The position numbers and the translations under genes were made by a program. From Patescibacteria group bacterium (GTDB taxonomy: Bacteria; Patescibacteriota; Microgenomatia; UBA10105; UBA927): 64,000 nucleotides of DNA. A model generated the notes under the pieces. The model was given only the letters and a program-made list of their open reading frames with translations. It had not been told where the DNA came from and ran no database searches. Of this stretch, positions 1 to 64,000 are shown one piece after another (position 1 is the stretch's first letter; every line of letters starts with the position of its first letter). The stretch is taken from contig JBMOPU010000012.1 in NCBI GenBank assembly GCA_049322955.1, positions 543,199 through 607,198 on the forward strand, written 5' to 3'.

Positions 1-2
1 AA

Positions 3-575
3 GCGGCGGGCTTTGATGCCGTCATAACCGTTGAACTGCATTCAGAAAATGTCCTGCCGTATTTTACGATCCCCGTTACCGAACTCTCATCACACGGTCT
101 ATTGGGCAAGGCATTTTTCGAGGATACCGTGACATCATCCCTCACCCGTGCCGTTGTTGTCTCTCCCGATTACGGCGGAGTATCACGATCCGCACGGTTT
201 GCCGAAGAAATGAAGCTTCCTATTATCCATCTGACTAAAAAACGGGACGTTGAAACGGGAGCAGTAACCGTTACCGGCGCCGACGGAACGCTTTCGGGCA
301 CGACCGCCATCATGTTTGATGACATCATAAATACCGGAGCAACGGCGGTGAAAACGAGTGACTTCGTGTTACAAAACGGTGCCGTCGCGGTATATTTCCT
401 GGCAACCCACGGGGTGTTTGCGGGGAATGCGTCGCGCGTGTTGGCGGATTCGCGAATTACCAAAGTCATGGTTTCCGACACCATCAATATCCCCGAAAAG
501 AAAAAATTCCCGTCGCTTCAGATTGTCTCCGTAGCGAGCCTTATTGCGGATGCAATACAGAATCAAACCAAGTAA
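3..575 (+). CDS. prs: Ribose-phosphate pyrophosphokinase (PRPP synthetase), C-terminal part; 5' end lies outside the window
   Basis: The frame is open from nt 3 with no upstream stop. PRPP-binding loop DDIINTGATAV and the VVSPDYGGVSRSARFAE region are typical of Prs/PRTase type I. Confidence 0.85.
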   Translation, partial: AAGFDAVITVELHSENVLPYFTIPVTELSSHGLLGKAFFEDTVTSSLTRAVVVSPDYGGVSRSARFAEEMKLPIIHLTKKRDVETGAVTVTGADGTLSGTTAIMFDDIINTGATAVKTSDFVLQNGAVAVYFLATHGVFAGNASRVLADSRITKVMVSDTINIPEKKKFPSLQIVSVASLIADAIQNQTK

Positions 576-590
576 AATAGCAAAACCCGT

Positions 591-1214
591 ATGGCACTGC
601 TTCCAAAATCACTCTCCCGTGTTATTGAATCGTTTGAACGATTACCGGGTGTCGGTCCAAAAACAGCCCAGCGCCTCGCGTTTTATCTCCTGCATGTGCC
701 GCAGGAAAGCCTGGATCTTTTTGCCTCGTCTCTTACGGACTTAAAACGGCATACCGTCCTTTGTTCGCGATGCAAGAATGTTACCGAGGACGATCCGTGC
801 GTTGTCTGTCAAAGTCCGGGTAGGGATACCGGAATCATCTGTGTGGTCGAACAGCCGACCGACGTCCTTTCCATAGAAAAGACCGGGAAATATCAAGGTG
901 TTTATCATGTCTTACACGGCGCGATTGATCCCTTAAATAACATAGGCCCCGATGAAATATATCTTGCCGATCTGCTTACCCGTCTTGAAAAGAGTAATAC
1001 GTCCTCGTTAGAGGTTATCCTCGCCACCAACCCGAACATGGAAGGGGAGGCGACGGCCATGTATATAACCCGAAGTATTGCAACGCTCAACGCCCAAAAA
1101 GGTATGTCGATAAAAGTAACCCGGCTCGCGCACGGCTTGCCCGTGGGAGCCGATATCGAATATGCTGATGAGGTGACCTTATCGAGAGCGCTCGAAGGGA
1201 GAAGGGAATTCTAA
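591..1214 (+). CDS. recR: Recombination protein RecR
   Basis: N-terminal helix-hairpin-helix LPGVGPKTAQRLAFYLL, C4 zinc finger CSRCKNVTEDDPCVVC, Toprim-like C-terminus; 207 aa is the typical size. Confidence 0.9.
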   Translation: MALLPKSLSRVIESFERLPGVGPKTAQRLAFYLLHVPQESLDLFASSLTDLKRHTVLCSRCKNVTEDDPCVVCQSPGRDTGIICVVEQPTDVLSIEKTGKYQGVYHVLHGAIDPLNNIGPDEIYLADLLTRLEKSNTSSLEVILATNPNMEGEATAMYITRSIATLNAQKGMSIKVTRLAHGLPVGADIEYADEVTLSRALEGRREF

Positions 1215-1215
1215 T

Positions 1216-1521
1216 ATGGCGACAAAAAAACAGGTTGAAGATGTCTTGCGATCAATTCCGGATCCCGAAATAGGCGTTTCGTTGTGGGATCTTGGTCTTA
1301 TTTACGGCATAACGATAGACAAAAAAACGGGGCTTGTGACGGTACGTATGACCTTAACCACTATCGGATGTCCGTTGTTTAATCTGATAGCAGAACCGGT
1401 CAAAGAGCAGGTGGGACAATTAAAGGGGGTGACCGGCGTTGAAGTGGATCTGACGTTCGACCCACCCTGGAGTACGGAACGCATGAGCGAAGATGCCAAG
1501 AAACAGTTGGGCTTTGTATAA
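1216..1521 (+). CDS. DUF59 / MIP18-family Fe-S cluster assembly protein (SufT-like)
   Basis: About 100 aa with PDPEIGVSLWDLGLIY and a conserved Cys (TIGCPL), typical of the DUF59 family. Start lies 2 nt after the recR stop. Confidence 0.6.
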   Translation: MATKKQVEDVLRSIPDPEIGVSLWDLGLIYGITIDKKTGLVTVRMTLTTIGCPLFNLIAEPVKEQVGQLKGVTGVEVDLTFDPPWSTERMSEDAKKQLGFV

Positions 1522-1524
1522 CAT

Positions 1525-1998
1525 ATGGCGGGAACAGGAATCCTCAATCAGATAGGGGAATCATTCGAAACGATCGCACAAGACGTTGCCCGTGAAACGA
1601 CACAGGCTCCCAAAGACATGGTAGGGGCCGCTCTTGAAAGTGTCGGTATCACGACGGGAAAAAAGGGCACAAAACAGCAACAGGCAGTACAACAAGGGCA
1701 ACCTGAAGGCGCGGCTCCCGTTCCCGTAACCGGAGAGGTCAGTGATGAAGTGAAACGGGCAATCGCGCGCGCGGCGCTTGAGGAACTTTCAGGAAAACGG
1801 CCGAAACAAAAAGAATTATCCGTATGGGAAAAACTGCAACAGGAAGAAGAGCAAAAGAAAGAAATGGAAAAAAAGCGGAAAGAACAGGCGGCAAAGCAGG
1901 CTATACCGAAAACGACCGCAAAGCGAGCCCGCGGTGATCTGTACGGTGTCAAAGCGAAAAAATCCGCGGCGGAAAACCGCAACCTTCGGCAGGACTGA
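1525..1998 (+). CDS. Hypothetical Lys/Glu/Gln-rich protein (predicted coiled coil / low complexity)
   Basis: Complete ORF tightly packed between the DUF59 gene and cysS. C-terminal half is KEQ-rich (QQEEEQKKEMEKKRKEQAAKQ). No recognisable domain. Confidence 0.4.
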   Translation: MAGTGILNQIGESFETIAQDVARETTQAPKDMVGAALESVGITTGKKGTKQQQAVQQGQPEGAAPVPVTGEVSDEVKRAIARAALEELSGKRPKQKELSVWEKLQQEEEQKKEMEKKRKEQAAKQAIPKTTAKRARGDLYGVKAKKSAAENRNLRQD

Positions 1999-2015
1999 TA
2001 TAATTATGCACATAT

Positions 2016-3434
2016 ATGAAGCTCTATAATTCGCTTACCAAGACCATCGAAACATTTGTCCCCATAGTGCCTCCCAAAGTCGGTCTCTACACGTGCGGTA
2101 TGACGGTCTATGACTTTGCGCATATCGGTCACGGGAGAAAGTACGTCGGCGATGACCTGCTTCGCAGAATATTGACGCGTTTCGGTTATGAGGTGACGCA
2201 CGTACAAAATGTCACGGATGTCGGGCATTTGTCTTCGGATGCCGACAGTGGTGAGGACAAAATGGAAAAGGGTGCCAAGAAATACGGAAAAACCGTATGG
2301 GAAGTGGCACAGTTTTATACGGATCACTTTTATTCCACCATGGACAAGCTCAATATCATTCGCCCCACGGTGATCTGCAAGGCAACGGAGCATATTGCCG
2401 AGCAGATAGCACTTATCAAAACGCTTGTTACGAAGGGTCATGCGTATGATACGCCGGAGGCGGTATATTTTGACGTGACGAGCTTTGCGCCCTATGAAGA
2501 TTTGTTCGGCCGGCAAAAACTGGCGGACAAAAAAGCCGGCGTGCGGGATGCAGTCGTCGAAGGAGAACATAAAAAAAATGCGGCGGATTTCGCGCTATGG
2601 TTTAAGCGACAGGGTCGTTTTGCCGATCATGCGATGCATTGGGAAAGCCCGTGGGGTGACGGATTCCCGGGATGGCATATCGAATGTTCCGCAATGAGCA
2701 TGAAATATCTGGGTGATCAGATTGATATTCACACGGGCGGCATTGATCATATACCCGTGCATCATCCGAATGAAATTGCCCAAAGTGAGGGAGCGACGGG
2801 GAAACAGTTTGTCCGTTTTTGGGTGCACTATAATTTCCTCCGCGTGGACGGTAAGAAAATGAGCAAGAGTTTGGGCAATTTTTATACCGTCGAGGATGTT
2901 ATCACGCGTCATATTGATCCCATGGCACTCCGGTATTTTTACCTGACTGCTCATTATCGGAGCGAGCTTAACTTTACCTGGGAAGCGCTTTCTGCCGCGG
3001 AAAAAGCGTTGTCGGAATTACGGAAACAGGTACGTCAACTGGCGGACAAAAAGGAGCGGAATGTCTTGAGTGAGGAAAAACTTACAAAGGTCGATACATA
3101 TCGACAGCGTTTTGACGAGGCACTAAACAATGACATGAATACGCCGCAAGCCCTTGCCGTAGTGTGGGAGACGGTAAAGTCAAATATCCCGAGCGTTGAT
3201 AAATACGACCTGCTGATGAGTTTTGATGAAGTATTGGGACTCAAGTTGCACACGGAGAGCCAAGTAACGGCGAACGAATTACCCTCCGAAATCGAAGCGC
3301 TCGTACGGACTATGGAGCAATATCGTCAGGAAAAAAACTATCAGTCAGCGGACGCGATACGAAGCAAAATAACCGCCCAAGGCTACCAGGTGGCAATAAC
3401 CTCATCGGGAACGGCCGTTAAAAAAATAGAGTAA
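2016..3434 (+). CDS. cysS: Cysteinyl-tRNA synthetase
   Basis: HIGH motif (AHIGHGRKY), KMSKS motif (KMSKSLGN), zinc-binding Cys/His residues (CGMT, WHIEC); 472 aa. Confidence 0.95.
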   Translation: MKLYNSLTKTIETFVPIVPPKVGLYTCGMTVYDFAHIGHGRKYVGDDLLRRILTRFGYEVTHVQNVTDVGHLSSDADSGEDKMEKGAKKYGKTVWEVAQFYTDHFYSTMDKLNIIRPTVICKATEHIAEQIALIKTLVTKGHAYDTPEAVYFDVTSFAPYEDLFGRQKLADKKAGVRDAVVEGEHKKNAADFALWFKRQGRFADHAMHWESPWGDGFPGWHIECSAMSMKYLGDQIDIHTGGIDHIPVHHPNEIAQSEGATGKQFVRFWVHYNFLRVDGKKMSKSLGNFYTVEDVITRHIDPMALRYFYLTAHYRSELNFTWEALSAAEKALSELRKQVRQLADKKERNVLSEEKLTKVDTYRQRFDEALNNDMNTPQALAVVWETVKSNIPSVDKYDLLMSFDEVLGLKLHTESQVTANELPSEIEALVRTMEQYRQEKNYQSADAIRSKITAQGYQVAITSSGTAVKKIE

Positions 3435-3452
3435 CCGCGTGCTATACCCCGA

Positions 3453-3851
3453 TTATTTTGTAACGCTCATTTGTGCGGCAATCACCTGTTTCGCGGAAAC
3501 GTCAAAGGAATCCGAGTTAACCGTAAAACTGACTTTTACTCCCGGTACTGCGCTTACGAGGTCAAAGGATGCGGGAGGTGTGACTTTCCAGGTGCCGTAA
3601 TTGACCGCTTTGCCGCTTCTGCTTTCGGCGGCAAATTGGACATCCAAGACGGTGAGTTCGCGGGTAAGTGAATCAACGCTTTCGACGGTTCCTACCAGTT
3701 TAAGCGTATTGACGACGCCCGCTTTTGCGCGAATATCCGTTGCCCCGCCGCTATTTTTGACGGCGTTGATAATTGCGGTGGTGATGACGGCAACGACGAT
3801 AAGTCCCGCGAGCGCCATGACATAGATCATACTGTCAGGTTTTTTGTTCAT
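3453..3851 (-). CDS. Membrane-anchored hypothetical protein (N-terminal TM helix, extracytoplasmic beta-rich domain)
   Basis: Start placed at the internal ATG (MNKKPDSMIYVMALAGLIVVAVITT), which is preceded by GGAGGAA about 8 nt upstream. The ORF-track start at 3902 would overlap the upstream response-regulator gene. Last gene of a minus-strand operon. Confidence 0.55.
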   Translation of the reverse strand: MNKKPDSMIYVMALAGLIVVAVITTAIINAVKNSGGATDIRAKAGVVNTLKLVGTVESVDSLTRELTVLDVQFAAESRSGKAVNYGTWKVTPPASFDLVSAVPGVKVSFTVNSDSFDVSAKQVIAAQMSVTK

Positions 3852-3898
3852 AACATATTCCTCCGTCCATTGTATTTTTCCATGTTCGCGGAAGGAGG

Positions 3899-4276
3899 TC
3901 AAGACAGCCGGGTTATCCCGAGCATCTGCGTGATTTTTGTGACGACCTCGGCAAGCGATGTGTTTGTTTTTACCAGATAATCCGCTTTCACCGCGTTTGC
4001 CGATTCCTTTTCAGAATCGAGATTTGTGAGGAACAGCAGAGGAATTGCCGCCGTTTTCGGGTTCTGACGTAACTCGCGGGCTACATCAAATCCGTTCATT
4101 CCTCCCGGTAACATGACGTCAAGGATGACAAGATCAAACGGGCCGTCGGAAAGTGCGGTATGTATCCCTTCCTTTCCCGTGGTTACGGGAACAACCGTTA
4201 CATCATGGGGGATAAGCGCATCCTTGTACAGACTGTGCAGGGATACGTCATCCTCAACGAGCAATATTTTTTTCAT
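3899..4276 (-). CDS. Response regulator, receiver (CheY-like) domain only
   Basis: MKKILLVEDD..., phospho-acceptor Asp in LVILDVMLPG, conserved Lys in YLVK. No output domain. The ATG overlaps the kinase stop (ATATGA) and is preceded by GGAGG. Confidence 0.85.
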   Translation of the reverse strand: MKKILLVEDDVSLHSLYKDALIPHDVTVVPVTTGKEGIHTALSDGPFDLVILDVMLPGGMNGFDVARELRQNPKTAAIPLLFLTNLDSEKESANAVKADYLVKTNTSLAEVVTKITQMLGITRLS

Positions 4277-6204
4277 ATGCCTCCTTTTGCTTTCGGAATG
4301 GTAACGGTAACTTCGGTGCCGCGATCTCCCGAGGTCGGACTGGTAATGGTTACCGAACCGCCCCATGCTTCAGTATACGATTTGACGATAAATAATCCTA
4401 ATCCGGTTCCCTGCGCGTCCATATGCTTCGCGTTGGACGCCCGGTAAAACTTGGTAAAAAGATTGTGTTGCTCCGCCTTCGGGATACCGATGCCCGTGTC
4501 ATTCACGCGTACGGTGATTCCGGCGTTGGTCTTTTCTACGGTTACCGTGACCGTATCTGTGTCGTAGCTGTATTTTATGGCATTGGCAATAATGTTTCCC
4601 AACGCATCGCGAAAATGCTTCGGATCAAGTATCGCATAGAGTGATTCCCGGGGTGCGACAAGGGTGACGGTAATGTGACGGCGGTTTGCGAATTCCTCGT
4701 ATTCTTTGATGACTTTTTTGGTGAGCAACGCGATATTGCATTTTTCGGCGGCGGTGGGGAGATGCCCTTGAATAATGCGGGCGATATCTAACAGTTCGTT
4801 GACGGAATTAATCATTTTTTGGTTACTTTCGGCGATTGCCGTAAGTTGCTTTTTCACGTTTGCGGGAAGCCTTATTTTTGCTCCGATGAGCGCTTCCAAG
4901 TTCCAACGGATCGCCGTCAGCGGAGAGCGGAGCTGATGCGCCGCGGTCATGAGGAACTCGTCTTTTGCATCTTCCAGGTTTTTTTTATCCGTGATATCAC
5001 GGAAATTTACCACAACGGCCTGAACGGCAGGATCAAAAAGCAGATTTCTGCCGATGGTTTCGATCCATACCCAGGCACCGTCCTTTCGTTTCATGCGATA
5101 GTTACCGATGATCGAATCGTTCGGACGGAGAATAACGCTTGTAAGATCTTTTTTTGCCCGGGCGACATCTTCCGGATGAATGAAGGAAAACCCATTTCTT
5201 CCCACGACCTCCTCCGGAGTAAATCCGAGGACCGTTTCGGTGGACGGACTTGCGTAGGTTATGGCGGCTCCGGGATCAATAAGCACCACCGCATCCGTAT
5301 TTTTTTCAATGAGCGCCTGAAATCTCCGTTCCCGTACATACAATTTTTGATCGGTTCGCCTGCCGTCCTCAATTGCGGAAGCGACCGTCAGGCTCGTGAC
5401 ACCCACGATAACCATGAAAATCTGGAGCTGTAACAGTGCCTGGTTTATCGAAAAACCGCTCATGACAAACGGGCCCGTTCCGTGGATTGTCGCGTGAATG
5501 ACGAAGATCATGATAAGGGTAAGCACCGTTGCCGTTTCGCGAAGCTTAAAGCGAAATGCCGACCATATAAGCGGCAGGATAAAAAGATACGAGTGAGGAA
5601 AATGTTGCGTAAAAAGCATCACGTTAATTGCCGTAAGAAAAATCAGGAGCAACAAAAATTCGACAACTTTGATCGGTTGTATGCTGATGCGGGGTGCGGC
5701 ATACCATAACAAAAGTAGCGGTGTGAAGATAATTGCTCCTCCCATGTCCCCGAGCCACCACGTCGTCCAGATAGCGCCAAACTGCGCGATTTCGGCAAGT
5801 CCGGTAAGAATGAGCACAACGGTGCCTATGGTGGCGCTTATGACCGTCGCGACATCGCCGGCAAAAAACGCAAAGAGCACCACATACATCGGCCGTTCGA
5901 ATGCGGCTCTGCCGCCGGCGAACCGTTTGACAAGAAACGCCGCGATGAGTGCCTCCAGCGTATTTCCGATTGCAATTCCTACTGCCGCCGCCCAGACATC
6001 GCTCGTTGTAATATTGACGAGAAAGGCGCCGATAAAAATTGACGGCCATATGCGCGTGCCGAAAATAAGCAGGGAAGCGAGTGCGAATCCCGTCGCCGGC
6101 CATATTGCGGAGGCGCTGGGGTTAACGCTGGCAAACGCAAGACCGGCTTTTCCTAAGAGGAAATAACAAGCGGTGAGTACCGCAATAAGCGCAAAAAATT
6201 TCAT
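4273..6204 (-). CDS. Sensor histidine kinase: multi-pass membrane (MASE1-like) sensor - PAS - HisKA - HATPase_c
   Basis: About 8 predicted TM helices in the first ~270 aa, a PAS-like stretch (NTDAVVLIDPGAAITYASP...), H-box AAHQLRSPL, G-boxes NDTGIGI and GTGLGLFIV. Start set to the first ATG (MKFFALIAV); the ORF-track start at 6267 is TTG. Confidence 0.85.
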   Translation of the reverse strand: MKFFALIAVLTACYFLLGKAGLAFASVNPSASAIWPATGFALASLLIFGTRIWPSIFIGAFLVNITTSDVWAAAVGIAIGNTLEALIAAFLVKRFAGGRAAFERPMYVVLFAFFAGDVATVISATIGTVVLILTGLAEIAQFGAIWTTWWLGDMGGAIIFTPLLLLWYAAPRISIQPIKVVEFLLLLIFLTAINVMLFTQHFPHSYLFILPLIWSAFRFKLRETATVLTLIMIFVIHATIHGTGPFVMSGFSINQALLQLQIFMVIVGVTSLTVASAIEDGRRTDQKLYVRERRFQALIEKNTDAVVLIDPGAAITYASPSTETVLGFTPEEVVGRNGFSFIHPEDVARAKKDLTSVILRPNDSIIGNYRMKRKDGAWVWIETIGRNLLFDPAVQAVVVNFRDITDKKNLEDAKDEFLMTAAHQLRSPLTAIRWNLEALIGAKIRLPANVKKQLTAIAESNQKMINSVNELLDIARIIQGHLPTAAEKCNIALLTKKVIKEYEEFANRRHITVTLVAPRESLYAILDPKHFRDALGNIIANAIKYSYDTDTVTVTVEKTNAGITVRVNDTGIGIPKAEQHNLFTKFYRASNAKHMDAQGTGLGLFIVKSYTEAWGGSVTITSPTSGDRGTEVTVTIPKAKGGI

Positions 6205-6274
6205 CGGCGGCGTGGCAGTATTTTTCACCGTTATAGCTGTTGTACCCTTTTTGTCAAAAAAACACAACCGTTCG

Positions 6275-7417
6275 TTAACGCTTGATCCCGAGGCTCAAAA
6301 GTGCGCGGTCGGCTTGTAATTCCCAGGCAAGTGTCCGGGCAAATGCTTTTGCCTCGCGCCCCAGTTGTTCTCGTCTGGCGTCATCTTCCAGTAGTTCGAT
6401 GACGGTGCGGGCAAAGGTTTCGGTGTCGAACGGAGGGATGAGAATTACCCCATTGGGATATACCAGATGAGCAAGGTCGTACGTAACACCGGGGGTGGCG
6501 GTTGCAAGCGCTTCATCCATGGCAAGATTACCGGTGTCAAAATGAGATGCGGAAACAAAAAGACGACTTGCCGCAATGAGACGGAATTTTTCTTCCCTAT
6601 CTACGGGAGGGAGCACGGTGATAAGTTCCGTTAGTTTCAACGATGATATTTTTTTCTCAATTTCCTCCCGTTGAAATCCTGCCCCCGCAATGGCGAGTGT
6701 AGCTTTTGGTCGATTCCGCACCACCATTTGCCAAATATCGATAAGTTCGAGAATGTTTTTTTGCGGATGAAACCTGCCGATATAGAGGGCATCATATCGT
6801 TTTTTCGTGACGGTGCTATGCACTTGCGTTGCCATGGCGACATCCACGCCGCCCCGTATTGGAAAGGCGTTTTTGCCGTATCGCGCGGTAACATATGCGG
6901 CATCGATCGGACTTGCCGTCCATACCGTATCGGCAAAAAGCCGCATAAGACCGATGCCGATAAGGTAGGAAATCCAGAAAATGACACGATGGAGTACGGT
7001 TGCGCCGTAGGCGTGCCTCCACGGGGGAAGTAAAAAAATATAACACCCGACGGCAAGATGGGACGTTCGGTGTCGAAGTTTATCGATGATGGCGGGAAGA
7101 ATGTCCGGGAGACTCCAGGATGATGCGAAAATAATATCGGCCGCGGTATCACGGGAGCCAAGCGCACGGGAAATCGCATGAAAAAGATGTCGGATGCTCC
7201 CTATAAGTACCGAACGCGTTTTGTCCTCAGCCATGCCGACGGAGGAAAGTGCCGTTTCGGGAATCTGACGAGAACGAAAAAAATCTGACGCATCGGGATG
7301 AGTGACGATCGTTACCTGATGGTGTGTCGCTATCCAGCTTTTTGCAAACTCGGCGACGATGACATCACCGCCGCTTACGACTTCATGGTAACTATAGTCG
7401 TATATCCGTATATTCAT
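6275..7417 (-). CDS. Glycosyltransferase family 4 (GT-B fold, GT1/GT4-like)
   Basis: C-terminal sugar-nucleotide-binding half (RLFVSASHFDTGNLAMDEALATATPGV...) is typical of GT4. The ATG overlaps the stop of the upstream Kelch gene (ATGA). Confidence 0.7.
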   Translation of the reverse strand: MNIRIYDYSYHEVVSGGDVIVAEFAKSWIATHHQVTIVTHPDASDFFRSRQIPETALSSVGMAEDKTRSVLIGSIRHLFHAISRALGSRDTAADIIFASSWSLPDILPAIIDKLRHRTSHLAVGCYIFLLPPWRHAYGATVLHRVIFWISYLIGIGLMRLFADTVWTASPIDAAYVTARYGKNAFPIRGGVDVAMATQVHSTVTKKRYDALYIGRFHPQKNILELIDIWQMVVRNRPKATLAIAGAGFQREEIEKKISSLKLTELITVLPPVDREEKFRLIAASRLFVSASHFDTGNLAMDEALATATPGVTYDLAHLVYPNGVILIPPFDTETFARTVIELLEDDARREQLGREAKAFARTLAWELQADRALLSLGIKR

Positions 7418-8427
7418 CGGGAGAAAACATCGTGATGTCTGCTAAAGTCGTTGCTGAACATGCGGGTATTTCCGCCGAACACATGGACTGCTCCGTTGCA
7501 CTCCGCCGCCGCCGCGGCATAACGGGGCTCGCGAAGATCGGGCAATCGGGACCAGGATTCGGTTTTGGTATTGTAGGACAAAACGAACGGTACCACCGCC
7601 CAGCCCTGTTCACCCCCGAACGTAAGAATTTCGTTGCCTAAGGCGGCCGCGGCAAACCCGCACAGTCTCATGGGGAGTGGTGCGCCTTTTTTCCATTTAT
7701 CCGTTATCGGGTCATATATCTCATGGGTGGTGAGGGAGCCGAACCGATCGGTGGCATAACCGCCCAACACATGCAATTTGCCCGCGGAAACGGCGACCGC
7801 AAGATGTTCACGGGGGGTGGGCATGGGTGAAAGCGTTGTCCAGGTATCGTTTGCGATATCATACCGTTCAAGTGTCGCGTATTTCTTGTTGTAATCGGCG
7901 CCTCCAACCGCATACAGGAAATTGCCGATGCATGCGACCCCGAGCGCGCCGCGTTTCGTCGGCATTGGAGAAAGGGATGTCCATGAGTTTTGCTGCGGAT
8001 CGAATCGTGTCACCTCGTTGCGGGGGATGATACGTATGCCGCAACCGCCCACGACGTAGACGAACCGGCCGTCTGCGGCTACACCGGGATGATGGACAAC
8101 ATACGGCATGGACGGCTTTGTGCTCCAGGTGTTTGTCGTCGTATCGAAGGCTTCAAATCGCCCGGTGGGGAGCCATACAGACGGCTGAAAAATTCCTCCC
8201 GCGACATAGACCGTTTTACCGACGGCGGCGGCGCCGAATTCATACCGGTGCGTCGGTAGGTCAGGTGCCGCTTCCACCGTGTGTCGTATCTTTGATTCGG
8301 GGATCGGGACGGGTCCTTCGAAAAAAGAGCGATCGGGTCGGTGCCAGAGATCGCGAAGCACGTACAGTACCGCAAGACCTACTCTGGTGAGCCAAAAAAA
8401 CGGGATGAGGATAGGGTTATGTTCCAT
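7414..8427 (-). CDS. Kelch-repeat beta-propeller protein with N-terminal TM anchor (NanM-like)
   Basis: Repeated Kelch motifs (VYVAGG / VYVVGG / LYAVGG / LHVLGG / ILTFGG / VHVFGG, each followed about 45 aa later by W/Y), N-terminal hydrophobic helix. Confidence 0.7.
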   Translation of the reverse strand: MEHNPILIPFFWLTRVGLAVLYVLRDLWHRPDRSFFEGPVPIPESKIRHTVEAAPDLPTHRYEFGAAAVGKTVYVAGGIFQPSVWLPTGRFEAFDTTTNTWSTKPSMPYVVHHPGVAADGRFVYVVGGCGIRIIPRNEVTRFDPQQNSWTSLSPMPTKRGALGVACIGNFLYAVGGADYNKKYATLERYDIANDTWTTLSPMPTPREHLAVAVSAGKLHVLGGYATDRFGSLTTHEIYDPITDKWKKGAPLPMRLCGFAAAALGNEILTFGGEQGWAVVPFVLSYNTKTESWSRLPDLREPRYAAAAAECNGAVHVFGGNTRMFSNDFSRHHDVFSR

Positions 8428-8496
8428 CGGATGCTACACTATAGTATAACCGATTTTAGGAACAAACGGCTAAATGATGTAAGATAACATACATAA

Positions 8497-10314
8497 ATGA
8501 AAAATATCGCAAAAATATTCAGTTTCACCGGTTCATTCCGCGGGTGGTATGCATCGATGAGTCTGTTTATCATCAGCTCCGCACTCTTAAACTTTGTTAC
8601 CCCGTTCATGCTAAAGCAAATCGTGGATGTCATCACGGCGCAAGTTGCGGGGAGCGGAGGAAGCATCGATGTTATTTACTGGGCATTATTGGGACTTCTG
8701 ATTGCCGATATTGCGGGAACCGTGCTTACGGCCTACAGCATGTGGATCGGGGACTTGTTGGCCGTCAAGTTGCAGACATTTCTTTCCGCAAAATTTTATC
8801 AGCACGTGCTTTCCCTGGATGTCGGCTATTTTGACAATATCGCCGTCGGAAACCTCACCAACAAATTATATCGGGGGATCGCAAGTATCACGAATTTCAT
8901 ACAGAATGCCACCAATAATTTTCTGCCGTTCTTTCTCACGGCGTTTATTACCATCGGTATATTGCTATTCTATTCGCCGGTCGTGGCGATTCTTCTGACA
9001 CTGCTGTTTCCAATCTATACGATTATTACACACAAATCATCGATCGCCTGGGGAAAACACGAAGGCGAAAAAAATCGGATTGCCGACATGTCGCAGGGAC
9101 GGGCACTGGAAAGTTTAAGCGGCATACGGGTGGTAAAGGCGTTTGTAGGAGAAATGCTGGAATACCTGACATTTAGTAAAGCACGCGGATCGATTGAAGA
9201 AATAACGAACCGTCAGTCGAAGGAATGGCATATCTATGACTTCTATCGGCGGATAGTTTTAAATGTCGTATTGTTTGTCATAGTCTCATATATTCTGTAC
9301 CAGACATACCATCGTGTCTATACGCTTGGGGAAATGACGCTTATGTTGCAGTTGGTCAATCAGGCGCGATTTCCGTTGTTTGCCATGTCGTTTATCATCG
9401 GGCAAATTCAGCAAGCCGATGCGGGGAGTAAGGATTTCTTTGAAGTATTGGAAACAAAACAAAAAATCACCGATAAAAAAGGCGCAAAGGACTTGGCCTG
9501 GCCGAAAAAAACGTCAAATCGTACACACGCATTGGAGTTTGATGCCGTCTCATTTGCCTACGAAAACAATCCTGAGGATGTGTTAAAGGAGATCTCATTT
9601 TCCCTACGGCACGGGGAAAAACTGGCCCTCGTCGGGGAAAGCGGGCAAGGGAAATCAACGCTCGTCAACTTGTTACTCCGGTATTATGTGCCGCGCAAGG
9701 GACATATCCGTATTGCGGAAAAGGATATCGCAGATCTGACGAGCGCGTCGCTACGGAACCATATCTCCATCGTTTTTCAGGACGCGCTATTGTTCTCGGG
9801 CACGATTGCGGAAAATATTCTCTACGGGAGCCCGAACGCGACCCAAAAGGATATGTATGAGGCGGCAAAACTCGCCAATGCGACAGAGTTTATTGACAAT
9901 TTGGCCGAAGGGTTTGATACGATGATCGGAGAACGGGGTATCAAATTGTCCGGCGGGCAAAAACAGCGGATCGCCATCGCCCGTGCCATTTTACATGATG
10001 CGCCGTTTGTCATCCTTGATGAAGCAACCAGCGCGTTAGACAGTAAATCAGAGTTGTTGGTACAACAGGGATTAACGCATCTTACCCGGGGAAAAACAAC
10101 GATTATCATCGCCCACAGGCTTTCTACCCTGTCGGGAGTCGATAAGGTGCTCGTGCTTCAGGGCGGCAGGGTGGCGCAGTTCGGTTCACCGAAAACGCTT
10201 CTTGCCGATGAAAAAGGACTGTACGCTCGTATGATCAATCTCCAAAAAACGCTCCTCGGGGCAACCGAGGAAGAGCGCATGAAAGCGCTTCAACAATACG
10301 ATTTGGTCGGATAA
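8497..10314 (+). CDS. ABC exporter, fused permease/ATP-binding protein (MsbA/lipid-multidrug exporter type)
   Basis: Six TM segments followed by an NBD with Walker A GESGQGKST, signature LSGGQKQR, Walker B ILDEATSALD. Confidence 0.9.
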   Translation: MKNIAKIFSFTGSFRGWYASMSLFIISSALLNFVTPFMLKQIVDVITAQVAGSGGSIDVIYWALLGLLIADIAGTVLTAYSMWIGDLLAVKLQTFLSAKFYQHVLSLDVGYFDNIAVGNLTNKLYRGIASITNFIQNATNNFLPFFLTAFITIGILLFYSPVVAILLTLLFPIYTIITHKSSIAWGKHEGEKNRIADMSQGRALESLSGIRVVKAFVGEMLEYLTFSKARGSIEEITNRQSKEWHIYDFYRRIVLNVVLFVIVSYILYQTYHRVYTLGEMTLMLQLVNQARFPLFAMSFIIGQIQQADAGSKDFFEVLETKQKITDKKGAKDLAWPKKTSNRTHALEFDAVSFAYENNPEDVLKEISFSLRHGEKLALVGESGQGKSTLVNLLLRYYVPRKGHIRIAEKDIADLTSASLRNHISIVFQDALLFSGTIAENILYGSPNATQKDMYEAAKLANATEFIDNLAEGFDTMIGERGIKLSGGQKQRIAIARAILHDAPFVILDEATSALDSKSELLVQQGLTHLTRGKTTIIIAHRLSTLSGVDKVLVLQGGRVAQFGSPKTLLADEKGLYARMINLQKTLLGATEEERMKALQQYDLVG

Positions 10315-10317
10315 CGG

Positions 10318-11352
10318 ATGAAACGCACAGTCATCGTATTTCTGGGGTTCCTCATTTTTATCGCCGTCGCGGCGGGTATTCCCAGAGGGAACGGTTCCCG
10401 ATCATTTTTACCCGTTCCGTCCACCGGACTTTTTTCGCCCACCCCGACCCCATTTCCGTTTGTCGAAATGACCGTGCCGTATCTTCGCGGTCGAGGGTAT
10501 GACAGTGCGTTAGGCGAGCAAACAAAAGTTTCCGAAACGACTACCTATACTTCATATACGACGAGTTATATCTCGGACGGACTTCGTATCAACGGATTGC
10601 TCACGGTACCGAAAGGGGAGTCTCCGGATGGCGGATGGCCTGCAATCGTATTCGTGCACGGGTATATCCCGCCCGCCCAATACAGAACCACCGAAAATTA
10701 CGTTTCCTATGTGGATTATCTCGCGCGAAACGGGTTTGTCGTATTCAAAATAGATCTTCGCGGTCACGACAAATCCGAAGGAGAACCCGGAGGCGCATAC
10801 TATTCATCAGACTATGTGATCGATACGCTCAATGCCAGAGCGGCACTGGAAAAGGCTTCGTTTGTAAATAAAAAGAAGGTCGGCTTGTGGGGGCATAGCA
10901 TGGCGGGAAACGTGACGATGCGCGCTTTTGTCTCCGAGCCGGATATTCCTGCCGTAGTTATCTGGGCGGGAGCCGGCTATACCTACACCGATCTTGCGAC
11001 CTATCGGATATCGGATACCAGTTATCGGCCGCCGGAAGTTGCTTCCAACAGACAACGCCGACGTGATGAGTTACGCGCCCAATACGGGGAATTCTCCGCC
11101 GAACACCCGTTTTGGAAACAGGTTGCGGTAACCGAGTACCTCAAGGATATAACCGGAGCGCTAAACATTCACCATGCGGTTGATGATGCGGTGGTCAGCA
11201 TCGAGTACAGCAGAAACCTCATGAAACTTCTGGATGCCACAACAGTTGAACATGCGCTCTACGAATATCCCGGCGGGGGACACAACATAAGCGGCGCGTA
11301 TTTTACGACCGCGATGCAACGCACCGTCGAATTCTTCAAACGACATCTTTAA
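10318..11352 (+). CDS. Alpha/beta hydrolase (dienelactone hydrolase / S9-peptidase-like), secreted or membrane-anchored
   Basis: N-terminal signal/TM helix, nucleophile elbow GHSMAG, C-terminal catalytic HH.D region. Start is 3 nt after the ABC transporter stop. Confidence 0.6.
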   Translation: MKRTVIVFLGFLIFIAVAAGIPRGNGSRSFLPVPSTGLFSPTPTPFPFVEMTVPYLRGRGYDSALGEQTKVSETTTYTSYTTSYISDGLRINGLLTVPKGESPDGGWPAIVFVHGYIPPAQYRTTENYVSYVDYLARNGFVVFKIDLRGHDKSEGEPGGAYYSSDYVIDTLNARAALEKASFVNKKKVGLWGHSMAGNVTMRAFVSEPDIPAVVIWAGAGYTYTDLATYRISDTSYRPPEVASNRQRRRDELRAQYGEFSAEHPFWKQVAVTEYLKDITGALNIHHAVDDAVVSIEYSRNLMKLLDATTVEHALYEYPGGGHNISGAYFTTAMQRTVEFFKRHL

Positions 11353-11750
11353 GTATTCATTTCAATAACGGGCGGGAGTGTCGTGCCCTGCGGAATAAAC
11401 CGCAATGACAGGGAGTTGACGCAGTGTCGGGTATTTTTGAGGGTAAAGCGCTCTCCGATAAAGACATGTCCTAAATGTCCGTCACATGTATTACAGCGGA
11501 TTTCCACTCTTCTGCCGTCGGGATCCGGAAGACGCCGTACCGCATCGGGATACGTATCATCAAAGGCAGGCCACCCGCACCCCGCGTCAAACTTCGCCTT
11601 GGCGCTGTATAACGGTGCGTTACAGCGCCTGCATATATACGTGCCCTCCTTAAAAAAAGCGTCGTACTCGCCGCTTCCCGGCGGTTCGGTACCGCGATTG
11701 ACGATGACGGAGGCTTCTTCATCGGTTAAGGGATTGTACGCGGGGGACAT
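11349..11750 (-). CDS. msrB: Peptide-methionine (R)-S-oxide reductase MsrB
   Basis: GTEPPGSGEY, two CxxC pairs (CRRCNAPLY ... CNTCDGHLGHVF), catalytic RHCVNS motif. 3' end overlaps the convergent hydrolase gene by 4 nt. Confidence 0.9.
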   Translation of the reverse strand: MSPAYNPLTDEEASVIVNRGTEPPGSGEYDAFFKEGTYICRRCNAPLYSAKAKFDAGCGWPAFDDTYPDAVRRLPDPDGRRVEIRCNTCDGHLGHVFIGERFTLKNTRHCVNSLSLRFIPQGTTLPPVIEMNT

Positions 11751-11757
11751 GTCGTTA

Positions 11758-12396
11758 TTATACCGTACTTTTTTTCACGATTGCCCGGTTGATGAGAACG
11801 AACCAAAGCAGGACGGGCAGTGCGATTGCCTTCTGAAAAATACCGCGATATTCAAGGAATACCCCCATAAAATAAAACACAAACCACACAATGCTCCCCG
11901 CAAGCGCCGTAAATCCCGCCACAAGGGTCACGGGCGCATACGGGGCAAGATGCTTTTCTTTGCGAAATACCGCCGCCAGCTTGGTGATTCCGAGAGGAGA
12001 GAGTAGGAGAAACAGCATGACCGCACTGATATGGACTAAACCCGTCGGTGTAAGAAGGGTATAGTCAAGCGGGACGTTTTCAATAGGATCGGTGGGAATA
12101 AACGCGGCGATGATAAGAAAAAAACTGCACAATCGGAAGATTATACGGATGACCGCATCTTCCTGCGGTTGTTTCACTAGAAGCCGCGTCAGATGAATAC
12201 CGGTCACATATATGCCCGCGGCAAGTTGGAGAAAGTTTATGCTTTGTATCCATCCGTATCGTTCGATGGCAAGCCGGCTTATCGTGTGATTAAGGTGGTT
12301 ATACCCCGGGGTAATACTCCCCAAAAAGAATACGATGATGACAAAGAGTATCGGGCTGAAACGGGCAAGCCTCATCGGGATCATAGGTGTTCTCAC
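11758..12396 (-). CDS. Polytopic membrane protein (DUF998-like)
   Basis: Six predicted TM helices, 212 aa. Start overlaps the stop of the upstream bactofilin-like gene by 4 nt. Confidence 0.45.
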   Translation of the reverse strand: MRTPMIPMRLARFSPILFVIIVFFLGSITPGYNHLNHTISRLAIERYGWIQSINFLQLAAGIYVTGIHLTRLLVKQPQEDAVIRIIFRLCSFFLIIAAFIPTDPIENVPLDYTLLTPTGLVHISAVMLFLLLSPLGITKLAAVFRKEKHLAPYAPVTLVAGFTALAGSIVWFVFYFMGVFLEYRGIFQKAIALPVLLWFVLINRAIVKKSTV

Positions 12397-13577
12397 ACGA
12401 GGTGTTTCGATCGCATCTGCCGGTACACATCCTGCTTTTCAAACAGAACGGCTCCGGTGCCGATAAGGACAAGAATGCCTTTGGCAAGCCATCCGAGGAT
12501 CGGAATAACGCTTACGATGCCAACAAGAATCATACCCGTCAAAAGTTGCCACGCGTTGTGCACACCTGTTGCGTTAAATCCCCGGAAAACACTTCTTCCG
12601 ACGAAAAGAGCGGCATAAATATGCCCCACGAAACAGAGGAGACCCAACACCGTGAAGAGAAAAATGCCGAGTGGAATACCGACGACCGTGAACAATGATG
12701 TTACCCCAAGGATGGGAAGCCCGATAACCGCCACGACACCGAGCCCGAATGATCCCCAGCCGTTTTTTCGCATCATATTTACCGTTTTTTCACTCAATGC
12801 CGGCATGAGCCACAATATGATAAGCCCGGCAATATACATGGCGACAAATCCCAAGGCAACGAGAATTGCCCCGATGGCGGAAACCGCCCCCACAAATCCC
12901 TTTGCCGTAGACGTTGCCACCTGAGACGCTTTTGCTTCGTCATCTTTTACCTCGTGAAAGATCATTTCTCCGGACAAGGTAACGTTATCCGCAACGACCG
13001 CCTCTTTCTGACTCCAGTATGTTATGTCTCCGGCAATTTTTGTCTTAGGTTGCAGGGCAATAGCTTCAGCGGCTAAGAGCACGTTGCCGCCGATAGTGGC
13101 GTTTGAAGTAAGTGTGCCGACCCCTGCGGTAAGTCCCTTTGCCAACGGACCGTAGAGATCAAGGGTGCCTGCTCCCGCAACCATACTGCCGCCCATTTTT
13201 GCCTGTGGGCTTACCATCACCGATCCCGCGCCGATCGTCACATTGCCGCCGACCGTATTCGTGAACGTGACCGTACCTCCGAGCGCGCGGACGTCATTTT
13301 TGACGGGACCTTCAATGCGGACCGTTCCGCCGGCGACCAACAAATCTCCGTTTATCGTGCCGTCAACGGTCACGACACCTCCCGCGACATACGCATCGCC
13401 GTTAACGGTTCCCGACAGATGTACCGAATCACCGGCGGCAAAATAATCGCCGTCGACGGTTTGCGCCTTTTCGAGAATGACATTGACGGGGGCATCTTTT
13501 CCCTTGGCGAGGGTCACCGGGACAAAAAATGACAAGGAAAGCAACATGAGGACAAATAGTTTCGCCAATAATTTCAT
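12393..13577 (-). CDS. Signal-peptide protein with bactofilin-like (polymer-forming cytoskeletal / beta-helix) repeats fused to a C-terminal multi-pass membrane domain
   Basis: Start set at MKLLAKLFVLMLLSLSFFVPVTLA (signal peptide). The ORF-track start 150 nt upstream lacks an RBS in good position. Repeats GDAYVAGGVVTVDGTINGDLLVAGGTVRIEG are typical of the bactofilin/DUF583 beta-helix. The last ~170 aa contain 4-5 TM helices. Confidence 0.5.
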   Translation of the reverse strand: MKLLAKLFVLMLLSLSFFVPVTLAKGKDAPVNVILEKAQTVDGDYFAAGDSVHLSGTVNGDAYVAGGVVTVDGTINGDLLVAGGTVRIEGPVKNDVRALGGTVTFTNTVGGNVTIGAGSVMVSPQAKMGGSMVAGAGTLDLYGPLAKGLTAGVGTLTSNATIGGNVLLAAEAIALQPKTKIAGDITYWSQKEAVVADNVTLSGEMIFHEVKDDEAKASQVATSTAKGFVGAVSAIGAILVALGFVAMYIAGLIILWLMPALSEKTVNMMRKNGWGSFGLGVVAVIGLPILGVTSLFTVVGIPLGIFLFTVLGLLCFVGHIYAALFVGRSVFRGFNATGVHNAWQLLTGMILVGIVSVIPILGWLAKGILVLIGTGAVLFEKQDVYRQMRSKHLV

Positions 13578-13879
13578 AGAATACATCTCCCTCTGAAAAC
13601 ACAATACATCCGATAGAGGTGCATGTAAATACGCACTGGGAGTTACGGGGTATAGCCGCAGGGAAGGGCGGGGGGAGTGCCGGAAGGATTCCCGTGGCGT
13701 GCCCATGAGCCGTTCACACAGACCCATGTATCTTCATTGCCGCCGATAAGGAATCGAACAACCAAACCTACAAATGCCGTGATAAGGATGATGCCTGCCG
13801 CCTTGATCCATCCGGTTCCCATAGCCGTATTATAAACCCGCAGGACAAGCGAAGCGGATATTTTGATACAATCGCATGC

Positions 13880-14863
13880 ATGGTGTGGCAAGGATTACCG
13901 CGTCCGTTTCTCGTCTTAGCACCCCTTGAAGGGGTGGCCGATACCGTATTTCGGCGGATTGTGATGTCGTGTTCGCGTCCCGATGTGTTTTTTACCGAAT
14001 TTACGAGCGCCGACGGCTTTTGTTCGCCGGGGAAAAAAGCGGTGATGGATAATTTTGTCTATGTACCGGAAGAACAACCGCTGATTGCCCAAATCTGGGG
14101 CAAAAACCCCGATACGATTAGGGAGACAGCCCGTGAAGCCGCGCTTTTGGGCTTTGCCGGGGTTGATATCAACATGGGGTGTCCCGACCGGACCGTCATG
14201 GCGCACGGCGGCGGCGGCGCCATGATCACGACACCCGAAATCGCCGCTTCCGTCATTGCCGCGGCAAAGGAAGGCATCCGTGCCTCAGGGAAGCAAATTC
14301 CAATGAGCGTGAAAACGAGAATCGGCAACAAACGCATCATCACGGAAGAATGGATTCGTTTTTTGCTGGATCAGGATCTTGCGGCATTGACCATTCACGG
14401 AAGAACGGTTGCAGAACTGTCCAAAGTTCCCGCGCATTGGGATGAAATCGGTAAAGCCGTGGCAATACGCGATTCCCTGGGTATTAAAACAACTATCATC
14501 GGCAACGGCGACGTCAAGGATGCCAAAGATGCGTTTGAAAAACATGGACAATACGGCGTTGACGGCGTAATGATCGGACGGGGTATTTTTCAAAACCCGT
14601 GGGCGTTTGATCGCTCGCCTCATCCCCATGTCGGCACTCCTGCTGAACTTATCGACGTTATGGAACGGCATATCAATTTATTTACCGATGTCTGGCGGGG
14701 AAAAAAGAATTACGCGATACTCAAGAAGTTTTATAAAATTTATATAAACGGTTTTCACAATGCGACCGACTGGAGGGTAGAGGCTATGGCAACCCAAACT
14801 CCCGAACAGGCACTGGCGCTAATAGCCCGTCTTCGTGATTCGGATGATCTGGCCTCCGGATAA
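13880..14863 (+). CDS. dus: tRNA-dihydrouridine synthase
   Basis: TIM-barrel Dus motifs LAPLEGVADTVFR, DINMGCP, LTIHGRT, FMN-binding region. Confidence 0.9.
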   Translation: MVWQGLPRPFLVLAPLEGVADTVFRRIVMSCSRPDVFFTEFTSADGFCSPGKKAVMDNFVYVPEEQPLIAQIWGKNPDTIRETAREAALLGFAGVDINMGCPDRTVMAHGGGGAMITTPEIAASVIAAAKEGIRASGKQIPMSVKTRIGNKRIITEEWIRFLLDQDLAALTIHGRTVAELSKVPAHWDEIGKAVAIRDSLGIKTTIIGNGDVKDAKDAFEKHGQYGVDGVMIGRGIFQNPWAFDRSPHPHVGTPAELIDVMERHINLFTDVWRGKKNYAILKKFYKIYINGFHNATDWRVEAMATQTPEQALALIARLRDSDDLASG

Positions 14864-14904
14864 CACGAATCATTTTTTGCGGTATCGGATGTTACAATGG
14901 TTTT

Positions 14905-15615
14905 ATGGGGAAGACGATATTTCAGCAATATATCGGAGCGATACTCTTCGGAGGAGTGATCGGGACAATTATTTATTTCGGGCAGATAGCGGGAGGGGAA
15001 TCGGCACTTTCATCGGTAAATATCAGTCTTGCCGCAACGACCCTTTTTCTCTTGGGGACCGTGTTGTTGCTTGGTCCGTTGTCGCGTCTTTTTACCGTCT
15101 TCGATTGGGCACTAAAATTTCGTAAGGAATTGGGGATCGTCAGTTTCTTTACGGCACTGCTTCACGTGTATATGGTCATGTTTCCGCTCGCAAGAAACGG
15201 ACCCTGGGGACTTTATGTTTCGCGGCCGTGGTCGGCGTATCCTGGGCTTGAGGCATTGATCATTTTGTTTGTCCTCCTGCTTCTGTCATGGAACTTCACC
15301 ATGCATGTCCTGGGAACAAAACTGTGGTGGCAAATCCAATATTGGGGCGCAAGGATAGCCTTTATGCTTATTGCCGTACATATGGTGGTGTTAAAATATA
15401 AAACGATTGTTTCCTGGGTGATTCCCGGTCAGGCGGAAGCGGCAACCGCGGGGGTGCACTTTCCGCCGCTTATCATTTGGGAAGCGCAGTTTGTGCTGTT
15501 TATCCTGGTCGTGCGATTATCCGAACTCTTCGGTAAGGATGCGGCTCGACGAATCACCCAAGGCATCGCATTGATTATCGTTACCACCATGCTGTGGTGG
15601 ATATTTCTTCGGTAA
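14905..15615 (+). CDS. Ferric-reductase-like transmembrane domain protein (YedZ/MsrQ-family-like heme-binding membrane protein)
   Basis: Six TM helices with His residues inside TM3 (LLHVYMVMFP) and TM5 (IAVHMVVL) as in Ferric_reduct/MsrQ proteins; 236 aa. Confidence 0.4.
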   Translation: MGKTIFQQYIGAILFGGVIGTIIYFGQIAGGESALSSVNISLAATTLFLLGTVLLLGPLSRLFTVFDWALKFRKELGIVSFFTALLHVYMVMFPLARNGPWGLYVSRPWSAYPGLEALIILFVLLLLSWNFTMHVLGTKLWWQIQYWGARIAFMLIAVHMVVLKYKTIVSWVIPGQAEAATAGVHFPPLIIWEAQFVLFILVVRLSELFGKDAARRITQGIALIIVTTMLWWIFLR

Positions 15616-15690
15616 GCGATACCGACACTCAGCGAAAGATTTCCCCCGATGAAGCATGTACGGTGCATGCACGTGAGCGGTTATGTCGGG

Positions 15691-15942
15691 TTATATCCCG
15701 AGGATTTCGAAGCGTTTGTTTTTTGATTTGTGCCCCGATATGAGGGTGACGGCGGACTTTTTTACCTTGTAATAGTCGGCAAGCGCTTCGATTGCCGCAA
15801 TATTTGCCCTTCCCTCGAGCGGCGGGGCATTGACGTAGATATGGAGCATGCCGGTGAGGTCTTCTTCTACCCTCGGCCGCTTCGCGTTGGGGTGGGTGAT
15901 GGCGACAATCTGCATACGCTGATTGTACGTCAAATGGCACAA
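15691..15942 (-). CDS. DUF167 (YggU/UPF0235) family protein
   Basis: Conserved VNAPPLEGRANIAAIEALA ... ISGHKSKNKRFEI matches the DUF167 consensus (V.A.P.dGkAN..l...La). The ORF-track start codon is TTG; an in-frame ATG (MQIVAI) at 15915 is an alternative start. Confidence 0.6.
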   Translation of the reverse strand: MCHLTYNQRMQIVAITHPNAKRPRVEEDLTGMLHIYVNAPPLEGRANIAAIEALADYYKVKKSAVTLISGHKSKNKRFEILGI

Positions 15943-15971
15943 AAGCGCGTATTCCTCTATACTATGGCGCT

Positions 15972-16343
15972 ATGAGACGTGATATTGAACAGGAGTGGAA
16001 GAGTCGATTGATGCCTGAAGCGAGGGAAATCTACAACACGCTTCCTCGGGCATCGGGAAGTACATTGGTGCGTATGGTGACGGCACAGTTTGTCACGGAA
16101 CGGGCGGTTTTTTGCGACCAGGGAGGGCAGTATAGTTTGCGGACGGATAAAGGGTATGCCCTAGAGCCGCTTTCGGCGGTGGATCATTCGGATATGATGG
16201 GAGTCGATGAACATGTGTGGCGGGTATTGGAACGGACGCCGCCGCATCTCGAGAATCTCGTAAATGGCATCAACCGATGTCTTGCCGATTGTGAAGGAAA
16301 CGGCGAGTTGAAAGGGGTAGTTCAACGGCTCTTTGCCCGATGA
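15972..16343 (+). CDS. Hypothetical protein
   Basis: Complete 123-aa ORF in the gap between the DUF167 and MgtC-like genes; no recognisable motif. Confidence 0.3.
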   Translation: MRRDIEQEWKSRLMPEAREIYNTLPRASGSTLVRMVTAQFVTERAVFCDQGGQYSLRTDKGYALEPLSAVDHSDMMGVDEHVWRVLERTPPHLENLVNGINRCLADCEGNGELKGVVQRLFAR

Positions 16344-16350
16344 AGGATGG

Positions 16351-17676
16351 TTATTTGACCCCGAGGATACTTACCACACTCACGACGATGATGATTGTCA
16401 TGGCTACCGCAAACCCGCGGAAAAACGCAGATGATCCGTTGGTTTTGGCATAAAAGATTTTCATTCCCAGGTTGACGGTGTTAGCGACGGCAATTGCCCC
16501 TATCGCGTTACTATAACTTAACGATTTGCCCGCCATGTCGGCAATCGTTATCACCACGGCATCCATACCGGCCACCGCCCCGATGGCGCTTGTGAGGATG
16601 ACGCCGCTTTCGCCGAATAGCTGGCGGGCAAGCTGTGACCCTGTGCGGATAAGACTGAAGATGACGGCAAATTTGAGTGCGGATCGGAGGGAAAAGATAC
16701 TCGTTGCGGCTTTGGTTTCAGTCGTCGTATGCGTCGAACGGAAGTGAAGAACCGTACTCACGATGATTCCGGTTATTAGAAGCGCCATAAAAAATAGCGA
16801 TCCGCTCGTAAAGAGCGCCGCATTGATGGGGAGTACTAACAGCATGATCTGGACAAAACTTGCGGTATTGGATAAAACCGCCGCGGTGACAAGCGCCGTT
16901 GCATCCGCCATTTTCTTGCTCCGCTGGGCAAGGGCAAGGGTAGCCGCAGTGGAGGATATAAATCCGCCGCTAATTGCCGCCATGATCCAGCCCTTTTTGC
17001 CGCCTAATAGTTTTTGGAGTCCGTAGCCCAAGAGATCAATACCCGTGATAAGCGTGACGACGAGCCACAATCGGTACGGGTTGATGAGTTCGATGGATGC
17101 AAAGCGATCAAGCGGTGCGTTGTAAGCAGACGCAAGTTGGTTCACCAAGGCGAGGTCACCCACGCGTATCCAAGTGTTGGGGAGGAACGGCAGGATCACG
17201 AGCGCGATGATGCCATATAAGACAAACGCATTGGTCTCAAACATATGAAGCGAGCGCACCACGGATTTGATTTCCTGTTTGCGGGAGAGGAGAAACGTGA
17301 TGACAAAGGTCGCGGCGAAAACAAGGGCGATCGGGAATTGGGGGAAGAAAAGGAGCGCCCCCATAAAGAATACGGCGATAGCGCCGATTTCCGAGGTGGG
17401 ACCGTGATCGCGGGTGCGAATGCTCGACATAATATAGTAAGAAACAAGCATACTGCCCGTGAGTGCGGCGACTACCACACCGAGCGGATTGCCTGCTACG
17501 GTGAGATAGCCGCAGATGCCACCCAAAAATGAGAGCAGTGCATAGGAGCGAAGCCCCATGGAGGTTTCGCGTTTCACCCGTGATCCTTTTTCATCGTGCT
17601 GGTATTCGCGCTCAAGCCCCACGATGGCGCCCACGAGGAAGCTCAACCCAAACCGTAACAGAAGATCATTATTCAT
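16351..17676 (-). CDS. MgtC/SapB-family membrane protein with DUF4010-like C-terminal membrane domain
   Basis: N-terminus FLVGAIVGLEREYQHDEKGS is the MgtC signature (GxEREx). About 10 TM helices, 441 aa. Confidence 0.6.
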   Translation of the reverse strand: MNNDLLLRFGLSFLVGAIVGLEREYQHDEKGSRVKRETSMGLRSYALLSFLGGICGYLTVAGNPLGVVVAALTGSMLVSYYIMSSIRTRDHGPTSEIGAIAVFFMGALLFFPQFPIALVFAATFVITFLLSRKQEIKSVVRSLHMFETNAFVLYGIIALVILPFLPNTWIRVGDLALVNQLASAYNAPLDRFASIELINPYRLWLVVTLITGIDLLGYGLQKLLGGKKGWIMAAISGGFISSTAATLALAQRSKKMADATALVTAAVLSNTASFVQIMLLVLPINAALFTSGSLFFMALLITGIIVSTVLHFRSTHTTTETKAATSIFSLRSALKFAVIFSLIRTGSQLARQLFGESGVILTSAIGAVAGMDAVVITIADMAGKSLSYSNAIGAIAVANTVNLGMKIFYAKTNGSSAFFRGFAVAMTIIIVVSVVSILGVK

Positions 17677-17744
17677 AGCCTATAGCTATTATAGCGGAAG
17701 CGGGGTGTAGGGTAAATAGGGCGTCAGGGAGGGATGAATAGTTG

Positions 17745-18989
17745 TTACTGTGTAACCCACTTTTCCAGCGCCCGTTGAAGCTCGGGGCTGTCTTTGGTTT
17801 CTGAAAGGGGAGTGCCCGTAAGTGTTGCCTTCAATGATTGGACGATCGCCCGTGCTCCTGCGGGAGTGCCGTCGGGGTGCCCGTGAATGCCGCCGCCGAA
17901 GTTCATGAGTAAATCCTTGCCGAGGATGGATACAAGATCGGGGATGTGTCCGGGGTGCAGTCCGCCCGATGCGGTGGGGAGGGTAGTTTTCAAGCCATAC
18001 CATTCACTTCTTAGGAAGTTATTGATCGTCACCACTTCTTCTTTCCCGCCTTCCATTTTGCCGACGACCGTTCCGGTGTGGAACGAGTCGATACCCGCAA
18101 GGCGCGCCAGTTTGGCGATGACGAGCATCGAGATACCGAATATTTTGGATCGGGTAAATGCCGCGTGCATGGCGCGGTGCCCATGGATCATCAGTCCGTA
18201 GTTCCTATTCCGAATTCCCTGGGTCGCGGCAAAGCCCGCAGTCAGGACATCGATCATCAGACAGTTAGCGCCACTGTCGCGCACGTAGTTGGCGCGTTTC
18301 ATCATTTCTTCGTAACTTGCCGTGATGTTAAACGCATGGATTTTTGCCTTGCCGATTTCAAGGTAATTCTTTTCTTTCATCCTGCGGGTCACTTCATCCA
18401 CCCGGGTATAGAAATTATCAAACGTCATGTTGGCGAGGTTTTCGTCATCTTTGACGAGGTTGACCCCTCCATCCCACACCTCCATACACGCTTCGGCGTG
18501 GCGGACGCTGGTGAGTCCCAGCTTGGGCTTGATGATCGAGCCGGTGAGCGGGCCATCGTGTACTCCCGTGAGGTTGCGGATTCCTTCGATGCCCAATGCA
18601 GGACCGGGGAACGATTTGACGAATATCTCGGGAAATTCCAAATCTTCAAGCCGGAGCCCCACGATTTCTTTAAGCCCGAAGACGTTTCCCGTGATAGAAG
18701 AGAGGAGTTGGGGGATACTTCCCGCCTCGAATAAATCGAGTGGATACGCGACGACAATTCTTCCCGTCTTTTCATCCATTTCGATGACTTTGGCATGCAA
18801 TTTGTCCCAGATTTCCTTTTCTTCAAGCCCGATGTCCGTCCACGTGCCGACGGAGGATTCCGCCGCCACTCCACCTGCCGTTTTATCAAACGGTTCGCCT
18901 TCCACTTTGAGGGTAAAGGTAGCCAAAATATGCTTGGTCTTGTCGACTTTTTCGTTGAGTGCCAGATAATGGATGTACCGATTTGCCAT
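17745..18989 (-). CDS. rbcL: Ribulose-1,5-bisphosphate carboxylase/oxygenase large subunit, form III-like (archaeal/CPR type)
   Basis: Active-site motifs IKPKLGLTS, GGVNLVKDDEN (carbamylated Lys), HRAMHAAFTR, GLHPGHIP ... NFGGGIHGHPDG; 414 aa. Immediately downstream of an e2b2-family isomerase. Confidence 0.88.
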   Translation of the reverse strand: MANRYIHYLALNEKVDKTKHILATFTLKVEGEPFDKTAGGVAAESSVGTWTDIGLEEKEIWDKLHAKVIEMDEKTGRIVVAYPLDLFEAGSIPQLLSSITGNVFGLKEIVGLRLEDLEFPEIFVKSFPGPALGIEGIRNLTGVHDGPLTGSIIKPKLGLTSVRHAEACMEVWDGGVNLVKDDENLANMTFDNFYTRVDEVTRRMKEKNYLEIGKAKIHAFNITASYEEMMKRANYVRDSGANCLMIDVLTAGFAATQGIRNRNYGLMIHGHRAMHAAFTRSKIFGISMLVIAKLARLAGIDSFHTGTVVGKMEGGKEEVVTINNFLRSEWYGLKTTLPTASGGLHPGHIPDLVSILGKDLLMNFGGGIHGHPDGTPAGARAIVQSLKATLTGTPLSETKDSPELQRALEKWVTQ

Positions 18990-18996
18990 AGAAATA

Positions 18997-19911
18997 TTAT
19001 AGAGAGATAAACGGATAATTCATACGGGCGGTTTCGACAATTTGTTCCCCGCGAAGCAATCCCGCTTCGGTAATGATCGTGATGTCTTTATCATACGGTG
19101 TAAAGTCAAAGGCGGGGGCAAAGATCGAAAGCTTTTCGGGCGCATCGTTCCATATTTCCGACGGATTGCGGGTTTCGATAAGCGACTGGTCAAACGGGCG
19201 AGGATCATATTTTAACAACGTGGAGAAGCAATACACGGGAATATTTCGCGCCCGTGCCGCAAGTACGATGGCAAGACTGCCGATTTTGTTGACAAACCCC
19301 GTGTCGGTCAGTAAATCCGCCCCGATAAATACCGCCGAAATATTCCGCTTCGGATCGGCAAGCACCGAGGCGGCGGCGCTATCGACGATCAGTGTCACGG
19401 GATCGATACCCCCGTTTATGAGTTCCCGCACCGTGAGTCTTCCTTGAAACAGAGGGCGCGTTTCGGTGGCGATAACCGAAAGCTTCTTTCCGTTGTGGTG
19501 TGCCTGCAAAAAAGCGTTGGTGACGGTGGATGCATGGCAATGGGTCAGGTATGTTGCGCCATCTTGCATGAGGGCGGCACCATGGGCGGCAATTTTATGT
19601 TTTGCGTCACGGATAAAGGTAGTGTAGGTCGCGATTTTTCCGAGTACTGCCGCGGCGGTTTTGGGAGCATCGGCAAACATACTCCGCACCGCATTTTGAG
19701 CCAACGGCTCGGTGGGACGCGCGTATGCCAGCGCTTCTGCCATCTCTTTCAGCTTCGTTACGGGTGTTTCGGGGGCATTGCGTACCGTGAGGGTAAGGGT
19801 ATCAAGCACGGCAAGTGCGACATTAGTCGCTCCCTGAATGTTTAAGGCTTTGATATCCGAAACCACCTGTTCATGGGACAGCATATGTCCATTGTAGAAA
19901 GAACGGTTCAC
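18997..19911 (-). CDS. Ribose-1,5-bisphosphate isomerase (eIF-2B alpha/beta/delta-like, e2b2 family)
   Basis: IF-2B family fold (GATNVALAVLD, THCHAST with candidate catalytic Cys, GADLLTDTG with Asp). Ends 8 nt upstream of rbcL. Start is GTG at 19911 or in-frame ATG at 19884. Confidence 0.75.
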   Translation of the reverse strand: MNRSFYNGHMLSHEQVVSDIKALNIQGATNVALAVLDTLTLTVRNAPETPVTKLKEMAEALAYARPTEPLAQNAVRSMFADAPKTAAAVLGKIATYTTFIRDAKHKIAAHGAALMQDGATYLTHCHASTVTNAFLQAHHNGKKLSVIATETRPLFQGRLTVRELINGGIDPVTLIVDSAAASVLADPKRNISAVFIGADLLTDTGFVNKIGSLAIVLAARARNIPVYCFSTLLKYDPRPFDQSLIETRNPSEIWNDAPEKLSIFAPAFDFTPYDKDITIITEAGLLRGEQIVETARMNYPFISL

Positions 19912-19923
19912 GAAAACAATGCG

Positions 19924-20229
19924 TTATCGGGTGCGGGTGAGGTGGATAACGGTACCCGTTTCCGCATCGGTTAGTGTATCGGTGGCATCATTGGCGGGCA
20001 AATTTGCAGTGTCGATAGGTGCCCCTACCTGTTCAAATTTCAGATACGCCCGTCCGGCGCCCTTCGCCCCCTCACTAATCATGTGGGAAGGAGCCCAGAG
20101 TATCTTCCGCCAAATCCCCGGTTGTATTTGGAGTCGGGCGGATATAATTCCCCCCGATTCCTTGGGGTCGGGGATGGTAAATTCATCGCGTCCATCGGGT
20201 GGCCGCTCTATGTAGCCTTTGACCGTCAT
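19924..20229 (-). CDS. Small hypothetical protein, first gene of the isomerase-RuBisCO operon
   Basis: Start set at MTVKGYIERPPDGRDEF (ATG); two further in-frame ATGs exist at 20244 and 20295. Stop lies 13 nt upstream of the isomerase start. No recognisable domain. Confidence 0.35.
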   Translation of the reverse strand: MTVKGYIERPPDGRDEFTIPDPKESGGIISARLQIQPGIWRKILWAPSHMISEGAKGAGRAYLKFEQVGAPIDTANLPANDATDTLTDAETGTVIHLTRTR

Positions 20230-20329
20230 AACGGGATAAATCATACAAAAAAAACCGGCTTTTTTCAAGTTATAGGGCATGCACGTTCCGCGCAAATGTA
20301 ACGAGCATTATGATGCGGTATGATATACT

Positions 20330-20665
20330 TTGGGTATGGTGAAAGAGAAACATGTCTATGCGTGCGCGGAAGGAAGGATTCGCGGTCGGGAACTGGCCGA
20401 TCTGGCAAACGCGACGAAAGTAATTTCCGCCCGTTCCTTTCCCGGAGGCAAAAGACGCCTGGTAGAGCTCGATAAAAGTGTGCTTCAGGCGACAATAGCC
20501 GAGGATGAACTGGTGATATTAATTACGGAACCGCAAACGAGTTGGCGGGAAGATTACGAGTTATCCGAGCGGGCAAAAGTGTTGCTTGGGAACGCCGGCA
20601 GAAAGTGGCGAAGTGATACACACGCCAATCTCATCGTCGAATTGGAGTTACGAATGCTTCAGTAG
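20330..20665 (+). CDS. Hypothetical protein
   Basis: Complete 111-aa ORF in an otherwise gene-free gap; no recognisable motif. Confidence 0.3.
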   Translation: MGMVKEKHVYACAEGRIRGRELADLANATKVISARSFPGGKRRLVELDKSVLQATIAEDELVILITEPQTSWREDYELSERAKVLLGNAGRKWRSDTHANLIVELELRMLQ

Positions 20666-20824
20666 CCACTTCGTACCATCCTTCCTGATTCCTCAGGTCG
20701 AATGCGCGGGATCGTGTTCCACTTGCTGATTTACCTTCAAGATAGTACTTACCCAGAAAATAACCCACCCATTTTCACCATAACCGGAAGAAAAATAATA
20801 CCGGCGTGTGTCGGCTTGGGAATC

Positions 20825-21142
20825 TTATTCTTCCGGAAAATTGAGGACGCCGGTAATAAATAAATCAATGCTGTGAAGCAACTGAATCTGTGTTTCCCTT
20901 GCCCCCTTGAGGGGATTTTTTCCTCTATTTTCCTGACGTAGCTCGCGGATTTGTCGTTGATCCATGGAGAGCACTGTGGTCACAATTTCTTCAAATTCTG
21001 CTCTTGAATGACCCCAGGTATCAGCCCATGCTATTTTCTCGGGAGTCAGGAAGTGTGTTCGAAGACGATCACGGTTCGCCTGCATAAAGCGTAGTTCCTC
21101 GTCTGCGCTGATTCGTCGTGGCATGCGGTGAGATTCACTCAT
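20825..21142 (-). CDS. Hypothetical protein
   Basis: Complete 105-aa ORF convergent with the previous one. Its last three codons form one arm of a 9-bp inverted repeat. Confidence 0.3.
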   Translation of the reverse strand: MSESHRMPRRISADEELRFMQANRDRLRTHFLTPEKIAWADTWGHSRAEFEEIVTTVLSMDQRQIRELRQENRGKNPLKGARETQIQLLHSIDLFITGVLNFPEE

Positions 21143-21224
21143 TTCACAAAAATTATAGCATTAATGGCGGTATGCGGATACGTCTAAGGGTGTGGATACG
21201 TTGAACACATGATACAATCTTGGC

Positions 21225-22301
21225 ATGAATTTAAAAATAGGCATCGTCGGGCTTCCCAATGCGGGAAAATCCACGTTATTTAACGCACTGTTAAAAAAAC
21301 AGGTGGCATTTGCGGCAAACTATCCGTTTGCCACGATAGAGCCCAATATCGGTGTTGTGCCAGTGCCCGATGAACGGTTGGCAAAAATTGCCGAAATCAC
21401 TAAAGAAGAAGATCACCTGGAAAAACTGCCGCCGCTCCGTCCCGCCACCGTGGAGTTTGTCGACATCGCGGGACTGGTGAAGGGCGCAAGTGAAGGCGAA
21501 GGATTGGGAAACAAATTTTTAGCCCACATTCGTGAGGTGAATATTATCTGTAACGTTCTCCGGTTTTTTCCCGACTCGAACATTGTCCATACCGAAGGAG
21601 GCATTGATGCCGAGCGCGATCGTACCATCGTTGAAACGGAACTCGTGCTTGCCGACCTGCAAACGCTCACTAAACAGCAGGAGCCCAAAATGAATGCAAC
21701 GAAGGAAGATCGGGCGCGGTATGAACTCGTCAAACGACTTAAATCCGCCATGGACGCGGGCAAGCGCGCGGGAGAAATCCTTACCGATCCCGACGAACGG
21801 GAGCTTATCCGCCCGCTCCAACTCTTAACAATGAAGCCGATTGTGTACGTGGGCAACGTCTCCGAATCACAGCTTGCCGTTCCGCCGCAAACGAATCTTC
21901 ATCCGATGGTGTTTATATCTGCGCAAACCGAATCTGAACTTGCCGCCATGACGCCCGAGGAACAAAAAGATTATCTTGCATCTCTCGGAGTTTCCGCTTC
22001 GGGACTTGATCTGCTAATCCGCACCGCATACGAAACACTGGGACTTATATCTTTTCTCACGACGGGTGAACTGGAAAGCCGTGCCTGGACGATCGAAAAG
22101 GGTATGAAGGCGCCGACAGCCGCCGGGGTGATTCATACGGATTTCGAAAAGAAGTTTATTAAAGCGGACACAGTCTCGTATGCCGACTTTGTTGCCTGCG
22201 GCGGTTGGAAAAAGGCACGGGAAGCCGGAAAAGCACGCAGTGAGGGTAAAGAGTACGAGATGCAGGACGGTGATGTGGTGGAGTTTAAAATCGGCGCTTA
22301 A
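21225..22301 (+). CDS. ychF: Ribosome-binding ATPase YchF (Obg-family GTPase)
   Basis: G1 GLPNAGKST, G3 DIAGLV, TGS-like C-terminal domain (DFEKKFIKADTVSYADF...); 358 aa. Confidence 0.92.
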   Translation: MNLKIGIVGLPNAGKSTLFNALLKKQVAFAANYPFATIEPNIGVVPVPDERLAKIAEITKEEDHLEKLPPLRPATVEFVDIAGLVKGASEGEGLGNKFLAHIREVNIICNVLRFFPDSNIVHTEGGIDAERDRTIVETELVLADLQTLTKQQEPKMNATKEDRARYELVKRLKSAMDAGKRAGEILTDPDERELIRPLQLLTMKPIVYVGNVSESQLAVPPQTNLHPMVFISAQTESELAAMTPEEQKDYLASLGVSASGLDLLIRTAYETLGLISFLTTGELESRAWTIEKGMKAPTAAGVIHTDFEKKFIKADTVSYADFVACGGWKKAREAGKARSEGKEYEMQDGDVVEFKIGA

Positions 22302-22311
22302 TACAGACTCT

Positions 22312-22539
22312 ATGACATTTCGCATTGAACGGTTCCCTGACTGTTACTATACCGGCCGTGAAAGGCTATATAATGCCGGGGAGGAATTGAAGGTGCGGGT
22401 GAGTGCAATGGGTGGCCTTTCCACGCGGGAAGCAACGCTCGAGAGCTTACCATCAGGCAAAGGCTTCATCGTCGGAGACAGAGTTATTCGACCTCCTCAT
22501 TATATCTGGACGAATTTCGGCTATGCGATTGCAGAATAA
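22312..22539 (+). CDS. Small hypothetical protein (75 aa)
   Basis: ATG-initiated portion (MTFRIERFPDCYYTG...) of ORF 22180..22539, chosen so it does not overlap ychF. Lies directly upstream of rpsF. Confidence 0.25.
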   Translation: MTFRIERFPDCYYTGRERLYNAGEELKVRVSAMGGLSTREATLESLPSGKGFIVGDRVIRPPHYIWTNFGYAIAE

Positions 22540-22584
22540 AACCCTCATTGAAGATTACGTTCCAATTTGCTATCATTATTGCTT

Positions 22585-22863
22585 ATGACTACGTACGAAC
22601 TCATGGTTGTGGTAAATAGCGCCGTTGATTTGACGGCCGATAAAGCGCAAAAGGATTTGGTGGAAAAACTCGTCGGTGCCGGAGGTACGGTGACCGAAGT
22701 GACATCCCTGGGCAAGAAAACGCTTGCGTATCCTATTAAAAAGCAAACGGAGGCGACCTATCTCCTCGCGACGGTAACGGGATCAGTGAAATCAGCAGAT
22801 ATCGACAAGAAATCCAAACTCATGGATGAAGTCTTGCGATTTTTGTTGACGGTGAAAGAGTAA
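22585..22863 (+). CDS. rpsF: 30S ribosomal protein S6
   Basis: MTTYELMVVVNSAVD... is typical of bS6. First ATG chosen; the ORF-track start at 22567 is TTG. Classic rpsF-ssb-rpsR order. Confidence 0.85.
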   Translation: MTTYELMVVVNSAVDLTADKAQKDLVEKLVGAGGTVTEVTSLGKKTLAYPIKKQTEATYLLATVTGSVKSADIDKKSKLMDEVLRFLLTVKE

Positions 22864-22883
22864 CAGAAGGGAAGGGGGTATCT

Positions 22884-23378
22884 ATGTCCAGTAGAAGTTT
22901 GAACAAGGTAACGCTCATCGGAAACCTTACGAGGGATCCTGAGCTTCGATATACACCGACGGGTGCCGCCGTGTGTACCATCGGTCTTGCGACCAACAGG
23001 ACATGGGTAACTGATGCGGGCGAAAAGAAAGAAGAAACGGAATTTCACCGCGTGGTCGCCTGGAACAAGCTTGCAGAACTTTGCAGTCAATTGCTATCCA
23101 AAGGCCGCAAAGTCTATGTAGAGGGAAGACTTCGGACTTCCGCCTGGCAGGCACAAGACGGATCACAACGGACGAGTACTGAAATTGTCATCGAAGACAT
23201 GATCGTGCTTGATTCGAAGCGACCCGGCGAAGAGAGCGGTGAGGCTCAGGAAAAAGCCGTTCCCGCATCTGCAACGGTACCGCCGAAGAAGAAAGTCGAG
23301 AAAAAGGAAACAAAAGAGGAAGCTCCTTCAGCGCCGTCAGCGGCAGAAGAAGTAAATCCTGACGATATACCGTTTTAA
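22884..23378 (+). CDS. ssb: Single-stranded DNA-binding protein
   Basis: OB-fold N-terminus (VTLIGNLTRDPELRYTPTGAAV ... FHRVVAWNKLAE), acidic C-terminal tail ending DDIPF. Confidence 0.92.
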   Translation: MSSRSLNKVTLIGNLTRDPELRYTPTGAAVCTIGLATNRTWVTDAGEKKEETEFHRVVAWNKLAELCSQLLSKGRKVYVEGRLRTSAWQAQDGSQRTSTEIVIEDMIVLDSKRPGEESGEAQEKAVPASATVPPKKKVEKKETKEEAPSAPSAAEEVNPDDIPF

Positions 23379-23411
23379 CGGGTAAAAAATTGACAAAGTA
23401 ACAAAAAACAT

Positions 23412-23657
23412 ATGATGAAACGATCTGGAAAATTTGTACGAAAGTTGCGACCGGTTCCGACCAACTGCCCGTTCTGTGCGGCAGATTCAAATCCTGACTA
23501 CAAGGATGCGACAGCGCTTGGCAAATACCTTACCGAACGCGGCAAGCTTCAGGGCCGTGCACGGACGGGACTTTGCGCAAAGCATCAGCGGCGTGTCGAG
23601 CAGGCAATTAAGCGTGCCCGGTTAGTCGCGATCTTGCCGTTTGTGGTACGAGCCTGA
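23412..23657 (+). CDS. rpsR: 30S ribosomal protein S18
   Basis: CPFC ... DYKD ... LTERGKL ... RRVEQAIKRAR is typical of bS18; follows ssb. Confidence 0.88.
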   Translation: MMKRSGKFVRKLRPVPTNCPFCAADSNPDYKDATALGKYLTERGKLQGRARTGLCAKHQRRVEQAIKRARLVAILPFVVRA

Positions 23658-23665
23658 TTTTCTCA

Positions 23666-24955
23666 ATGAAATCCCTGCCATTTTCAAAAATACGATCCTT
23701 CGTCTTAGTTCTCGCGCTTGTTATTCTTTCCGGCGGGGTAGGGTATCAGCTCGGCGAACGAAAAGTCTCCGTACGATTTACCGATAAGCGGCCGGTTGTT
23801 AATACCGGCGCTCCCGGCGGCACCAGCGTCAATTTCGGCGTGTTTTGGGATGTTTGGGGCAAACTCACCCGATACTACATCGAACCGCAATCTATTGATG
23901 TCGAAAAGCTCGTCAATGGGGCAATAACCGGTATGGTAGCGGCGGTAGGAGATCCTTACACGTCATTCTTCCCCCCTCAGGAAAACAAACAGTTTAAAGA
24001 AGATCTGGGGGGCGCCATTGAGGGCATCGGTGCCGAATTAGGGTTGAGAGACGGACGTGTCATCATCGTCACGCCGCTCAAGGGAACACCGGCAGAAGAC
24101 GCAGGAGTGAAACCGAACGATATTATTCTCAAAGTGAATGACGAAGAAACCGCGGGATGGACGGTGGATCAGGCCGTCAATAAAATCCGCGGTCCCAAGG
24201 GAACAAAAGTAAAACTTACGTTATTGAGTCCTCTCGATGCCTCGGGTCCGCATGACGTCAGTATCGTACGCAATACGATCACGATCCCTTCCGTGACCTC
24301 CTGGATTAAACCGGTGCGGGAAATCACCGAAATTTCCTCGGCTACCGAAGCGGCGCAACTCAAGACCCGCTCATCCGATGATCGGGTTGCCTACATTAAG
24401 CTAACCCGATTCGGGGACAATACCAACGCCGATTGGAACAAAGCAGTGGATGCCATTCTTGCCGCGGACAAAGCAAATAAGCTCGGCGGCATGATACTCG
24501 ATCTGCGCAACAACCCCGGAGGGTATCTTGACGGTGCCGTATATATCGCAAGCGAATTTATGAAAGGCGGCACGGTCGTTTCACAGGTTAACAGTGACGG
24601 AACCCGCCAGAATTATCCGACTGACCGCAAGGGACGACTGACCGCTATGCCGGTTGTCGTGCTTGTCAACGGCGGTTCCGCATCGGCATCGGAAATTGTT
24701 GCGGGCGCGCTTCGGGACAGTAAGCGGGCAAAACTGGTCGGGCAAACCACCTTCGGGAAAGGCACGGTGCAAACGCCGTTTGATCTTTCGGGCGGCTCAA
24801 GCGTCCATATCACGACGGGCAAATGGTTGCTTCCGGGCGGCAGTTCAATCAGTCAAAAAGGGCTTACGCCCGATCTGACCGTTGCGCTTGACGTTGCGTT
24901 ATCCGCTACCGCAGATGCGCAACTTGCCAAGGCCATCGAACTTCTTCTTCAGTAA
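23666..24955 (+). CDS. Carboxyl-terminal processing (tail-specific) protease, S41 family, membrane-anchored
   Basis: N-terminal TM helix, PDZ region (GIGAELG ... VKPNDIILKVNDEE), S41 catalytic region LDLRNNPGGYLD ... LVNGGSASASEI. Confidence 0.88.
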   Translation: MKSLPFSKIRSFVLVLALVILSGGVGYQLGERKVSVRFTDKRPVVNTGAPGGTSVNFGVFWDVWGKLTRYYIEPQSIDVEKLVNGAITGMVAAVGDPYTSFFPPQENKQFKEDLGGAIEGIGAELGLRDGRVIIVTPLKGTPAEDAGVKPNDIILKVNDEETAGWTVDQAVNKIRGPKGTKVKLTLLSPLDASGPHDVSIVRNTITIPSVTSWIKPVREITEISSATEAAQLKTRSSDDRVAYIKLTRFGDNTNADWNKAVDAILAADKANKLGGMILDLRNNPGGYLDGAVYIASEFMKGGTVVSQVNSDGTRQNYPTDRKGRLTAMPVVVLVNGGSASASEIVAGALRDSKRAKLVGQTTFGKGTVQTPFDLSGGSSVHITTGKWLLPGGSSISQKGLTPDLTVALDVALSATADAQLAKAIELLLQ

Positions 24956-24965
24956 TTTTTCAGTT

Positions 24966-24993
24966 TTGCGAGATATGTTTTGTTGTGTATACT
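24966..24993 (+). promoter_or_regulatory. Candidate sigma70-type promoter for the htrA-like gene (TTGCGA - 16 nt - TATACT), only 7 nt upstream of the ATG (leaderless-like)
   Basis: Hexamers read directly from the sequence; spacing 16 nt; no Shine-Dalgarno between the -10 and the ATG. Confidence 0.35.
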
Positions 24994-25000
24994 AAGTGGT

Positions 25001-26155
25001 ATGAAACAGCAAAAAATACTCCTTCTCAGTGCCCTCGTCGTGCTCATAGTCGGCGGCGTCGTTTCCGCGGGTTTTTTAGGGCTTAACTGGCAACAGGTGA
25101 ACAACCTTCTTAAATTGCCGCTTCGTAATGAAGCTCCCGTTCGTACGTTTGCCGATCGTATTAAGGTTGTTGAAGAAGAAAACGTGATCACCGATGTGGT
25201 GGAGCGAGTTTCACCCTCTGTCGTTACAGTAGGTATATCACAGACGAGAGCGGTAGGGGATATTTTTGGATTTAATCCGTTTGATCCGTCGGAAACTGCG
25301 CCCCGCAGGCGCACGATAGAGCAGGATATCGGCAGCGGATTTGTTATCTCTTCTGACGGGCTTATTGTCACCAACAAGCACGTGGTGAGTATGAGTAATG
25401 CCAAATACCGCGTGATCACCAAAGACGACAAATCCTATGATGTGGTGAAAATTTATCGGGATCCCGATAATGACCTCGCGATCGTCAAGATCAACGCAAC
25501 AGGGCTTACCCCCATAGAGATGGGAGACTCGGACAAATTGAAGGTGGGACAAATGGCGATAGCGATCGGTACCGCGCTCGGTGAATTTCGAAACACGGTA
25601 ACGGTAGGCGTTATTTCGGGCGTGGGGAGGGGTATTACGGCGGGTGAGCCGTTTGGCGGCAGTGCGGAAAAACTTGATAACGTCATCCAAACCGACGCGG
25701 CCATCAATCCGGGTAACTCGGGAGGACCGCTCCTTAACTCTGCAGGACAGGTAATAGGCGTCAATACCGCCGTCTCCGCCGAAGGGCAGGGCATCGGATT
25801 TGCGCTTCCCATTAATGTCGTCAAAGACGCGGTGGCAAACTTCAATACCACGGGACAATTTAACCGTCCGTTTATGGGAGTGGAATATCGCATGGTAACG
25901 CGTCAAATCGCCGTGTTAAACGAGATTCCCGAAGGGGCGTACATCATGGCGATCGTACCGGGTAGCCCGGCTGATGATGCAAACATCGAAGAAGGGGATA
26001 TCATTACCAAAATAGCGGGGGAAAAGGTCACGGAGAGTAATGATCTTGCCCGCATCATCGGTAAGAAAAAAGTAGGGGACAAACTGGCTATCACGGTATG
26101 GCGGGACGAGAAAGAACGTGAATTAACACTCACATTGGGAACCCAAGATAACTAA
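25001..26155 (+). CDS. HtrA/DegP-family serine protease (trypsin-like S1C plus PDZ), membrane-anchored
   Basis: Catalytic triad context (His in TNKHVV, Asp in DLAIVKI, Ser in NPGNSGGPLLN), C-terminal PDZ. ATG at 25001 (MKQQKILLL, signal anchor); the ORF-track start at 24980 has no promoter room. Confidence 0.9.
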   Translation: MKQQKILLLSALVVLIVGGVVSAGFLGLNWQQVNNLLKLPLRNEAPVRTFADRIKVVEEENVITDVVERVSPSVVTVGISQTRAVGDIFGFNPFDPSETAPRRRTIEQDIGSGFVISSDGLIVTNKHVVSMSNAKYRVITKDDKSYDVVKIYRDPDNDLAIVKINATGLTPIEMGDSDKLKVGQMAIAIGTALGEFRNTVTVGVISGVGRGITAGEPFGGSAEKLDNVIQTDAAINPGNSGGPLLNSAGQVIGVNTAVSAEGQGIGFALPINVVKDAVANFNTTGQFNRPFMGVEYRMVTRQIAVLNEIPEGAYIMAIVPGSPADDANIEEGDIITKIAGEKVTESNDLARIIGKKKVGDKLAITVWRDEKERELTLTLGTQDN

Positions 26156-26161
26156 GATAGG

Positions 26162-26671
26162 TTAAATTAACTCGCGGAGTTTAGCGCGTGCCTTACTTAT
26201 TCTTGTTCTGACGGTAACTGAGTTGGTGTTTGTTTTTTCAGCAATTTCTTCATTCGAGTAGCCTTCCATAAGAAGGAGCATAACTTCCTGTTGCTCGATA
26301 TTTAACATACTTATTGCTTTGAGGATTGCCGCTTTATGTTCTCGATGGATTGTTTCCCGTTCTGGTGAAACGCTCTCATGCAGTCCGAATCTGGATTCAT
26401 CTTCGATAGTGACATGTCTTCTCCCAAACATTTTTTTGCGTCTGGACAAATCAATAAGTTTGTTTCGAGCTGTTCGATCCGTATATCCGAATAATGCATC
26501 TTCTCCGTTAGCCTCAATTTGTTTTTCAAGAGCTGTGAGAATTGCTGATTGAGTGGTATCCTCTGCATCTTCATCGTTCAAACCGCGTCGCCTTTGACGG
26601 GTGAAAGTCCGATCGAGAACTCTTTGAAACAGAGACTCCCTTTCTGTGGATTTTGTTTTGTTCTCACTCAT
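26162..26671 (-). CDS. RNA polymerase sigma factor, ECF (sigma-70 group 4) family
   Basis: Region 2 (DAEDTTQSAILTALEK) and region 4 HTH (EQQEVMLLLMEGYSNEEIAEKTNTNSVTVRTRISKARAKLRE). Start set at MSENKTKS. The gene is markedly AT-richer than its neighbours. Confidence 0.8.
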   Translation of the reverse strand: MSENKTKSTERESLFQRVLDRTFTRQRRRGLNDEDAEDTTQSAILTALEKQIEANGEDALFGYTDRTARNKLIDLSRRKKMFGRRHVTIEDESRFGLHESVSPERETIHREHKAAILKAISMLNIEQQEVMLLLMEGYSNEEIAEKTNTNSVTVRTRISKARAKLRELI

Positions 26672-26681
26672 GGGGCAGTAT

Positions 26682-27377
26682 TTATTGGATGGCAAGCATT
26701 GCCTCGGTTATCTTTGTCATTTTTCCTTCGATAATATCTTCAAGATTATGCCAGCTTTTATTAATGCGGTGATCGGTAACCCGATTTTGGGGGAAATTAT
26801 AGGTGCGGATTTTTTCACTCCGCATCCCGCGTCCGATGATGGAGCGTTGTTCGCTCATTGACTGTTCTCTGGCCAAAAGCTCCCGTTCCCACAATCGTGC
26901 ACGCAACATAGACATGGCTACCTGCCTGTTTTGGTACTGGTCGCGTTCATTTTGGCACTGTACGACGATCCCGGTGGGTTTATGTCGCAGGCGTACCGCC
27001 GAACTTACTTTGTTCACATTCTGTCCGCCTTTGCCCCCTGCCCGGTAAAATTCCCATTCCACATCCTCAGGTTTGATATACACTTCGTTCTCGGGAATTT
27101 CAGGTAATACCGCAACCGTCGCGGTGGAGGTGTGAATTCTGCCGTGCCGTTCGGTGGAGGGGATCCGCTGGACACGGTGGGTACCCGCCTCATACTGCAG
27201 TTTGGTAAAAGCCGCGGTACCGCGGATACGCACGGCAAAATCATCGAGCTGTTCGGTTTTCCAGCCGACGATTGCCGCATAGCGGACGTACATACGGAGT
27301 AAATCAGCGGCCCACAGTTTCGCTTCTTCGCCGCCCGGACCTGCACGAAACTCCATGATTGCAATATCGGTGTTCAT
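26682..27377 (-). CDS. prfA: Class I peptide chain release factor, RF1-like, lacking N-terminal domain 1
   Basis: Codon-recognition domain with a PxT-type tripeptide ([19 protein letters not shown]1-like, not the SPF of RF2). GGQ motif ([14 protein letters not shown]). Domain 4 present. Only 231 aa, and an in-frame stop lies 8 codons upstream of the ATG. Confidence 0.8.
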
Positions 27378-27459
27378 ATTATGATTAATCGGGAATCGTT
27401 ACCGGAATACACTGAAAAAAGCACACAAACAAATAACGTAACGCGTGTTTTGCGTAATC

Positions 27460-27759
27460 CTATTTCAATCCCATCAACATTTCTTTGAGGGACTTCGGTG
27501 CCACAGCAGAGGATTGCTGTTGCTTCTTTTTCTTTTTTGAGACATACGTACTTGCGGCGGCTTTCTGCTGTTTGTTCTGGAATCGCTCGACACGACCCAT
27601 CGTATCGACAAAGCGCATCTCGCCGGTAAAGAACGGATGGCATTTGCCGCAGATTTCCACCTGGATTTTGTCCTTGGTCGCTCCCACGGTAAAGGTATTG
27701 CCGCAGGCACAGGAAACAACGGCTGAGGGATACCATTTCGGATGAATGTCGGATTTCAT
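27460..27759 (-). CDS. rpmE: 50S ribosomal protein L31
   Basis: [10 protein letters not shown] ... CACGNTF ... [10 protein letters not shown] ... RVERF is the bL31 signature, including the zinc-binding Cys pairs. Confidence 0.9.
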
Positions 27760-27807
27760 AGAAGACTATTATAGCAAACAATTTGTATTCCGTACAGAGT
27801 GGGGTAT

Positions 27808-28233
27808 TTAGGGGTTGTCAGGGTCAAATTCGTCATACTTTGCCAGTTTGGCTTGGAGCCGCAGGGATTCCAGTCTCGAGATGGGCTTTCTGCGGCCGTA
27901 AATGGGGTTATTGACGTTGGGATTGTCGTCCTTATCCCGCCATTCCATGTAGTAATCCATGACGTGTTTGCCCTTAACCCGTTGCAGGGCCACAATCGGC
28001 ACCAGTCGGTACTCCGACGTTATATCAATGCCTCCTGATCTTTCGATAGCCTGCTTCCGCCGTAGGGTTAACTCCATCTCCATAAAATCGGGCGTAAGTT
28101 CGGGAAAAAGCCGGTCCGCTTCCGCTAGCTTACGGAGGTTATATACGCCTAAAATACTTGCGGCGACATCTGGGCGTTCCGACCGGGGTGAGGTAAAGCG
28201 TTTTCGCAGTCCGTCAATGAATCCTTCTCCCAT
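27808..28233 (-). CDS. Hypothetical protein
   Basis: Complete 141-aa ORF in a gene-sized gap; no recognisable motif. Confidence 0.3.
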   Translation of the reverse strand: MGEGFIDGLRKRFTSPRSERPDVAASILGVYNLRKLAEADRLFPELTPDFMEMELTLRRKQAIERSGGIDITSEYRLVPIVALQRVKGKHVMDYYMEWRDKDDNPNVNNPIYGRRKPISRLESLRLQAKLAKYDEFDPDNP

Positions 28234-28258
28234 AGCAAAGGTATTGTAGTATACCTCG

Positions 28259-29179
28259 TTATCTTTTGCGAAATCTTATTCCTTTCGATTCCGCCACCAT
28301 GACACCGATGGCGATAATGATGCCGCCCAAGACATAAGAGGGGGTAATAGTTTCCTTAAGCCATACGACGGCAAGGATAGCCGCCCACAACGGCTGGAGA
28401 TAAACGTAGAGTGCCGATTCGGACACTTCAATGGTTTTGACCGCGATGTTCCGTATGGTATAGGCGATGGTGCCCGAAAACAGCGCCATATACAGCACTC
28501 CGAGATGCGCTTCAAACGGTGCGGTAAAAAGCGTGGTAAAAACAAGATCTGGTGATTTGCGGAGAAACAGTATCGGTAAAAAGAGGGCAAATCCTACGAT
28601 AAACTGTGTTTGGGCGACCAGGGAGGGAGCAATACCTTTTTTCATCGCTTCTTTGCTCAATAACGCGCCGATGATATCCACGATCACTGCAAGAAGCATA
28701 AGTCCGTTGCCTTCAAGTTTTCCCAGAGAGTCGCTATGTCCGTTGAGGATGAGGGGACCAATCACGGTTAAGAGAGTTCCCGTTATGGCGATGGCGATGC
28801 CGAGTTTCTCATTGAAGCGTATCTTGTCGCGGAAAAAAAGCACACCGCCCAAGACAAGAAACAAGGGACCTGCGGCGGTAATAAGACTCCCCGAGAGAGC
28901 CGTCGTCTTGTCGAGCGCTTCAAAAAATAAAAAGAGGGATAGCGGAGCGGATACAAATCCCGTGAGCAGGGTGAACCAGATATGCGACGGTTTTTTGGGG
29001 AATTTGACGCGGGAAAGGGAAAGCGCGGGGAACGCGATAAGCGTGCTCAGGAAAAAACGATACGTCAGAAATAACCAGGGATCAAACCACGTCAGCGTAT
29101 GTTTGACGACAGGGCTCGCGGCTCCCCACATCAGTGAAACTAAAAGAAGATACAACGCGGCGGTAGTCCGTGTATTCAT
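28259..29179 (-). CDS. EamA/DMT-superfamily transporter
   Basis: Ten TM helices in two EamA-like repeats. Start set at MNTRTTAALYLLLVSLMWGAASPV. Confidence 0.7.
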   Translation of the reverse strand: MNTRTTAALYLLLVSLMWGAASPVVKHTLTWFDPWLFLTYRFFLSTLIAFPALSLSRVKFPKKPSHIWFTLLTGFVSAPLSLFLFFEALDKTTALSGSLITAAGPLFLVLGGVLFFRDKIRFNEKLGIAIAITGTLLTVIGPLILNGHSDSLGKLEGNGLMLLAVIVDIIGALLSKEAMKKGIAPSLVAQTQFIVGFALFLPILFLRKSPDLVFTTLFTAPFEAHLGVLYMALFSGTIAYTIRNIAVKTIEVSESALYVYLQPLWAAILAVVWLKETITPSYVLGGIIIAIGVMVAESKGIRFRKR

Positions 29180-29201
29180 GGGCAGTATATGTACAATAAA
29201 A

Positions 29202-30413
29202 TCAGTCGATACCGAACAGGGACGGAAGATCGGCAAGCGATATTTCCTTTTGTTCTTTTGTGCGCATATTTTTCATCATTACGGTATTTTTTCCCTGTTC
29301 TTCGCTTCCGGCGATGACGACAAACGGAATGGCGTTTTTATCCGCATATTTCAACTGTTTTTCCAGTTTGTCGGCGGTAGGATAAAGGTCAGCGCCAACC
29401 TGCTTTTCGCGCAATACCTTGGCGATCCGTTGGGAATAGGCGCGCTCATTTTCGGAAAATACCGTAACCAGGACTTGCCCTGCCGTGGTGAGATTCGGAA
29501 CGAGACCCATGATTTCGGCAGCCTCCAGCGTTCGGTCAAAGCCGACGGCAAACCCGGTGCCCCCGATATCTCGCCCCGCGAATTTTGCGAGTAACCCGTC
29601 GTACCGCTCGCCGCCCAACACCGACATGTTATATCCGGCATCGGGAATTTCCACTTCCCATATGGGTCCCATGGAATATGAAAACGAGCGCGCAATCGTG
29701 GGATCGAATGCGTACCAATCCTCGGAAAAGCCGTAATTTTTAAGGTAGGAGAGAATAAACGAAAGTTCCTCGTTCGGTTTCAGATTTTTTACATACAAGA
29801 GGTATTCCTTGGCTTTATCAAGCGTTATCCCTTTTTTCTCCATTTCCGCCAGCACGCCGTCGTCGCCGATTTTTTTTATTTTGTCGATGGAAACGATTGC
29901 CTCATACGGCATGTCCTTAAACAGAGCGCGTGAGTTCATGCGAACCAACGCGTTTTTAAAGCCCAACTGCCGATAGATATCCAACGAAAGTGCTATTACT
30001 TCCGCATCCGCGTCGGGCGTTTTTATGCCGAAGATATCGGCATCCGCCTGGGTAAATTCGCGATATCTGCCTTTTTGCGGCTTTTCCGCCCGGAATGCTG
30101 GCTGTATCTGATACCGCTTGAAGGGGAAAGCAAGTTGATTCTGATACTGTGCAATTACCCTGCACGTCGGGACGGTTTGATCGTAGCGGAGTGCTACATC
30201 ACGTTCTCCCTGATCCTTGAACTTAAAAAACAGTTTTTCGTCTTCGCCGATGGCTCCCACAAATATCTCAAGCGGCTCAAGCGTCGGTGTTTCGAGCGGG
30301 GCAAATCCCCAGGAAGTAAAAATTCCGGAAAGTTTGTCGCGTAACCATTTACGTTTTGCGGCCTCGGCGGGCAAGAAATCCCGAAATCCCTTTAGCGGTA
30401 AAATTGTGTTCAT
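29202..30413 (-). CDS. hisS: Histidyl-tRNA synthetase
   Basis: Class II motifs: motif 1-2 region (LRYDQTVPTCR, FKRYQIQPAFRAEKPQKGRYREFTQADADIFG), motif 3 (GGERYDGL), C-terminal anticodon-binding domain. Confidence 0.9.
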   Translation of the reverse strand: MNTILPLKGFRDFLPAEAAKRKWLRDKLSGIFTSWGFAPLETPTLEPLEIFVGAIGEDEKLFFKFKDQGERDVALRYDQTVPTCRVIAQYQNQLAFPFKRYQIQPAFRAEKPQKGRYREFTQADADIFGIKTPDADAEVIALSLDIYRQLGFKNALVRMNSRALFKDMPYEAIVSIDKIKKIGDDGVLAEMEKKGITLDKAKEYLLYVKNLKPNEELSFILSYLKNYGFSEDWYAFDPTIARSFSYSMGPIWEVEIPDAGYNMSVLGGERYDGLLAKFAGRDIGGTGFAVGFDRTLEAAEIMGLVPNLTTAGQVLVTVFSENERAYSQRIAKVLREKQVGADLYPTADKLEKQLKYADKNAIPFVVIAGSEEQGKNTVMMKNMRTKEQKEISLADLPSLFGID

Positions 30414-31447
30414 AAAACCTCCTTAGATGGTAACAAGTTATATTGGGTTACACAAGCGAGTGCCTCGTCTAATTTTTGGAGAAATAACCTGTTCGTTTGT
30501 CTATCTTTTAGGGATATTCTGAACCCGGGAATTTTGTTTCCCGGGAAAAATGTTCCGTCGATAACACTCACGCCGTTTTGCTCGAGTGCCTTAACCACCG
30601 CGGCATTATCACTCCGTGATACAAACAGGTTATTGGTCACGGAAGGGGATACCGAAAACCCCCGTTTGGTGAGTGCCTTGGTGAGGAAGGCTCGCTCCTC
30701 GGCGACAAACCGCCGTGTTTTTCGGATAAACTCATCATCCGCAAGCGCCGCTCCCGCGGCCGCAAGTGCAGGTGCAGTAAGAGGAAACGGCTGGATATAT
30801 TCATTCATTGTTTCAATAAGATCGGCATTGCCAAATGCAATGCCGATACGAAGCCCCGCAAGTCCAAAGGCTTTTGAAAACGTGCGTAGAATAATGAGAT
30901 TTTTGCGGGTACGTAGGCGGGTGATCATTGTGCCGCTACGGAACTCCGCATTGGCTTCATCAATAACGGCTATTTTCGGATCAATCGCATCAATCGTTGC
31001 GCAGAGTGCCTCATCGCTACGGTCTATGCCGCCGGGAGTAGTGGGATTGGCGATAAATAAGATGGCGGGACGTTGCTTCATTTTTTTGACCGAGCCGACG
31101 GTGATAAATCGGATACGTCCGCCGGAAATCAACGGTTCTTTTGAAAAAAGAAAAAACGATCCTTCCTCAACCGCCGCGATTTCACCTTTTCGGACAAATG
31201 CCTGACTTACCAGCTTTATAAGCATTTCCGAGCCGTTTCCCAGGAGGATATTATCCTCGGAGACGTTAAATTTTTGGGCAATGCTTCCGGTGAGTATTTC
31301 TGCATCAGGGTAGAGGCTCACCGCTTCCCGGGTACTTTTTCTGACTGCTTGGAGCGCACGGGGAGAACACCCGAGCGGATTCACGCTTAGAGTCATATCA
31401 ATGCTTTGTTTACGGACGCTTTTTGCGTATGCTTTCGGTAATTTCAT
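30410..31447 (-). CDS. Class I/II aminotransferase, histidinol-phosphate aminotransferase family (HisC/CobD-like)
   Basis: PLP lysine motif RTFSKAFGLAGLRIG, N-terminal SVNPLG region. Start set at MKLPKAY, downstream of a terminator hairpin that the ORF-track start would include. Stop overlaps the hisS start (4 nt). Confidence 0.65.
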   Translation of the reverse strand: MKLPKAYAKSVRKQSIDMTLSVNPLGCSPRALQAVRKSTREAVSLYPDAEILTGSIAQKFNVSEDNILLGNGSEMLIKLVSQAFVRKGEIAAVEEGSFFLFSKEPLISGGRIRFITVGSVKKMKQRPAILFIANPTTPGGIDRSDEALCATIDAIDPKIAVIDEANAEFRSGTMITRLRTRKNLIILRTFSKAFGLAGLRIGIAFGNADLIETMNEYIQPFPLTAPALAAAGAALADDEFIRKTRRFVAEERAFLTKALTKRGFSVSPSVTNNLFVSRSDNAAVVKALEQNGVSVIDGTFFPGNKIPGFRISLKDRQTNRLFLQKLDEALACVTQYNLLPSKEVL

Positions 31448-31473
31448 CGTGCTCCTTTCTGAGTTTGTACCAT

Positions 31474-31496
31474 AAAAAAACCCGCCGGCCGGCGGG
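31474..31496 (-). terminator. Rho-independent terminator (minus strand): perfect 16-nt GC palindrome CCCGCCGGCCGGCGGG followed by U7
   Basis: Read directly: AAAAAAA-CCCGCCGGCCGGCGGG on the plus strand, which is hairpin plus U7 on the minus strand. Sits 130 nt downstream of the aminopeptidase stop. Confidence 0.75.
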
Positions 31497-31625
31497 TCAT
31501 GCGGTGCAATGGAATGCTTTATCGCACGAAATACCCGCCCAAACAACGGTGGGTATGATACCAAGCAGTAATTCGTGCAATCTTCATATGTCCTGTAGTA
31601 TATGGAATGACAATGCGGGTGTCAA

Positions 31626-32723
31626 CTAGACAATCAGTAGCTCCTTAGCGCTGTGGGAGAGGACGGTTATTCCATGATGGGTAAGGAGTACGAGATCTTC
31701 TATGCGGATACCGAATTCTCCCGTAATATAGGTTCCGGGTTCAACGGTGACCACCATGTCGGGCTCAAGCAACGCGGATCGTGCGACGGTAAGACGGGGA
31801 GACTCATGAACTTCAAGACCCACCCCGTGGCCTAAACTATGCGGGTATACGGGAAAGTTTGCTTCGGCGATCACCTCGCGGGCGCCCGCATCAAGGGTGG
31901 CGCCGTTTCGTTCACCGTCTGCAAGAAGTGTAAGCGCTTTTTGATTTGCGGCAAGCACGGCCGTATAGGCGGCGAGCCATTCTGGCTTTGGTGTCCCGAC
32001 AAACACCATTCGGGTCATATCGGCCGCGTATCCCTCGACTTTCGCCCCAAAATCCAAAAGGATGAGGTCCTGTTCCCTGAGTTTCGTTTGGGATATATGG
32101 CTTACACCGTAATGGGGAAGTGCGGTATTCTTGCCGAACGCTACGATGGGAGCAAATGCATTCTCCGCCCCGTGATGCCGGAAAAATGACTCGATGTGTG
32201 AAACGAGCGTCGCTTCGGTGACTCCGGGCCGTACCGCGCGAATAATCTCTGCAAAGCAGGCATCGGTAAGTTCGGCGGCCGAGCGGATCAGTGCCGTCTC
32301 ATCATCACGTTTATGGATTCGAAGCGATTCTGCCCGGTCACCGGCGGGAACAAACGTCACGTCGGGTATTTTGTCGCGAAATCGCTCCAACTCATAGACG
32401 GTACAATTTTTTTCCTCAATGCCGATGCGCGTGAGGGAACAAGACTCGGCCACTGTTTTCAATGCTGTTACAATCGGCAAATCCTTCCCAAGAAAGACGA
32501 GTGAAAGCGGAACGCCGGTTGCGGATAGCGGTTGTTTTTTAACCAGCGCCTCCGCCGCTTCCCGATAGAGTCCGTATGTAAAAAGATGCACGGCATTATT
32601 TGTTACCAATACAAAGGACTCCCGTTCCGTCGGCGCCGCGCCGATAAATCCGGTAAGGTACCTGATATTTGTAGGATTGGTGACGAAAAGACCGTCTATT
32701 CCGTCGAGTAATACTGCGAGCAT
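31626..32723 (-). CDS. Xaa-Pro aminopeptidase / M24B-family metallopeptidase
   Basis: Pita-bread fold metal ligands (DFGAKVEGYAADMTR, HSLGHGVGLEVHE, TVEPG ... EDLVLLT). Start set at MLAVLLDGIDGLFVTNP; the upstream 91 codons of the ORF-track version are Arg-rich junk. Confidence 0.85.
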   Translation of the reverse strand: MLAVLLDGIDGLFVTNPTNIRYLTGFIGAAPTERESFVLVTNNAVHLFTYGLYREAAEALVKKQPLSATGVPLSLVFLGKDLPIVTALKTVAESCSLTRIGIEEKNCTVYELERFRDKIPDVTFVPAGDRAESLRIHKRDDETALIRSAAELTDACFAEIIRAVRPGVTEATLVSHIESFFRHHGAENAFAPIVAFGKNTALPHYGVSHISQTKLREQDLILLDFGAKVEGYAADMTRMVFVGTPKPEWLAAYTAVLAANQKALTLLADGERNGATLDAGAREVIAEANFPVYPHSLGHGVGLEVHESPRLTVARSALLEPDMVVTVEPGTYITGEFGIRIEDLVLLTHHGITVLSHSAKELLIV

Positions 32724-32755
32724 GCGGCTATTATACCCTAACGACGCGTGCAATT

Positions 32756-33559
32756 TTACGGAGTCGGTGTGGCGGTGGGTCGGGGAGTTGATCGCGGCGT
32801 CGCAGAAGCGGAGGCGACGGGCGTAACGAGCGACGTCGGTGTTGCCGCGGCTCCGGTGATATTGCCCAGATCGAGAATGCGACTGGCACTGTAACTGTTT
32901 TCCTTTTTTGCGACGGGAGTTGCCGTAATGTGGACGGTATCTCCCACGGCGATTTTCGAAAAACCGCCCTTCGCAAGTCCCCCCGCTTTGGTCCACATGG
33001 TTGTTTTGGTCGCTTTTTCAATGTCTACCGTGAGGATTCTTCCTTCGCTGGTGTTTATCGTCAGGACGAAATCTTCAGTATCGACATCGACGACAATGCC
33101 GGTGAGTCGGGTAATCGTGCTGGTACTTTCGATGAAAATATATTGGGCCTTCAAAAGATCCAGCGTTTCGTCATAAGTGCCGAACACCGTTACGACGTCT
33201 TTCGGCTCGATTTTATCGACGGCTAGCGGCGTCCGTTTGCCGGCAATCATTTGGGTGACCGTCACGTCATCGGTAAGCTCTATTTTTATATCCTTTGTCT
33301 TGGTTTCGATAGTTGCCGACGTGACTGACACGGATTTTACGGTACCGCTCATTGCCCGTTTGACGACGGTACGAAGCTCGGCCACTTTTGTCGCAAGCCT
33401 TGCCTTGAGTTCTTCCATCTGTGCACTGCCGGAAGCGGTTGCACCGGTGGGTCTGGGGGTGGCGGCCTGAGTGCTTTCCTGTGCCGTGACGAAGGAAAAC
33501 GGTGAGGCAAGGAATAAAATGATCACGAGTGCGATGGACATGGTCGTATAGCGTTTCAT
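32756..33559 (-). CDS. Secreted hypothetical protein (signal peptide, coiled-coil segment, beta-rich domain, Pro/Thr-rich C-terminal tail)
   Basis: Start set at MKRYTTMSIALVIILFLASPFSFVTAQ. C-terminus TPRSTPRPTATPTP. Confidence 0.45.
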   Translation of the reverse strand: MKRYTTMSIALVIILFLASPFSFVTAQESTQAATPRPTGATASGSAQMEELKARLATKVAELRTVVKRAMSGTVKSVSVTSATIETKTKDIKIELTDDVTVTQMIAGKRTPLAVDKIEPKDVVTVFGTYDETLDLLKAQYIFIESTSTITRLTGIVVDVDTEDFVLTINTSEGRILTVDIEKATKTTMWTKAGGLAKGGFSKIAVGDTVHITATPVAKKENSYSASRILDLGNITGAAATPTSLVTPVASASATPRSTPRPTATPTP

Positions 33560-33563
33560 AAGA

Positions 33564-34016
33564 TTAAAAATCTTCCGGCGTATAATATACCGTAACGGTT
33601 TGTACCTGTACTTTGTTCCCCGCATGACTGGTTACGATAATCTCGTTCTTTCCTTCGGAGAGGCTGATTTTTCCGGCATACGATCCCTGTGCATTGGCTA
33701 CCGCTACCGTCTCGGTACCGTCGGTTTCAATGACGACAATAGATTCCGGAGCAACGGAGCCCGAAACCAGTGTTTCATTCTTGGGCTCGATCGCTTCAGG
33801 GAGAGGACTTTGAATGGTAAGACCTTCACCCGGTTTCGGGGTGGGGGTGGGTTTCGGATTATTTTTCTGCGTAAATCTTGCGGTAAGCGCTGAAAGATTC
33901 GGCAGTTTTATCGAGGGGAAATTTTTGATAAGTGACGGACCCAGAAATACCGCGGCGGCAATAATAAGGCCGACACCGAATCCTATTATAGTTGCAAGTA
34001 ACGCATCTTTATTCAT
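33564..34016 (-). CDS. Membrane-anchored hypothetical protein with Pro-rich linker and Ig-like beta domain
   Basis: N-terminal TM helix (ATIIGFGVGLIIAAAVFLG), linker PKPTPTPKPGEG, beta-rich C-terminal domain. Stop lies 4 nt from the next gene. Confidence 0.4.
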   Translation of the reverse strand: MNKDALLATIIGFGVGLIIAAAVFLGPSLIKNFPSIKLPNLSALTARFTQKNNPKPTPTPKPGEGLTIQSPLPEAIEPKNETLVSGSVAPESIVVIETDGTETVAVANAQGSYAGKISLSEGKNEIIVTSHAGNKVQVQTVTVYYTPEDF

Positions 34017-34158
34017 AACGGTGTTTCACCAGGAAACAAGAGAAAAAACCGGCGGTCAACTACTTGAAATAACTACACAGAGGCAGGAAAATCCCAAAGC
34101 TTATAGCAAAGGGATATGTTGCTTAGGATACTTAAATCTGATATAAAATGCAACTACT

Positions 34159-34785
34159 ATGGAAATACTCCCGCTGGGTCACTCATCGTTCCGTCTTCGA
34201 GGAAAAAATGCAACCGTCGTTACTGATCCGTTTGACGGGAAGGATATGGCGGTCAAGTTCCCCAAACATATTGAAGCGGATGTATTGACGATCTCTCATG
34301 ATCATCCCGACCATAATGCGGCAAGTCTTGTTGGCGGCAACCCCTTTGTGATCCGGGGACCGGGAGAATACGAAATAAAAGGCGTTGCGGTAATCGGCGT
34401 TTCGACGTTTCACGACGCGAATGAGGGCACCGAGCGCGGAAGAAACACGGTCTATCGGATTGAAATCGATAACGTCAAGATCGCGCATCTGGGTGATCTC
34501 GGGCATGTGTTGAGTTCCGCCCAGCTTGAAATGCTTGACGGTATTGATATTCTCATGGTTCCGGTGGGCGGGCTCTACACGATCGATGCCGAAAAAGCGT
34601 CGCAGGTTATTGCCGATATCGAACCGCGTATCGTGATTCCGATGCATGACAGTCGCTCAAACCCGAATCTTGCCCCCGTTGCGGCATTCTTAAAGCAAAT
34701 GAACAAGGAAGTCACTCCCGTGCCGAAGTTAACCGTCAGTCGCGACAAACTCCCGCAAGAGATGCAGATTGTCGTCCTGGAATAA
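34159..34785 (+). CDS. Metallo-beta-lactamase-fold hydrolase (UPF0173-like)
   Basis: HxHxDH motif (SHDHPDHN) and downstream His/Asp ligands (HLGDLGH, PMHD). Confidence 0.65.
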   Translation: MEILPLGHSSFRLRGKNATVVTDPFDGKDMAVKFPKHIEADVLTISHDHPDHNAASLVGGNPFVIRGPGEYEIKGVAVIGVSTFHDANEGTERGRNTVYRIEIDNVKIAHLGDLGHVLSSAQLEMLDGIDILMVPVGGLYTIDAEKASQVIADIEPRIVIPMHDSRSNPNLAPVAAFLKQMNKEVTPVPKLTVSRDKLPQEMQIVVLE

Positions 34786-34786
34786 C

Positions 34787-36139
34787 ATGGCAAACCCCAA
34801 AGTTCCTCCGCATGATGAAGTTGCCGAACAATCGGTATTAGGCGCTATTCTTATCGACAAAGACGCCATGGTGGATGTTGCCGAGTTTTTGCGTCCCGGA
34901 CATTTTTATAAGGACGCCAACGCGATGGTGTATGAAGCCATGATGGAGCTGTATGAACAGCATGATCCCATCGATGTCGTGACGGTGAGTGCACAGCTTA
35001 AAAAAAACGGCAACAGCAAAACCGTCCCCGCTTCTTATGTGTCGGATTTAGTGAACGTCGTGCCCACGAGCGCACATGCAGAGCAATATGCCAGGATAAT
35101 TTCGGAAAACGCGACAAAACGACGGTTAGTTGATGCCGCGGCAAAAATCACCGAGATGGCCTTCCGGGAGGAGGGAGCCGCCAATTCGATCGTCGATGAG
35201 GCGGAATCGGAAATTTTTGCGATTTCCCAATCCGCCATCAGACGGGACTTCATGCCGATTAAAGATGCGCTTGCGGCTTCGTTTGACCGCTTGGATGAAC
35301 TGCATAAACGGGCGGGAGGGCTCAGGGGCGTTCCTACCGGATTTGTGGAACTCGATAACAAGCTCGCGGGTATGCAGGACGCGAACCTTATCATCTTAGC
35401 CGCGCGTCCCGGAACGGGAAAAACGGCGATGATCCTTAATATGGCGCAACACGTGACCGTCAAGGAGAAAATCCCCACGGGTATTTTTTCCCTTGAAATG
35501 AGTAAGGAGGAATTAGTGGATCGGTTGTTGGTGTCGCAGGCGGATATTGAAGCCTGGAAACTGAAAACCGGCAAACTGACCGATGACGATTTCACCAAAC
35601 TTTCCGATGCAATGGGAGAGCTTGCGGAAGCGCCTCTTTTTATCGATGACACGCCGGGAATGAATATTATCGAGATGCGCACGAAAGCACGGCGTCTCCA
35701 GGTGGAACACGGGGTAAAACTTATCATGGTCGATTACCTTCAGTTATGCGATCCCGGGAGAAAGTTTGATAACCGCGTTCAGGAAGTTTCCATCATCTCG
35801 CAAAGTCTTAAAAACCTTGCCCGCGAACTCAGAATTCCCGTGCTTGCGTGTTCACAGTTGTCCCGCGCGGTGGAAACAAGAGGAACGAGAGTGCCCGAAC
35901 TTTCAGATCTTCGTGAATCAGGTTCTATCGAACAGGATGCCGACGTTGTTATGTTTCTATACCGTGAAGATGCCGATCAGGCGATGTGGGGAGATCAGAT
36001 CCAGACGAAACTCCGTATCGCCAAACACCGAAATGGCGCATTGGGCGAAATCGATCTTATCTTCCGGGGAGACAGAATCCGGTTCTATTCAGTTGATCGC
36101 AAACACACGGAAGCCGCTCCTCCTCCCGCGGCACACTAA
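34787..36139 (+). CDS. dnaB: Replicative DNA helicase DnaB
   Basis: N-terminal domain (PPHDEVAEQSVLGAIL), Walker A GARPGTGKT, Walker B LIMVDYLQL, RecA-like C-terminal domain. About 450 aa, so no intein. ATG at 34787; the ORF-track start is TTG. Confidence 0.93.
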   Translation: MANPKVPPHDEVAEQSVLGAILIDKDAMVDVAEFLRPGHFYKDANAMVYEAMMELYEQHDPIDVVTVSAQLKKNGNSKTVPASYVSDLVNVVPTSAHAEQYARIISENATKRRLVDAAAKITEMAFREEGAANSIVDEAESEIFAISQSAIRRDFMPIKDALAASFDRLDELHKRAGGLRGVPTGFVELDNKLAGMQDANLIILAARPGTGKTAMILNMAQHVTVKEKIPTGIFSLEMSKEELVDRLLVSQADIEAWKLKTGKLTDDDFTKLSDAMGELAEAPLFIDDTPGMNIIEMRTKARRLQVEHGVKLIMVDYLQLCDPGRKFDNRVQEVSIISQSLKNLARELRIPVLACSQLSRAVETRGTRVPELSDLRESGSIEQDADVVMFLYREDADQAMWGDQIQTKLRIAKHRNGALGEIDLIFRGDRIRFYSVDRKHTEAAPPPAAH

Positions 36140-36142
36140 TCT

Positions 36143-36433
36143 ATGAAAGAAGTTGAAAGTGAAGGACTTCGTATTAAAGACCTTCGCAGACAGCCGAACG
36201 GTTCGTCATTGGAAACCTGGGAGATTTTATCGGTTCCTACCGGTCGAGGAAAGCGTCCGTTTCGGACACTCGTTTTGTTAGGAGATGTGGATGCCGCCGT
36301 ACAACACGCAAAGTTTGTATCGGAAACCAAACGCCCTATGGATCTTACCCGAGCAAGACTCCTCACCATATCGTATGACGAGGCAAAAAAGTGGGGTCTG
36401 GTTGCGGGAGTTTCGGTAATAGAATCTTCCTAG
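36143..36433 (+). CDS. Hypothetical protein
   Basis: Complete 96-aa ORF starting 4 nt after the dnaB stop; no recognisable motif. Confidence 0.3.
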   Translation: MKEVESEGLRIKDLRRQPNGSSLETWEILSVPTGRGKRPFRTLVLLGDVDAAVQHAKFVSETKRPMDLTRARLLTISYDEAKKWGLVAGVSVIESS

Positions 36434-36513
36434 GTACCCTTGGTATAATAGACTTCTTGCCGAGGTGGCCCCTCAAAGCCACTGGGGCAACAGCATGTTA
36501 ATAAACGAATATT

Positions 36514-36598
36514 GCCGAGGTGGCGGAATGGCAGACGCTCAGGTCTCAAAAACCTGTGAGCATAATAGCTCGTGGAGGTTCGACTCCTCTCCTCGGCA
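36514..36598 (+). tRNA. tRNA-Leu (anticodon CAA), class II with long variable arm
   Basis: Acceptor stem GCCGAGG/CCTCGGC, anticodon stem CAGGT/ACCTG with loop CUCAAAA (U33-CAA-A37), long variable arm, T-arm GGAGG-TTCGACT-CCTCT, discriminator A. CCA is not encoded. Confidence 0.85.
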
Positions 36599-36643
36599 CC
36601 CGTTAGAGACAAACGCTGTGTGAGTCACAGAAAGGAGTGCTTC

Positions 36644-37600
36644 ATGAAACTCAAAGATCTCTATTCTTTGGCACTACAAATGGGTATCGATGCCGATCCG
36701 CGTGGAGCTTCCGGAGTCAAAAAAATTCTGGAGCGACGCAAAAAAGAATACGAAGATCTTTCTCCTTCGAAGAAAGCGGAATACGATCTCGAGGATTTAA
36801 CCAATCCCTATACGGACTCCCGTATTTATCTGGGTGACCCTGAACAGGAAGTGGATTCCCTCATGGCGGGCATTGATATCAACGCGGCAGAAGTTCTTCT
36901 TGCGGACCGGTTAAATCAAAAAGGGGAGAGCATTGATCTATTGCTTACCCATCACCCGGAAGGAGCGGCGTTGGCCTCTCTCCATGAAGTGATGGAGGTG
37001 CAGGCGGACATTTGGGCAAAATACGGGGTTCCCATTAATATCGCCGAAGGGGTCATGCGCGACCGGATCGGTGAGGTGCAACGTCGGTTTTCGCCGATCA
37101 ATCACACGGAAGCAATTGATGCCGCAAGGTTGTTAGGACTGTCCTTCATGGGTATGCATACGGTCACGGACAATCTCGTACATCGCTATATGGAAGAGTT
37201 ATTTACCAAAAATAATCCAGAAACGGTCGGCGATATTCTTGAGCTCCTCAAAAAAGAGCCCGAATATCGGGAGGCGATGAAAGGAAAGGCGGGCCCCGTT
37301 ATTTTTGCGGGAGACCCGAGAAACCGAGCCGGGAAAATCGCGCCGATCGAATTTACCGGCGGCACCGAACCTTCCCATATCGTCTACGAAAAGCTTGCAA
37401 TGGCGGGCGTGGGCACCGTTATCGGGATGCATGCGGGGGAAGAGCATCGGAAAGAGGCGGTGAAACACCACATTAACTTAGTGATTGCGGGGCATATGAG
37501 TTCCGATAGTTTGGGGATGAACCTGCTCCTTGATGCGATAGAAAAACGAGGAGTGAAAATTCTTCCCTGCTCGGGGCTTATCCGGGTGCAACGGCACTAA
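36644..37600 (+). CDS. NIF3/DUF34-family metal-binding protein (GTP cyclohydrolase 1 type 2 homologue)
   Basis: Conserved LLLTHHP and metal-binding His/Glu pattern. Start set at the ATG preceded by AAAGGAG; the ORF-track start overlaps the tRNA. Confidence 0.7.
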   Translation: MKLKDLYSLALQMGIDADPRGASGVKKILERRKKEYEDLSPSKKAEYDLEDLTNPYTDSRIYLGDPEQEVDSLMAGIDINAAEVLLADRLNQKGESIDLLLTHHPEGAALASLHEVMEVQADIWAKYGVPINIAEGVMRDRIGEVQRRFSPINHTEAIDAARLLGLSFMGMHTVTDNLVHRYMEELFTKNNPETVGDILELLKKEPEYREAMKGKAGPVIFAGDPRNRAGKIAPIEFTGGTEPSHIVYEKLAMAGVGTVIGMHAGEEHRKEAVKHHINLVIAGHMSSDSLGMNLLLDAIEKRGVKILPCSGLIRVQRH

Positions 37601-37603
37601 GTC

Positions 37604-38077
37604 TTACTGAAGGATGACCAGGAAAAAAAGCACCGTGGCAATCTGAGTAACGACTCCTAACGGAAATTGCGCCTTCGAGTGGAAAACATTCGGCACTTTA
37701 TAAAATGCATAGGACACTTTTTCCGCAAGTCCTGCCGTGTGTCCCGGTTCATGTTTTTTGGCGTGTGCAAAGAATATATACCACGGTGTCTCTAGCCAGT
37801 CGGGGAGGAGACCCGAGGCTACCGTTGCCATCCACAACCAAAATGGGAGATGTTGTCCGAAAAATACGTACGAAAGCACAAATCCCGCGGTTGTTTCCGC
37901 AATGGCCAATATTCCGGTGAGTTTTTTCGGACGGTTTCGCCAATTCGTGCCGAAATCCCAATGGGGAATACTATCCATGACGTAGTGCGAAGCAAGCGCA
38001 AGCATACATGCCGTCACAGGGTCTGAAAAACGGGCGGCGATTGCTCCCGAAACAAGTGCATGTGCGGTTGCGGTCAT
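37604..38077 (-). CDS. Hypothetical membrane protein
   Basis: Start set at MTATAHALVSGAIAARF (first hydrophobic segment); 4-5 TM helices, several conserved His. Confidence 0.35.
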   Translation of the reverse strand: MTATAHALVSGAIAARFSDPVTACMLALASHYVMDSIPHWDFGTNWRNRPKKLTGILAIAETTAGFVLSYVFFGQHLPFWLWMATVASGLLPDWLETPWYIFFAHAKKHEPGHTAGLAEKVSYAFYKVPNVFHSKAQFPLGVVTQIATVLFFLVILQ

Positions 38078-38113
38078 GCGTTCATTGTATGATAAGATTG
38101 AGTTTGTTGCAAA

Positions 38114-39433
38114 ATGCCCGTGATTGATATGAAAGTATCGCATATTACAAAAAAGATGGATCCGGTGCTCGATGTGCTCCGAAACCGGCTGTTTCGCCAC
38201 TTATGGGTCGGGCAAATAGCCACCCAACTGGCAAGCAACATGCTTATTTTTCTTCTTGCCCTCATCATTTATCGCCTGACGGGGAGCAATGTGGCGGTAT
38301 CGGGATTGTTTTTGGCGTACGGGTTTCCATCGCTCCTCTTCGGCGTCATGGCGGGAACGATCGTCGATAGATTGGATCGTCGGGCAGTGCTCCTTGTTGC
38401 CCATCTCACCCGCGCGCTCCTTACACTAGCCGTATTATTTTCCGGTGATCGCATATCGGCGATTTACTTACTGATATTCACCTATGCGATTATCAATCAG
38501 CTGACGACACCCGCGGAAGTACCGCTTATTCCGCAGTTCGTGCCTAAAACCCATCTCGTGTCCGCAAACAGTCTGTTCTCATTCACGTTTTACGGCAGTA
38601 TGGCAATCGGGCTTATCGCCGCCGGTCCCGTGCTCCGGTTTTTCGGGAGTGACGGCGCCTACGGCCTGATTTTTGTTCTCTATCTTATCGGTGCCATCGC
38701 CGTCATGGGTATTCCGCCGCAAGGGGAGGGCATTAAATCGCTTCGTAAAGTGTTCGGTTATGACCCCTTATATATTGTGAAACGGTTTCTCATCAACATG
38801 CAGATGGGGATTACGTATGTGGCAAAATCACCGATCCTCCGAGAAGCGGTTGTTCTCCTCACGGGGACACAGGTCATGATTGCCTTATTGGGTACGTTAG
38901 GCCCCGGGTTTGCGGATAAAGTGCTTCGGATCGATATTCGGGATGCCTCGTTGTTAATCGTGGGACCGACGATTTTGGGGATATTAACGGGAGCGTTATG
39001 GGTGGGAAATAAGGGATACCGCTATTCGCAATCCCTGTTAGTAAATGTCGGCGTCACCGCGGCGGGCATCATTCTGGTCGTGACGTCGGCGGTCTTTGCC
39101 GCAACGAACACGCTCTGGTTTTCTTTGGTGCCGAGAACACTGGTCAATGTGCTTGCACTCGGTCTTTTTTATCTCTTAGGGATAGCAAACAGTTTGTTGG
39201 ATGTGCCGTCAAACACCATGTTACAGAAAGAAGCAGAAGGTGATATGCGCGGGAGGGTGTACGGTATTCTTTCCGCGTCCATCGGAGGAGCCGGTATCCT
39301 TCCCGTCGTCGTAAGCGGGCTCCTTGCCGATCTTATCGGTGTCGGCAACGTCATATTTATCCTGGGATTTGTGGTGTTATGTTACGGTATCGTGCGAACA
39401 ATGCGCAGGAAAATAGTAAGCGGAGTACAATAG
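38114..39433 (+). CDS. MFS transporter
   Basis: Twelve TM helices, MFS-type motif between TM2 and TM3 (GTIVDRLDRR), 439 aa. Confidence 0.8.
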   Translation: MPVIDMKVSHITKKMDPVLDVLRNRLFRHLWVGQIATQLASNMLIFLLALIIYRLTGSNVAVSGLFLAYGFPSLLFGVMAGTIVDRLDRRAVLLVAHLTRALLTLAVLFSGDRISAIYLLIFTYAIINQLTTPAEVPLIPQFVPKTHLVSANSLFSFTFYGSMAIGLIAAGPVLRFFGSDGAYGLIFVLYLIGAIAVMGIPPQGEGIKSLRKVFGYDPLYIVKRFLINMQMGITYVAKSPILREAVVLLTGTQVMIALLGTLGPGFADKVLRIDIRDASLLIVGPTILGILTGALWVGNKGYRYSQSLLVNVGVTAAGIILVVTSAVFAATNTLWFSLVPRTLVNVLALGLFYLLGIANSLLDVPSNTMLQKEAEGDMRGRVYGILSASIGGAGILPVVVSGLLADLIGVGNVIFILGFVVLCYGIVRTMRRKIVSGVQ

Positions 39434-39437
39434 AGCT

Positions 39438-40283
39438 ATGATACCGACTGTTTTTCCCTTCCAACACGGCAGTTTTATCGTCATCAATAGTTTTACCGTC
39501 GTGGGGTGGTTGATATTTTCGTTTTTGTTTTGGCGGAGTCTCCGAAGATTTGCCGTGGATGAAGATCGGGTTTTTGATCTGACGTTCTTTGCGACGATCG
39601 TGGCGTTTATCTTTGCCCGCATGGGGTATGTCGTCGCGCATCCCGAGTTATTTTTAGGAAAATCGTTTCTTCTGATCGCCGCCATTTGGGTGGCGCCGGG
39701 ATTTTCATGGCTTGCCGGATTTATCGGCGGCGTTGCGACCCTTGTTGTGCTCAGCAGGCAGTATAAAGTACGCCTCGGGTTGGTGCTCGATGCGCTTGCC
39801 GTTTCATTACCGCTTCCCATTATTATCGGGAAGGCAGGCTCGCTTCTTACGGGCATGGAAGCGGGCAAAATCGTTGCGGCACCCTGGTTAGGGAATGTGA
39901 TCAGGGGCGTAACGTCGTTTCGGCATCCCGTGCAACTGTATGAAATGCTCGCCCTGCTGTGTATCAGTATGCTCTGTCTTCGCATGACGACCCGATCGAT
40001 AAAAGAAAAATGGCCGTACGGTCTTGTCGGATTATGGTTCTTTTTTTGGTATGCGGTCACGGGATTCGTGCTTGAATTTGCCAAAGACAGTCGTGTATAC
40101 TGGGGGAGTCTTACCGCCAATCAATGGATGTTGATTGGCATTTTTGCTGAATGTGTCGGGGTTCTCTACGTTCGGGGCGGGGGAAGGGAACGCGTTCGGC
40201 CAATTTTCTATAAAGTACTGAAGTTTTTTGAAGAGAAAGGAAAGAAAATCCATGAATCAATTCCCTCAAGACACACTCACTGA
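39438..40283 (+). CDS. lgt: Prolipoprotein diacylglyceryl transferase
   Basis: Seven TM helices and the Lgt signature region (WLAGFIGGV ... GKAGSLLTG); 281 aa. Confidence 0.6.
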   Translation: MIPTVFPFQHGSFIVINSFTVVGWLIFSFLFWRSLRRFAVDEDRVFDLTFFATIVAFIFARMGYVVAHPELFLGKSFLLIAAIWVAPGFSWLAGFIGGVATLVVLSRQYKVRLGLVLDALAVSLPLPIIIGKAGSLLTGMEAGKIVAAPWLGNVIRGVTSFRHPVQLYEMLALLCISMLCLRMTTRSIKEKWPYGLVGLWFFFWYAVTGFVLEFAKDSRVYWGSLTANQWMLIGIFAECVGVLYVRGGGRERVRPIFYKVLKFFEEKGKKIHESIPSRHTH

Positions 40284-40614
40284 AATAAAAACCCACCTTG
40301 AAGAAGAGCAGGCAAGACTTGCGTCGCGCATTGCCGAACTTTCAGGGCAGGATCCGTTTTCCGATCCGGGACGGACGAACGATAATGCCGCATCAGATAC
40401 CGAAGCAAGTGAGGAGAGCGATCATGATCGGGTTTCCGCGCTTGTCACCGAGCTCAAGAGTCGGCAGGAGGAAGTGGGGAATGCGCTTGCAAAAATTGCG
40501 GACGGTACCTATGGATTCTGCGTCGAATGCGGCAACATGATCGATACCGATCGTTTGGCGATTCACCCGACTGCAACCATGTGTCTTACCTGTGAATCAA
40601 AAAAGAAGAAGTGA
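40252..40614 (+). CDS. DksA/TraR-family C4 zinc-finger protein
   Basis: Coiled-coil N-terminus and C-terminal CxxC-(17)-CxxC (CVECGNMIDTDRLAIHPTATMCLTCE). ATG at 40252 overlaps the 3' end of lgt by 32 nt; the ORF-track start is TTG. Confidence 0.75.
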   Translation: MNQFPQDTLTEIKTHLEEEQARLASRIAELSGQDPFSDPGRTNDNAASDTEASEESDHDRVSALVTELKSRQEEVGNALAKIADGTYGFCVECGNMIDTDRLAIHPTATMCLTCESKKKK

Positions 40615-41318
40615 ACATCTCCATTCTTTACGAAGACGAGACATTGCTGGTAATTAACAAGCCTCCTGGCATTGTGGTCAACAATGCGCAATCCGTCGAA
40701 GGAATAACTGTACAGGACTGGGCGCATGCCCATTTGGGTCTTCCCGAAGCCGCCAGTACCGTTACTCCCGGAGATGATTTTCTTTCCCGCGCCGGCATAG
40801 TGCATAGGATCGATAAGGAAACCTCGGGCTGTCTTGTTATCGCCAAAACTCCCGAAGCGTTTGTTTCTTTGCAGGCGCAGTTTAAGGAACGAACCGTCAA
40901 AAAAACATATCTTGCCGTCGCACACGGGATCCTCAGTCCCGAAATAGGGGAAATACGGGCTCCGGTCGGCAGGTTACCGTGGAACCGGGAACGGTTCGGA
41001 ATTCTCCCGGGAGGCAAAGATGCGGTCACCCGCTATCGGGTGTTACGGTCCGGAACCTCTCATGACACGCGCATATCATTGGTCGAATTGTATCCGGAAA
41101 CAGGAAGGACGCACCAGATACGCGTGCATCTCAAGTACATTAATCACCCGATTGTCGGCGATTGGCAATATGCCGGAAGAAAAACCGCCCGCAATGACCG
41201 GGTGTGGGCGCCTCGCGTCATGCTCCATGCCGCAAGTATTACGCTCACGCACCCGATAACGGGTGCTTCTCTTGCAATTGAGGCCGAGGTGCCGGATGAT
41301 ATGAAGAGTATCATCTAG
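40611..41318 (+). CDS. RluA-family pseudouridine synthase
   Basis: Catalytic motif HRIDKETSGCLVIAKT and the RluA core. GTG start overlaps the dksA-like stop. Confidence 0.88.
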   Translation: MNISILYEDETLLVINKPPGIVVNNAQSVEGITVQDWAHAHLGLPEAASTVTPGDDFLSRAGIVHRIDKETSGCLVIAKTPEAFVSLQAQFKERTVKKTYLAVAHGILSPEIGEIRAPVGRLPWNRERFGILPGGKDAVTRYRVLRSGTSHDTRISLVELYPETGRTHQIRVHLKYINHPIVGDWQYAGRKTARNDRVWAPRVMLHAASITLTHPITGASLAIEAEVPDDMKSII

Positions 41319-41321
41319 GAC

Positions 41322-43043
41322 ATGGAACATTCACTGACGCTGGTCACCACGTTTTTGCTGTTGCTTGCCGCGGCCTTGGGCGGGGGTGTTATCGCCATGC
41401 GTTTGAAACTTCCGTCCATCGTCGGCTATATCGCAGGCGGTATTTTGGCGGGGAATACGCTCTCTTCCTCCTTCGATCATCACCTCATAAGCCAGATTTC
41501 TGAAGCGGGGGTTACACTGCTTCTCTTTACGCTGGGTGTGGAGTTTTCATTCCATAAACTCAAACGAATCCTGCATCTTGTCTCCTGGCCGGCGATCGGT
41601 CAAATCGTGATTACCTTGTTTGTGGTGTTATTACTGCTGTTTGCGCTCAAGGTGTCTTTTGTGCCGGCGTTGTTTTTGGCCAGTGCCGCGGCACTTTCTT
41701 CAACCGCGATCGTGGTTAAGCTCTTATCTGAACGGGGAGAGTTGGATTCCGTTCCCGGAGAGCTTTCGACGGGTTGGCTGGTTATTCAGGATCTTGCGGT
41801 CGTTCCGCTTCTTATTCTTCTTACCGCCATATCGACCGTGACGGCGGGGGAAGGCACGATTTTCTCTATTGTCGGCACGATCACGCTCGCGATGGTAAAA
41901 GCAGGTGTCGTTATTGCCTTGGTGTTATACCTGGGAAGCCGCGGCGTACCAAAACTGCTGGGCGCCGTTGCAGGTTTCCGTAATCGGGAATTGTTTTTGT
42001 TAACGACTATCGGCATCGTGTTTTTTGTGGGTCTTTTGACGTATGTTGCGGGACTTTCCGTATCACTCGGCGCATTTTTAGCAGGGCTACTTGTTGCCGA
42101 AACGAGTCAGAATCACGCGGTGTTTTCCGAAATCCGCCCACTCCGTGATCTTTTTGCGGTTGTCTTTTTTGTCTCGCTCGGGATGTCCCTTCCCGTCAAC
42201 GCGCTTGTTTCGGCGCTCCCGGTCATGATAGCAATGACGGTTGCCGTCGTGCTCGTCAAAGGAGGAAGTATTTATGCGTTGCTTCGCTTTTTAGGGTATC
42301 ACCGGAAGACGTCATTCCTCGTCGGCATTTACTTAACGCAGGTAAGCGAATTCGGTTTTGTCATCGCCGGCACCGGCGTTGCGTTGGGAGCACTTTCGGA
42401 ATCGCAATCCTCACTCCTTGTTGCCGTAACGTTTGTTACCATTCTGCTTTCCAGTCCCATGATAAGCCGTGGGCATGAACTCTATTATGCATTTGCCCGT
42501 CTTATGAGGCGGTTCCCCAAATTCTTTCGGGAAACCGCGGAAGATGCGATTAAATCCGACGAAGGCTATCCGATTCGGGATCACGTGGTGCTGTTGGGGT
42601 ACGGTCGGGTCGGGAAGTATATCGGCCGCGCGCTTTCGATGAGCGGGATTCCGTTTCTTGTCGTCGACTATAATCAGCACGTGTTGGCAAATCTTAAAAA
42701 TTCCGGTATTCAAACGGTGTACGGCGACCCCGCCGATAAGGAAGTGTTGGATTATGCGCAGGTGGATCTTGCAAAATCAATCGTCATCGCCATCCCCGAC
42801 AGGCATACGCAGGAGATGGTGATCGCCAACGCGCTTTCGCTAAATCGCAAAATTAAAATCATCTGCCGAACGCACCATGAAACGGATCAGCGGCATCTGA
42901 AATCGTTGGGTGTGCAGACGCTCATTCAGCCGGAATTTGAGGCCGCGCTTACGATTGTCGCCAAATTATTTGCGGATTTCGGTGTTTCCGATGAAGAGTC
43001 CGCGGGAAAAATCTCGCGACTGAAAATAGAGCACGGTATGTAG
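41322..43043 (+). CDS. Monovalent cation:proton antiporter (CPA2, Kef-type) with C-terminal RCK/TrkA-N domain
   Basis: About 12 TM helices, then a Rossmann motif (VVLLGYGRVGKYIGRAL) and the RCK domain. Confidence 0.85.
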   Translation: MEHSLTLVTTFLLLLAAALGGGVIAMRLKLPSIVGYIAGGILAGNTLSSSFDHHLISQISEAGVTLLLFTLGVEFSFHKLKRILHLVSWPAIGQIVITLFVVLLLLFALKVSFVPALFLASAAALSSTAIVVKLLSERGELDSVPGELSTGWLVIQDLAVVPLLILLTAISTVTAGEGTIFSIVGTITLAMVKAGVVIALVLYLGSRGVPKLLGAVAGFRNRELFLLTTIGIVFFVGLLTYVAGLSVSLGAFLAGLLVAETSQNHAVFSEIRPLRDLFAVVFFVSLGMSLPVNALVSALPVMIAMTVAVVLVKGGSIYALLRFLGYHRKTSFLVGIYLTQVSEFGFVIAGTGVALGALSESQSSLLVAVTFVTILLSSPMISRGHELYYAFARLMRRFPKFFRETAEDAIKSDEGYPIRDHVVLLGYGRVGKYIGRALSMSGIPFLVVDYNQHVLANLKNSGIQTVYGDPADKEVLDYAQVDLAKSIVIAIPDRHTQEMVIANALSLNRKIKIICRTHHETDQRHLKSLGVQTLIQPEFEAALTIVAKLFADFGVSDEESAGKISRLKIEHGM

Positions 43044-43086
43044 GTGCCAGTGCCGCGGCGTCTTTCCTTCTGGTACAATCGGTTGC

Positions 43087-44271
43087 ATGGGTTTTGACTT
43101 TCACATAACCAAAAAGGATACCGCAACGCACGCGAGATTGGGTGTTATCACCACGCCGCACGGTCAGATCAAAACTCCCGCATTTGTTCCGGTGGGAACG
43201 CAAGCCTCGGTAAAATCCCTAAGTCCCGATGAGTTACGTACGCTTTCGGTGCAATTATTTTTTGTGAACACGTATCATGCATACCTTCGCCCCGGCCTTT
43301 CGGTAATAAACAAGTTCGGCGGACTCCATGGGTTTATGGGATGGCAAGGTCCGATTATTACCGATAGCGGGGGGTTTCAGGTATTTTCGCTTGCACGACC
43401 CAAATATCTCCCGTCGGATAACGATGAACGCCGGCCGTCGCTGGTCAAAATAAATGAGGATGGTGTCGAGTTCCGTTCGCATTGGGACGGGAGCATACAT
43501 CATTTTACGGCGGAATACTCCATGAAATGGCAATGGGAGCTGGGGAGCGATATCCATATTGCCTTTGACGACTGTACTTCCTATCCGGCGACGCATGAAA
43601 CGGCAAAAAAATCGATGGAACGTACGCACCGATGGGCAAAACGGAGTGTTGCCGCGCATCAGGCGTTGGCAAAGCGGTACGAAAAGAAAGGGAAGCCCTA
43701 CCAGGCACTGTATGGCGTCATTCAGGGCAGTATCTATAAGGATCTCCGGGAAACATCTGCACAATTTATCAAAACCCTTCCCACCGACGGTATCGCCATC
43801 GGCGGTGTTTCAGTCGGGGAGACCAAACAGGAAATGAAGGATGTCCTTTCCTACGTATGGCCGCACTTACCCGAAGATAAACCCCGACATCTCTTGGGGG
43901 TAGGCGAGATCGATGACATATTCACCCTTGTTTCCTACGGTATGGATACGTTTGACTGCGTACAGCCGACACGATTGGCGCGGATGGGCCGATTATCCGT
44001 GCGTAGCGCCAAGAATCATGAAATAGACATAACGAAAAAAACATGGGAAAAAGATACCCGTTGTGTCGAAGAAGGCTGTACCTGTTATACCTGTATGCAT
44101 TTTTCGCGCGCGTATCTCCATCATTTGTTTCGCGTGCGGGAGCTGTTGGCTTACCGATTGGCAACGATCCATAATTTGCATTTTATCCACACGCTTGTTG
44201 CCGACATGCGAAGCGCAATTGCCGAAGGGACATTGCTTGAAATGAAAAAAAGCTGGGGCTACAATAGATAA
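43087..44271 (+). CDS. tgt: Queuine tRNA-ribosyltransferase
   Basis: TIM-barrel TGT motifs (TPAFVPVGT, ITDSGGFQV, catalytic Asp in IAFDDCTSY), zinc site CTCYTC ... H. Confidence 0.92.
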   Translation: MGFDFHITKKDTATHARLGVITTPHGQIKTPAFVPVGTQASVKSLSPDELRTLSVQLFFVNTYHAYLRPGLSVINKFGGLHGFMGWQGPIITDSGGFQVFSLARPKYLPSDNDERRPSLVKINEDGVEFRSHWDGSIHHFTAEYSMKWQWELGSDIHIAFDDCTSYPATHETAKKSMERTHRWAKRSVAAHQALAKRYEKKGKPYQALYGVIQGSIYKDLRETSAQFIKTLPTDGIAIGGVSVGETKQEMKDVLSYVWPHLPEDKPRHLLGVGEIDDIFTLVSYGMDTFDCVQPTRLARMGRLSVRSAKNHEIDITKKTWEKDTRCVEEGCTCYTCMHFSRAYLHHLFRVRELLAYRLATIHNLHFIHTLVADMRSAIAEGTLLEMKKSWGYNR

Positions 44272-44292
44272 ATACCTAAAGGAGGGTACACT

Positions 44293-44439
44293 ATGGGATC
44301 ATTTGGCGGTTTTTATAAAGGGGATAAAAAGAAAGCGAAGAAAAAAGACCTCGAAAAGAAAGCGCAAAAACAGCTTTCCGGTAGCGCGTGGCAATTACCC
44401 CAGGTCGAAATTATCAAAAAAGGCAAAAAAGAATGGTAA
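44293..44439 (+). CDS. Small (48 aa) lysine-rich hypothetical protein with strong RBS
   Basis: AAAGGAGGG lies 7 nt upstream of the ATG. Translation MGSFGGFYKGDKKKAKKKDLEKKAQKQLSGSAWQLPQVEIIKKGKKEW. The stop (TGGTAA) overlaps the ATG of the downstream LCP gene. Not in the ORF track because it is under 60 aa. Confidence 0.45.
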   Translation: MGSFGGFYKGDKKKAKKKDLEKKAQKQLSGSAWQLPQVEIIKKGKKEW

Positions 44440-45392
44440 ATCGGGAGCACTCGAGCACCAGGCGCCGTACACGGCGCATATTCACCCATGTCCTGCCCCT
44501 TGTGATCTTCAGTCTTGTTGCGGGGGGAGTTTTGTTCTTTCTCCGTTATGCACTTGCTCCCGCACCATTTCGCGAGGCTATTGTGATAGCCAGTGATCCC
44601 GTTCATGTGATTTCATTTGATACCAGGGCGAAGAAAGTAACCGCTATGGATATTGTGTCCGATGCGGTCATTCCCGGCGCGTTGGGCTACGGCAAATATC
44701 CCGTACGGGCAATCATTTCCCTGGACGGTATTGACCGGTGGAACGGGAATTTGATAACAAGCAGTATCAGTAATGCGATCGGCCTCCCCATAACGGGGTA
44801 TGTGACCATGGGAAAGAATGCGGATACCCCGCTTACGGCAGACAATGTTTCGGAATTGTTTTCGTTAGGCAGTATTCGGCGATACATTGAAGGTGAGATC
44901 AAAGGTTCGGTTTCGTTGCTGACATGGATGCGATTTGTGTCTTTGATGCATTCGATCCCAGCAGACGGGATAAAGATTATCGATGCCAAAGGAATGACCA
45001 ATAATCTGCCATCGCCGGACGGAGGGACCTATCCCGAACTTGACGAAAACCGCGTGGACTACATCGTCGATACCGCATTTTTTGACGGCGGTATCCGTAC
45101 CGAAGCACTTTCGGTGGCGATTTATAACACGACCGCTATTCCGTCGATAGGAACACGGGCATCCCGGCAACTTGCCAAAGTGGGAATGCAGATGGTGTTT
45201 GTCGGCAATAGGGAAGAGGGTATCCCTCATTGTGTCGTGGCGGCTTCAGAAGATACCCTTCAGTCGAAAACGGCGCAATTCATCCGGAAGACCTATGGGT
45301 GCACCGGCAAAGTTTCGCAGGAAGAAGGGAAGGAAATCGGAGCGGATATCGTCGTGCTTTTGGGACAAAGTTTTGCCGAACGTTTCAAATAA
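44433..45392 (+). CDS. LytR-CpsA-Psr (LCP) family cell-envelope phosphotransferase
   Basis: N-terminal TM anchor (VLPLVIFSLVAGGVLFFL), LCP catalytic domain, LytR_C-like C-terminus. ATG at 44433 (MVNREH); a non-ATG start at 44388 is an alternative. Confidence 0.6.
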   Translation: MVNREHSSTRRRTRRIFTHVLPLVIFSLVAGGVLFFLRYALAPAPFREAIVIASDPVHVISFDTRAKKVTAMDIVSDAVIPGALGYGKYPVRAIISLDGIDRWNGNLITSSISNAIGLPITGYVTMGKNADTPLTADNVSELFSLGSIRRYIEGEIKGSVSLLTWMRFVSLMHSIPADGIKIIDAKGMTNNLPSPDGGTYPELDENRVDYIVDTAFFDGGIRTEALSVAIYNTTAIPSIGTRASRQLAKVGMQMVFVGNREEGIPHCVVAASEDTLQSKTAQFIRKTYGCTGKVSQEEGKEIGADIVVLLGQSFAERFK

Positions 45393-45400
45393 CGGGAAGG

Positions 45401-46108
45401 TTATTCATCACTTTCGGTATCTTTTACTTCAGCTTCCGTTTCGCCGGCGTCATCCCCGTGTTCGCTTCGTGAGAAGGGGACATACAGCGCCGTTGATGAA
45501 AATGACGGCTGGTTGGCAAACCGTTTGCCGCGACCCGTTTCACGAAGAAAAAGCGTGAGAGTGTTTTTCCCTACCGATTTAACGAGTGCCTGATAGGTGT
45601 TGCCGACCCCCAAAAACTTAATAAGGCGGAATGACAAGTCATCGGGTAATGCCCCGAGATATGTGCCCTGATCGTTTCTTGCCTCAACAACGTGATTTTT
45701 TGCCTTGAGTTCGATTTCTTCGCCGGGGGACACGGTCATCAGTATCTGAAGCGGTGCGGTATTCACGCATTCCACGATTTTTGTTTTCCCGGGTTCTTCG
45801 AGAAACGACATCGGGGTGACGAATGTTTTTTTGGTCTTTACCAAGTCTTTTTGTCGGACGACGCCGAGTTTTTTCAGATTTTTTGCGGCTATCTGGTTGT
45901 AGGTGTCGAGTTTTGTTACCTTGAGAAACGTTTTCTTTGCCTCGGCAATCTCACCGCACTGAAGATACGCGAATCCGAGACGGTTCAAATAGCTGATGTT
46001 ATTTTTGTTCGTTTTGAGAAGACCAAGATTGATGCGGATGGCTTCTTTCCAATCTTGGGCGAGGGCCGCCGCAATGGCTGACGCGTCGGAAATTGTCGAG
46101 TCGCTCAT
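45401..46108 (-). CDS. TPR-repeat hypothetical protein with acidic C-terminus
   Basis: Start set at MSDSTISD. TPR-like helices (GFAYLQCGEIAEAKKTFLKVTKLDTYNQIAAKNLKKLG). Confidence 0.4.
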   Translation of the reverse strand: MSDSTISDASAIAAALAQDWKEAIRINLGLLKTNKNNISYLNRLGFAYLQCGEIAEAKKTFLKVTKLDTYNQIAAKNLKKLGVVRQKDLVKTKKTFVTPMSFLEEPGKTKIVECVNTAPLQILMTVSPGEEIELKAKNHVVEARNDQGTYLGALPDDLSFRLIKFLGVGNTYQALVKSVGKNTLTLFLRETGRGKRFANQPSFSSTALYVPFSRSEHGDDAGETEAEVKDTESDE

Positions 46109-46173
46109 GGTGGACAAGAGTATCAGAGTGCCGTAAGATATGTCAATATAGAACATGCCCCCGACGCACACGT

Positions 46174-46893
46174 ATGAGCGGACATTCCAAATGGAGTAAG
46201 GTAAAACATCAGAAAGCGACGACGGATGCCGTCAAAAGCCGGGCATTTACCAAAGCATCACGTGCCATCACCGTCGCTGTTCGCGAGGGAGGAAACATCG
46301 CCGATCCCGATAAGAACTTTCACCTGCGACTTGCCATTGAACTTGCCCGTTCAGTGAACATGCCCAAAGATACCATCGAGCGCGCGATAGAAAAAGGTGT
46401 CGGCGGCGGGGGAGTTGCCTTGGAAAATTTGGTGTACGAAGGGTACGGTCCGGGAGGAGTGGCGTATGTCGTGGAAGCGACCACCGATAATCACCAGCGG
46501 ACGGGCTCGGAGGTGAAGCATCAGTTTGATCGGTTTGGCGGATCGCTTGCCACCCCCGGCGCGGTGTTGTATCAGTTCAAGAAAAGCGGCGTCATATTAG
46601 TGGCAAAAGCAGGAAACACCTTCGATGCGTTATTTGATAGGGCGGTTGCCGCGGGCGCCGATGATCTCATCGAAAAAGACGATGTGTATGAAATATATAC
46701 GTCGGGCACGATGCTGGATAAGGTGAAAAAGCAATTGGAATCGGAAGGCATTGTCATAGAAACCGCTGAGTTTATCATGCGATCTACCGTCCAGGTTTCG
46801 GTCACCGATGACCTTCGGGAGAAAAATGATGCGCTTATGGACGCGCTTGAATCGCTTGATGACGTGTCAAACGTGTATAGCACCATGGAGTAA
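46174..46893 (+). CDS. yebC: YebC/PmpR-family probable transcriptional regulator
   Basis: MSGHSKWSKVKHQKA..., conserved YEGYGPGGVAYVVEATTDN. ATG at 46174; the upstream 27 codons of the ORF-track version overlap the divergent TPR gene. Confidence 0.9.
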   Translation: MSGHSKWSKVKHQKATTDAVKSRAFTKASRAITVAVREGGNIADPDKNFHLRLAIELARSVNMPKDTIERAIEKGVGGGGVALENLVYEGYGPGGVAYVVEATTDNHQRTGSEVKHQFDRFGGSLATPGAVLYQFKKSGVILVAKAGNTFDALFDRAVAAGADDLIEKDDVYEIYTSGTMLDKVKKQLESEGIVIETAEFIMRSTVQVSVTDDLREKNDALMDALESLDDVSNVYSTME

Positions 46894-47744
46894 TGATGAA
46901 ACGGATTATTGCACCTCTTATCGATACGGTAACCAAACGCTATAAACGGTGGGAGCGAACCCAACCGTTTAGTAAACGTCAGCAGTTTGTCGGTATTACG
47001 GGCATTCTGACGATTCTTTTGATGTTGACGCAACTGATGCCGTTGGATTTTCGTTATCCCATGGTAGCGGCGCTGTTTGTCGTCAGTTATTTGCTTTGCG
47101 CGTTTGCGCTTCGCGATGACTTGCGGGGTGCCGAGTGGGGAACACTGCTTATTCTTCCCTCGTTTTTTACCGCCGCTGTGGCGGTGTTTTACTTTTTGCT
47201 TCCTACCCGCTGGTTGACCAGACTCCCGATTGCCGTGTTATACGCGATAGGGATGTACGCGTTGTTACTTACCGAAAATATCTACAATGTTGCGGCGGCA
47301 AGAACTATCGCATTGCTTCGTGCGGCACACTCGGTGGGATTTCTGCTCACGTTGGCAACCTATTTTCTTTTGGTACAAACCGTATTGGCGTATCGGTTTT
47401 ACGGTTGGACAAACGCACTGTTTATCGGTCTTATTACCTATCCGTTGACCTTACAAATTCTCTGGGCGATAAATCTTGAACCGGCGGTAGGGAAGCGGGT
47501 GAGGGAACTTACCCGTATCATTACCCTTGTTCTGTTTGAACTTGCCTGGATATGTTCGTTACTTCCCGTACGGACGACATTACTGGCGCTTTTTTTGACG
47601 GCCTGTTTTTACGGACTGGCGGGGATGGGGCAACAGTATTTGGCGGATCGACTCTACAAGCGCACCGTGTGGGAGTTTTTTGGGGTGGTCGCCATAGTCG
47701 GTCTTATTTTGCTTGTCACGTTAAATTGGCGGACCGCGTTGTAA
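46893..47744 (+). CDS. Hypothetical polytopic membrane protein
   Basis: Seven to eight TM helices; start overlaps the yebC stop. Confidence 0.4.
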   Translation: MMKRIIAPLIDTVTKRYKRWERTQPFSKRQQFVGITGILTILLMLTQLMPLDFRYPMVAALFVVSYLLCAFALRDDLRGAEWGTLLILPSFFTAAVAVFYFLLPTRWLTRLPIAVLYAIGMYALLLTENIYNVAAARTIALLRAAHSVGFLLTLATYFLLVQTVLAYRFYGWTNALFIGLITYPLTLQILWAINLEPAVGKRVRELTRIITLVLFELAWICSLLPVRTTLLALFLTACFYGLAGMGQQYLADRLYKRTVWEFFGVVAIVGLILLVTLNWRTAL

Positions 47745-47819
47745 AAAATAATATTGCGCGTTTTTCATCATCGCACATGGCCTCATCCAGGCACGCCGGC
47801 GGGAGAGTGGGAGAGTGAT

Positions 47820-48460
47820 ATAGTCTGATATAGTTGATATAGTTTGATACGGGTAGGGAAAACTATAGGGCATAATGTGGATAATTAATTTCACGGGGTA
47901 TACATACTGTTTTCACGATCCTCTAATAGCCTCGACTTAGCCTCAACAAGCTGAAAAACTATAGGGTAGAGTTGTGCCTCTGCTCCGGGTATAGCGAGGC
48001 ACATTGCACGCTCCCTTCCTCTCCCTTGAGTACACAAAGTGTGCGATAAAACATCGATTTGGATTGTTGTAACGCTCTAAATACGACTATTTACTGTTCT
48101 TCAGGAGGAGCGAAAGTAGCCTCGAAAATATTAGTTTAGCGCGTATTGATGGGCTAAATAAAACCGAAAACGTGAAGTGTTAGCAGGAGTCACCCATATA
48201 GCGCTAAACGATATGTTTTTATCCGTCTGCGCGCGAGAGCATGGGAATTGTAAGGCTAAAAATACATAATCGGAGCTTCAATACGCTCTATTCTATCAAG
48301 GCCGAGACGTCATTTTATTCGAGTATTTAGCCTCAAAAAATACCATTTGGAGCGTATTAATGCGCTAAATTGCGACATCTCTTGATTATCGAATGCATCC
48401 GGAGTAGGGAGTTTAGCCTCGAAATATCGCATTTGGAGCGTATTAATGCGCTAAATAATT
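47820..48460. repeat. Non-coding repeat cluster: three direct copies of a ~45-nt unit (TTTAGCCTC - N - GGAGCGTATTAATGCGCTAAAT), an inverted core copy, tandem GATATAGTT, and duplicated AAAACTATAGGG
   Basis: Unit copies at 48117-48159 (divergent), 48326-48370 and 48412-48456 (41 of 45 nt identical). Inverted core GGAGCTTCAATACGCTC at 48272-48288. GATATAGTT x2 at about 47828-47845. AAAACTATAGGG at 47859 and 47955. Perfect GTGCCTC/GAGGCAC hairpin at 47974-48002. Perfect DnaA-box 9-mer TGTGGATAA at 47876-47884. Confidence 0.8.
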
Positions 48461-49012
48461 TTCACAATAAAAAACCCGAATGACCGTTTTTTGCCTGTAT
48501 ATTCGTAGTACAATCGCAAAGAAATGTTGATCGATCGCAGAGCATGGAATAGCCACGATTGCATGCGGAAGAGAGGTGTCTATGGCTCCTATCTCCCTCA
48601 ATGCCTTTCGCGCATAATCATCCGACGTCTCCGGGCGCATTTTGGGCGGTTTCCCTGTCAGGGGGAAGAATTGCTTACATAGTCGCACAATAATACTTTT
48701 ACGACGTCACGAAAAAGAGCCTGCCTGGAGAAGACCCCGACTCGCGCCTATTGTGTCCGCAATGTTTTTCCGTTTGGCGTTGCTATTTATGTCCGTACAT
48801 TTCCGAAAATTTTTCCTATATATTCCCCGGTTTGTCCGCCGCCGTTTTATGCGTTTGTTTTTGCTCGCGAGATTTTCTTCAACCGCTGGATATGCGCGGT
48901 TTTCCCGTCAAAACGCGCCAACTAGTTTGTTGTCAAATGGATGAGATGAACGCTCATACGTCTTTGATAAATCAGGGGCCTTCTAGGTCATTACAGGGGC
49001 TCAAATTTGAAG

Positions 49013-49711
49013 CTATTTTTGCCGAAACCGATAGGTGCCGAAAACCTTTGTTTTTGACGGGTGTGCACCTGCGTTTGTGCGAATGACTGATACATCGGCG
49101 GCGGTAAAATTTCCGAGCGGCACATCCCTGTGAGTTGCAAGTTGCGCAAGAAATGATTGTCGCGGTGCATGCGTATATCGGCAGATCGTGATGTTGGCAA
49201 AAACCATCTCATCGGTAAAATATGTTTTGTCGTCAGGCACGCCGGCGGCAATGAGCTGTTGGCGCAAATCCCGTATGAACGCGTCATACCGAGGTTCGAT
49301 AAGTGCGATAACTGAGACGCTGGTCGGCATGCTGAGGAGCCCGCACAAGGTAAATGAAAACGGCTCGTATCGGGCTGTCATATCCGCAAGAACGGTTTGT
49401 ACTGCGGTGATATCCGACTCGGTAAAATGCGGCGGACTGTTGATCACGCGAACGTTTTGAATGGTCAAATGCAGACTGTCCCGGCCGTAATAATAAAAAT
49501 CCGGCTCGATAGTTTGGAGCTTATTAATAAGCTTATTGTGAATGCTATTGGCAATATCAGCGCCAACAAAGGATACGGCCGTCAGACATAACTGCGGATC
49601 GTTTGCATAGTCGGTTTGGAGCGGTACAATCGTAGAAACCGTAGCACCGCGAGCGAGGGAAGATTCCATATGGCGCATCAGGACCAGCTGTCTTTGTTGG
49701 TATGGCGTCAT
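49013..49711 (-). CDS. 2H-phosphoesterase-superfamily (LigT-like) protein, second HxT motif degenerate
   Basis: First half carries the canonical HLTI (H-x-T-x). The equivalent position in the second half reads NITI (His replaced by Asn). Fold-level call only. Confidence 0.35.
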   Translation of the reverse strand: MTPYQQRQLVLMRHMESSLARGATVSTIVPLQTDYANDPQLCLTAVSFVGADIANSIHNKLINKLQTIEPDFYYYGRDSLHLTIQNVRVINSPPHFTESDITAVQTVLADMTARYEPFSFTLCGLLSMPTSVSVIALIEPRYDAFIRDLRQQLIAAGVPDDKTYFTDEMVFANITICRYTHAPRQSFLAQLATHRDVPLGNFTAADVSVIRTNAGAHPSKTKVFGTYRFRQK

Positions 49712-49772
49712 GGAACAATTCTACCATATTGACATGACACTGATGTCGTACAATTATAGATTGTAACGACGT

Positions 49773-50726
49773 ATGGATATCGATAAGCTTATTAAAGATT
49801 TTCTGGAATATTTAGAAATTGAGCGAAATGTTTCGCGACTTACCATCCGCAACTATTCGCACTATTTACAGCGGTTTTTTGATTTTTTGGCGGGCCCTCG
49901 GGACCCCTCCTCCCCTCCCCTGTCCGTGAAAATCGTGAAAATTTCAGAGATTAATCCCGAGAATATCCGACAGTACCGCCTGTATTTGTCACGTTTTGTC
50001 GATGAAAAAGGCATGTCGCTAAAGCGGGTGACGCAAAATTACCATTTGATTGCCTTACGAAGTTTCCTCAAGTATTTGGCCAAACGGGACATCATGACGG
50101 TTTCCCCCGACAAAATTGATCTGCCGAAAGCCGAAAGCCGATCCATCAAATTTTTAGAGCGCAACGATGTTGAGCGGCTTATGAACATGCCGGATATGAA
50201 CACCAAGGAAGGCGTCCGGGACAAAGCTATCCTGGAAGTGCTGTTTTCGACGGGGCTTCGCGTATCCGAACTCGTGAGTTTGAATCGTGATCAGATAAAC
50301 CTTGACCGGCGTGAATTTAGCGTCATCGGAAAAGGCCGGCGAACCCGCATCGTATTTTTGTCCGAACGTGCCGCCGAATGGCTCAGAAAATATCTCGCGA
50401 CCCGCGAAGATGACCTTCGGCCCGTCTTTATCCGCTATAGCGGCAAAACACCCGATGAACACGATACGACCGGCGAATCGGTGCGGCTCACCGCACGATC
50501 CGTTCAACGCAGTGTGGAAAAATATGTCAAAAAAGCAAAACTTATGGTTAAAATTACGCCGCATGGGCTTCGGCACACGTTCGCAACCGATCTTCTGGGA
50601 AACGGTGCGGATCTTCGCGCGATCCAGGAGTTGTTGGGACATAAAAACGTGTCCACCACCCAAATCTATACGCACATCACCAATCCGCAACTCAAGGAAA
50701 TACACGATAAATTTCATAGCAAATGA
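49773..50726 (+). CDS. Tyrosine site-specific recombinase XerC/XerD family
   Basis: N-terminal core-binding domain (FLEYLEIERNVSRLTIRNYSHYLQRF). Catalytic R (LRVSE), HGLRHTFAT, LGHKNVSTTQIYTHI (nucleophilic Tyr); 317 aa. Confidence 0.88.
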   Translation: MDIDKLIKDFLEYLEIERNVSRLTIRNYSHYLQRFFDFLAGPRDPSSPPLSVKIVKISEINPENIRQYRLYLSRFVDEKGMSLKRVTQNYHLIALRSFLKYLAKRDIMTVSPDKIDLPKAESRSIKFLERNDVERLMNMPDMNTKEGVRDKAILEVLFSTGLRVSELVSLNRDQINLDRREFSVIGKGRRTRIVFLSERAAEWLRKYLATREDDLRPVFIRYSGKTPDEHDTTGESVRLTARSVQRSVEKYVKKAKLMVKITPHGLRHTFATDLLGNGADLRAIQELLGHKNVSTTQIYTHITNPQLKEIHDKFHSK

Positions 50727-51760
50727 CGAATCAAACGAGTCTTTCCGGACTTCGGGTGACGGTGTTATACAACAAGCCTGCCGCACGGTTTGCCGCGGAT
50801 GCCACGCATATCGTTGCGGAGGAAGATACCGAGGAATCTGCCCGGGAAATCGCCGAAGCCCTGAAGAGCAAAGGCATGGTTCCCTCACTTGCGCCTATCA
50901 CGGAACATGACAGCCAAAAAGTGATTGAAAATCTCCCCGATGATTTAGTGTTCAATCTTATCGAATGGACCGGCATTGACACGCCGTATGCGATACAAGC
51001 ATATGAGTACATGCATGCAAAAGGGCTTTCCTATACCGGGGCCGCACTTGATACCTATTTGCTTTCCTGCGACAAGTCCGTAATGAAAGCGCGTCTTGAG
51101 TCAGCACATCTTCCGACCGCACGGTGGCAACTATTCAAAACGGGAGACGAAACCGTGCGGGATGATTTTCACTATCCGTTAATCGTCAAGGTGAGCAGTG
51201 AACACTCGAGCGTAGGGCTTACCAAGGAAGCCATCGTGCAGAACGCGGAAGAAGCAAAAAAAATGGTTAATAAACGACTTATCGAGTATCGGCAACCGGT
51301 GTATATCGAAGAGTTTTTGACGGGTCGTGAATTTCAGGTGACGCTACTTGAGCGCGAAAGCGGACTTTCGGTATTACCGATTTCCGAGGTGCAATACACC
51401 AAAAAGACCGATGTTCCTTTTTTGACTTACAACAGCCGATGGGATGCGACACACCATGACTATAACAATTCGCTCGTATTGCTTGCGCATTTAACCGCGT
51501 CACTTGAGAAGAAAATTCATGACATGAGTGTTACGGCGTTTCGTACCTTCGGGTACCGTGACTACGCACGGTTTGATATCCGGTGTCAGGATGAGTCTCC
51601 CATGTTTTTGGAGATAAATTCCAATCCGGGATTAAGCGATGATGAAGAGTACGGTATGACCGTATCCTACAAAGCCGTCGGTATGACGTTTGCCGATGTG
51701 GTTGAGGAAATCGTCAGAAGCGCGCTTCGGCGAAAAGAAAGAACCGGGGTTACGGGATAA
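50723..51760 (+). CDS. ATP-grasp ligase of the D-alanine-D-alanine ligase family
   Basis: Ddl-like N-domain and an ATP-grasp core (PLIVKVSSEHSSVG, EEFLTGREFQVTLLE, FLEINSNPGL). The ATG overlaps the xer stop (ATGA). Confidence 0.6.
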   Translation: MTNQTSLSGLRVTVLYNKPAARFAADATHIVAEEDTEESAREIAEALKSKGMVPSLAPITEHDSQKVIENLPDDLVFNLIEWTGIDTPYAIQAYEYMHAKGLSYTGAALDTYLLSCDKSVMKARLESAHLPTARWQLFKTGDETVRDDFHYPLIVKVSSEHSSVGLTKEAIVQNAEEAKKMVNKRLIEYRQPVYIEEFLTGREFQVTLLERESGLSVLPISEVQYTKKTDVPFLTYNSRWDATHHDYNNSLVLLAHLTASLEKKIHDMSVTAFRTFGYRDYARFDIRCQDESPMFLEINSNPGLSDDEEYGMTVSYKAVGMTFADVVEEIVRSALRRKERTGVTG

Positions 51761-52343
51761 ATACCCGCGCGGTTTCGGTACGGAAATACGGCAGAGACTC
51801 CGGATCGCGGGCCACCACCATCATGAGTTGCGGTTGCCATTTTCTGATAAGGCGGAATTTTTTGCTGTGTTTGGTGAGTCTTCGGCGCTTGTAATCAAAG
51901 TCCCACCATCGGGAACGGAAATCCGACCAGTCATATGATTTCCGCTTACCCGTCGCGCTATCCAAAAGCACAATTCGTGACTTACTCGAAAGATATGATG
52001 CGACCATAGCCCAGTGCCCGCTTTCTTCCTGCGGCTTATATTTGTCATCGAGATCATACAGATAGGAAACGATAACCGCGCGTTGTTCTTTCGGACGATA
52101 CTTTAACGCGCTCTGCAGGTGATGCAGTGTTGCGTATTCCATGACCATCACGGATAATCCCAGCTTGTTTGCGGCTTCTATCATGTGCTTGGTTGAAGTA
52201 CCGTTTCTGCCCGTTTTACACAGTTCGATTAAGCGCTTCATGGATGCGCGAAGACCCAAATATTCCGCGACATGTTTCAGCGATACGGGACCGCACGTAA
52301 TGTCGTCGGGCTGTTGAATCGGTTTTATATTTTTTCTACCCAT
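51750..52343 (-). CDS. Papain-like cysteine peptidase, C39-like (Peptidase_C39_2 / BtrH-N-like), cytoplasmic
   Basis: Start set at MGRKNIKPIQQP. Candidate catalytic Cys in DDITCGPVSL and His in SGHWAMV. No signal peptide. Confidence 0.45.
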   Translation of the reverse strand: MGRKNIKPIQQPDDITCGPVSLKHVAEYLGLRASMKRLIELCKTGRNGTSTKHMIEAANKLGLSVMVMEYATLHHLQSALKYRPKEQRAVIVSYLYDLDDKYKPQEESGHWAMVASYLSSKSRIVLLDSATGKRKSYDWSDFRSRWWDFDYKRRRLTKHSKKFRLIRKWQPQLMMVVARDPESLPYFRTETARVFIP

Positions 52344-52518
52344 AGTAATTGATTTGTCGGCGTTGTTAAAAAACGAGAGAGGTCTTGCGGAGCGGAATCC
52401 TGCTCCGCAGGACGGTTGGAACAACCATTTTACCCCGCTGGGAAAATGCCATCAAGACCTATAGTTTGCTCTTCAGCGGGCTGAAGCTAAACCGTTTGAG
52501 CGGATAAGCTATCTGAAG

Positions 52519-53256
52519 CTACTGGATCTCGTAGCTGAGGCTCACGTTGACCGAAAGCTCCGAGGTGCCCGGTTCCACTTCTGTGGGGGCTCCTCCGCCG
52601 GACATCGGCAGAGCTTTTTCTGCGGTATCATACATCAACGGCCTTGGGTATGAACCGTTTCCTTCACTGTAATTGATGACTCTCCCGAGTTTAAAGCCGG
52701 CGGCACGGGCCGCGGCTTCCGCTTTTGCCTTTGCATCACTAACCGCCGCTTCTCGCGCCTGATTTTCCGCCTTTGTTTTATCATCGACGTCAAAACTCAC
52801 CCCTCCCACCTCGTTTGCTCCCTCGCGGGTCGCGCCGTCGATCACACTGTTTATTGAATCGATTTTTCTCACCTTCACCGAAAGCTGGGAGCTTGCCTGA
52901 TAGCCGGTAACCCGTTGGGTACCTGATGAATAATCATAAGTCGGCGAGATATGATAATAACTCGTTTTTATATCTTTGGCATCCACGCCGAGTTTTTTGA
53001 TTGCCGCACTTACGGCGTTCATCTTGGTATTTAACTCATCCTGCACTTTGGTGACTGACGAACCTTGTGCGGTGACGCCGAGCGATACGACGGCAACATC
53101 GGGAATGAGCGTTACTTTTCCCTCACCGCTGACGGTAAAGGTATCTGTTTTTGTCGTCGTTACGCTGTTAATCGAAAAAGGCAACGGTCCCGCGAGTTTC
53201 GTATAGGCAAACAGCATAATAAAGAAGAGTACGATTGCACCTGAAATATCTTTCAT
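52519..53256 (-). CDS. SIMPL-domain (DUF541, BP26/OMP28-like) protein, membrane-anchored
   Basis: Start at the ATG preceded by AAAGGAGGGAAT; it overlaps the folD stop (ATATGA). N-terminal TM helix, SIMPL-like beta-alpha core, Gly-rich segment SGGGAPTEVEPG. Confidence 0.6.
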   Translation of the reverse strand: MKDISGAIVLFFIMLFAYTKLAGPLPFSINSVTTTKTDTFTVSGEGKVTLIPDVAVVSLGVTAQGSSVTKVQDELNTKMNAVSAAIKKLGVDAKDIKTSYYHISPTYDYSSGTQRVTGYQASSQLSVKVRKIDSINSVIDGATREGANEVGGVSFDVDDKTKAENQAREAAVSDAKAKAEAAARAAGFKLGRVINYSEGNGSYPRPLMYDTAEKALPMSGGGAPTEVEPGTSELSVNVSLSYEIQ

Positions 53257-54122
53257 ATATTCCCTCCTTTTTGTATAGTACATGCTTTGACAAGATTTTT
53301 CATGAGACAGGCGACATTAATAGGACCCACACCTCCCGGCGTCGGGGTATAGTATGACGCGACATCGGCTATCGCCGCTTCGTCGTAATCACCGTTAAGC
53401 TTTCCTTCACTATCCCGCCATATGCCGACGCTGATAAGCGTCGCTCCTTGTCGGATCGCGGACGGGACGATGACATCCCGTTTTCCGACGCAGGAAATAA
53501 TGATATCGGAAGCGGCGGTGACGGCGGAAGGATTCGGAGTTTGTGAATGGATTATAGACGTCGCACAATTATGCTTTGCGAAATAACGGGAGATAGGTGC
53601 TCCCGCAGTCTCCCCCCTGCCGATAATGGCTATTTTTTGGGAGCGTAGCCATTGCCACAACGAATCTTCGGTATGAGGTGCACTCGCACCCTCCTGCGGA
53701 AGAGACCGCAGTATCTCCCCTATCGCAAGCGCGACGGGTACTTCAAACGGACTATCGGAAAGAAATCCGTCAACATCTTTTTCTTTACGGATTTTTTGTA
53801 AGACGTCGGCAACCCCTCCCACTTCCTCAGGGATCGGTCGTTGCACGATAAGGCCGTGGATCAAGTGATCCTTATTAAACCGATTGATCAGATTGTAGAG
53901 TCCGCCTGAAGTGAGTGACGGCGGTTGGTGTTCGAGAACGAGTCGTGCCCCTATTCGTTCTGCGGCTTTTTGTTTCTGCTTGATGTAGGCGAGACTTGCC
54001 GGATTGTCTCCGATCAAGATGACCGCAAGGGTAGGATCGATCCCCTGTTCCTTCAGTGACGCGACATCATCCGAAAGTCGTGTTAAGAGGGATTCAGCGA
54101 TAAATTTTCCGTCGATACGCAT
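53253..54122 (-). CDS. folD: Bifunctional 5,10-methylene-tetrahydrofolate dehydrogenase / methenyl-THF cyclohydrolase
   Basis: MRIDGKFIAESL start aligns with canonical FolD N-termini. Conserved YIKQKQKAAERIG, PEEV ... KDVDG, Rossmann GRGETAGAPI. Confidence 0.9.
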   Translation of the reverse strand: MRIDGKFIAESLLTRLSDDVASLKEQGIDPTLAVILIGDNPASLAYIKQKQKAAERIGARLVLEHQPPSLTSGGLYNLINRFNKDHLIHGLIVQRPIPEEVGGVADVLQKIRKEKDVDGFLSDSPFEVPVALAIGEILRSLPQEGASAPHTEDSLWQWLRSQKIAIIGRGETAGAPISRYFAKHNCATSIIHSQTPNPSAVTAASDIIISCVGKRDVIVPSAIRQGATLISVGIWRDSEGKLNGDYDEAAIADVASYYTPTPGGVGPINVACLMKNLVKACTIQKGGNI

Positions 54123-55005
54123 AGATGCGTTCTGCAACGGCTGACCAATTAAGCTCAGGCAATACCATGGCAGTAATGATCAGTATACCGCCGATTATGG
54201 CAGGAAGCGAGGGGGTGGTTTTAAACAAGACCGAGTCGAATAACAACACAAACACGATTTCACTTAACATGACAAGGCTTCCCAATTGCGCGTCAAGTTT
54301 GCGAAAGCCGTGGATAACGAGCAGAGCCGTCACGATGAAAATAACGCCCGTAAGTAAGCTCGCGCCCTGGGTGAGCGATACCTCGGCAAGCGGCCACCGT
54401 TCGCCGAGGAAAAATGATATCGCCATAAACAGCGGCACGGCAAGCGCATTATCCAAAAACGTCAATTGGGTGGCGGGGTACTCGGTGATTTTCTTGGAAG
54501 AAATACCCCAGAATGACGAAGATACCCCCGAAAGAAACGCCAGGAAAACAAAAAGCGGGCCGTGCAGTGACACTCCCACCCCATACACAAACAACAATCC
54601 GATAAGGGCAAGACCCAGCGAACACCAGCGAAGGAGGGTGGTTTTTTCACCGAACATGAGTGCCCCCAATACAAATCCCGCAACCGTCATCCCGCCGTAG
54701 AATATAAAATAGGACAGGCTCACGGGTAACACATTCACCGTTACGAAAAACAAAAGAAATGACGCACTGCCGGCGAGCATCCGCAGGGTGATCCATAATC
54801 GGGAAGATTTCGCGACCGGCTTCCAGGATTTATAACTCCACAGCATCAGCAGTGATGCAAGCAAATACTTGGTCCAGCTTTGGTAAAAAAGCGGCAGGCT
54901 ATAGCCGATGTATTTTGAGAGGAATCCGATGGTGGCGTAAAGAAACGTGGCACCGATCAGACTGGTCATGCCGGAAAGGTGGTTCTGGGTGATAGTTCTT
55001 TTCAT
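54094..55005 (-). CDS. EamA/DMT-superfamily transporter
   Basis: Ten TM helices in two EamA repeats. 3' end overlaps the folD start by 29 nt. Confidence 0.7.
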   Translation of the reverse strand: MKRTITQNHLSGMTSLIGATFLYATIGFLSKYIGYSLPLFYQSWTKYLLASLLMLWSYKSWKPVAKSSRLWITLRMLAGSASFLLFFVTVNVLPVSLSYFIFYGGMTVAGFVLGALMFGEKTTLLRWCSLGLALIGLLFVYGVGVSLHGPLFVFLAFLSGVSSSFWGISSKKITEYPATQLTFLDNALAVPLFMAISFFLGERWPLAEVSLTQGASLLTGVIFIVTALLVIHGFRKLDAQLGSLVMLSEIVFVLLFDSVLFKTTPSLPAIIGGILIITAMVLPELNWSAVAERIYAYRRKIYR

Positions 55006-55032
55006 GACCGTTAGTATAACAGTTTCATACTG

Positions 55033-55063
55033 TTGACAGATATATCCCGCTTCCCTGTATAGT
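55033..55063 (+). promoter_or_regulatory. Candidate sigma70-type promoter (perfect -35 TTGACA, 19-nt spacer, TATAGT) upstream of the second SIMPL gene
   Basis: Hexamers read directly from the sequence. AAGGAG RBS at 55070-55075, 7 nt before the ATG at 55083. Confidence 0.4.
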
Positions 55064-55082
55064 AGAGATAAGGAGTTTTTTT

Positions 55083-55826
55083 ATGGAAAACAAATCAACC
55101 AGTGTCGCGATTATTGTCAGTTCCCTACTTTTTGTCACGCTTATCGGTATCGGTGGTATGTTCCTTCCTTCATGGGGCAAATTTGAGCTTACGCCGACAA
55201 AGACCGTGACGGTTGTCGGCGAAGCGAAATCTCAGGAAAAAAGTCAGATTGCGATATTTTCCGCGGGGGTAAATGCCTTTAACGATGACAAGAATACGGC
55301 AGTCAATGAGGTGAATAAAAAAGTCGAAGCGATCATTACCGCCGTCAAAGAATTCGGAGTCCCCGCTTCCGACATCAAGACACAGAGCCTCAACATCTAT
55401 CAGAACCAGGAACAATATTATGATGCCGACGGGCGTCAGCGGTATCGAGCGGGACAGTGGAATGTAAGCAACACCGTGGAAATAAAACTCAAGGATGTGG
55501 ATCGTGCGGGTACGCTTGCGGGGGTGTTGACCAAGACCGGTGCCAATAACGTGTACGGACCGAACTTTACCTTCGATGATACCAGCGAACAGGCAACGGC
55601 GCTTCTCGATGCCGCATACAAGAATGCGGAAGCCAAAGCGATGAAGGTCGCCCAGAGTACGGGGAAGAAGCTTGGTAGTGTGGTCAGTGTTTCTGAGGCA
55701 GGTGCCGCGTCGCAAGTGATGCCGCTGTATCGCATGGAAGGCGGCGGTGGCGGCGGCGGTGGGGCCGTCGAACCGGGAAGCGGTACGGTAAGTAAAAGCG
55801 TGATCGTCACTTTCGAACTTAAATAA
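55083..55826 (+). CDS. SIMPL-domain (DUF541) protein, second paralogue, with C-terminal poly-Gly tract
   Basis: Same architecture as 52519..53256 (TM anchor plus SIMPL core). Gly8 run (MEGGGGGGGGAVEPGSG) encoded by a GGC/GGT repeat at 55741-55768. Confidence 0.6.
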   Translation: MENKSTSVAIIVSSLLFVTLIGIGGMFLPSWGKFELTPTKTVTVVGEAKSQEKSQIAIFSAGVNAFNDDKNTAVNEVNKKVEAIITAVKEFGVPASDIKTQSLNIYQNQEQYYDADGRQRYRAGQWNVSNTVEIKLKDVDRAGTLAGVLTKTGANNVYGPNFTFDDTSEQATALLDAAYKNAEAKAMKVAQSTGKKLGSVVSVSEAGAASQVMPLYRMEGGGGGGGGAVEPGSGTVSKSVIVTFELK

Positions 55827-55847
55827 AGCGCGCTATACTGGCACGCA

Positions 55848-56429
55848 ATGTCACAACGCATTGAGGCGAGCCCGTTGTATCAGGTATTTCTTGCTCCGCC
55901 AAAAGAACACCATCGTGTGGAATTAATCGGGTGGCGGAGTAAAGTCATCCCCTTTTCCCGTCCGACCCGCAGGCTTGGCGATCGCGGTTGGATTCTCCTG
56001 ACGGGTTGCTTTGACGGGAAAGCGCTTTCCGAAGGACATCTTTCCCTTTTTCAGGCATTGGCGCGTATAGCCCCCCTCATTGTTGCGGTGGAGTCGGATG
56101 AAACGCTGTGGTGGAATAAGGGAATGTTCCGCCCGTATCTGCATCAGGAAGATCGTGTCGCACGGGTGGCGCGTCGACCGGAAGTAGAAGGCGTCATTCC
56201 CTTTGCGGATACCGTTTTTTACGGTGGGCGCTATCCGATAACAAAGAGTCGTGGGCGTTTTGTGGAGCGTTTTACGGTGCTTCACCCGCCGATGGTACCC
56301 ATCGCATCGGAAGATCCGTTGAATGCCTACCCGTTTGGAATGAACGCCGATGCGAAAAATATCGGGGCGACCCGTTTGGTCTATGAGTATTACCCTACCC
56401 CATCCACGTCACAACGGCTGGGATACTGA
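55848..56429 (+). CDS. Cytidylyltransferase-like (HxGH-type nucleotidyltransferase fold) domain protein with variant SxGH motif
   Basis: ILLTGCFDGKALSEGHLSLFQALARIAPLIVAVESDE resembles G-FD-H-GH ... liVgv-sDe of CTP-dependent cytidylyltransferases. The first His is replaced by Ser. Confidence 0.35.
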   Translation: MSQRIEASPLYQVFLAPPKEHHRVELIGWRSKVIPFSRPTRRLGDRGWILLTGCFDGKALSEGHLSLFQALARIAPLIVAVESDETLWWNKGMFRPYLHQEDRVARVARRPEVEGVIPFADTVFYGGRYPITKSRGRFVERFTVLHPPMVPIASEDPLNAYPFGMNADAKNIGATRLVYEYYPTPSTSQRLGY

Positions 56430-56431
56430 GG

Positions 56432-58954
56432 TTATTTCGTAAGGCATGTCGCCGCGGCAATCGTGTCGGATTTATCGGCAAACCGCATCAGTATAACCCC
56501 GCTGGTTGCGCGTGACAGTTGCGGAATGGATTTCATAGGGAGCTTTACCACCTGGCCTTTGGTGGAGGTCAGAATGACCTCTTCGCAATCCGCGGGAACG
56601 AGTTGGCTCACCGCGATTTTCCCCGTTTTGTCCTTGATTTCCGCGACTTTTACTCCCTGTCCTCCGCGTTTCTGCTTGGGGAATCCGGATACAGCGGTCT
56701 TTTTCCCCAATCCCTTTTCCATGACGGTTAAAAAGTCCGCTTTTTTGGTTTCATCGTTAATGACTTCCATGGCGACGACGTAGTCGCCCGGTTTGGCGAG
56801 AATTCCCCGTACGCCCATGGTGTCGCGTCCCGTATGGCGGACTTCACTTTCACTGAAACGAATGGATTTTCCTTCATGAGTAACCAGTAACACGTCATCT
56901 TCGCCGCTTGTCAGCTTGGCCCAAATAAGCTCATCTCCCGCTTCAAGCTTGATGGCTAAGAGTCCGTTCCTGCGGATATTTTCGTATTCGGAAAGCTTGG
57001 TCTTTTTGACGACGCCTTTTTTGGTCGCCATCAAAATATAGTTAATGCCTTTTTCCTTCTGTTCCGTCCGCTTCAGGCTATAGGTAAGCATGGACGTTAC
57101 CTTTTCACTGCTTTCGATGTTAATAAGGTTCACGACCGCCTGTCCTTTGGATTGTCGGCTGGCCTCGGGAATATCCCAGACGCGTACCTGATATACCTTG
57201 CCTTTTTCGGTGAAAAAGAGCATGTTATCGTGTGTTTGGGCTGATACGAGTCGGTCGATGGCGTCTTCTTCTTTGGTGGTCATCCCGATGACTCCTTTGC
57301 CGCCCCGCTCCTGGAGTTTGAAGGTGGTGCGTGGCACGCGTTTGATGTAGCCGGTTTCGGTCATCGTAATGATGGTTTCCTCATTGGCGATGAGTTGTTC
57401 GTCGGAGAGTTCGCCTACTTTGCTCTTATAGACGCGGGTTTTTCTGTTGTCGCCGTATTTTTCCTTAAGCTTGGTGAGCTCTTCTTTAATGACCTTCAGT
57501 ACTTTTTCCGGGTGGGCAAGCAAATCTTCAAGATACGCGATCGTTTCCCGGATCATGGCAAGTTCGTCCTCGATCTTCTGGCGTTCCAATGCGGCGAGTT
57601 TCCGTAACTGCATGTCAAGGATTGCGGTGGCCTGGATTTCTGAAAGTTTAAAGCGTGCCATGAGTTTTGCCTTGGCGTCGTCGGCATCCTTTGCCTTTTT
57701 GATAATCGCGATGACTTCATCGATATGATCGACCGCAATTTTGAGTCCCTCAAGGATATGCTCACGCGCTTTCGCTTCTTTAAGTTCAAACTCGCTTCGG
57801 CGATAAATGACGTCATGACGGTGCTTCAGATACTCTTCGAGAATCTCGCGAAGGGTAAGCGTCCTCGGGGTGCCGTCCACCAGTGCCACCACGTTCATCG
57901 GGAAGGTCGATTGCAGTTCGGTATATTTATACAGATTATTGAGGACCTTATTGGGCTGTGCGTCGCGTTTGAGTTCGACGACCACCCGAATACCGCGGCG
58001 GTCGGATTCATCACGAAGGTCTGAAATACCTTCGAGACGCTTGTCTTTGACCAAATCTGCAATTTTGGCGACTAAATTGGCTTTGTTCACCTGGTAAGGA
58101 AGTTCGGTGATGGCAATCATGCTTTTCCCGTTGCCGATTTCTTCAATTTCGGCTTTGCCTCGCATGACGATTTTGCCTTTGCCGGTGGAGTATGCGTTTC
58201 TGATTTCGTTAATGTCGTAGATGGCTCCGGCGGTCGGAAAATCCGGTCCTTGGACGAAGTTCATGAGGTCCTCGAGGGTGACGTCAAAGGTCATGCCGAA
58301 TTTTTTGGATTCCCCTTCCGCGGTGACTGTCGTGGTTGCCTTCTTATCTATGGTTGCCTTGCTGATTAAGAAAATGATGGCATCCACAAGCTCGGTAAGA
58401 TTGTGGGGCGGAATCTTCGTGGCCATACCGACGGCGATACCCTCACTTCCCATAAGAAGCAGGTTCGGGAGTTTGGCGGGAAGATACACCGGTTCCGGGA
58501 TCGAGCCGTCAAAGTTCGGAATGAAATCAACGGTTTCTTTCTCGATATCCAAAAGCATCTCATCGGCGATAGAATCCAGGCGGCATTCCGTGTACCGCAT
58601 GGCGGCGGCAGGGTCGCCGTCAATGGAACCGAAGTTTCCCTGTCCGTCCACCAAGGTATAGCGCATGGAAAAATCCTGCGCCAACCGGACGAGCGCCTCA
58701 TAGACGGACGAATCTCCGTGCGGGTGATATTTACCCAGCACATCTCCCACCACGGTCGCTGACTTTTTGTACTTACTGCTGTGGTGAAGACCCGCCTGAT
58801 GCATGGCATACAGAATTCTCCGGTGCACCGGCTTTAATCCGTCACGCACATCGGGAAGCGCACGGGCGACGATAACGCTCATCGCATAGTCCATATAGGA
58901 CTTCTGCATTTCGGTGACTATTTCGCTGGGTTGGATTTTGCCGATGTGTGCCAT
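56432..58954 (-). CDS. gyrA: DNA gyrase subunit A
   Basis: N-terminal DNA breakage-reunion domain with active-site Tyr context (AAMRYTE), QRDR region ([15 protein letters not shown]), C-terminal beta-pinwheel repeats; 840 aa. Confidence 0.95.
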
Positions 58955-58957
58955 AGG

Positions 58958-59476
58958 TTACTTATGTGCGATACCGTCGGTTATTTCTTTTTGTGCGACT
59001 TCCTTGCCTTTCCATTCCTTGAGTTTCACCCATTTGCCGGGCTCGAGTTCTTTATAATGTTCAAAGAAATGTTTGATCTTCGCCTTTACGGGTTGGGGAA
59101 TATCGGAAACATCTTTCATCGTGCCGTAGAACGGATCGGATTTTTCCGAAGGAACCGCAACAACCTTTGCGTCCACGCCCGATTCATCTTCCATTTCAAG
59201 GAGTCCGATGGGGGTGACGTTGACCATGACGCCGGGGTGTAACGGCTGACTGCAAAGCACCATGACATCCACGGGGTCGCCGTCACCTGATTTTGTGTTC
59301 GGAACAAATCCGTAGTTGGCGGGGTACCCCATGGTGGTGCGGACAAATCGATCGACCATGATCACTTCCGCTTCCTTATCCATTTCATACTTCACCATGC
59401 ATCCTTCGGGGATTTCGATGATGACGTTAATGTCTTCGGGCGGGTTCTTTCCTGGTTTGATTGCTGATAGGTTCAT
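58958..59476 (-). CDS. ppa: Inorganic pyrophosphatase (family I)
   Basis: Family I motifs: DGDPVDVMVL, metal-binding Asp/Glu pattern; 172 aa. Confidence 0.92.
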   Translation of the reverse strand: MNLSAIKPGKNPPEDINVIIEIPEGCMVKYEMDKEAEVIMVDRFVRTTMGYPANYGFVPNTKSGDGDPVDVMVLCSQPLHPGVMVNVTPIGLLEMEDESGVDAKVVAVPSEKSDPFYGTMKDVSDIPQPVKAKIKHFFEHYKELEPGKWVKLKEWKGKEVAQKEITDGIAHK

Positions 59477-59497
59477 AATTCCTCCTTTTATAAAAAA

Positions 59498-61423
<1,926 letters not shown>

Positions 61424-61468
61424 CTACCTTCTCAAGAAAAAAGAGAGCGACTTACGGACGCTCAAAAA

Positions 61469-62197
61469 TCATTGTACCCGATCATATTTTGGTTGTCCAG
61501 CCAGTTGTTTGTCTTTTTTTGCGTCATCAGTGATAAGGGCATGTTCAAGTGCAAGAAGCGGATGAATGTTGCCGAGTATCCGTTGTTTTGCCTGCAGGAG
61601 TCGGTGGATCAGACGCGTCTTAAACAGCCTCATTTCCTGTAGCTTTCCTGTGGTATCGGTATCGCGAATCGACTCACCCAGCAACACCAATGCCGTATCA
61701 ATCCACATGAGTATTTCGTCTTTGGATTTGCCGACGGTCTCGCAAAAAGCGATACGCTCCCCTACCGGCGTCATCATAAGATTCGTCAAAAAATCCGTCG
61801 TTTTTTTCAGTACTTCCCCTTGAACAGTCATGCCCTTTTGAGTGACGGGTATTTTGACGCATCGCGATATGACGGTGGGAAGTAATGCCGCGTCGTTTGC
61901 GACGGCAAGAATGAGATTGGCATGTGCGGGAGGTTCCTCGAGAGTTTTTAACAACGCCTGCTGTGCTTCCTGGGTGAGTAATTCCGCCTGGGGAATAATC
62001 CCCGCCGACACGTTGCCGTGCGTCGGGCGAAGTGATAGCGCCTTAATAAACGCGCGAATTTCCGTTATCCCGATCGTCGGACCCGTCAGTTCCGGGGAAA
62101 TACAATCGAACTCATGAATTCCCCGCGCGGTCATTTGTCGGGCTATTTCTTCGGTGCGTGAAGAAAGATCCCCGCCGATGATAAGATACGTGTGCAT
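61469..62197 (-). CDS. holB: DNA polymerase III delta-prime-like clamp-loader subunit
   Basis: AAA+-like fold with sensor motifs and the LLKTLEEPP box typical of HolB/DnaX. Start set at MHTYLIIGG. Confidence 0.6.
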   Translation of the reverse strand: MHTYLIIGGDLSSRTEEIARQMTARGIHEFDCISPELTGPTIGITEIRAFIKALSLRPTHGNVSAGIIPQAELLTQEAQQALLKTLEEPPAHANLILAVANDAALLPTVISRCVKIPVTQKGMTVQGEVLKKTTDFLTNLMMTPVGERIAFCETVGKSKDEILMWIDTALVLLGESIRDTDTTGKLQEMRLFKTRLIHRLLQAKQRILGNIHPLLALEHALITDDAKKDKQLAGQPKYDRVQ

Positions 62198-62303
62198 AGA
62201 TTTTCGTCTTTGTACTATAGTACTTTGCTTTCCTCTTGCAAAGCCGTTTGTTATCACGAATAATGGATATACCGACGCCTGTTGGTGTTTTGTGTTTTAA
62301 AAA

Positions 62304-64000
62304 ATGCCTATGTCTGCCCAAGATATCGTTTCGATTCTTATAGCCGAACATAAATTATCCGCCGAGCAGGGGGATAAAATCCGTACGGAATCCCTTAATT
62401 CGGGTATTCCCATAGAAGATCTGTTGGTCGGCAAATATGCGATTTCCCATGATGATTATTCCCGCGCCAAAGCGGAGTCATTGGGTATCCCCTTCGTAAC
62501 GGTTTCGGGGCGTGCGATTTCTCCCGATGTTATCAACTTCATTCCCGAACCGGTCGCACGGCGATATACGCTGGTGCCGTTTCAGATAGATCCGGATGAG
62601 CAGGCGGCGCTTTCGGTTGCGATGGTTGATCCGCTGGATTTTCAGGTTGTCGAATTTTTGGAAAAGAAATCAGGGCATCCCATCCGTCCCCACATGGGGC
62701 TTCGGGATGATATATTGGCGGCTATCGATGAACTGTATGCCCAAAATCTGGGAGCTGACGTCACGGCGGCGCTCGAAGAATCCTCACCGGCGATAAAAAC
62801 GTATGAAGCGGGCCGACTTGGAGAAGTCATCCGTGAAGCTCCCATCGCACAAATCGTGTCGGCTATCCTTGAACAGGCCATCCGTATCAGAGCTTCCGAC
62901 GTGCATATCGAACCGCAAACCGCCGAAACGCGCGTCCGTTACCGTGTCGACGGTATTTTGCAGGAACGCTTGGTATTGCCGCGAAGATTGCAGGAAGCGG
63001 TTATTTCCCGTATCAAAATTCTTGCGGATTTAAAAATTGACGAAAAGCGTGTTCCGCAAGACGGACGGTTCAACTTCAAAATGGGAGAAAACGAGGTTGA
63101 CCTTCGTGTTTCCACGCTCCCGACCGTGCACGGAGAAAAGGTAGTCATGCGGTTACTCAAAAAATCGGGCGGTATTCCTACGCTGAACGAGTTGGGACTC
63201 CGGGGGTTGGCCCTCAAGCACTTGGAGGCTTCGATCAGAAGACCGCACGGCGTCATCCTGGTAACCGGTCCTACCGGGTCCGGTAAAACGACCACGCTGT
63301 ATTCCGTGCTTGCCATATTAAATAACGCAAAAGTAAATATTATGACCCTTGAGGATCCGGTCGAATACGAAATAAACGGGGTGAACCAGGTGCAAATTAA
63401 TCCTGCCGCCGGATTGACGTTTGCGACGGGTCTGCGGAGTTTCCTTCGTCAGGATCCCAACATTATTCTTGTGGGAGAAATTCGTGATCAGGAAACGGCG
63501 GAACTTGCCATCCAAGCGGCTCTTACGGGTCATTTGGTTTTTTCGACGTTACACACCAACAATGCGGCGGGTGCGATTCCGCGGTTGATTGACTTGGGAG
63601 CCGAACCTTTTCTTGTCGCCTCCGCACTCAATGCGGTTGTCGGGCAACGGATAGCCCGAAGGCTTTGTCCGACCTGCAAGGAAGAATATGTTCCCGAAGA
63701 ACCGGTGCTTGTTGACCTTCGGCGTGTTGTCGGTACGCTATGGCCCCAGGATAAGCCGATGGTGCTGTATCGCGGAAAAGGTACCGTTGACGGCAAGCCG
63801 TGTGAGAGTTGCGGCGGCTCCGGATACCTGGGCCGGCTCGGGGTGTTTGAAGTGTTTCCCATTACCGATGCCATCAGTAAGCTCACGCTCACAAGAGCTC
63901 CCATGAGCGATATCGAAAAACAGGCGATTTCGGAAGGGATGATCACCATGAAACAGGACGGGTACCTTAAAGCATTGGAAGGAGTGACGACGATCGAAGA
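62304..64000 (+). CDS. Type II secretion / type IV pilus assembly ATPase (GspE/PilB family); 3' end lies outside the window
   Basis: Not in the ORF track (no stop inside the window). Own translation shows an N1 domain, Walker A GPTGSGKTTT, Asp box, Walker B ILVGEIRD, His box (LTGHLVFSTLHTN), and the zinc motif CPTC ... CESCGGSG. Confidence 0.88.
   Translation, partial: MPMSAQDIVSILIAEHKLSAEQGDKIRTESLNSGIPIEDLLVGKYAISHDDYSRAKAESLGIPFVTVSGRAISPDVINFIPEPVARRYTLVPFQIDPDEQAALSVAMVDPLDFQVVEFLEKKSGHPIRPHMGLRDDILAAIDELYAQNLGADVTAALEESSPAIKTYEAGRLGEVIREAPIAQIVSAILEQAIRIRASDVHIEPQTAETRVRYRVDGILQERLVLPRRLQEAVISRIKILADLKIDEKRVPQDGRFNFKMGENEVDLRVSTLPTVHGEKVVMRLLKKSGGIPTLNELGLRGLALKHLEASIRRPHGVILVTGPTGSGKTTTLYSVLAILNNAKVNIMTLEDPVEYEINGVNQVQINPAAGLTFATGLRSFLRQDPNIILVGEIRDQETAELAIQAALTGHLVFSTLHTNNAAGAIPRLIDLGAEPFLVASALNAVVGQRIARRLCPTCKEEYVPEEPVLVDLRRVVGTLWPQDKPMVLYRGKGTVDGKPCESCGGSGYLGRLGVFEVFPITDAISKLTLTRAPMSDIEKQAISEGMITMKQDGYLKALEGVTTIE

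Follow-up and report, generated by a model that had tools for sequence, protein, structure and literature searches.

A candidate dif region beside a Xer recombinase gene in a Gottesmanbacteria chromosome

What is the role of a repeat-rich, gene-free gap of 1,268 bp that lies between two convergent genes, close to a gene for a tyrosine recombinase? The question arises in a 64-kb stretch of DNA, here called the window, from a member of the Patescibacteria (Microgenomatia; assembly GCA_049322955.1, contig JBMOPU010000012.1, positions 543,199-607,198 of the forward strand). The host is a very small, uncultured bacterium of the Gottesmanbacteria, Microgenomates, CPR. A sequence-only reading of the window had described the gap as 1.25 kb without a credible open reading frame, and had proposed an iteron locus of plasmid or phage origin, the boundary of an integrated element, a cluster of binding sites for a regulator, or a structured non-coding RNA. 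Table 1 gives the features of this island and of its borders.

Table 1. Positions in the window of the island, its sequence elements and the neighbouring genes
Feature	Position	Strand	Basis or remark
DUF5656 gene	46893-47744	+	left border of island
Conserved non-coding island (candidate "dif island")	47745-49012	.	gene-free in 10 assemblies; GC; alignment
GATATAGTY, three in tandem	47816-47849	+	kept in relatives
AAAACTATAGGG, copy 1 (TATAGG motif)	47859-47870	+	
TGTGGATAA, perfect DnaA-box 9-mer	47876-47884	+	in 18/19 relatives
Two TTTCACG motifs, AATTTCACGG and TTTTCACGA	47887-47918	+	TTTCAC columns invariant
AAAACTATAGGG, copy 2	47955-47966	+	
Degenerate unit	48038-48082	+	60% identical; in strongly conserved block
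Unit copy 1, AGCCTCGAAAAT... TTTAGCGCG-TATTGA-TGGGCTAAA	48115-48159	+	71% identical
Degenerate unit, AGGCTAAAA then TGGAGC..GCTCTA	48253-48295	+	orientation ambiguous; palindromic core
Unit copy 2	48326-48370	+	91% identical (41/45) to copy 3
Unit copy 3	48412-48456	+	91% identical (41/45) to copy 2
CAATAAAAAACCCGAATG (CCCGAA motif)	48466-48483	+	conservation 0.91
E2, candidate dif core, GTCGCACAA-TAATAC-TTTTACGAC	48682-48705	+	conservation, copy number, position, polarity flip
E3 block, ..AATCAGGGGCCTTCTAGGTCATTACAGGGGCTCAAATTTGA..	48945-49012	+	conserved; extends to LigT-like stop codon
LigT-like 2H-phosphoesterase gene	49013-49678/49711	-	right border of island
Promoter-like TTGACA-17-AATTAT	49729-49757		upstream of xer
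Second E2-like site, GTCGTACAAT-TATAGA-TTGTAACGAC	49745-49770	+	overlaps -10 region and 5' leader of xer
Xer-family tyrosine recombinase gene (xer)	49773-50726	+	Pfam Phage_integrase and SAM-like N-terminal domain

The island has a GC content of 0.440, against 0.504 for the window. Ten independent assemblies of this organism all lack a called gene there, its small open reading frames have no match in Pfam, and alternative stop-codon readings yield no frame that spans it. The gap thus stands as first described, and the hidden gene that the same reading had weighed, for example one in an alternative code, is not there. The neighbours are also those described: a LigT-like gene, xer and, downstream of it, ddl, which shares 4 nt with xer. 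A gene for a YebC/PmpR-family DNA-binding protein lies two genes upstream in conserved synteny.

The whole island is kept in every Gottesmanbacteria relative sampled, and it can be aligned even where identity of the flanking LigT-like protein has fallen to 45-74%. On JAHFKK010000001.1, a Gottesmanbacteria contig of 1.218 Mb, it lies near 930 kb. The order tgt, yebC, DUF5656 / xer, ddl is preserved throughout, and the housekeeping synteny is the same in all 17 relatives with a LigT-like identity of 45% or more. Within the island, the short motifs are ordered differently from lineage to lineage. The LigT-like gene sits between island and xer in the Gottesmanbacteria clade only; among the matches listed, most other lineages have no such gene there.

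The most conserved block in the alignment of relatives (0.97) is a 24-bp element, E2, composed of two 9-bp inverted arms around the 6-bp centre TAATAC. Its arms (GTCGCACAA and TTTTGCGAC; consensus GTCGCAMAA) agree as inverted repeats at 8 of 9 positions. E2 is present in the island-bearing loci of all 18 relatives, which were retrieved through a protein and not through E2 itself, as 13 distinct exact copies and with a single copy per locus. A metagenome scan, which finds near-exact copies only and therefore under-samples the variability of the site, recovered the E2 pattern in at least 120 distinct contigs, with one match per contig among the matches listed; the single-match contigs include some of 906 (Ga0209717_1000001), 791, 721 and 506 kb. 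The window likewise holds one copy. Near-matches to E2 with up to 7 mismatches occur at about chance level and no second full copy rises above it, so an IMEX-type duplication of E2 was rejected. The order DUF5656(+) - E2(+) - xer(+) and its orientation are constant in 42 of 42 loci holding both genes among the matches listed, although the proteins there are only ~30-79% (DUF5656) and ~33-86% (Xer) identical to those of the window. E2 and xer are 380 nt apart at the least and over 5 kb at the most, and other genes sometimes intervene.

E2 is also the point at which a short G-rich word changes strand. In this genome, the sequence of which was extended rightward by 10 kb via gyrB, AGGGGA occurs 19:0 (+:-) in the 47 kb left of E2 and 2:12 in the 22 kb on its right; the last + copy lies at 45475/46409, the first - copy at 49905. 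Across 137 other loci oriented by E2, the counts are 176:13 left and 33:217 right for AGGGGA, and 198:19 left and 32:209 right for GGGGAG; these two rank first among all hexamers in a de novo test (Fisher p ~1e-70). The flip is located in the 250-bp bins on either side of E2, which is how KOPS behave at dif, with a + majority on the left in 51/52 loci and a - majority on the right in 56/57. The polarity does not depend on gene strand (330:27, 29:3, 25:156, 30:191), and the word is enriched near E2. The best polar word is the heptamer AGGGGAG, which runs toward E2 from both sides at 187:2 over 821 kb (~99% strand-polar), with a density of ~1 per 4.4 kb.

We consider it probable that the island is the dif region of this chromosome and that the Xer encoded next to it uses E2 as its core recombination site. 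A dif site can be sought by inverted arms of ~9-11 bp around a 6-8 bp centre, a cognate Xer-family recombinase, polar words converging from both arms and a location at an inversion of GC skew. E2 has arms and a centre of these lengths, xer lies 3' of it in all 42 two-flank loci, and AGGGGAG converges on it; the GC skew does not invert there, as discussed below. The inner arms of E2, CACAA-N6-TTTTG, differ by one base per arm from those of Escherichia coli dif, CATAA-N6-TTATG. The dif layout is 11-6-11 (PMC5357621). The Xer encoded 1 kb from E2 would resolve chromosome dimers at this site, with two Xer monomers binding the 9-bp arms and strand exchange taking place across TAATAC. By analogy with KOPS and FtsK, AGGGGAG would guide a DNA translocase to E2; no FtsK gene was seen within the 64-kb window. 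The sequence-only reading had noticed the repeats, and the xerC/D-like neighbour that it pointed out was a correct lead; the dif-like core site, which no other element of the island exceeds in conservation, is absent from its list, and the link to dimer resolution escaped it.

The recombinase is not easily assigned to a known type. In NCBIfam its XerC and XerD scores are nearly equal and both below cut-off, and it just passes the archaeal XerA model; it reaches 137 bits with the XerS model (cut-off 267) and 110 bits with that of integron integrases (cut-off 265). Since the arms of E2 are near-identical, a single recombinase is implied. The arm sequence recurs at the xer promoter, as a second E2-like site in the window and as the 9-mer GWCGYACAA within 200 nt upstream of xer in 46/67 other loci, where it is often fused to TTGACA. 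E2 accounts for 120 of the 186 + strand copies of this 9-mer in 754 kb, and outside E2 it is nearly confined to the stretch immediately 5' of xer. Because an E2-like site or half-site sits on the promoter of xer, we suggest that Xer may autoregulate through it.

The same arm copies could instead make E2 and the promoter site operators of a regulator of xer, perhaps also of an unseen transcript, with the repeated units as operators of another regulator and no recombination at this locus. The 9-mer on or beside the xer -35 or -10 in those 46 of 67 loci speaks for this, as does the conserved YebC/PmpR-family gene upstream, but we regard it as unlikely. Operators give no reason for an arm-wide polar word to reverse exactly at E2 in ~98% of loci, the 9-6-9 layout and dif-like inner arms fit the core site of a tyrosine recombinase, and E2 can be more than 5 kb from xer with genes in between.

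Left of E2 lie the 45-nt units, whose three direct copies, the second and third agreeing at 41/45 positions, were correctly recognized at the outset, the first copy starting at 48115 and not at 48117. The "17-bp core" given for them, GGAGCGTATTAATGCGCT, is in fact 18 nt long. An inverted copy of the core had also been reported; it exists as a 14-nt, 86% complement at 48275-48288, but it can equally be a diverged direct copy, the orientation of the degenerate unit there being ambiguous because its core is a palindrome. Genomes carry 2-6 units, in one orientation and all left of E2. Searched for in the rest of the window and in ~1.2 Mb of related loci, the units proved locus-specific, confined to the island and not dispersed.

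The unit palindromes could be drawn as hairpins, and the island could accordingly be a large structured RNA, or several small ones, with units and E2 as its stems. Several features invite this reading: nucleotide conservation is well above what the divergence of the flanking proteins predicts, the gap can serve no flanking promoter because the flanking genes converge, and unit positions 28-35 are mostly G.T and A.C, which are isosteric wobble pairs in RNA. The pairing evidence goes the other way. In 101 distinct unit copies the paired positions vary independently (permutation p 0.6-1.0): pair 25-38 shows 39 Watson-Crick combinations where 44 are expected, pair 26-37 includes 18 G.G and 10 G.A, and no compensatory change is seen in the stems. 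The E2 arm variants GACGCA, GTCGTA and TACGAC likewise disrupt pairing without compensation. RNAalifold gives -7.5 kcal/mol with essentially no covariation (one covarying pair) for the 300-nt 5' domain, and zero pairs for 122 sequences around E2. Rfam has no match to the island searched to E 10, and at gathering score the whole window holds just a tRNA at 36514. Helices built by eye (GGGAGAG.../...CTCTCCC, GATATAGTTT/AAACTATAGG and, around E2, TTCTCCG/CGGAGAA) were not borne out. A motif order that varies among lineages is readily tolerated by DNA sites but hardly by a folded RNA, and an RNA leaves the flip of the polar word unaccounted for. A structured RNA, among the possibilities first raised, is thus distinctly improbable.

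Because the palindrome arms vary singly, without compensatory change, the units are best read as candidate double-stranded protein-binding sites, and a cluster of binding sites is the best-fitting of the earlier proposals. They may be a lineage-specific direct array of accessory sites for a DNA-binding protein beside E2, which might act by tuning recombination or by halting replication forks on one side. The LigT-like protein was rejected as the partner of the units, which occur also in loci that lack its gene, and the units were rejected as promoters, their -35/-10 spacing not being acceptable. There are no genes between the units, and close relatives share the intervening sequence. An integron attC array was rejected on these grounds and because the Xer is not integron-type; a CRISPR-like mini-array was rejected since there are no cas genes and the "spacers" are conserved between species; and type III toxin-antitoxin repeats were rejected because there are no toxin genes.

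Several short motifs, which we read as older than the units, accompany them left of the core site (TATAGG/GATATAG, TTTCACG, TGTGGATAA and CCCGAA). GATATAG recurs left of E2 in distant lineages; among 12 of these that were inspected, the TTTTCACG pair lies left of E2 in most and TGTGGATAA in several. AACCCGAA is found again in distant lineages, and an E3-related sequence, GGCCTTAGAAT..GGTGAAGCC, lies between E2 and xer in lineages without the LigT-like gene. The tandem repeat, the AAAACTATAGGG duplicate, TGTGGATAA and a GTGCCTC/GAGGCAC hairpin at 47974-48002 had all been listed and are where they were placed; the hairpin is not kept in relatives. TTTCACG resembles half of parS, which was rejected as the full palindrome is absent. 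From its sequence, TGTGGATAA is a putative binding site for DnaA. A dif region alone does not explain ~1 kb of conserved flanking motifs; chromosomal dif normally requires no accessory DNA.

A DnaA box beside AT-rich tandem GATATAGTT repeats, together with direct repeats that vary in number, could also be the mark of a replication origin, whether oriC or an iteron origin of plasmid type. An origin would be expected to show a cluster of DnaA boxes and an unwinding element at a minimum of cumulative skew, usually with dnaA nearby, and words that diverge. The conserved 9-mer is a perfect DnaA box, but it is the only good one, the others being weak; neither the window nor any of the 168 loci retrieved shows a DnaA signature, and past gyrB come holB and pilus genes, not dnaA and dnaN. 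There is no rep or par gene. Polar words converge on E2 where at an origin they diverge, and the GC skew is positive left of the island, so replication forks move toward it. We therefore hold an origin to be very unlikely.

The behaviour of the GC skew counts against the dif reading as well. In well-studied bacteria dif is located at the switch in skew. Here the skew steps down at E2, being +0.11 to its left and +0.04 or ~0 to its right, with no inversion, and its sign is unchanged to +10 kb right of E2 in pooled loci. To the right, the third-codon-position skew of the + strand is still above zero (0.12/0.14; to the left, 0.16/0.23), and the cumulative skew across the window shows no switch at the island and rises for at least 23 kb past E2. 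A dif at the skew inversion is usual, not universal, archaeal dif sites being an exception.

Hardly any credence can be given to the view that an integrated mobile element has its boundary here or has left the island as a scar, or that the island is a plasmid or phage iteron locus or a set of REP/MITE-like repeats, as the repeats adjoining a tyrosine recombinase gene and the LigT-like gene apparently inserted here in one clade might suggest: the housekeeping synteny is constant in the 17 relatives, E2 keeps its position in at least 120 contigs of more distant lineages and has no flanking duplicate, rep and par genes are absent, the sequence is conserved between species and not variable, and scattered copies of the units are found neither in the window nor in the flanking DNA of the ~1.2 Mb of related loci.

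If the island is a dif region, its nearest precedent for the arrangement of site and recombinase is xerS/difSL of streptococci and lactococci, in which one Xer-type gene lies beside its own site as a conserved module (PMC5357621). The two systems share imperfect inverted arms and skewed words oriented to the site. They differ in that difSL is a 31-bp site, its centre 11 bp long, directly beside xerS, whereas E2 measures 24 bp (9-6-9) and is separated from the downstream xer by 0.4-5 kb; the recombinase of the window is not XerS; the lactococcal words are A-rich heptamers and those here G-rich; and for difSL a conserved accessory island is not described. With XerCD/dif and FtsK/KOPS (GGGNAGGG) of E. 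coli, the locus has in common the inverted arms, the 6-bp centre and similar inner arms, and a G-rich polar word that on both arms is directed at the site and is more frequent in its vicinity; the heptamer here, with its 99% skew, is found ~1 per 4.4 kb, KOPS ~1 per 13 kb. In contrast, E. coli has two recombinases, with distinct arms and genes away from dif, where the arms of E2 are near-identical, and E2 has no inversion of GC skew.

Archaeal XerA/dif, with its ASPS words, also relies on a single recombinase, and its model is the one that the Xer of the window just passes. Archaeal dif was identified from the point at which short polar words invert their skew, and it need not lie opposite the origin; it differs in being FtsK-independent, with tetramer words (GTTG/GTTC) and an 11-6-11 site. 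In the plasmid sites cer and psi, a Xer core is joined by ~180 bp of accessory sequence bound by ArgR/PepA or ArcA/PepA. The island resembles them in having a core site with conserved, putatively accessory DNA on one side only. Unlike here, cer and psi are plasmid-borne and FtsK-independent, while chromosome-wide polar words suggest a translocase for E2; and the accessory DNA here covers 0.3-0.9 kb, with other motifs and no ArgR/PepA boxes recognised. Replication fork traps (Tus/Ter, RTP/Ter) offer a further likeness in their oriented arrays of protein-binding sites near the terminus, the sites here being putative; yet there is no similarity to Ter, no Tus or RTP homologue was seen, and the sites here are one-sided and packed within 400 bp. 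A one-sided fork barrier could account for a GC skew that has its full strength left of the island and is weak beyond it.

Taken further, the locus may be an elaborate Microgenomates dif island: a single-Xer core bracketed by AGGGGAG, autoregulation of xer through an arm copy, a one-sided array of units and motifs including a DnaA box, and a dif uncoupled from the point at which the GC skew would place termination. We put this forward tentatively, as a possibility with the odds against it in this full form. The one-sided array might then act as a polar barrier to replication forks or as a filter on recombination. Full-text searches listed no paper on dif, Xer or KOPS in CPR or Patescibacteria, and in the literature covered there is no account of chromosome resolution and segregation in CPR bacteria. 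With a 24-bp site, a recombinase and the candidate word AGGGGAG, the locus would be a testable chromosome-resolution system for the CPR in a very small genome. Beyond a textbook dif it has ~1 kb of conserved accessory DNA with units and a mismatch between the convergence of polar words and the GC skew, and both features could reveal what links termination to dimer resolution and division under minimal cell-cycle machinery. E2 and the polar word can also serve as a landmark by which Microgenomates assemblies are oriented and checked.

The gene-free island between the DUF5656 and LigT-like genes is probably the chromosomal dif region of this organism, with E2, a conserved 24-nt palindrome, as the Xer core site beside the recombinase gene. 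The inner arms of E. coli dif are CATAA-N6-TTATG and those of E2 are CACAA-N6-TTTTG, one base per arm apart, and the consensus right arm of E2 is TTTTGCGAC. The layout of dif is 11-6-11 (PMC5357621). When public metagenome contigs were scanned for the pattern GWCGYACAWTAATACTTTTRCGAC, at least 120 contigs matched, all of them distinct and with one match each among the matches listed; contigs with a single match include ones of 906, 791, 721 and 506 kb. All 42 loci that have both flanks keep the order and orientation DUF5656(+) - E2(+) - xer(+), which persists where DUF5656 is ~30% and Xer ~50-60% identical and there is no LigT-like gene. Since this order holds in such divergent loci, E2 is far older than the 45-nt repeat units of the island and tied to xer.

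Features of the island and its surroundings (window coordinates; conservation from the 19-species alignment)
Feature	Position	Strand	Details
DUF5656 membrane protein gene	46893-47744	+	left neighbour of island
Gene-free island	47745-49012		1,268 bp, between 3' ends of convergent DUF5656 and LigT-like genes
Conserved block	47805-47925
Conserved block	48015-48090
45-nt units	within island		conserved; AGCCTCRAAAAT, ~7 nt, then TTTAGMGCR-TAWTAA-YGCKCTAAA
Conserved block	48466-48483		CAATAAAAAACCCGAATG
Weakly conserved stretch	48495-48660
E2, candidate dif core site	48682-48705		24 nt; GTCGCACAA-TAATAC-TTTTACGAC, two 9-bp inverted arms and 6-bp centre; conservation 0.97
Weakly conserved stretch	48720-48940
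E3, conserved block	48945-49012
LigT-like 2H phosphoesterase gene	49013-49678	-	right neighbour of island
Second E2-like palindrome	49745-49770		GTCGTACAAT-TATAGA-TTGTAACGAC; overlaps xer -10 region and leader
Xer-family tyrosine recombinase gene	49773-50726	+	downstream of island and LigT-like gene; Ddl gene also there

Strand-polar words converge on the same site. In a search for strand-skewed words over the window and 10 kb beyond it on the gyrB side, the hexamers with the strongest skew left of the island switch strand on its other side: AGGGGA and GGGGAG occur 19:0 and 29:5 (+:- strand) left of the island and 2:12 and 2:10 right of it. The last + copies of the polar hexamers lie at 45475 and 46409; on the - strand the first are those at 49905-49916. 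In this genome the polarity of the heptamer AGGGGAG and its hexamer cores is nearly complete, and it spans 1-47744 and 49800-64000 of the window and 1-10000 of the extension (L169). Among 137 other loci oriented by E2, the source organism being excluded, the counts are 176:13 left and 33:217 right for AGGGGA and 198:19 and 32:209 for GGGGAG (Fisher p ~1e-70), which rank as the top two of all hexamers in a de novo test. The polarity flips within 250-bp bins on both sides of E2, near which the words are commoner, with a + majority to the left in 51 of 52 loci and a - majority to the right in 56 of 57. It is independent of gene strand: left of E2 the polar word is on the + and - strands 330:27 in + genes and 29:3 in - genes, and right of E2 25:156 and 30:191, respectively. 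Polarity is best for the heptamer AGGGGAG, of which 187 copies point toward E2 and 2 away from it over 821 kb, and octamers such as TAGGGGAG reach 79:0. Because these words point toward E2, we read it as a convergence point, dif, and not as an origin. KOPS behave in the same way toward E. coli dif, and archaeal dif was identified from ASPS words by an argument of the same kind (PMC5357621). In Microgenomates, AGGGGAG is thereby a candidate for the word that guides a translocase, as KOPS do; no FtsK gene is found within the 64-kb window.

A skew check for an origin or terminus at the island, proposed by the sequence-only reading, shows that GC skew drops at E2, without inversion. Pooled skew is ~+0.11 left of E2 and goes from +0.04 to ~0 on its right, and third-codon-position skew on the + strand is positive on the right, 0.12/0.14 versus 0.16/0.23 on the left. 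Cumulative skew in this genome keeps rising 23 kb beyond E2, and both GC skew and third-codon-position GC skew stay positive in 49013-71417 (a composite of the window and its extension) and in the right flanks of the fetched loci of other genomes (L017-L168). Because of this, polar words and mutational skew disagree on where the chromosome arms meet: the skew implies that forks usually cross E2 from left to right, the polar word that both arms aim at E2. Replication may often terminate to the right of dif, or the island may hold a one-sided barrier to forks that keeps the left arm fully polar. dnaA is absent from every fetched locus, and the genes past gyrB are holB and pilus genes.

The recombinase scores about equally against the XerC and XerD models, under both cut-offs, and clears the cut-off of the archaeal XerA model narrowly. 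Taken with the near-identity of the two E2 arms, these scores suggest a single-recombinase system. Of 67 loci, 46 have the arm 9-mer no more than 200 nt upstream of xer; apart from these copies it is nearly restricted to E2. The half-site GTCGCACAAT often adjoins a TTGACA -35 hexamer directly in other lineages. From these promoter sequences, we infer that xer may be autoregulated through an E2-like site or half-site. The closest analogue of the island is the xerS/difSL module, here with the addition of the KOPS-like guide word AGGGGAG. The island is a variant form of an already known kind of dif/Xer system, of which we found no description for this phylum in the literature searched.

Extra copies of the E2 arm (GTCGCAAAAGT ... 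TTGTTGCGACGTC ... GTCGCAAAAT) lie 30-110 nt downstream of E2 in some lineages (L027, L062, L112, L022, L030, L168, L020); they may serve as further binding sites for Xer or be relics of site duplication. An E2-like sequence, GTCGCACAATTATGCTTTGCGAAA, with 7 mismatches to E2, lies inside folD at 53560-53583 (+), ~4.9 kb right of E2; it is shared with a close relative (L017 2097, -) and is probably a coding-sequence coincidence.

The 1.25-kb non-coding gap described earlier is borne out: the island, at least 99.8% identical among 10 independent assemblies of the same organism, has no gene call in any of them, its small ORFs match nothing in Pfam, and reading stop codons differently yields no frame that spans it. 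Its GC content is 0.440 versus 0.504 for the whole window. A proposed synteny comparison, made with loci collected via homologues of the LigT-like protein, shows the same gene order and a gene-free gap of ~1.1-1.3 kb in every relative with 45-74% identity in the LigT-like protein, with gap DNA alignable to the island; loci at a greater distance carry the LigT-like gene without the island. This conservation argues that the island is functional.

A structured ncRNA locus, one of the sequence-only proposals, is very unlikely. The suggested Rfam search of the island returned no match even at E up to 10; for the 300-nt 5' domain, RNAalifold gave only -7.5 kcal/mol and one covarying pair, and around E2 it gave zero pairs over 122 diverse sequences. 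In 101 distinct copies of the 45-nt unit from 40 loci, variable positions of the proposed stem change independently (permutation p 0.6-1.0): pair 25-38 is Watson-Crick in 39 copies against 44 expected, and pair 26-37 is G-C in 67, G.G in 18 and G.A in 10. The E2 arm variants GACGCA, GTCGTA and TACGAC disrupt pairing with no compensation, and the order of short motifs shifts from lineage to lineage. Such variation is the behaviour of double-stranded protein-binding sites, not of a folded RNA.

The repeats listed for the island were all recovered within 2 bases of their reported positions, and the 45-nt unit has no copy elsewhere in the 64-kb window. Its reported 17-bp core exists but is 18 nt long; a fourth, inverted core is also present, though it reads equally well as a diverged direct copy, the core being palindromic. 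The GTGCCTC/GAGGCAC hairpin at 47974-48002 is real but not conserved in the 19-species alignment. Loci carry 2-6 units, in a single orientation and every one left of E2, including loci without the LigT-like gene; the units were added to the region in a Gottesmanbacteria-related clade. Judged from sequence, they are a lineage-specific array of putative double-stranded binding sites on one side of dif, with a putative protein partner, and we hypothesize a role accessory to recombination or as a fork barrier.

In most of the 12 distant lineages inspected, a motif cluster (TATAGG/GATATAG, two TTTCACG, CCCGAA) lies left of E2, in several together with TGTGGATAA, and a block related to E3 lies to its right. 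E3 reads GGCCTTCTAGGTCATTACAGGGGCT in the window, where it extends to the LigT-like stop codon, and GGCCTTAGAAT.GAT..GGTGAAGCC in other Microgenomates; in L064, L131, L137, L146 and L151 the E3-like block is between E2 and xer, ~250-330 nt downstream of E2. The A-rich CCCGAA motif (AAAACCGAAAA, AAAAAACCCGAATG, AATCCCGAAA) recurs at several fixed places of the island in many lineages, at 48160-48170 and 48466-48483 in the window and ~70 nt downstream of E2 in L075, L076, L080, L084, L086, L106 and L126.

The LigT-like protein retains the first H-x-T motif of 2H phosphoesterases (SLHxTIQN); its second is N-x-T (FANxTICRY), invariant in 16 homologues. The protein is unlikely to be a standard 2H enzyme. 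Its gene is at the island locus only in the Gottesmanbacteria clade. Several public MAG records with a Gottesmanbacteria-type locus (L017, L018, L020, L022, L023, L024 and L029-L032, TPA assemblies) are titled 'uncultured Gammaproteobacteria bacterium', which looks like a labelling error. Unrelated to the island, a 414-aa homologue of the RuBisCO large subunit is encoded at 17745-18989 (-); CPR genomes commonly encode RuBisCO of form II/III.
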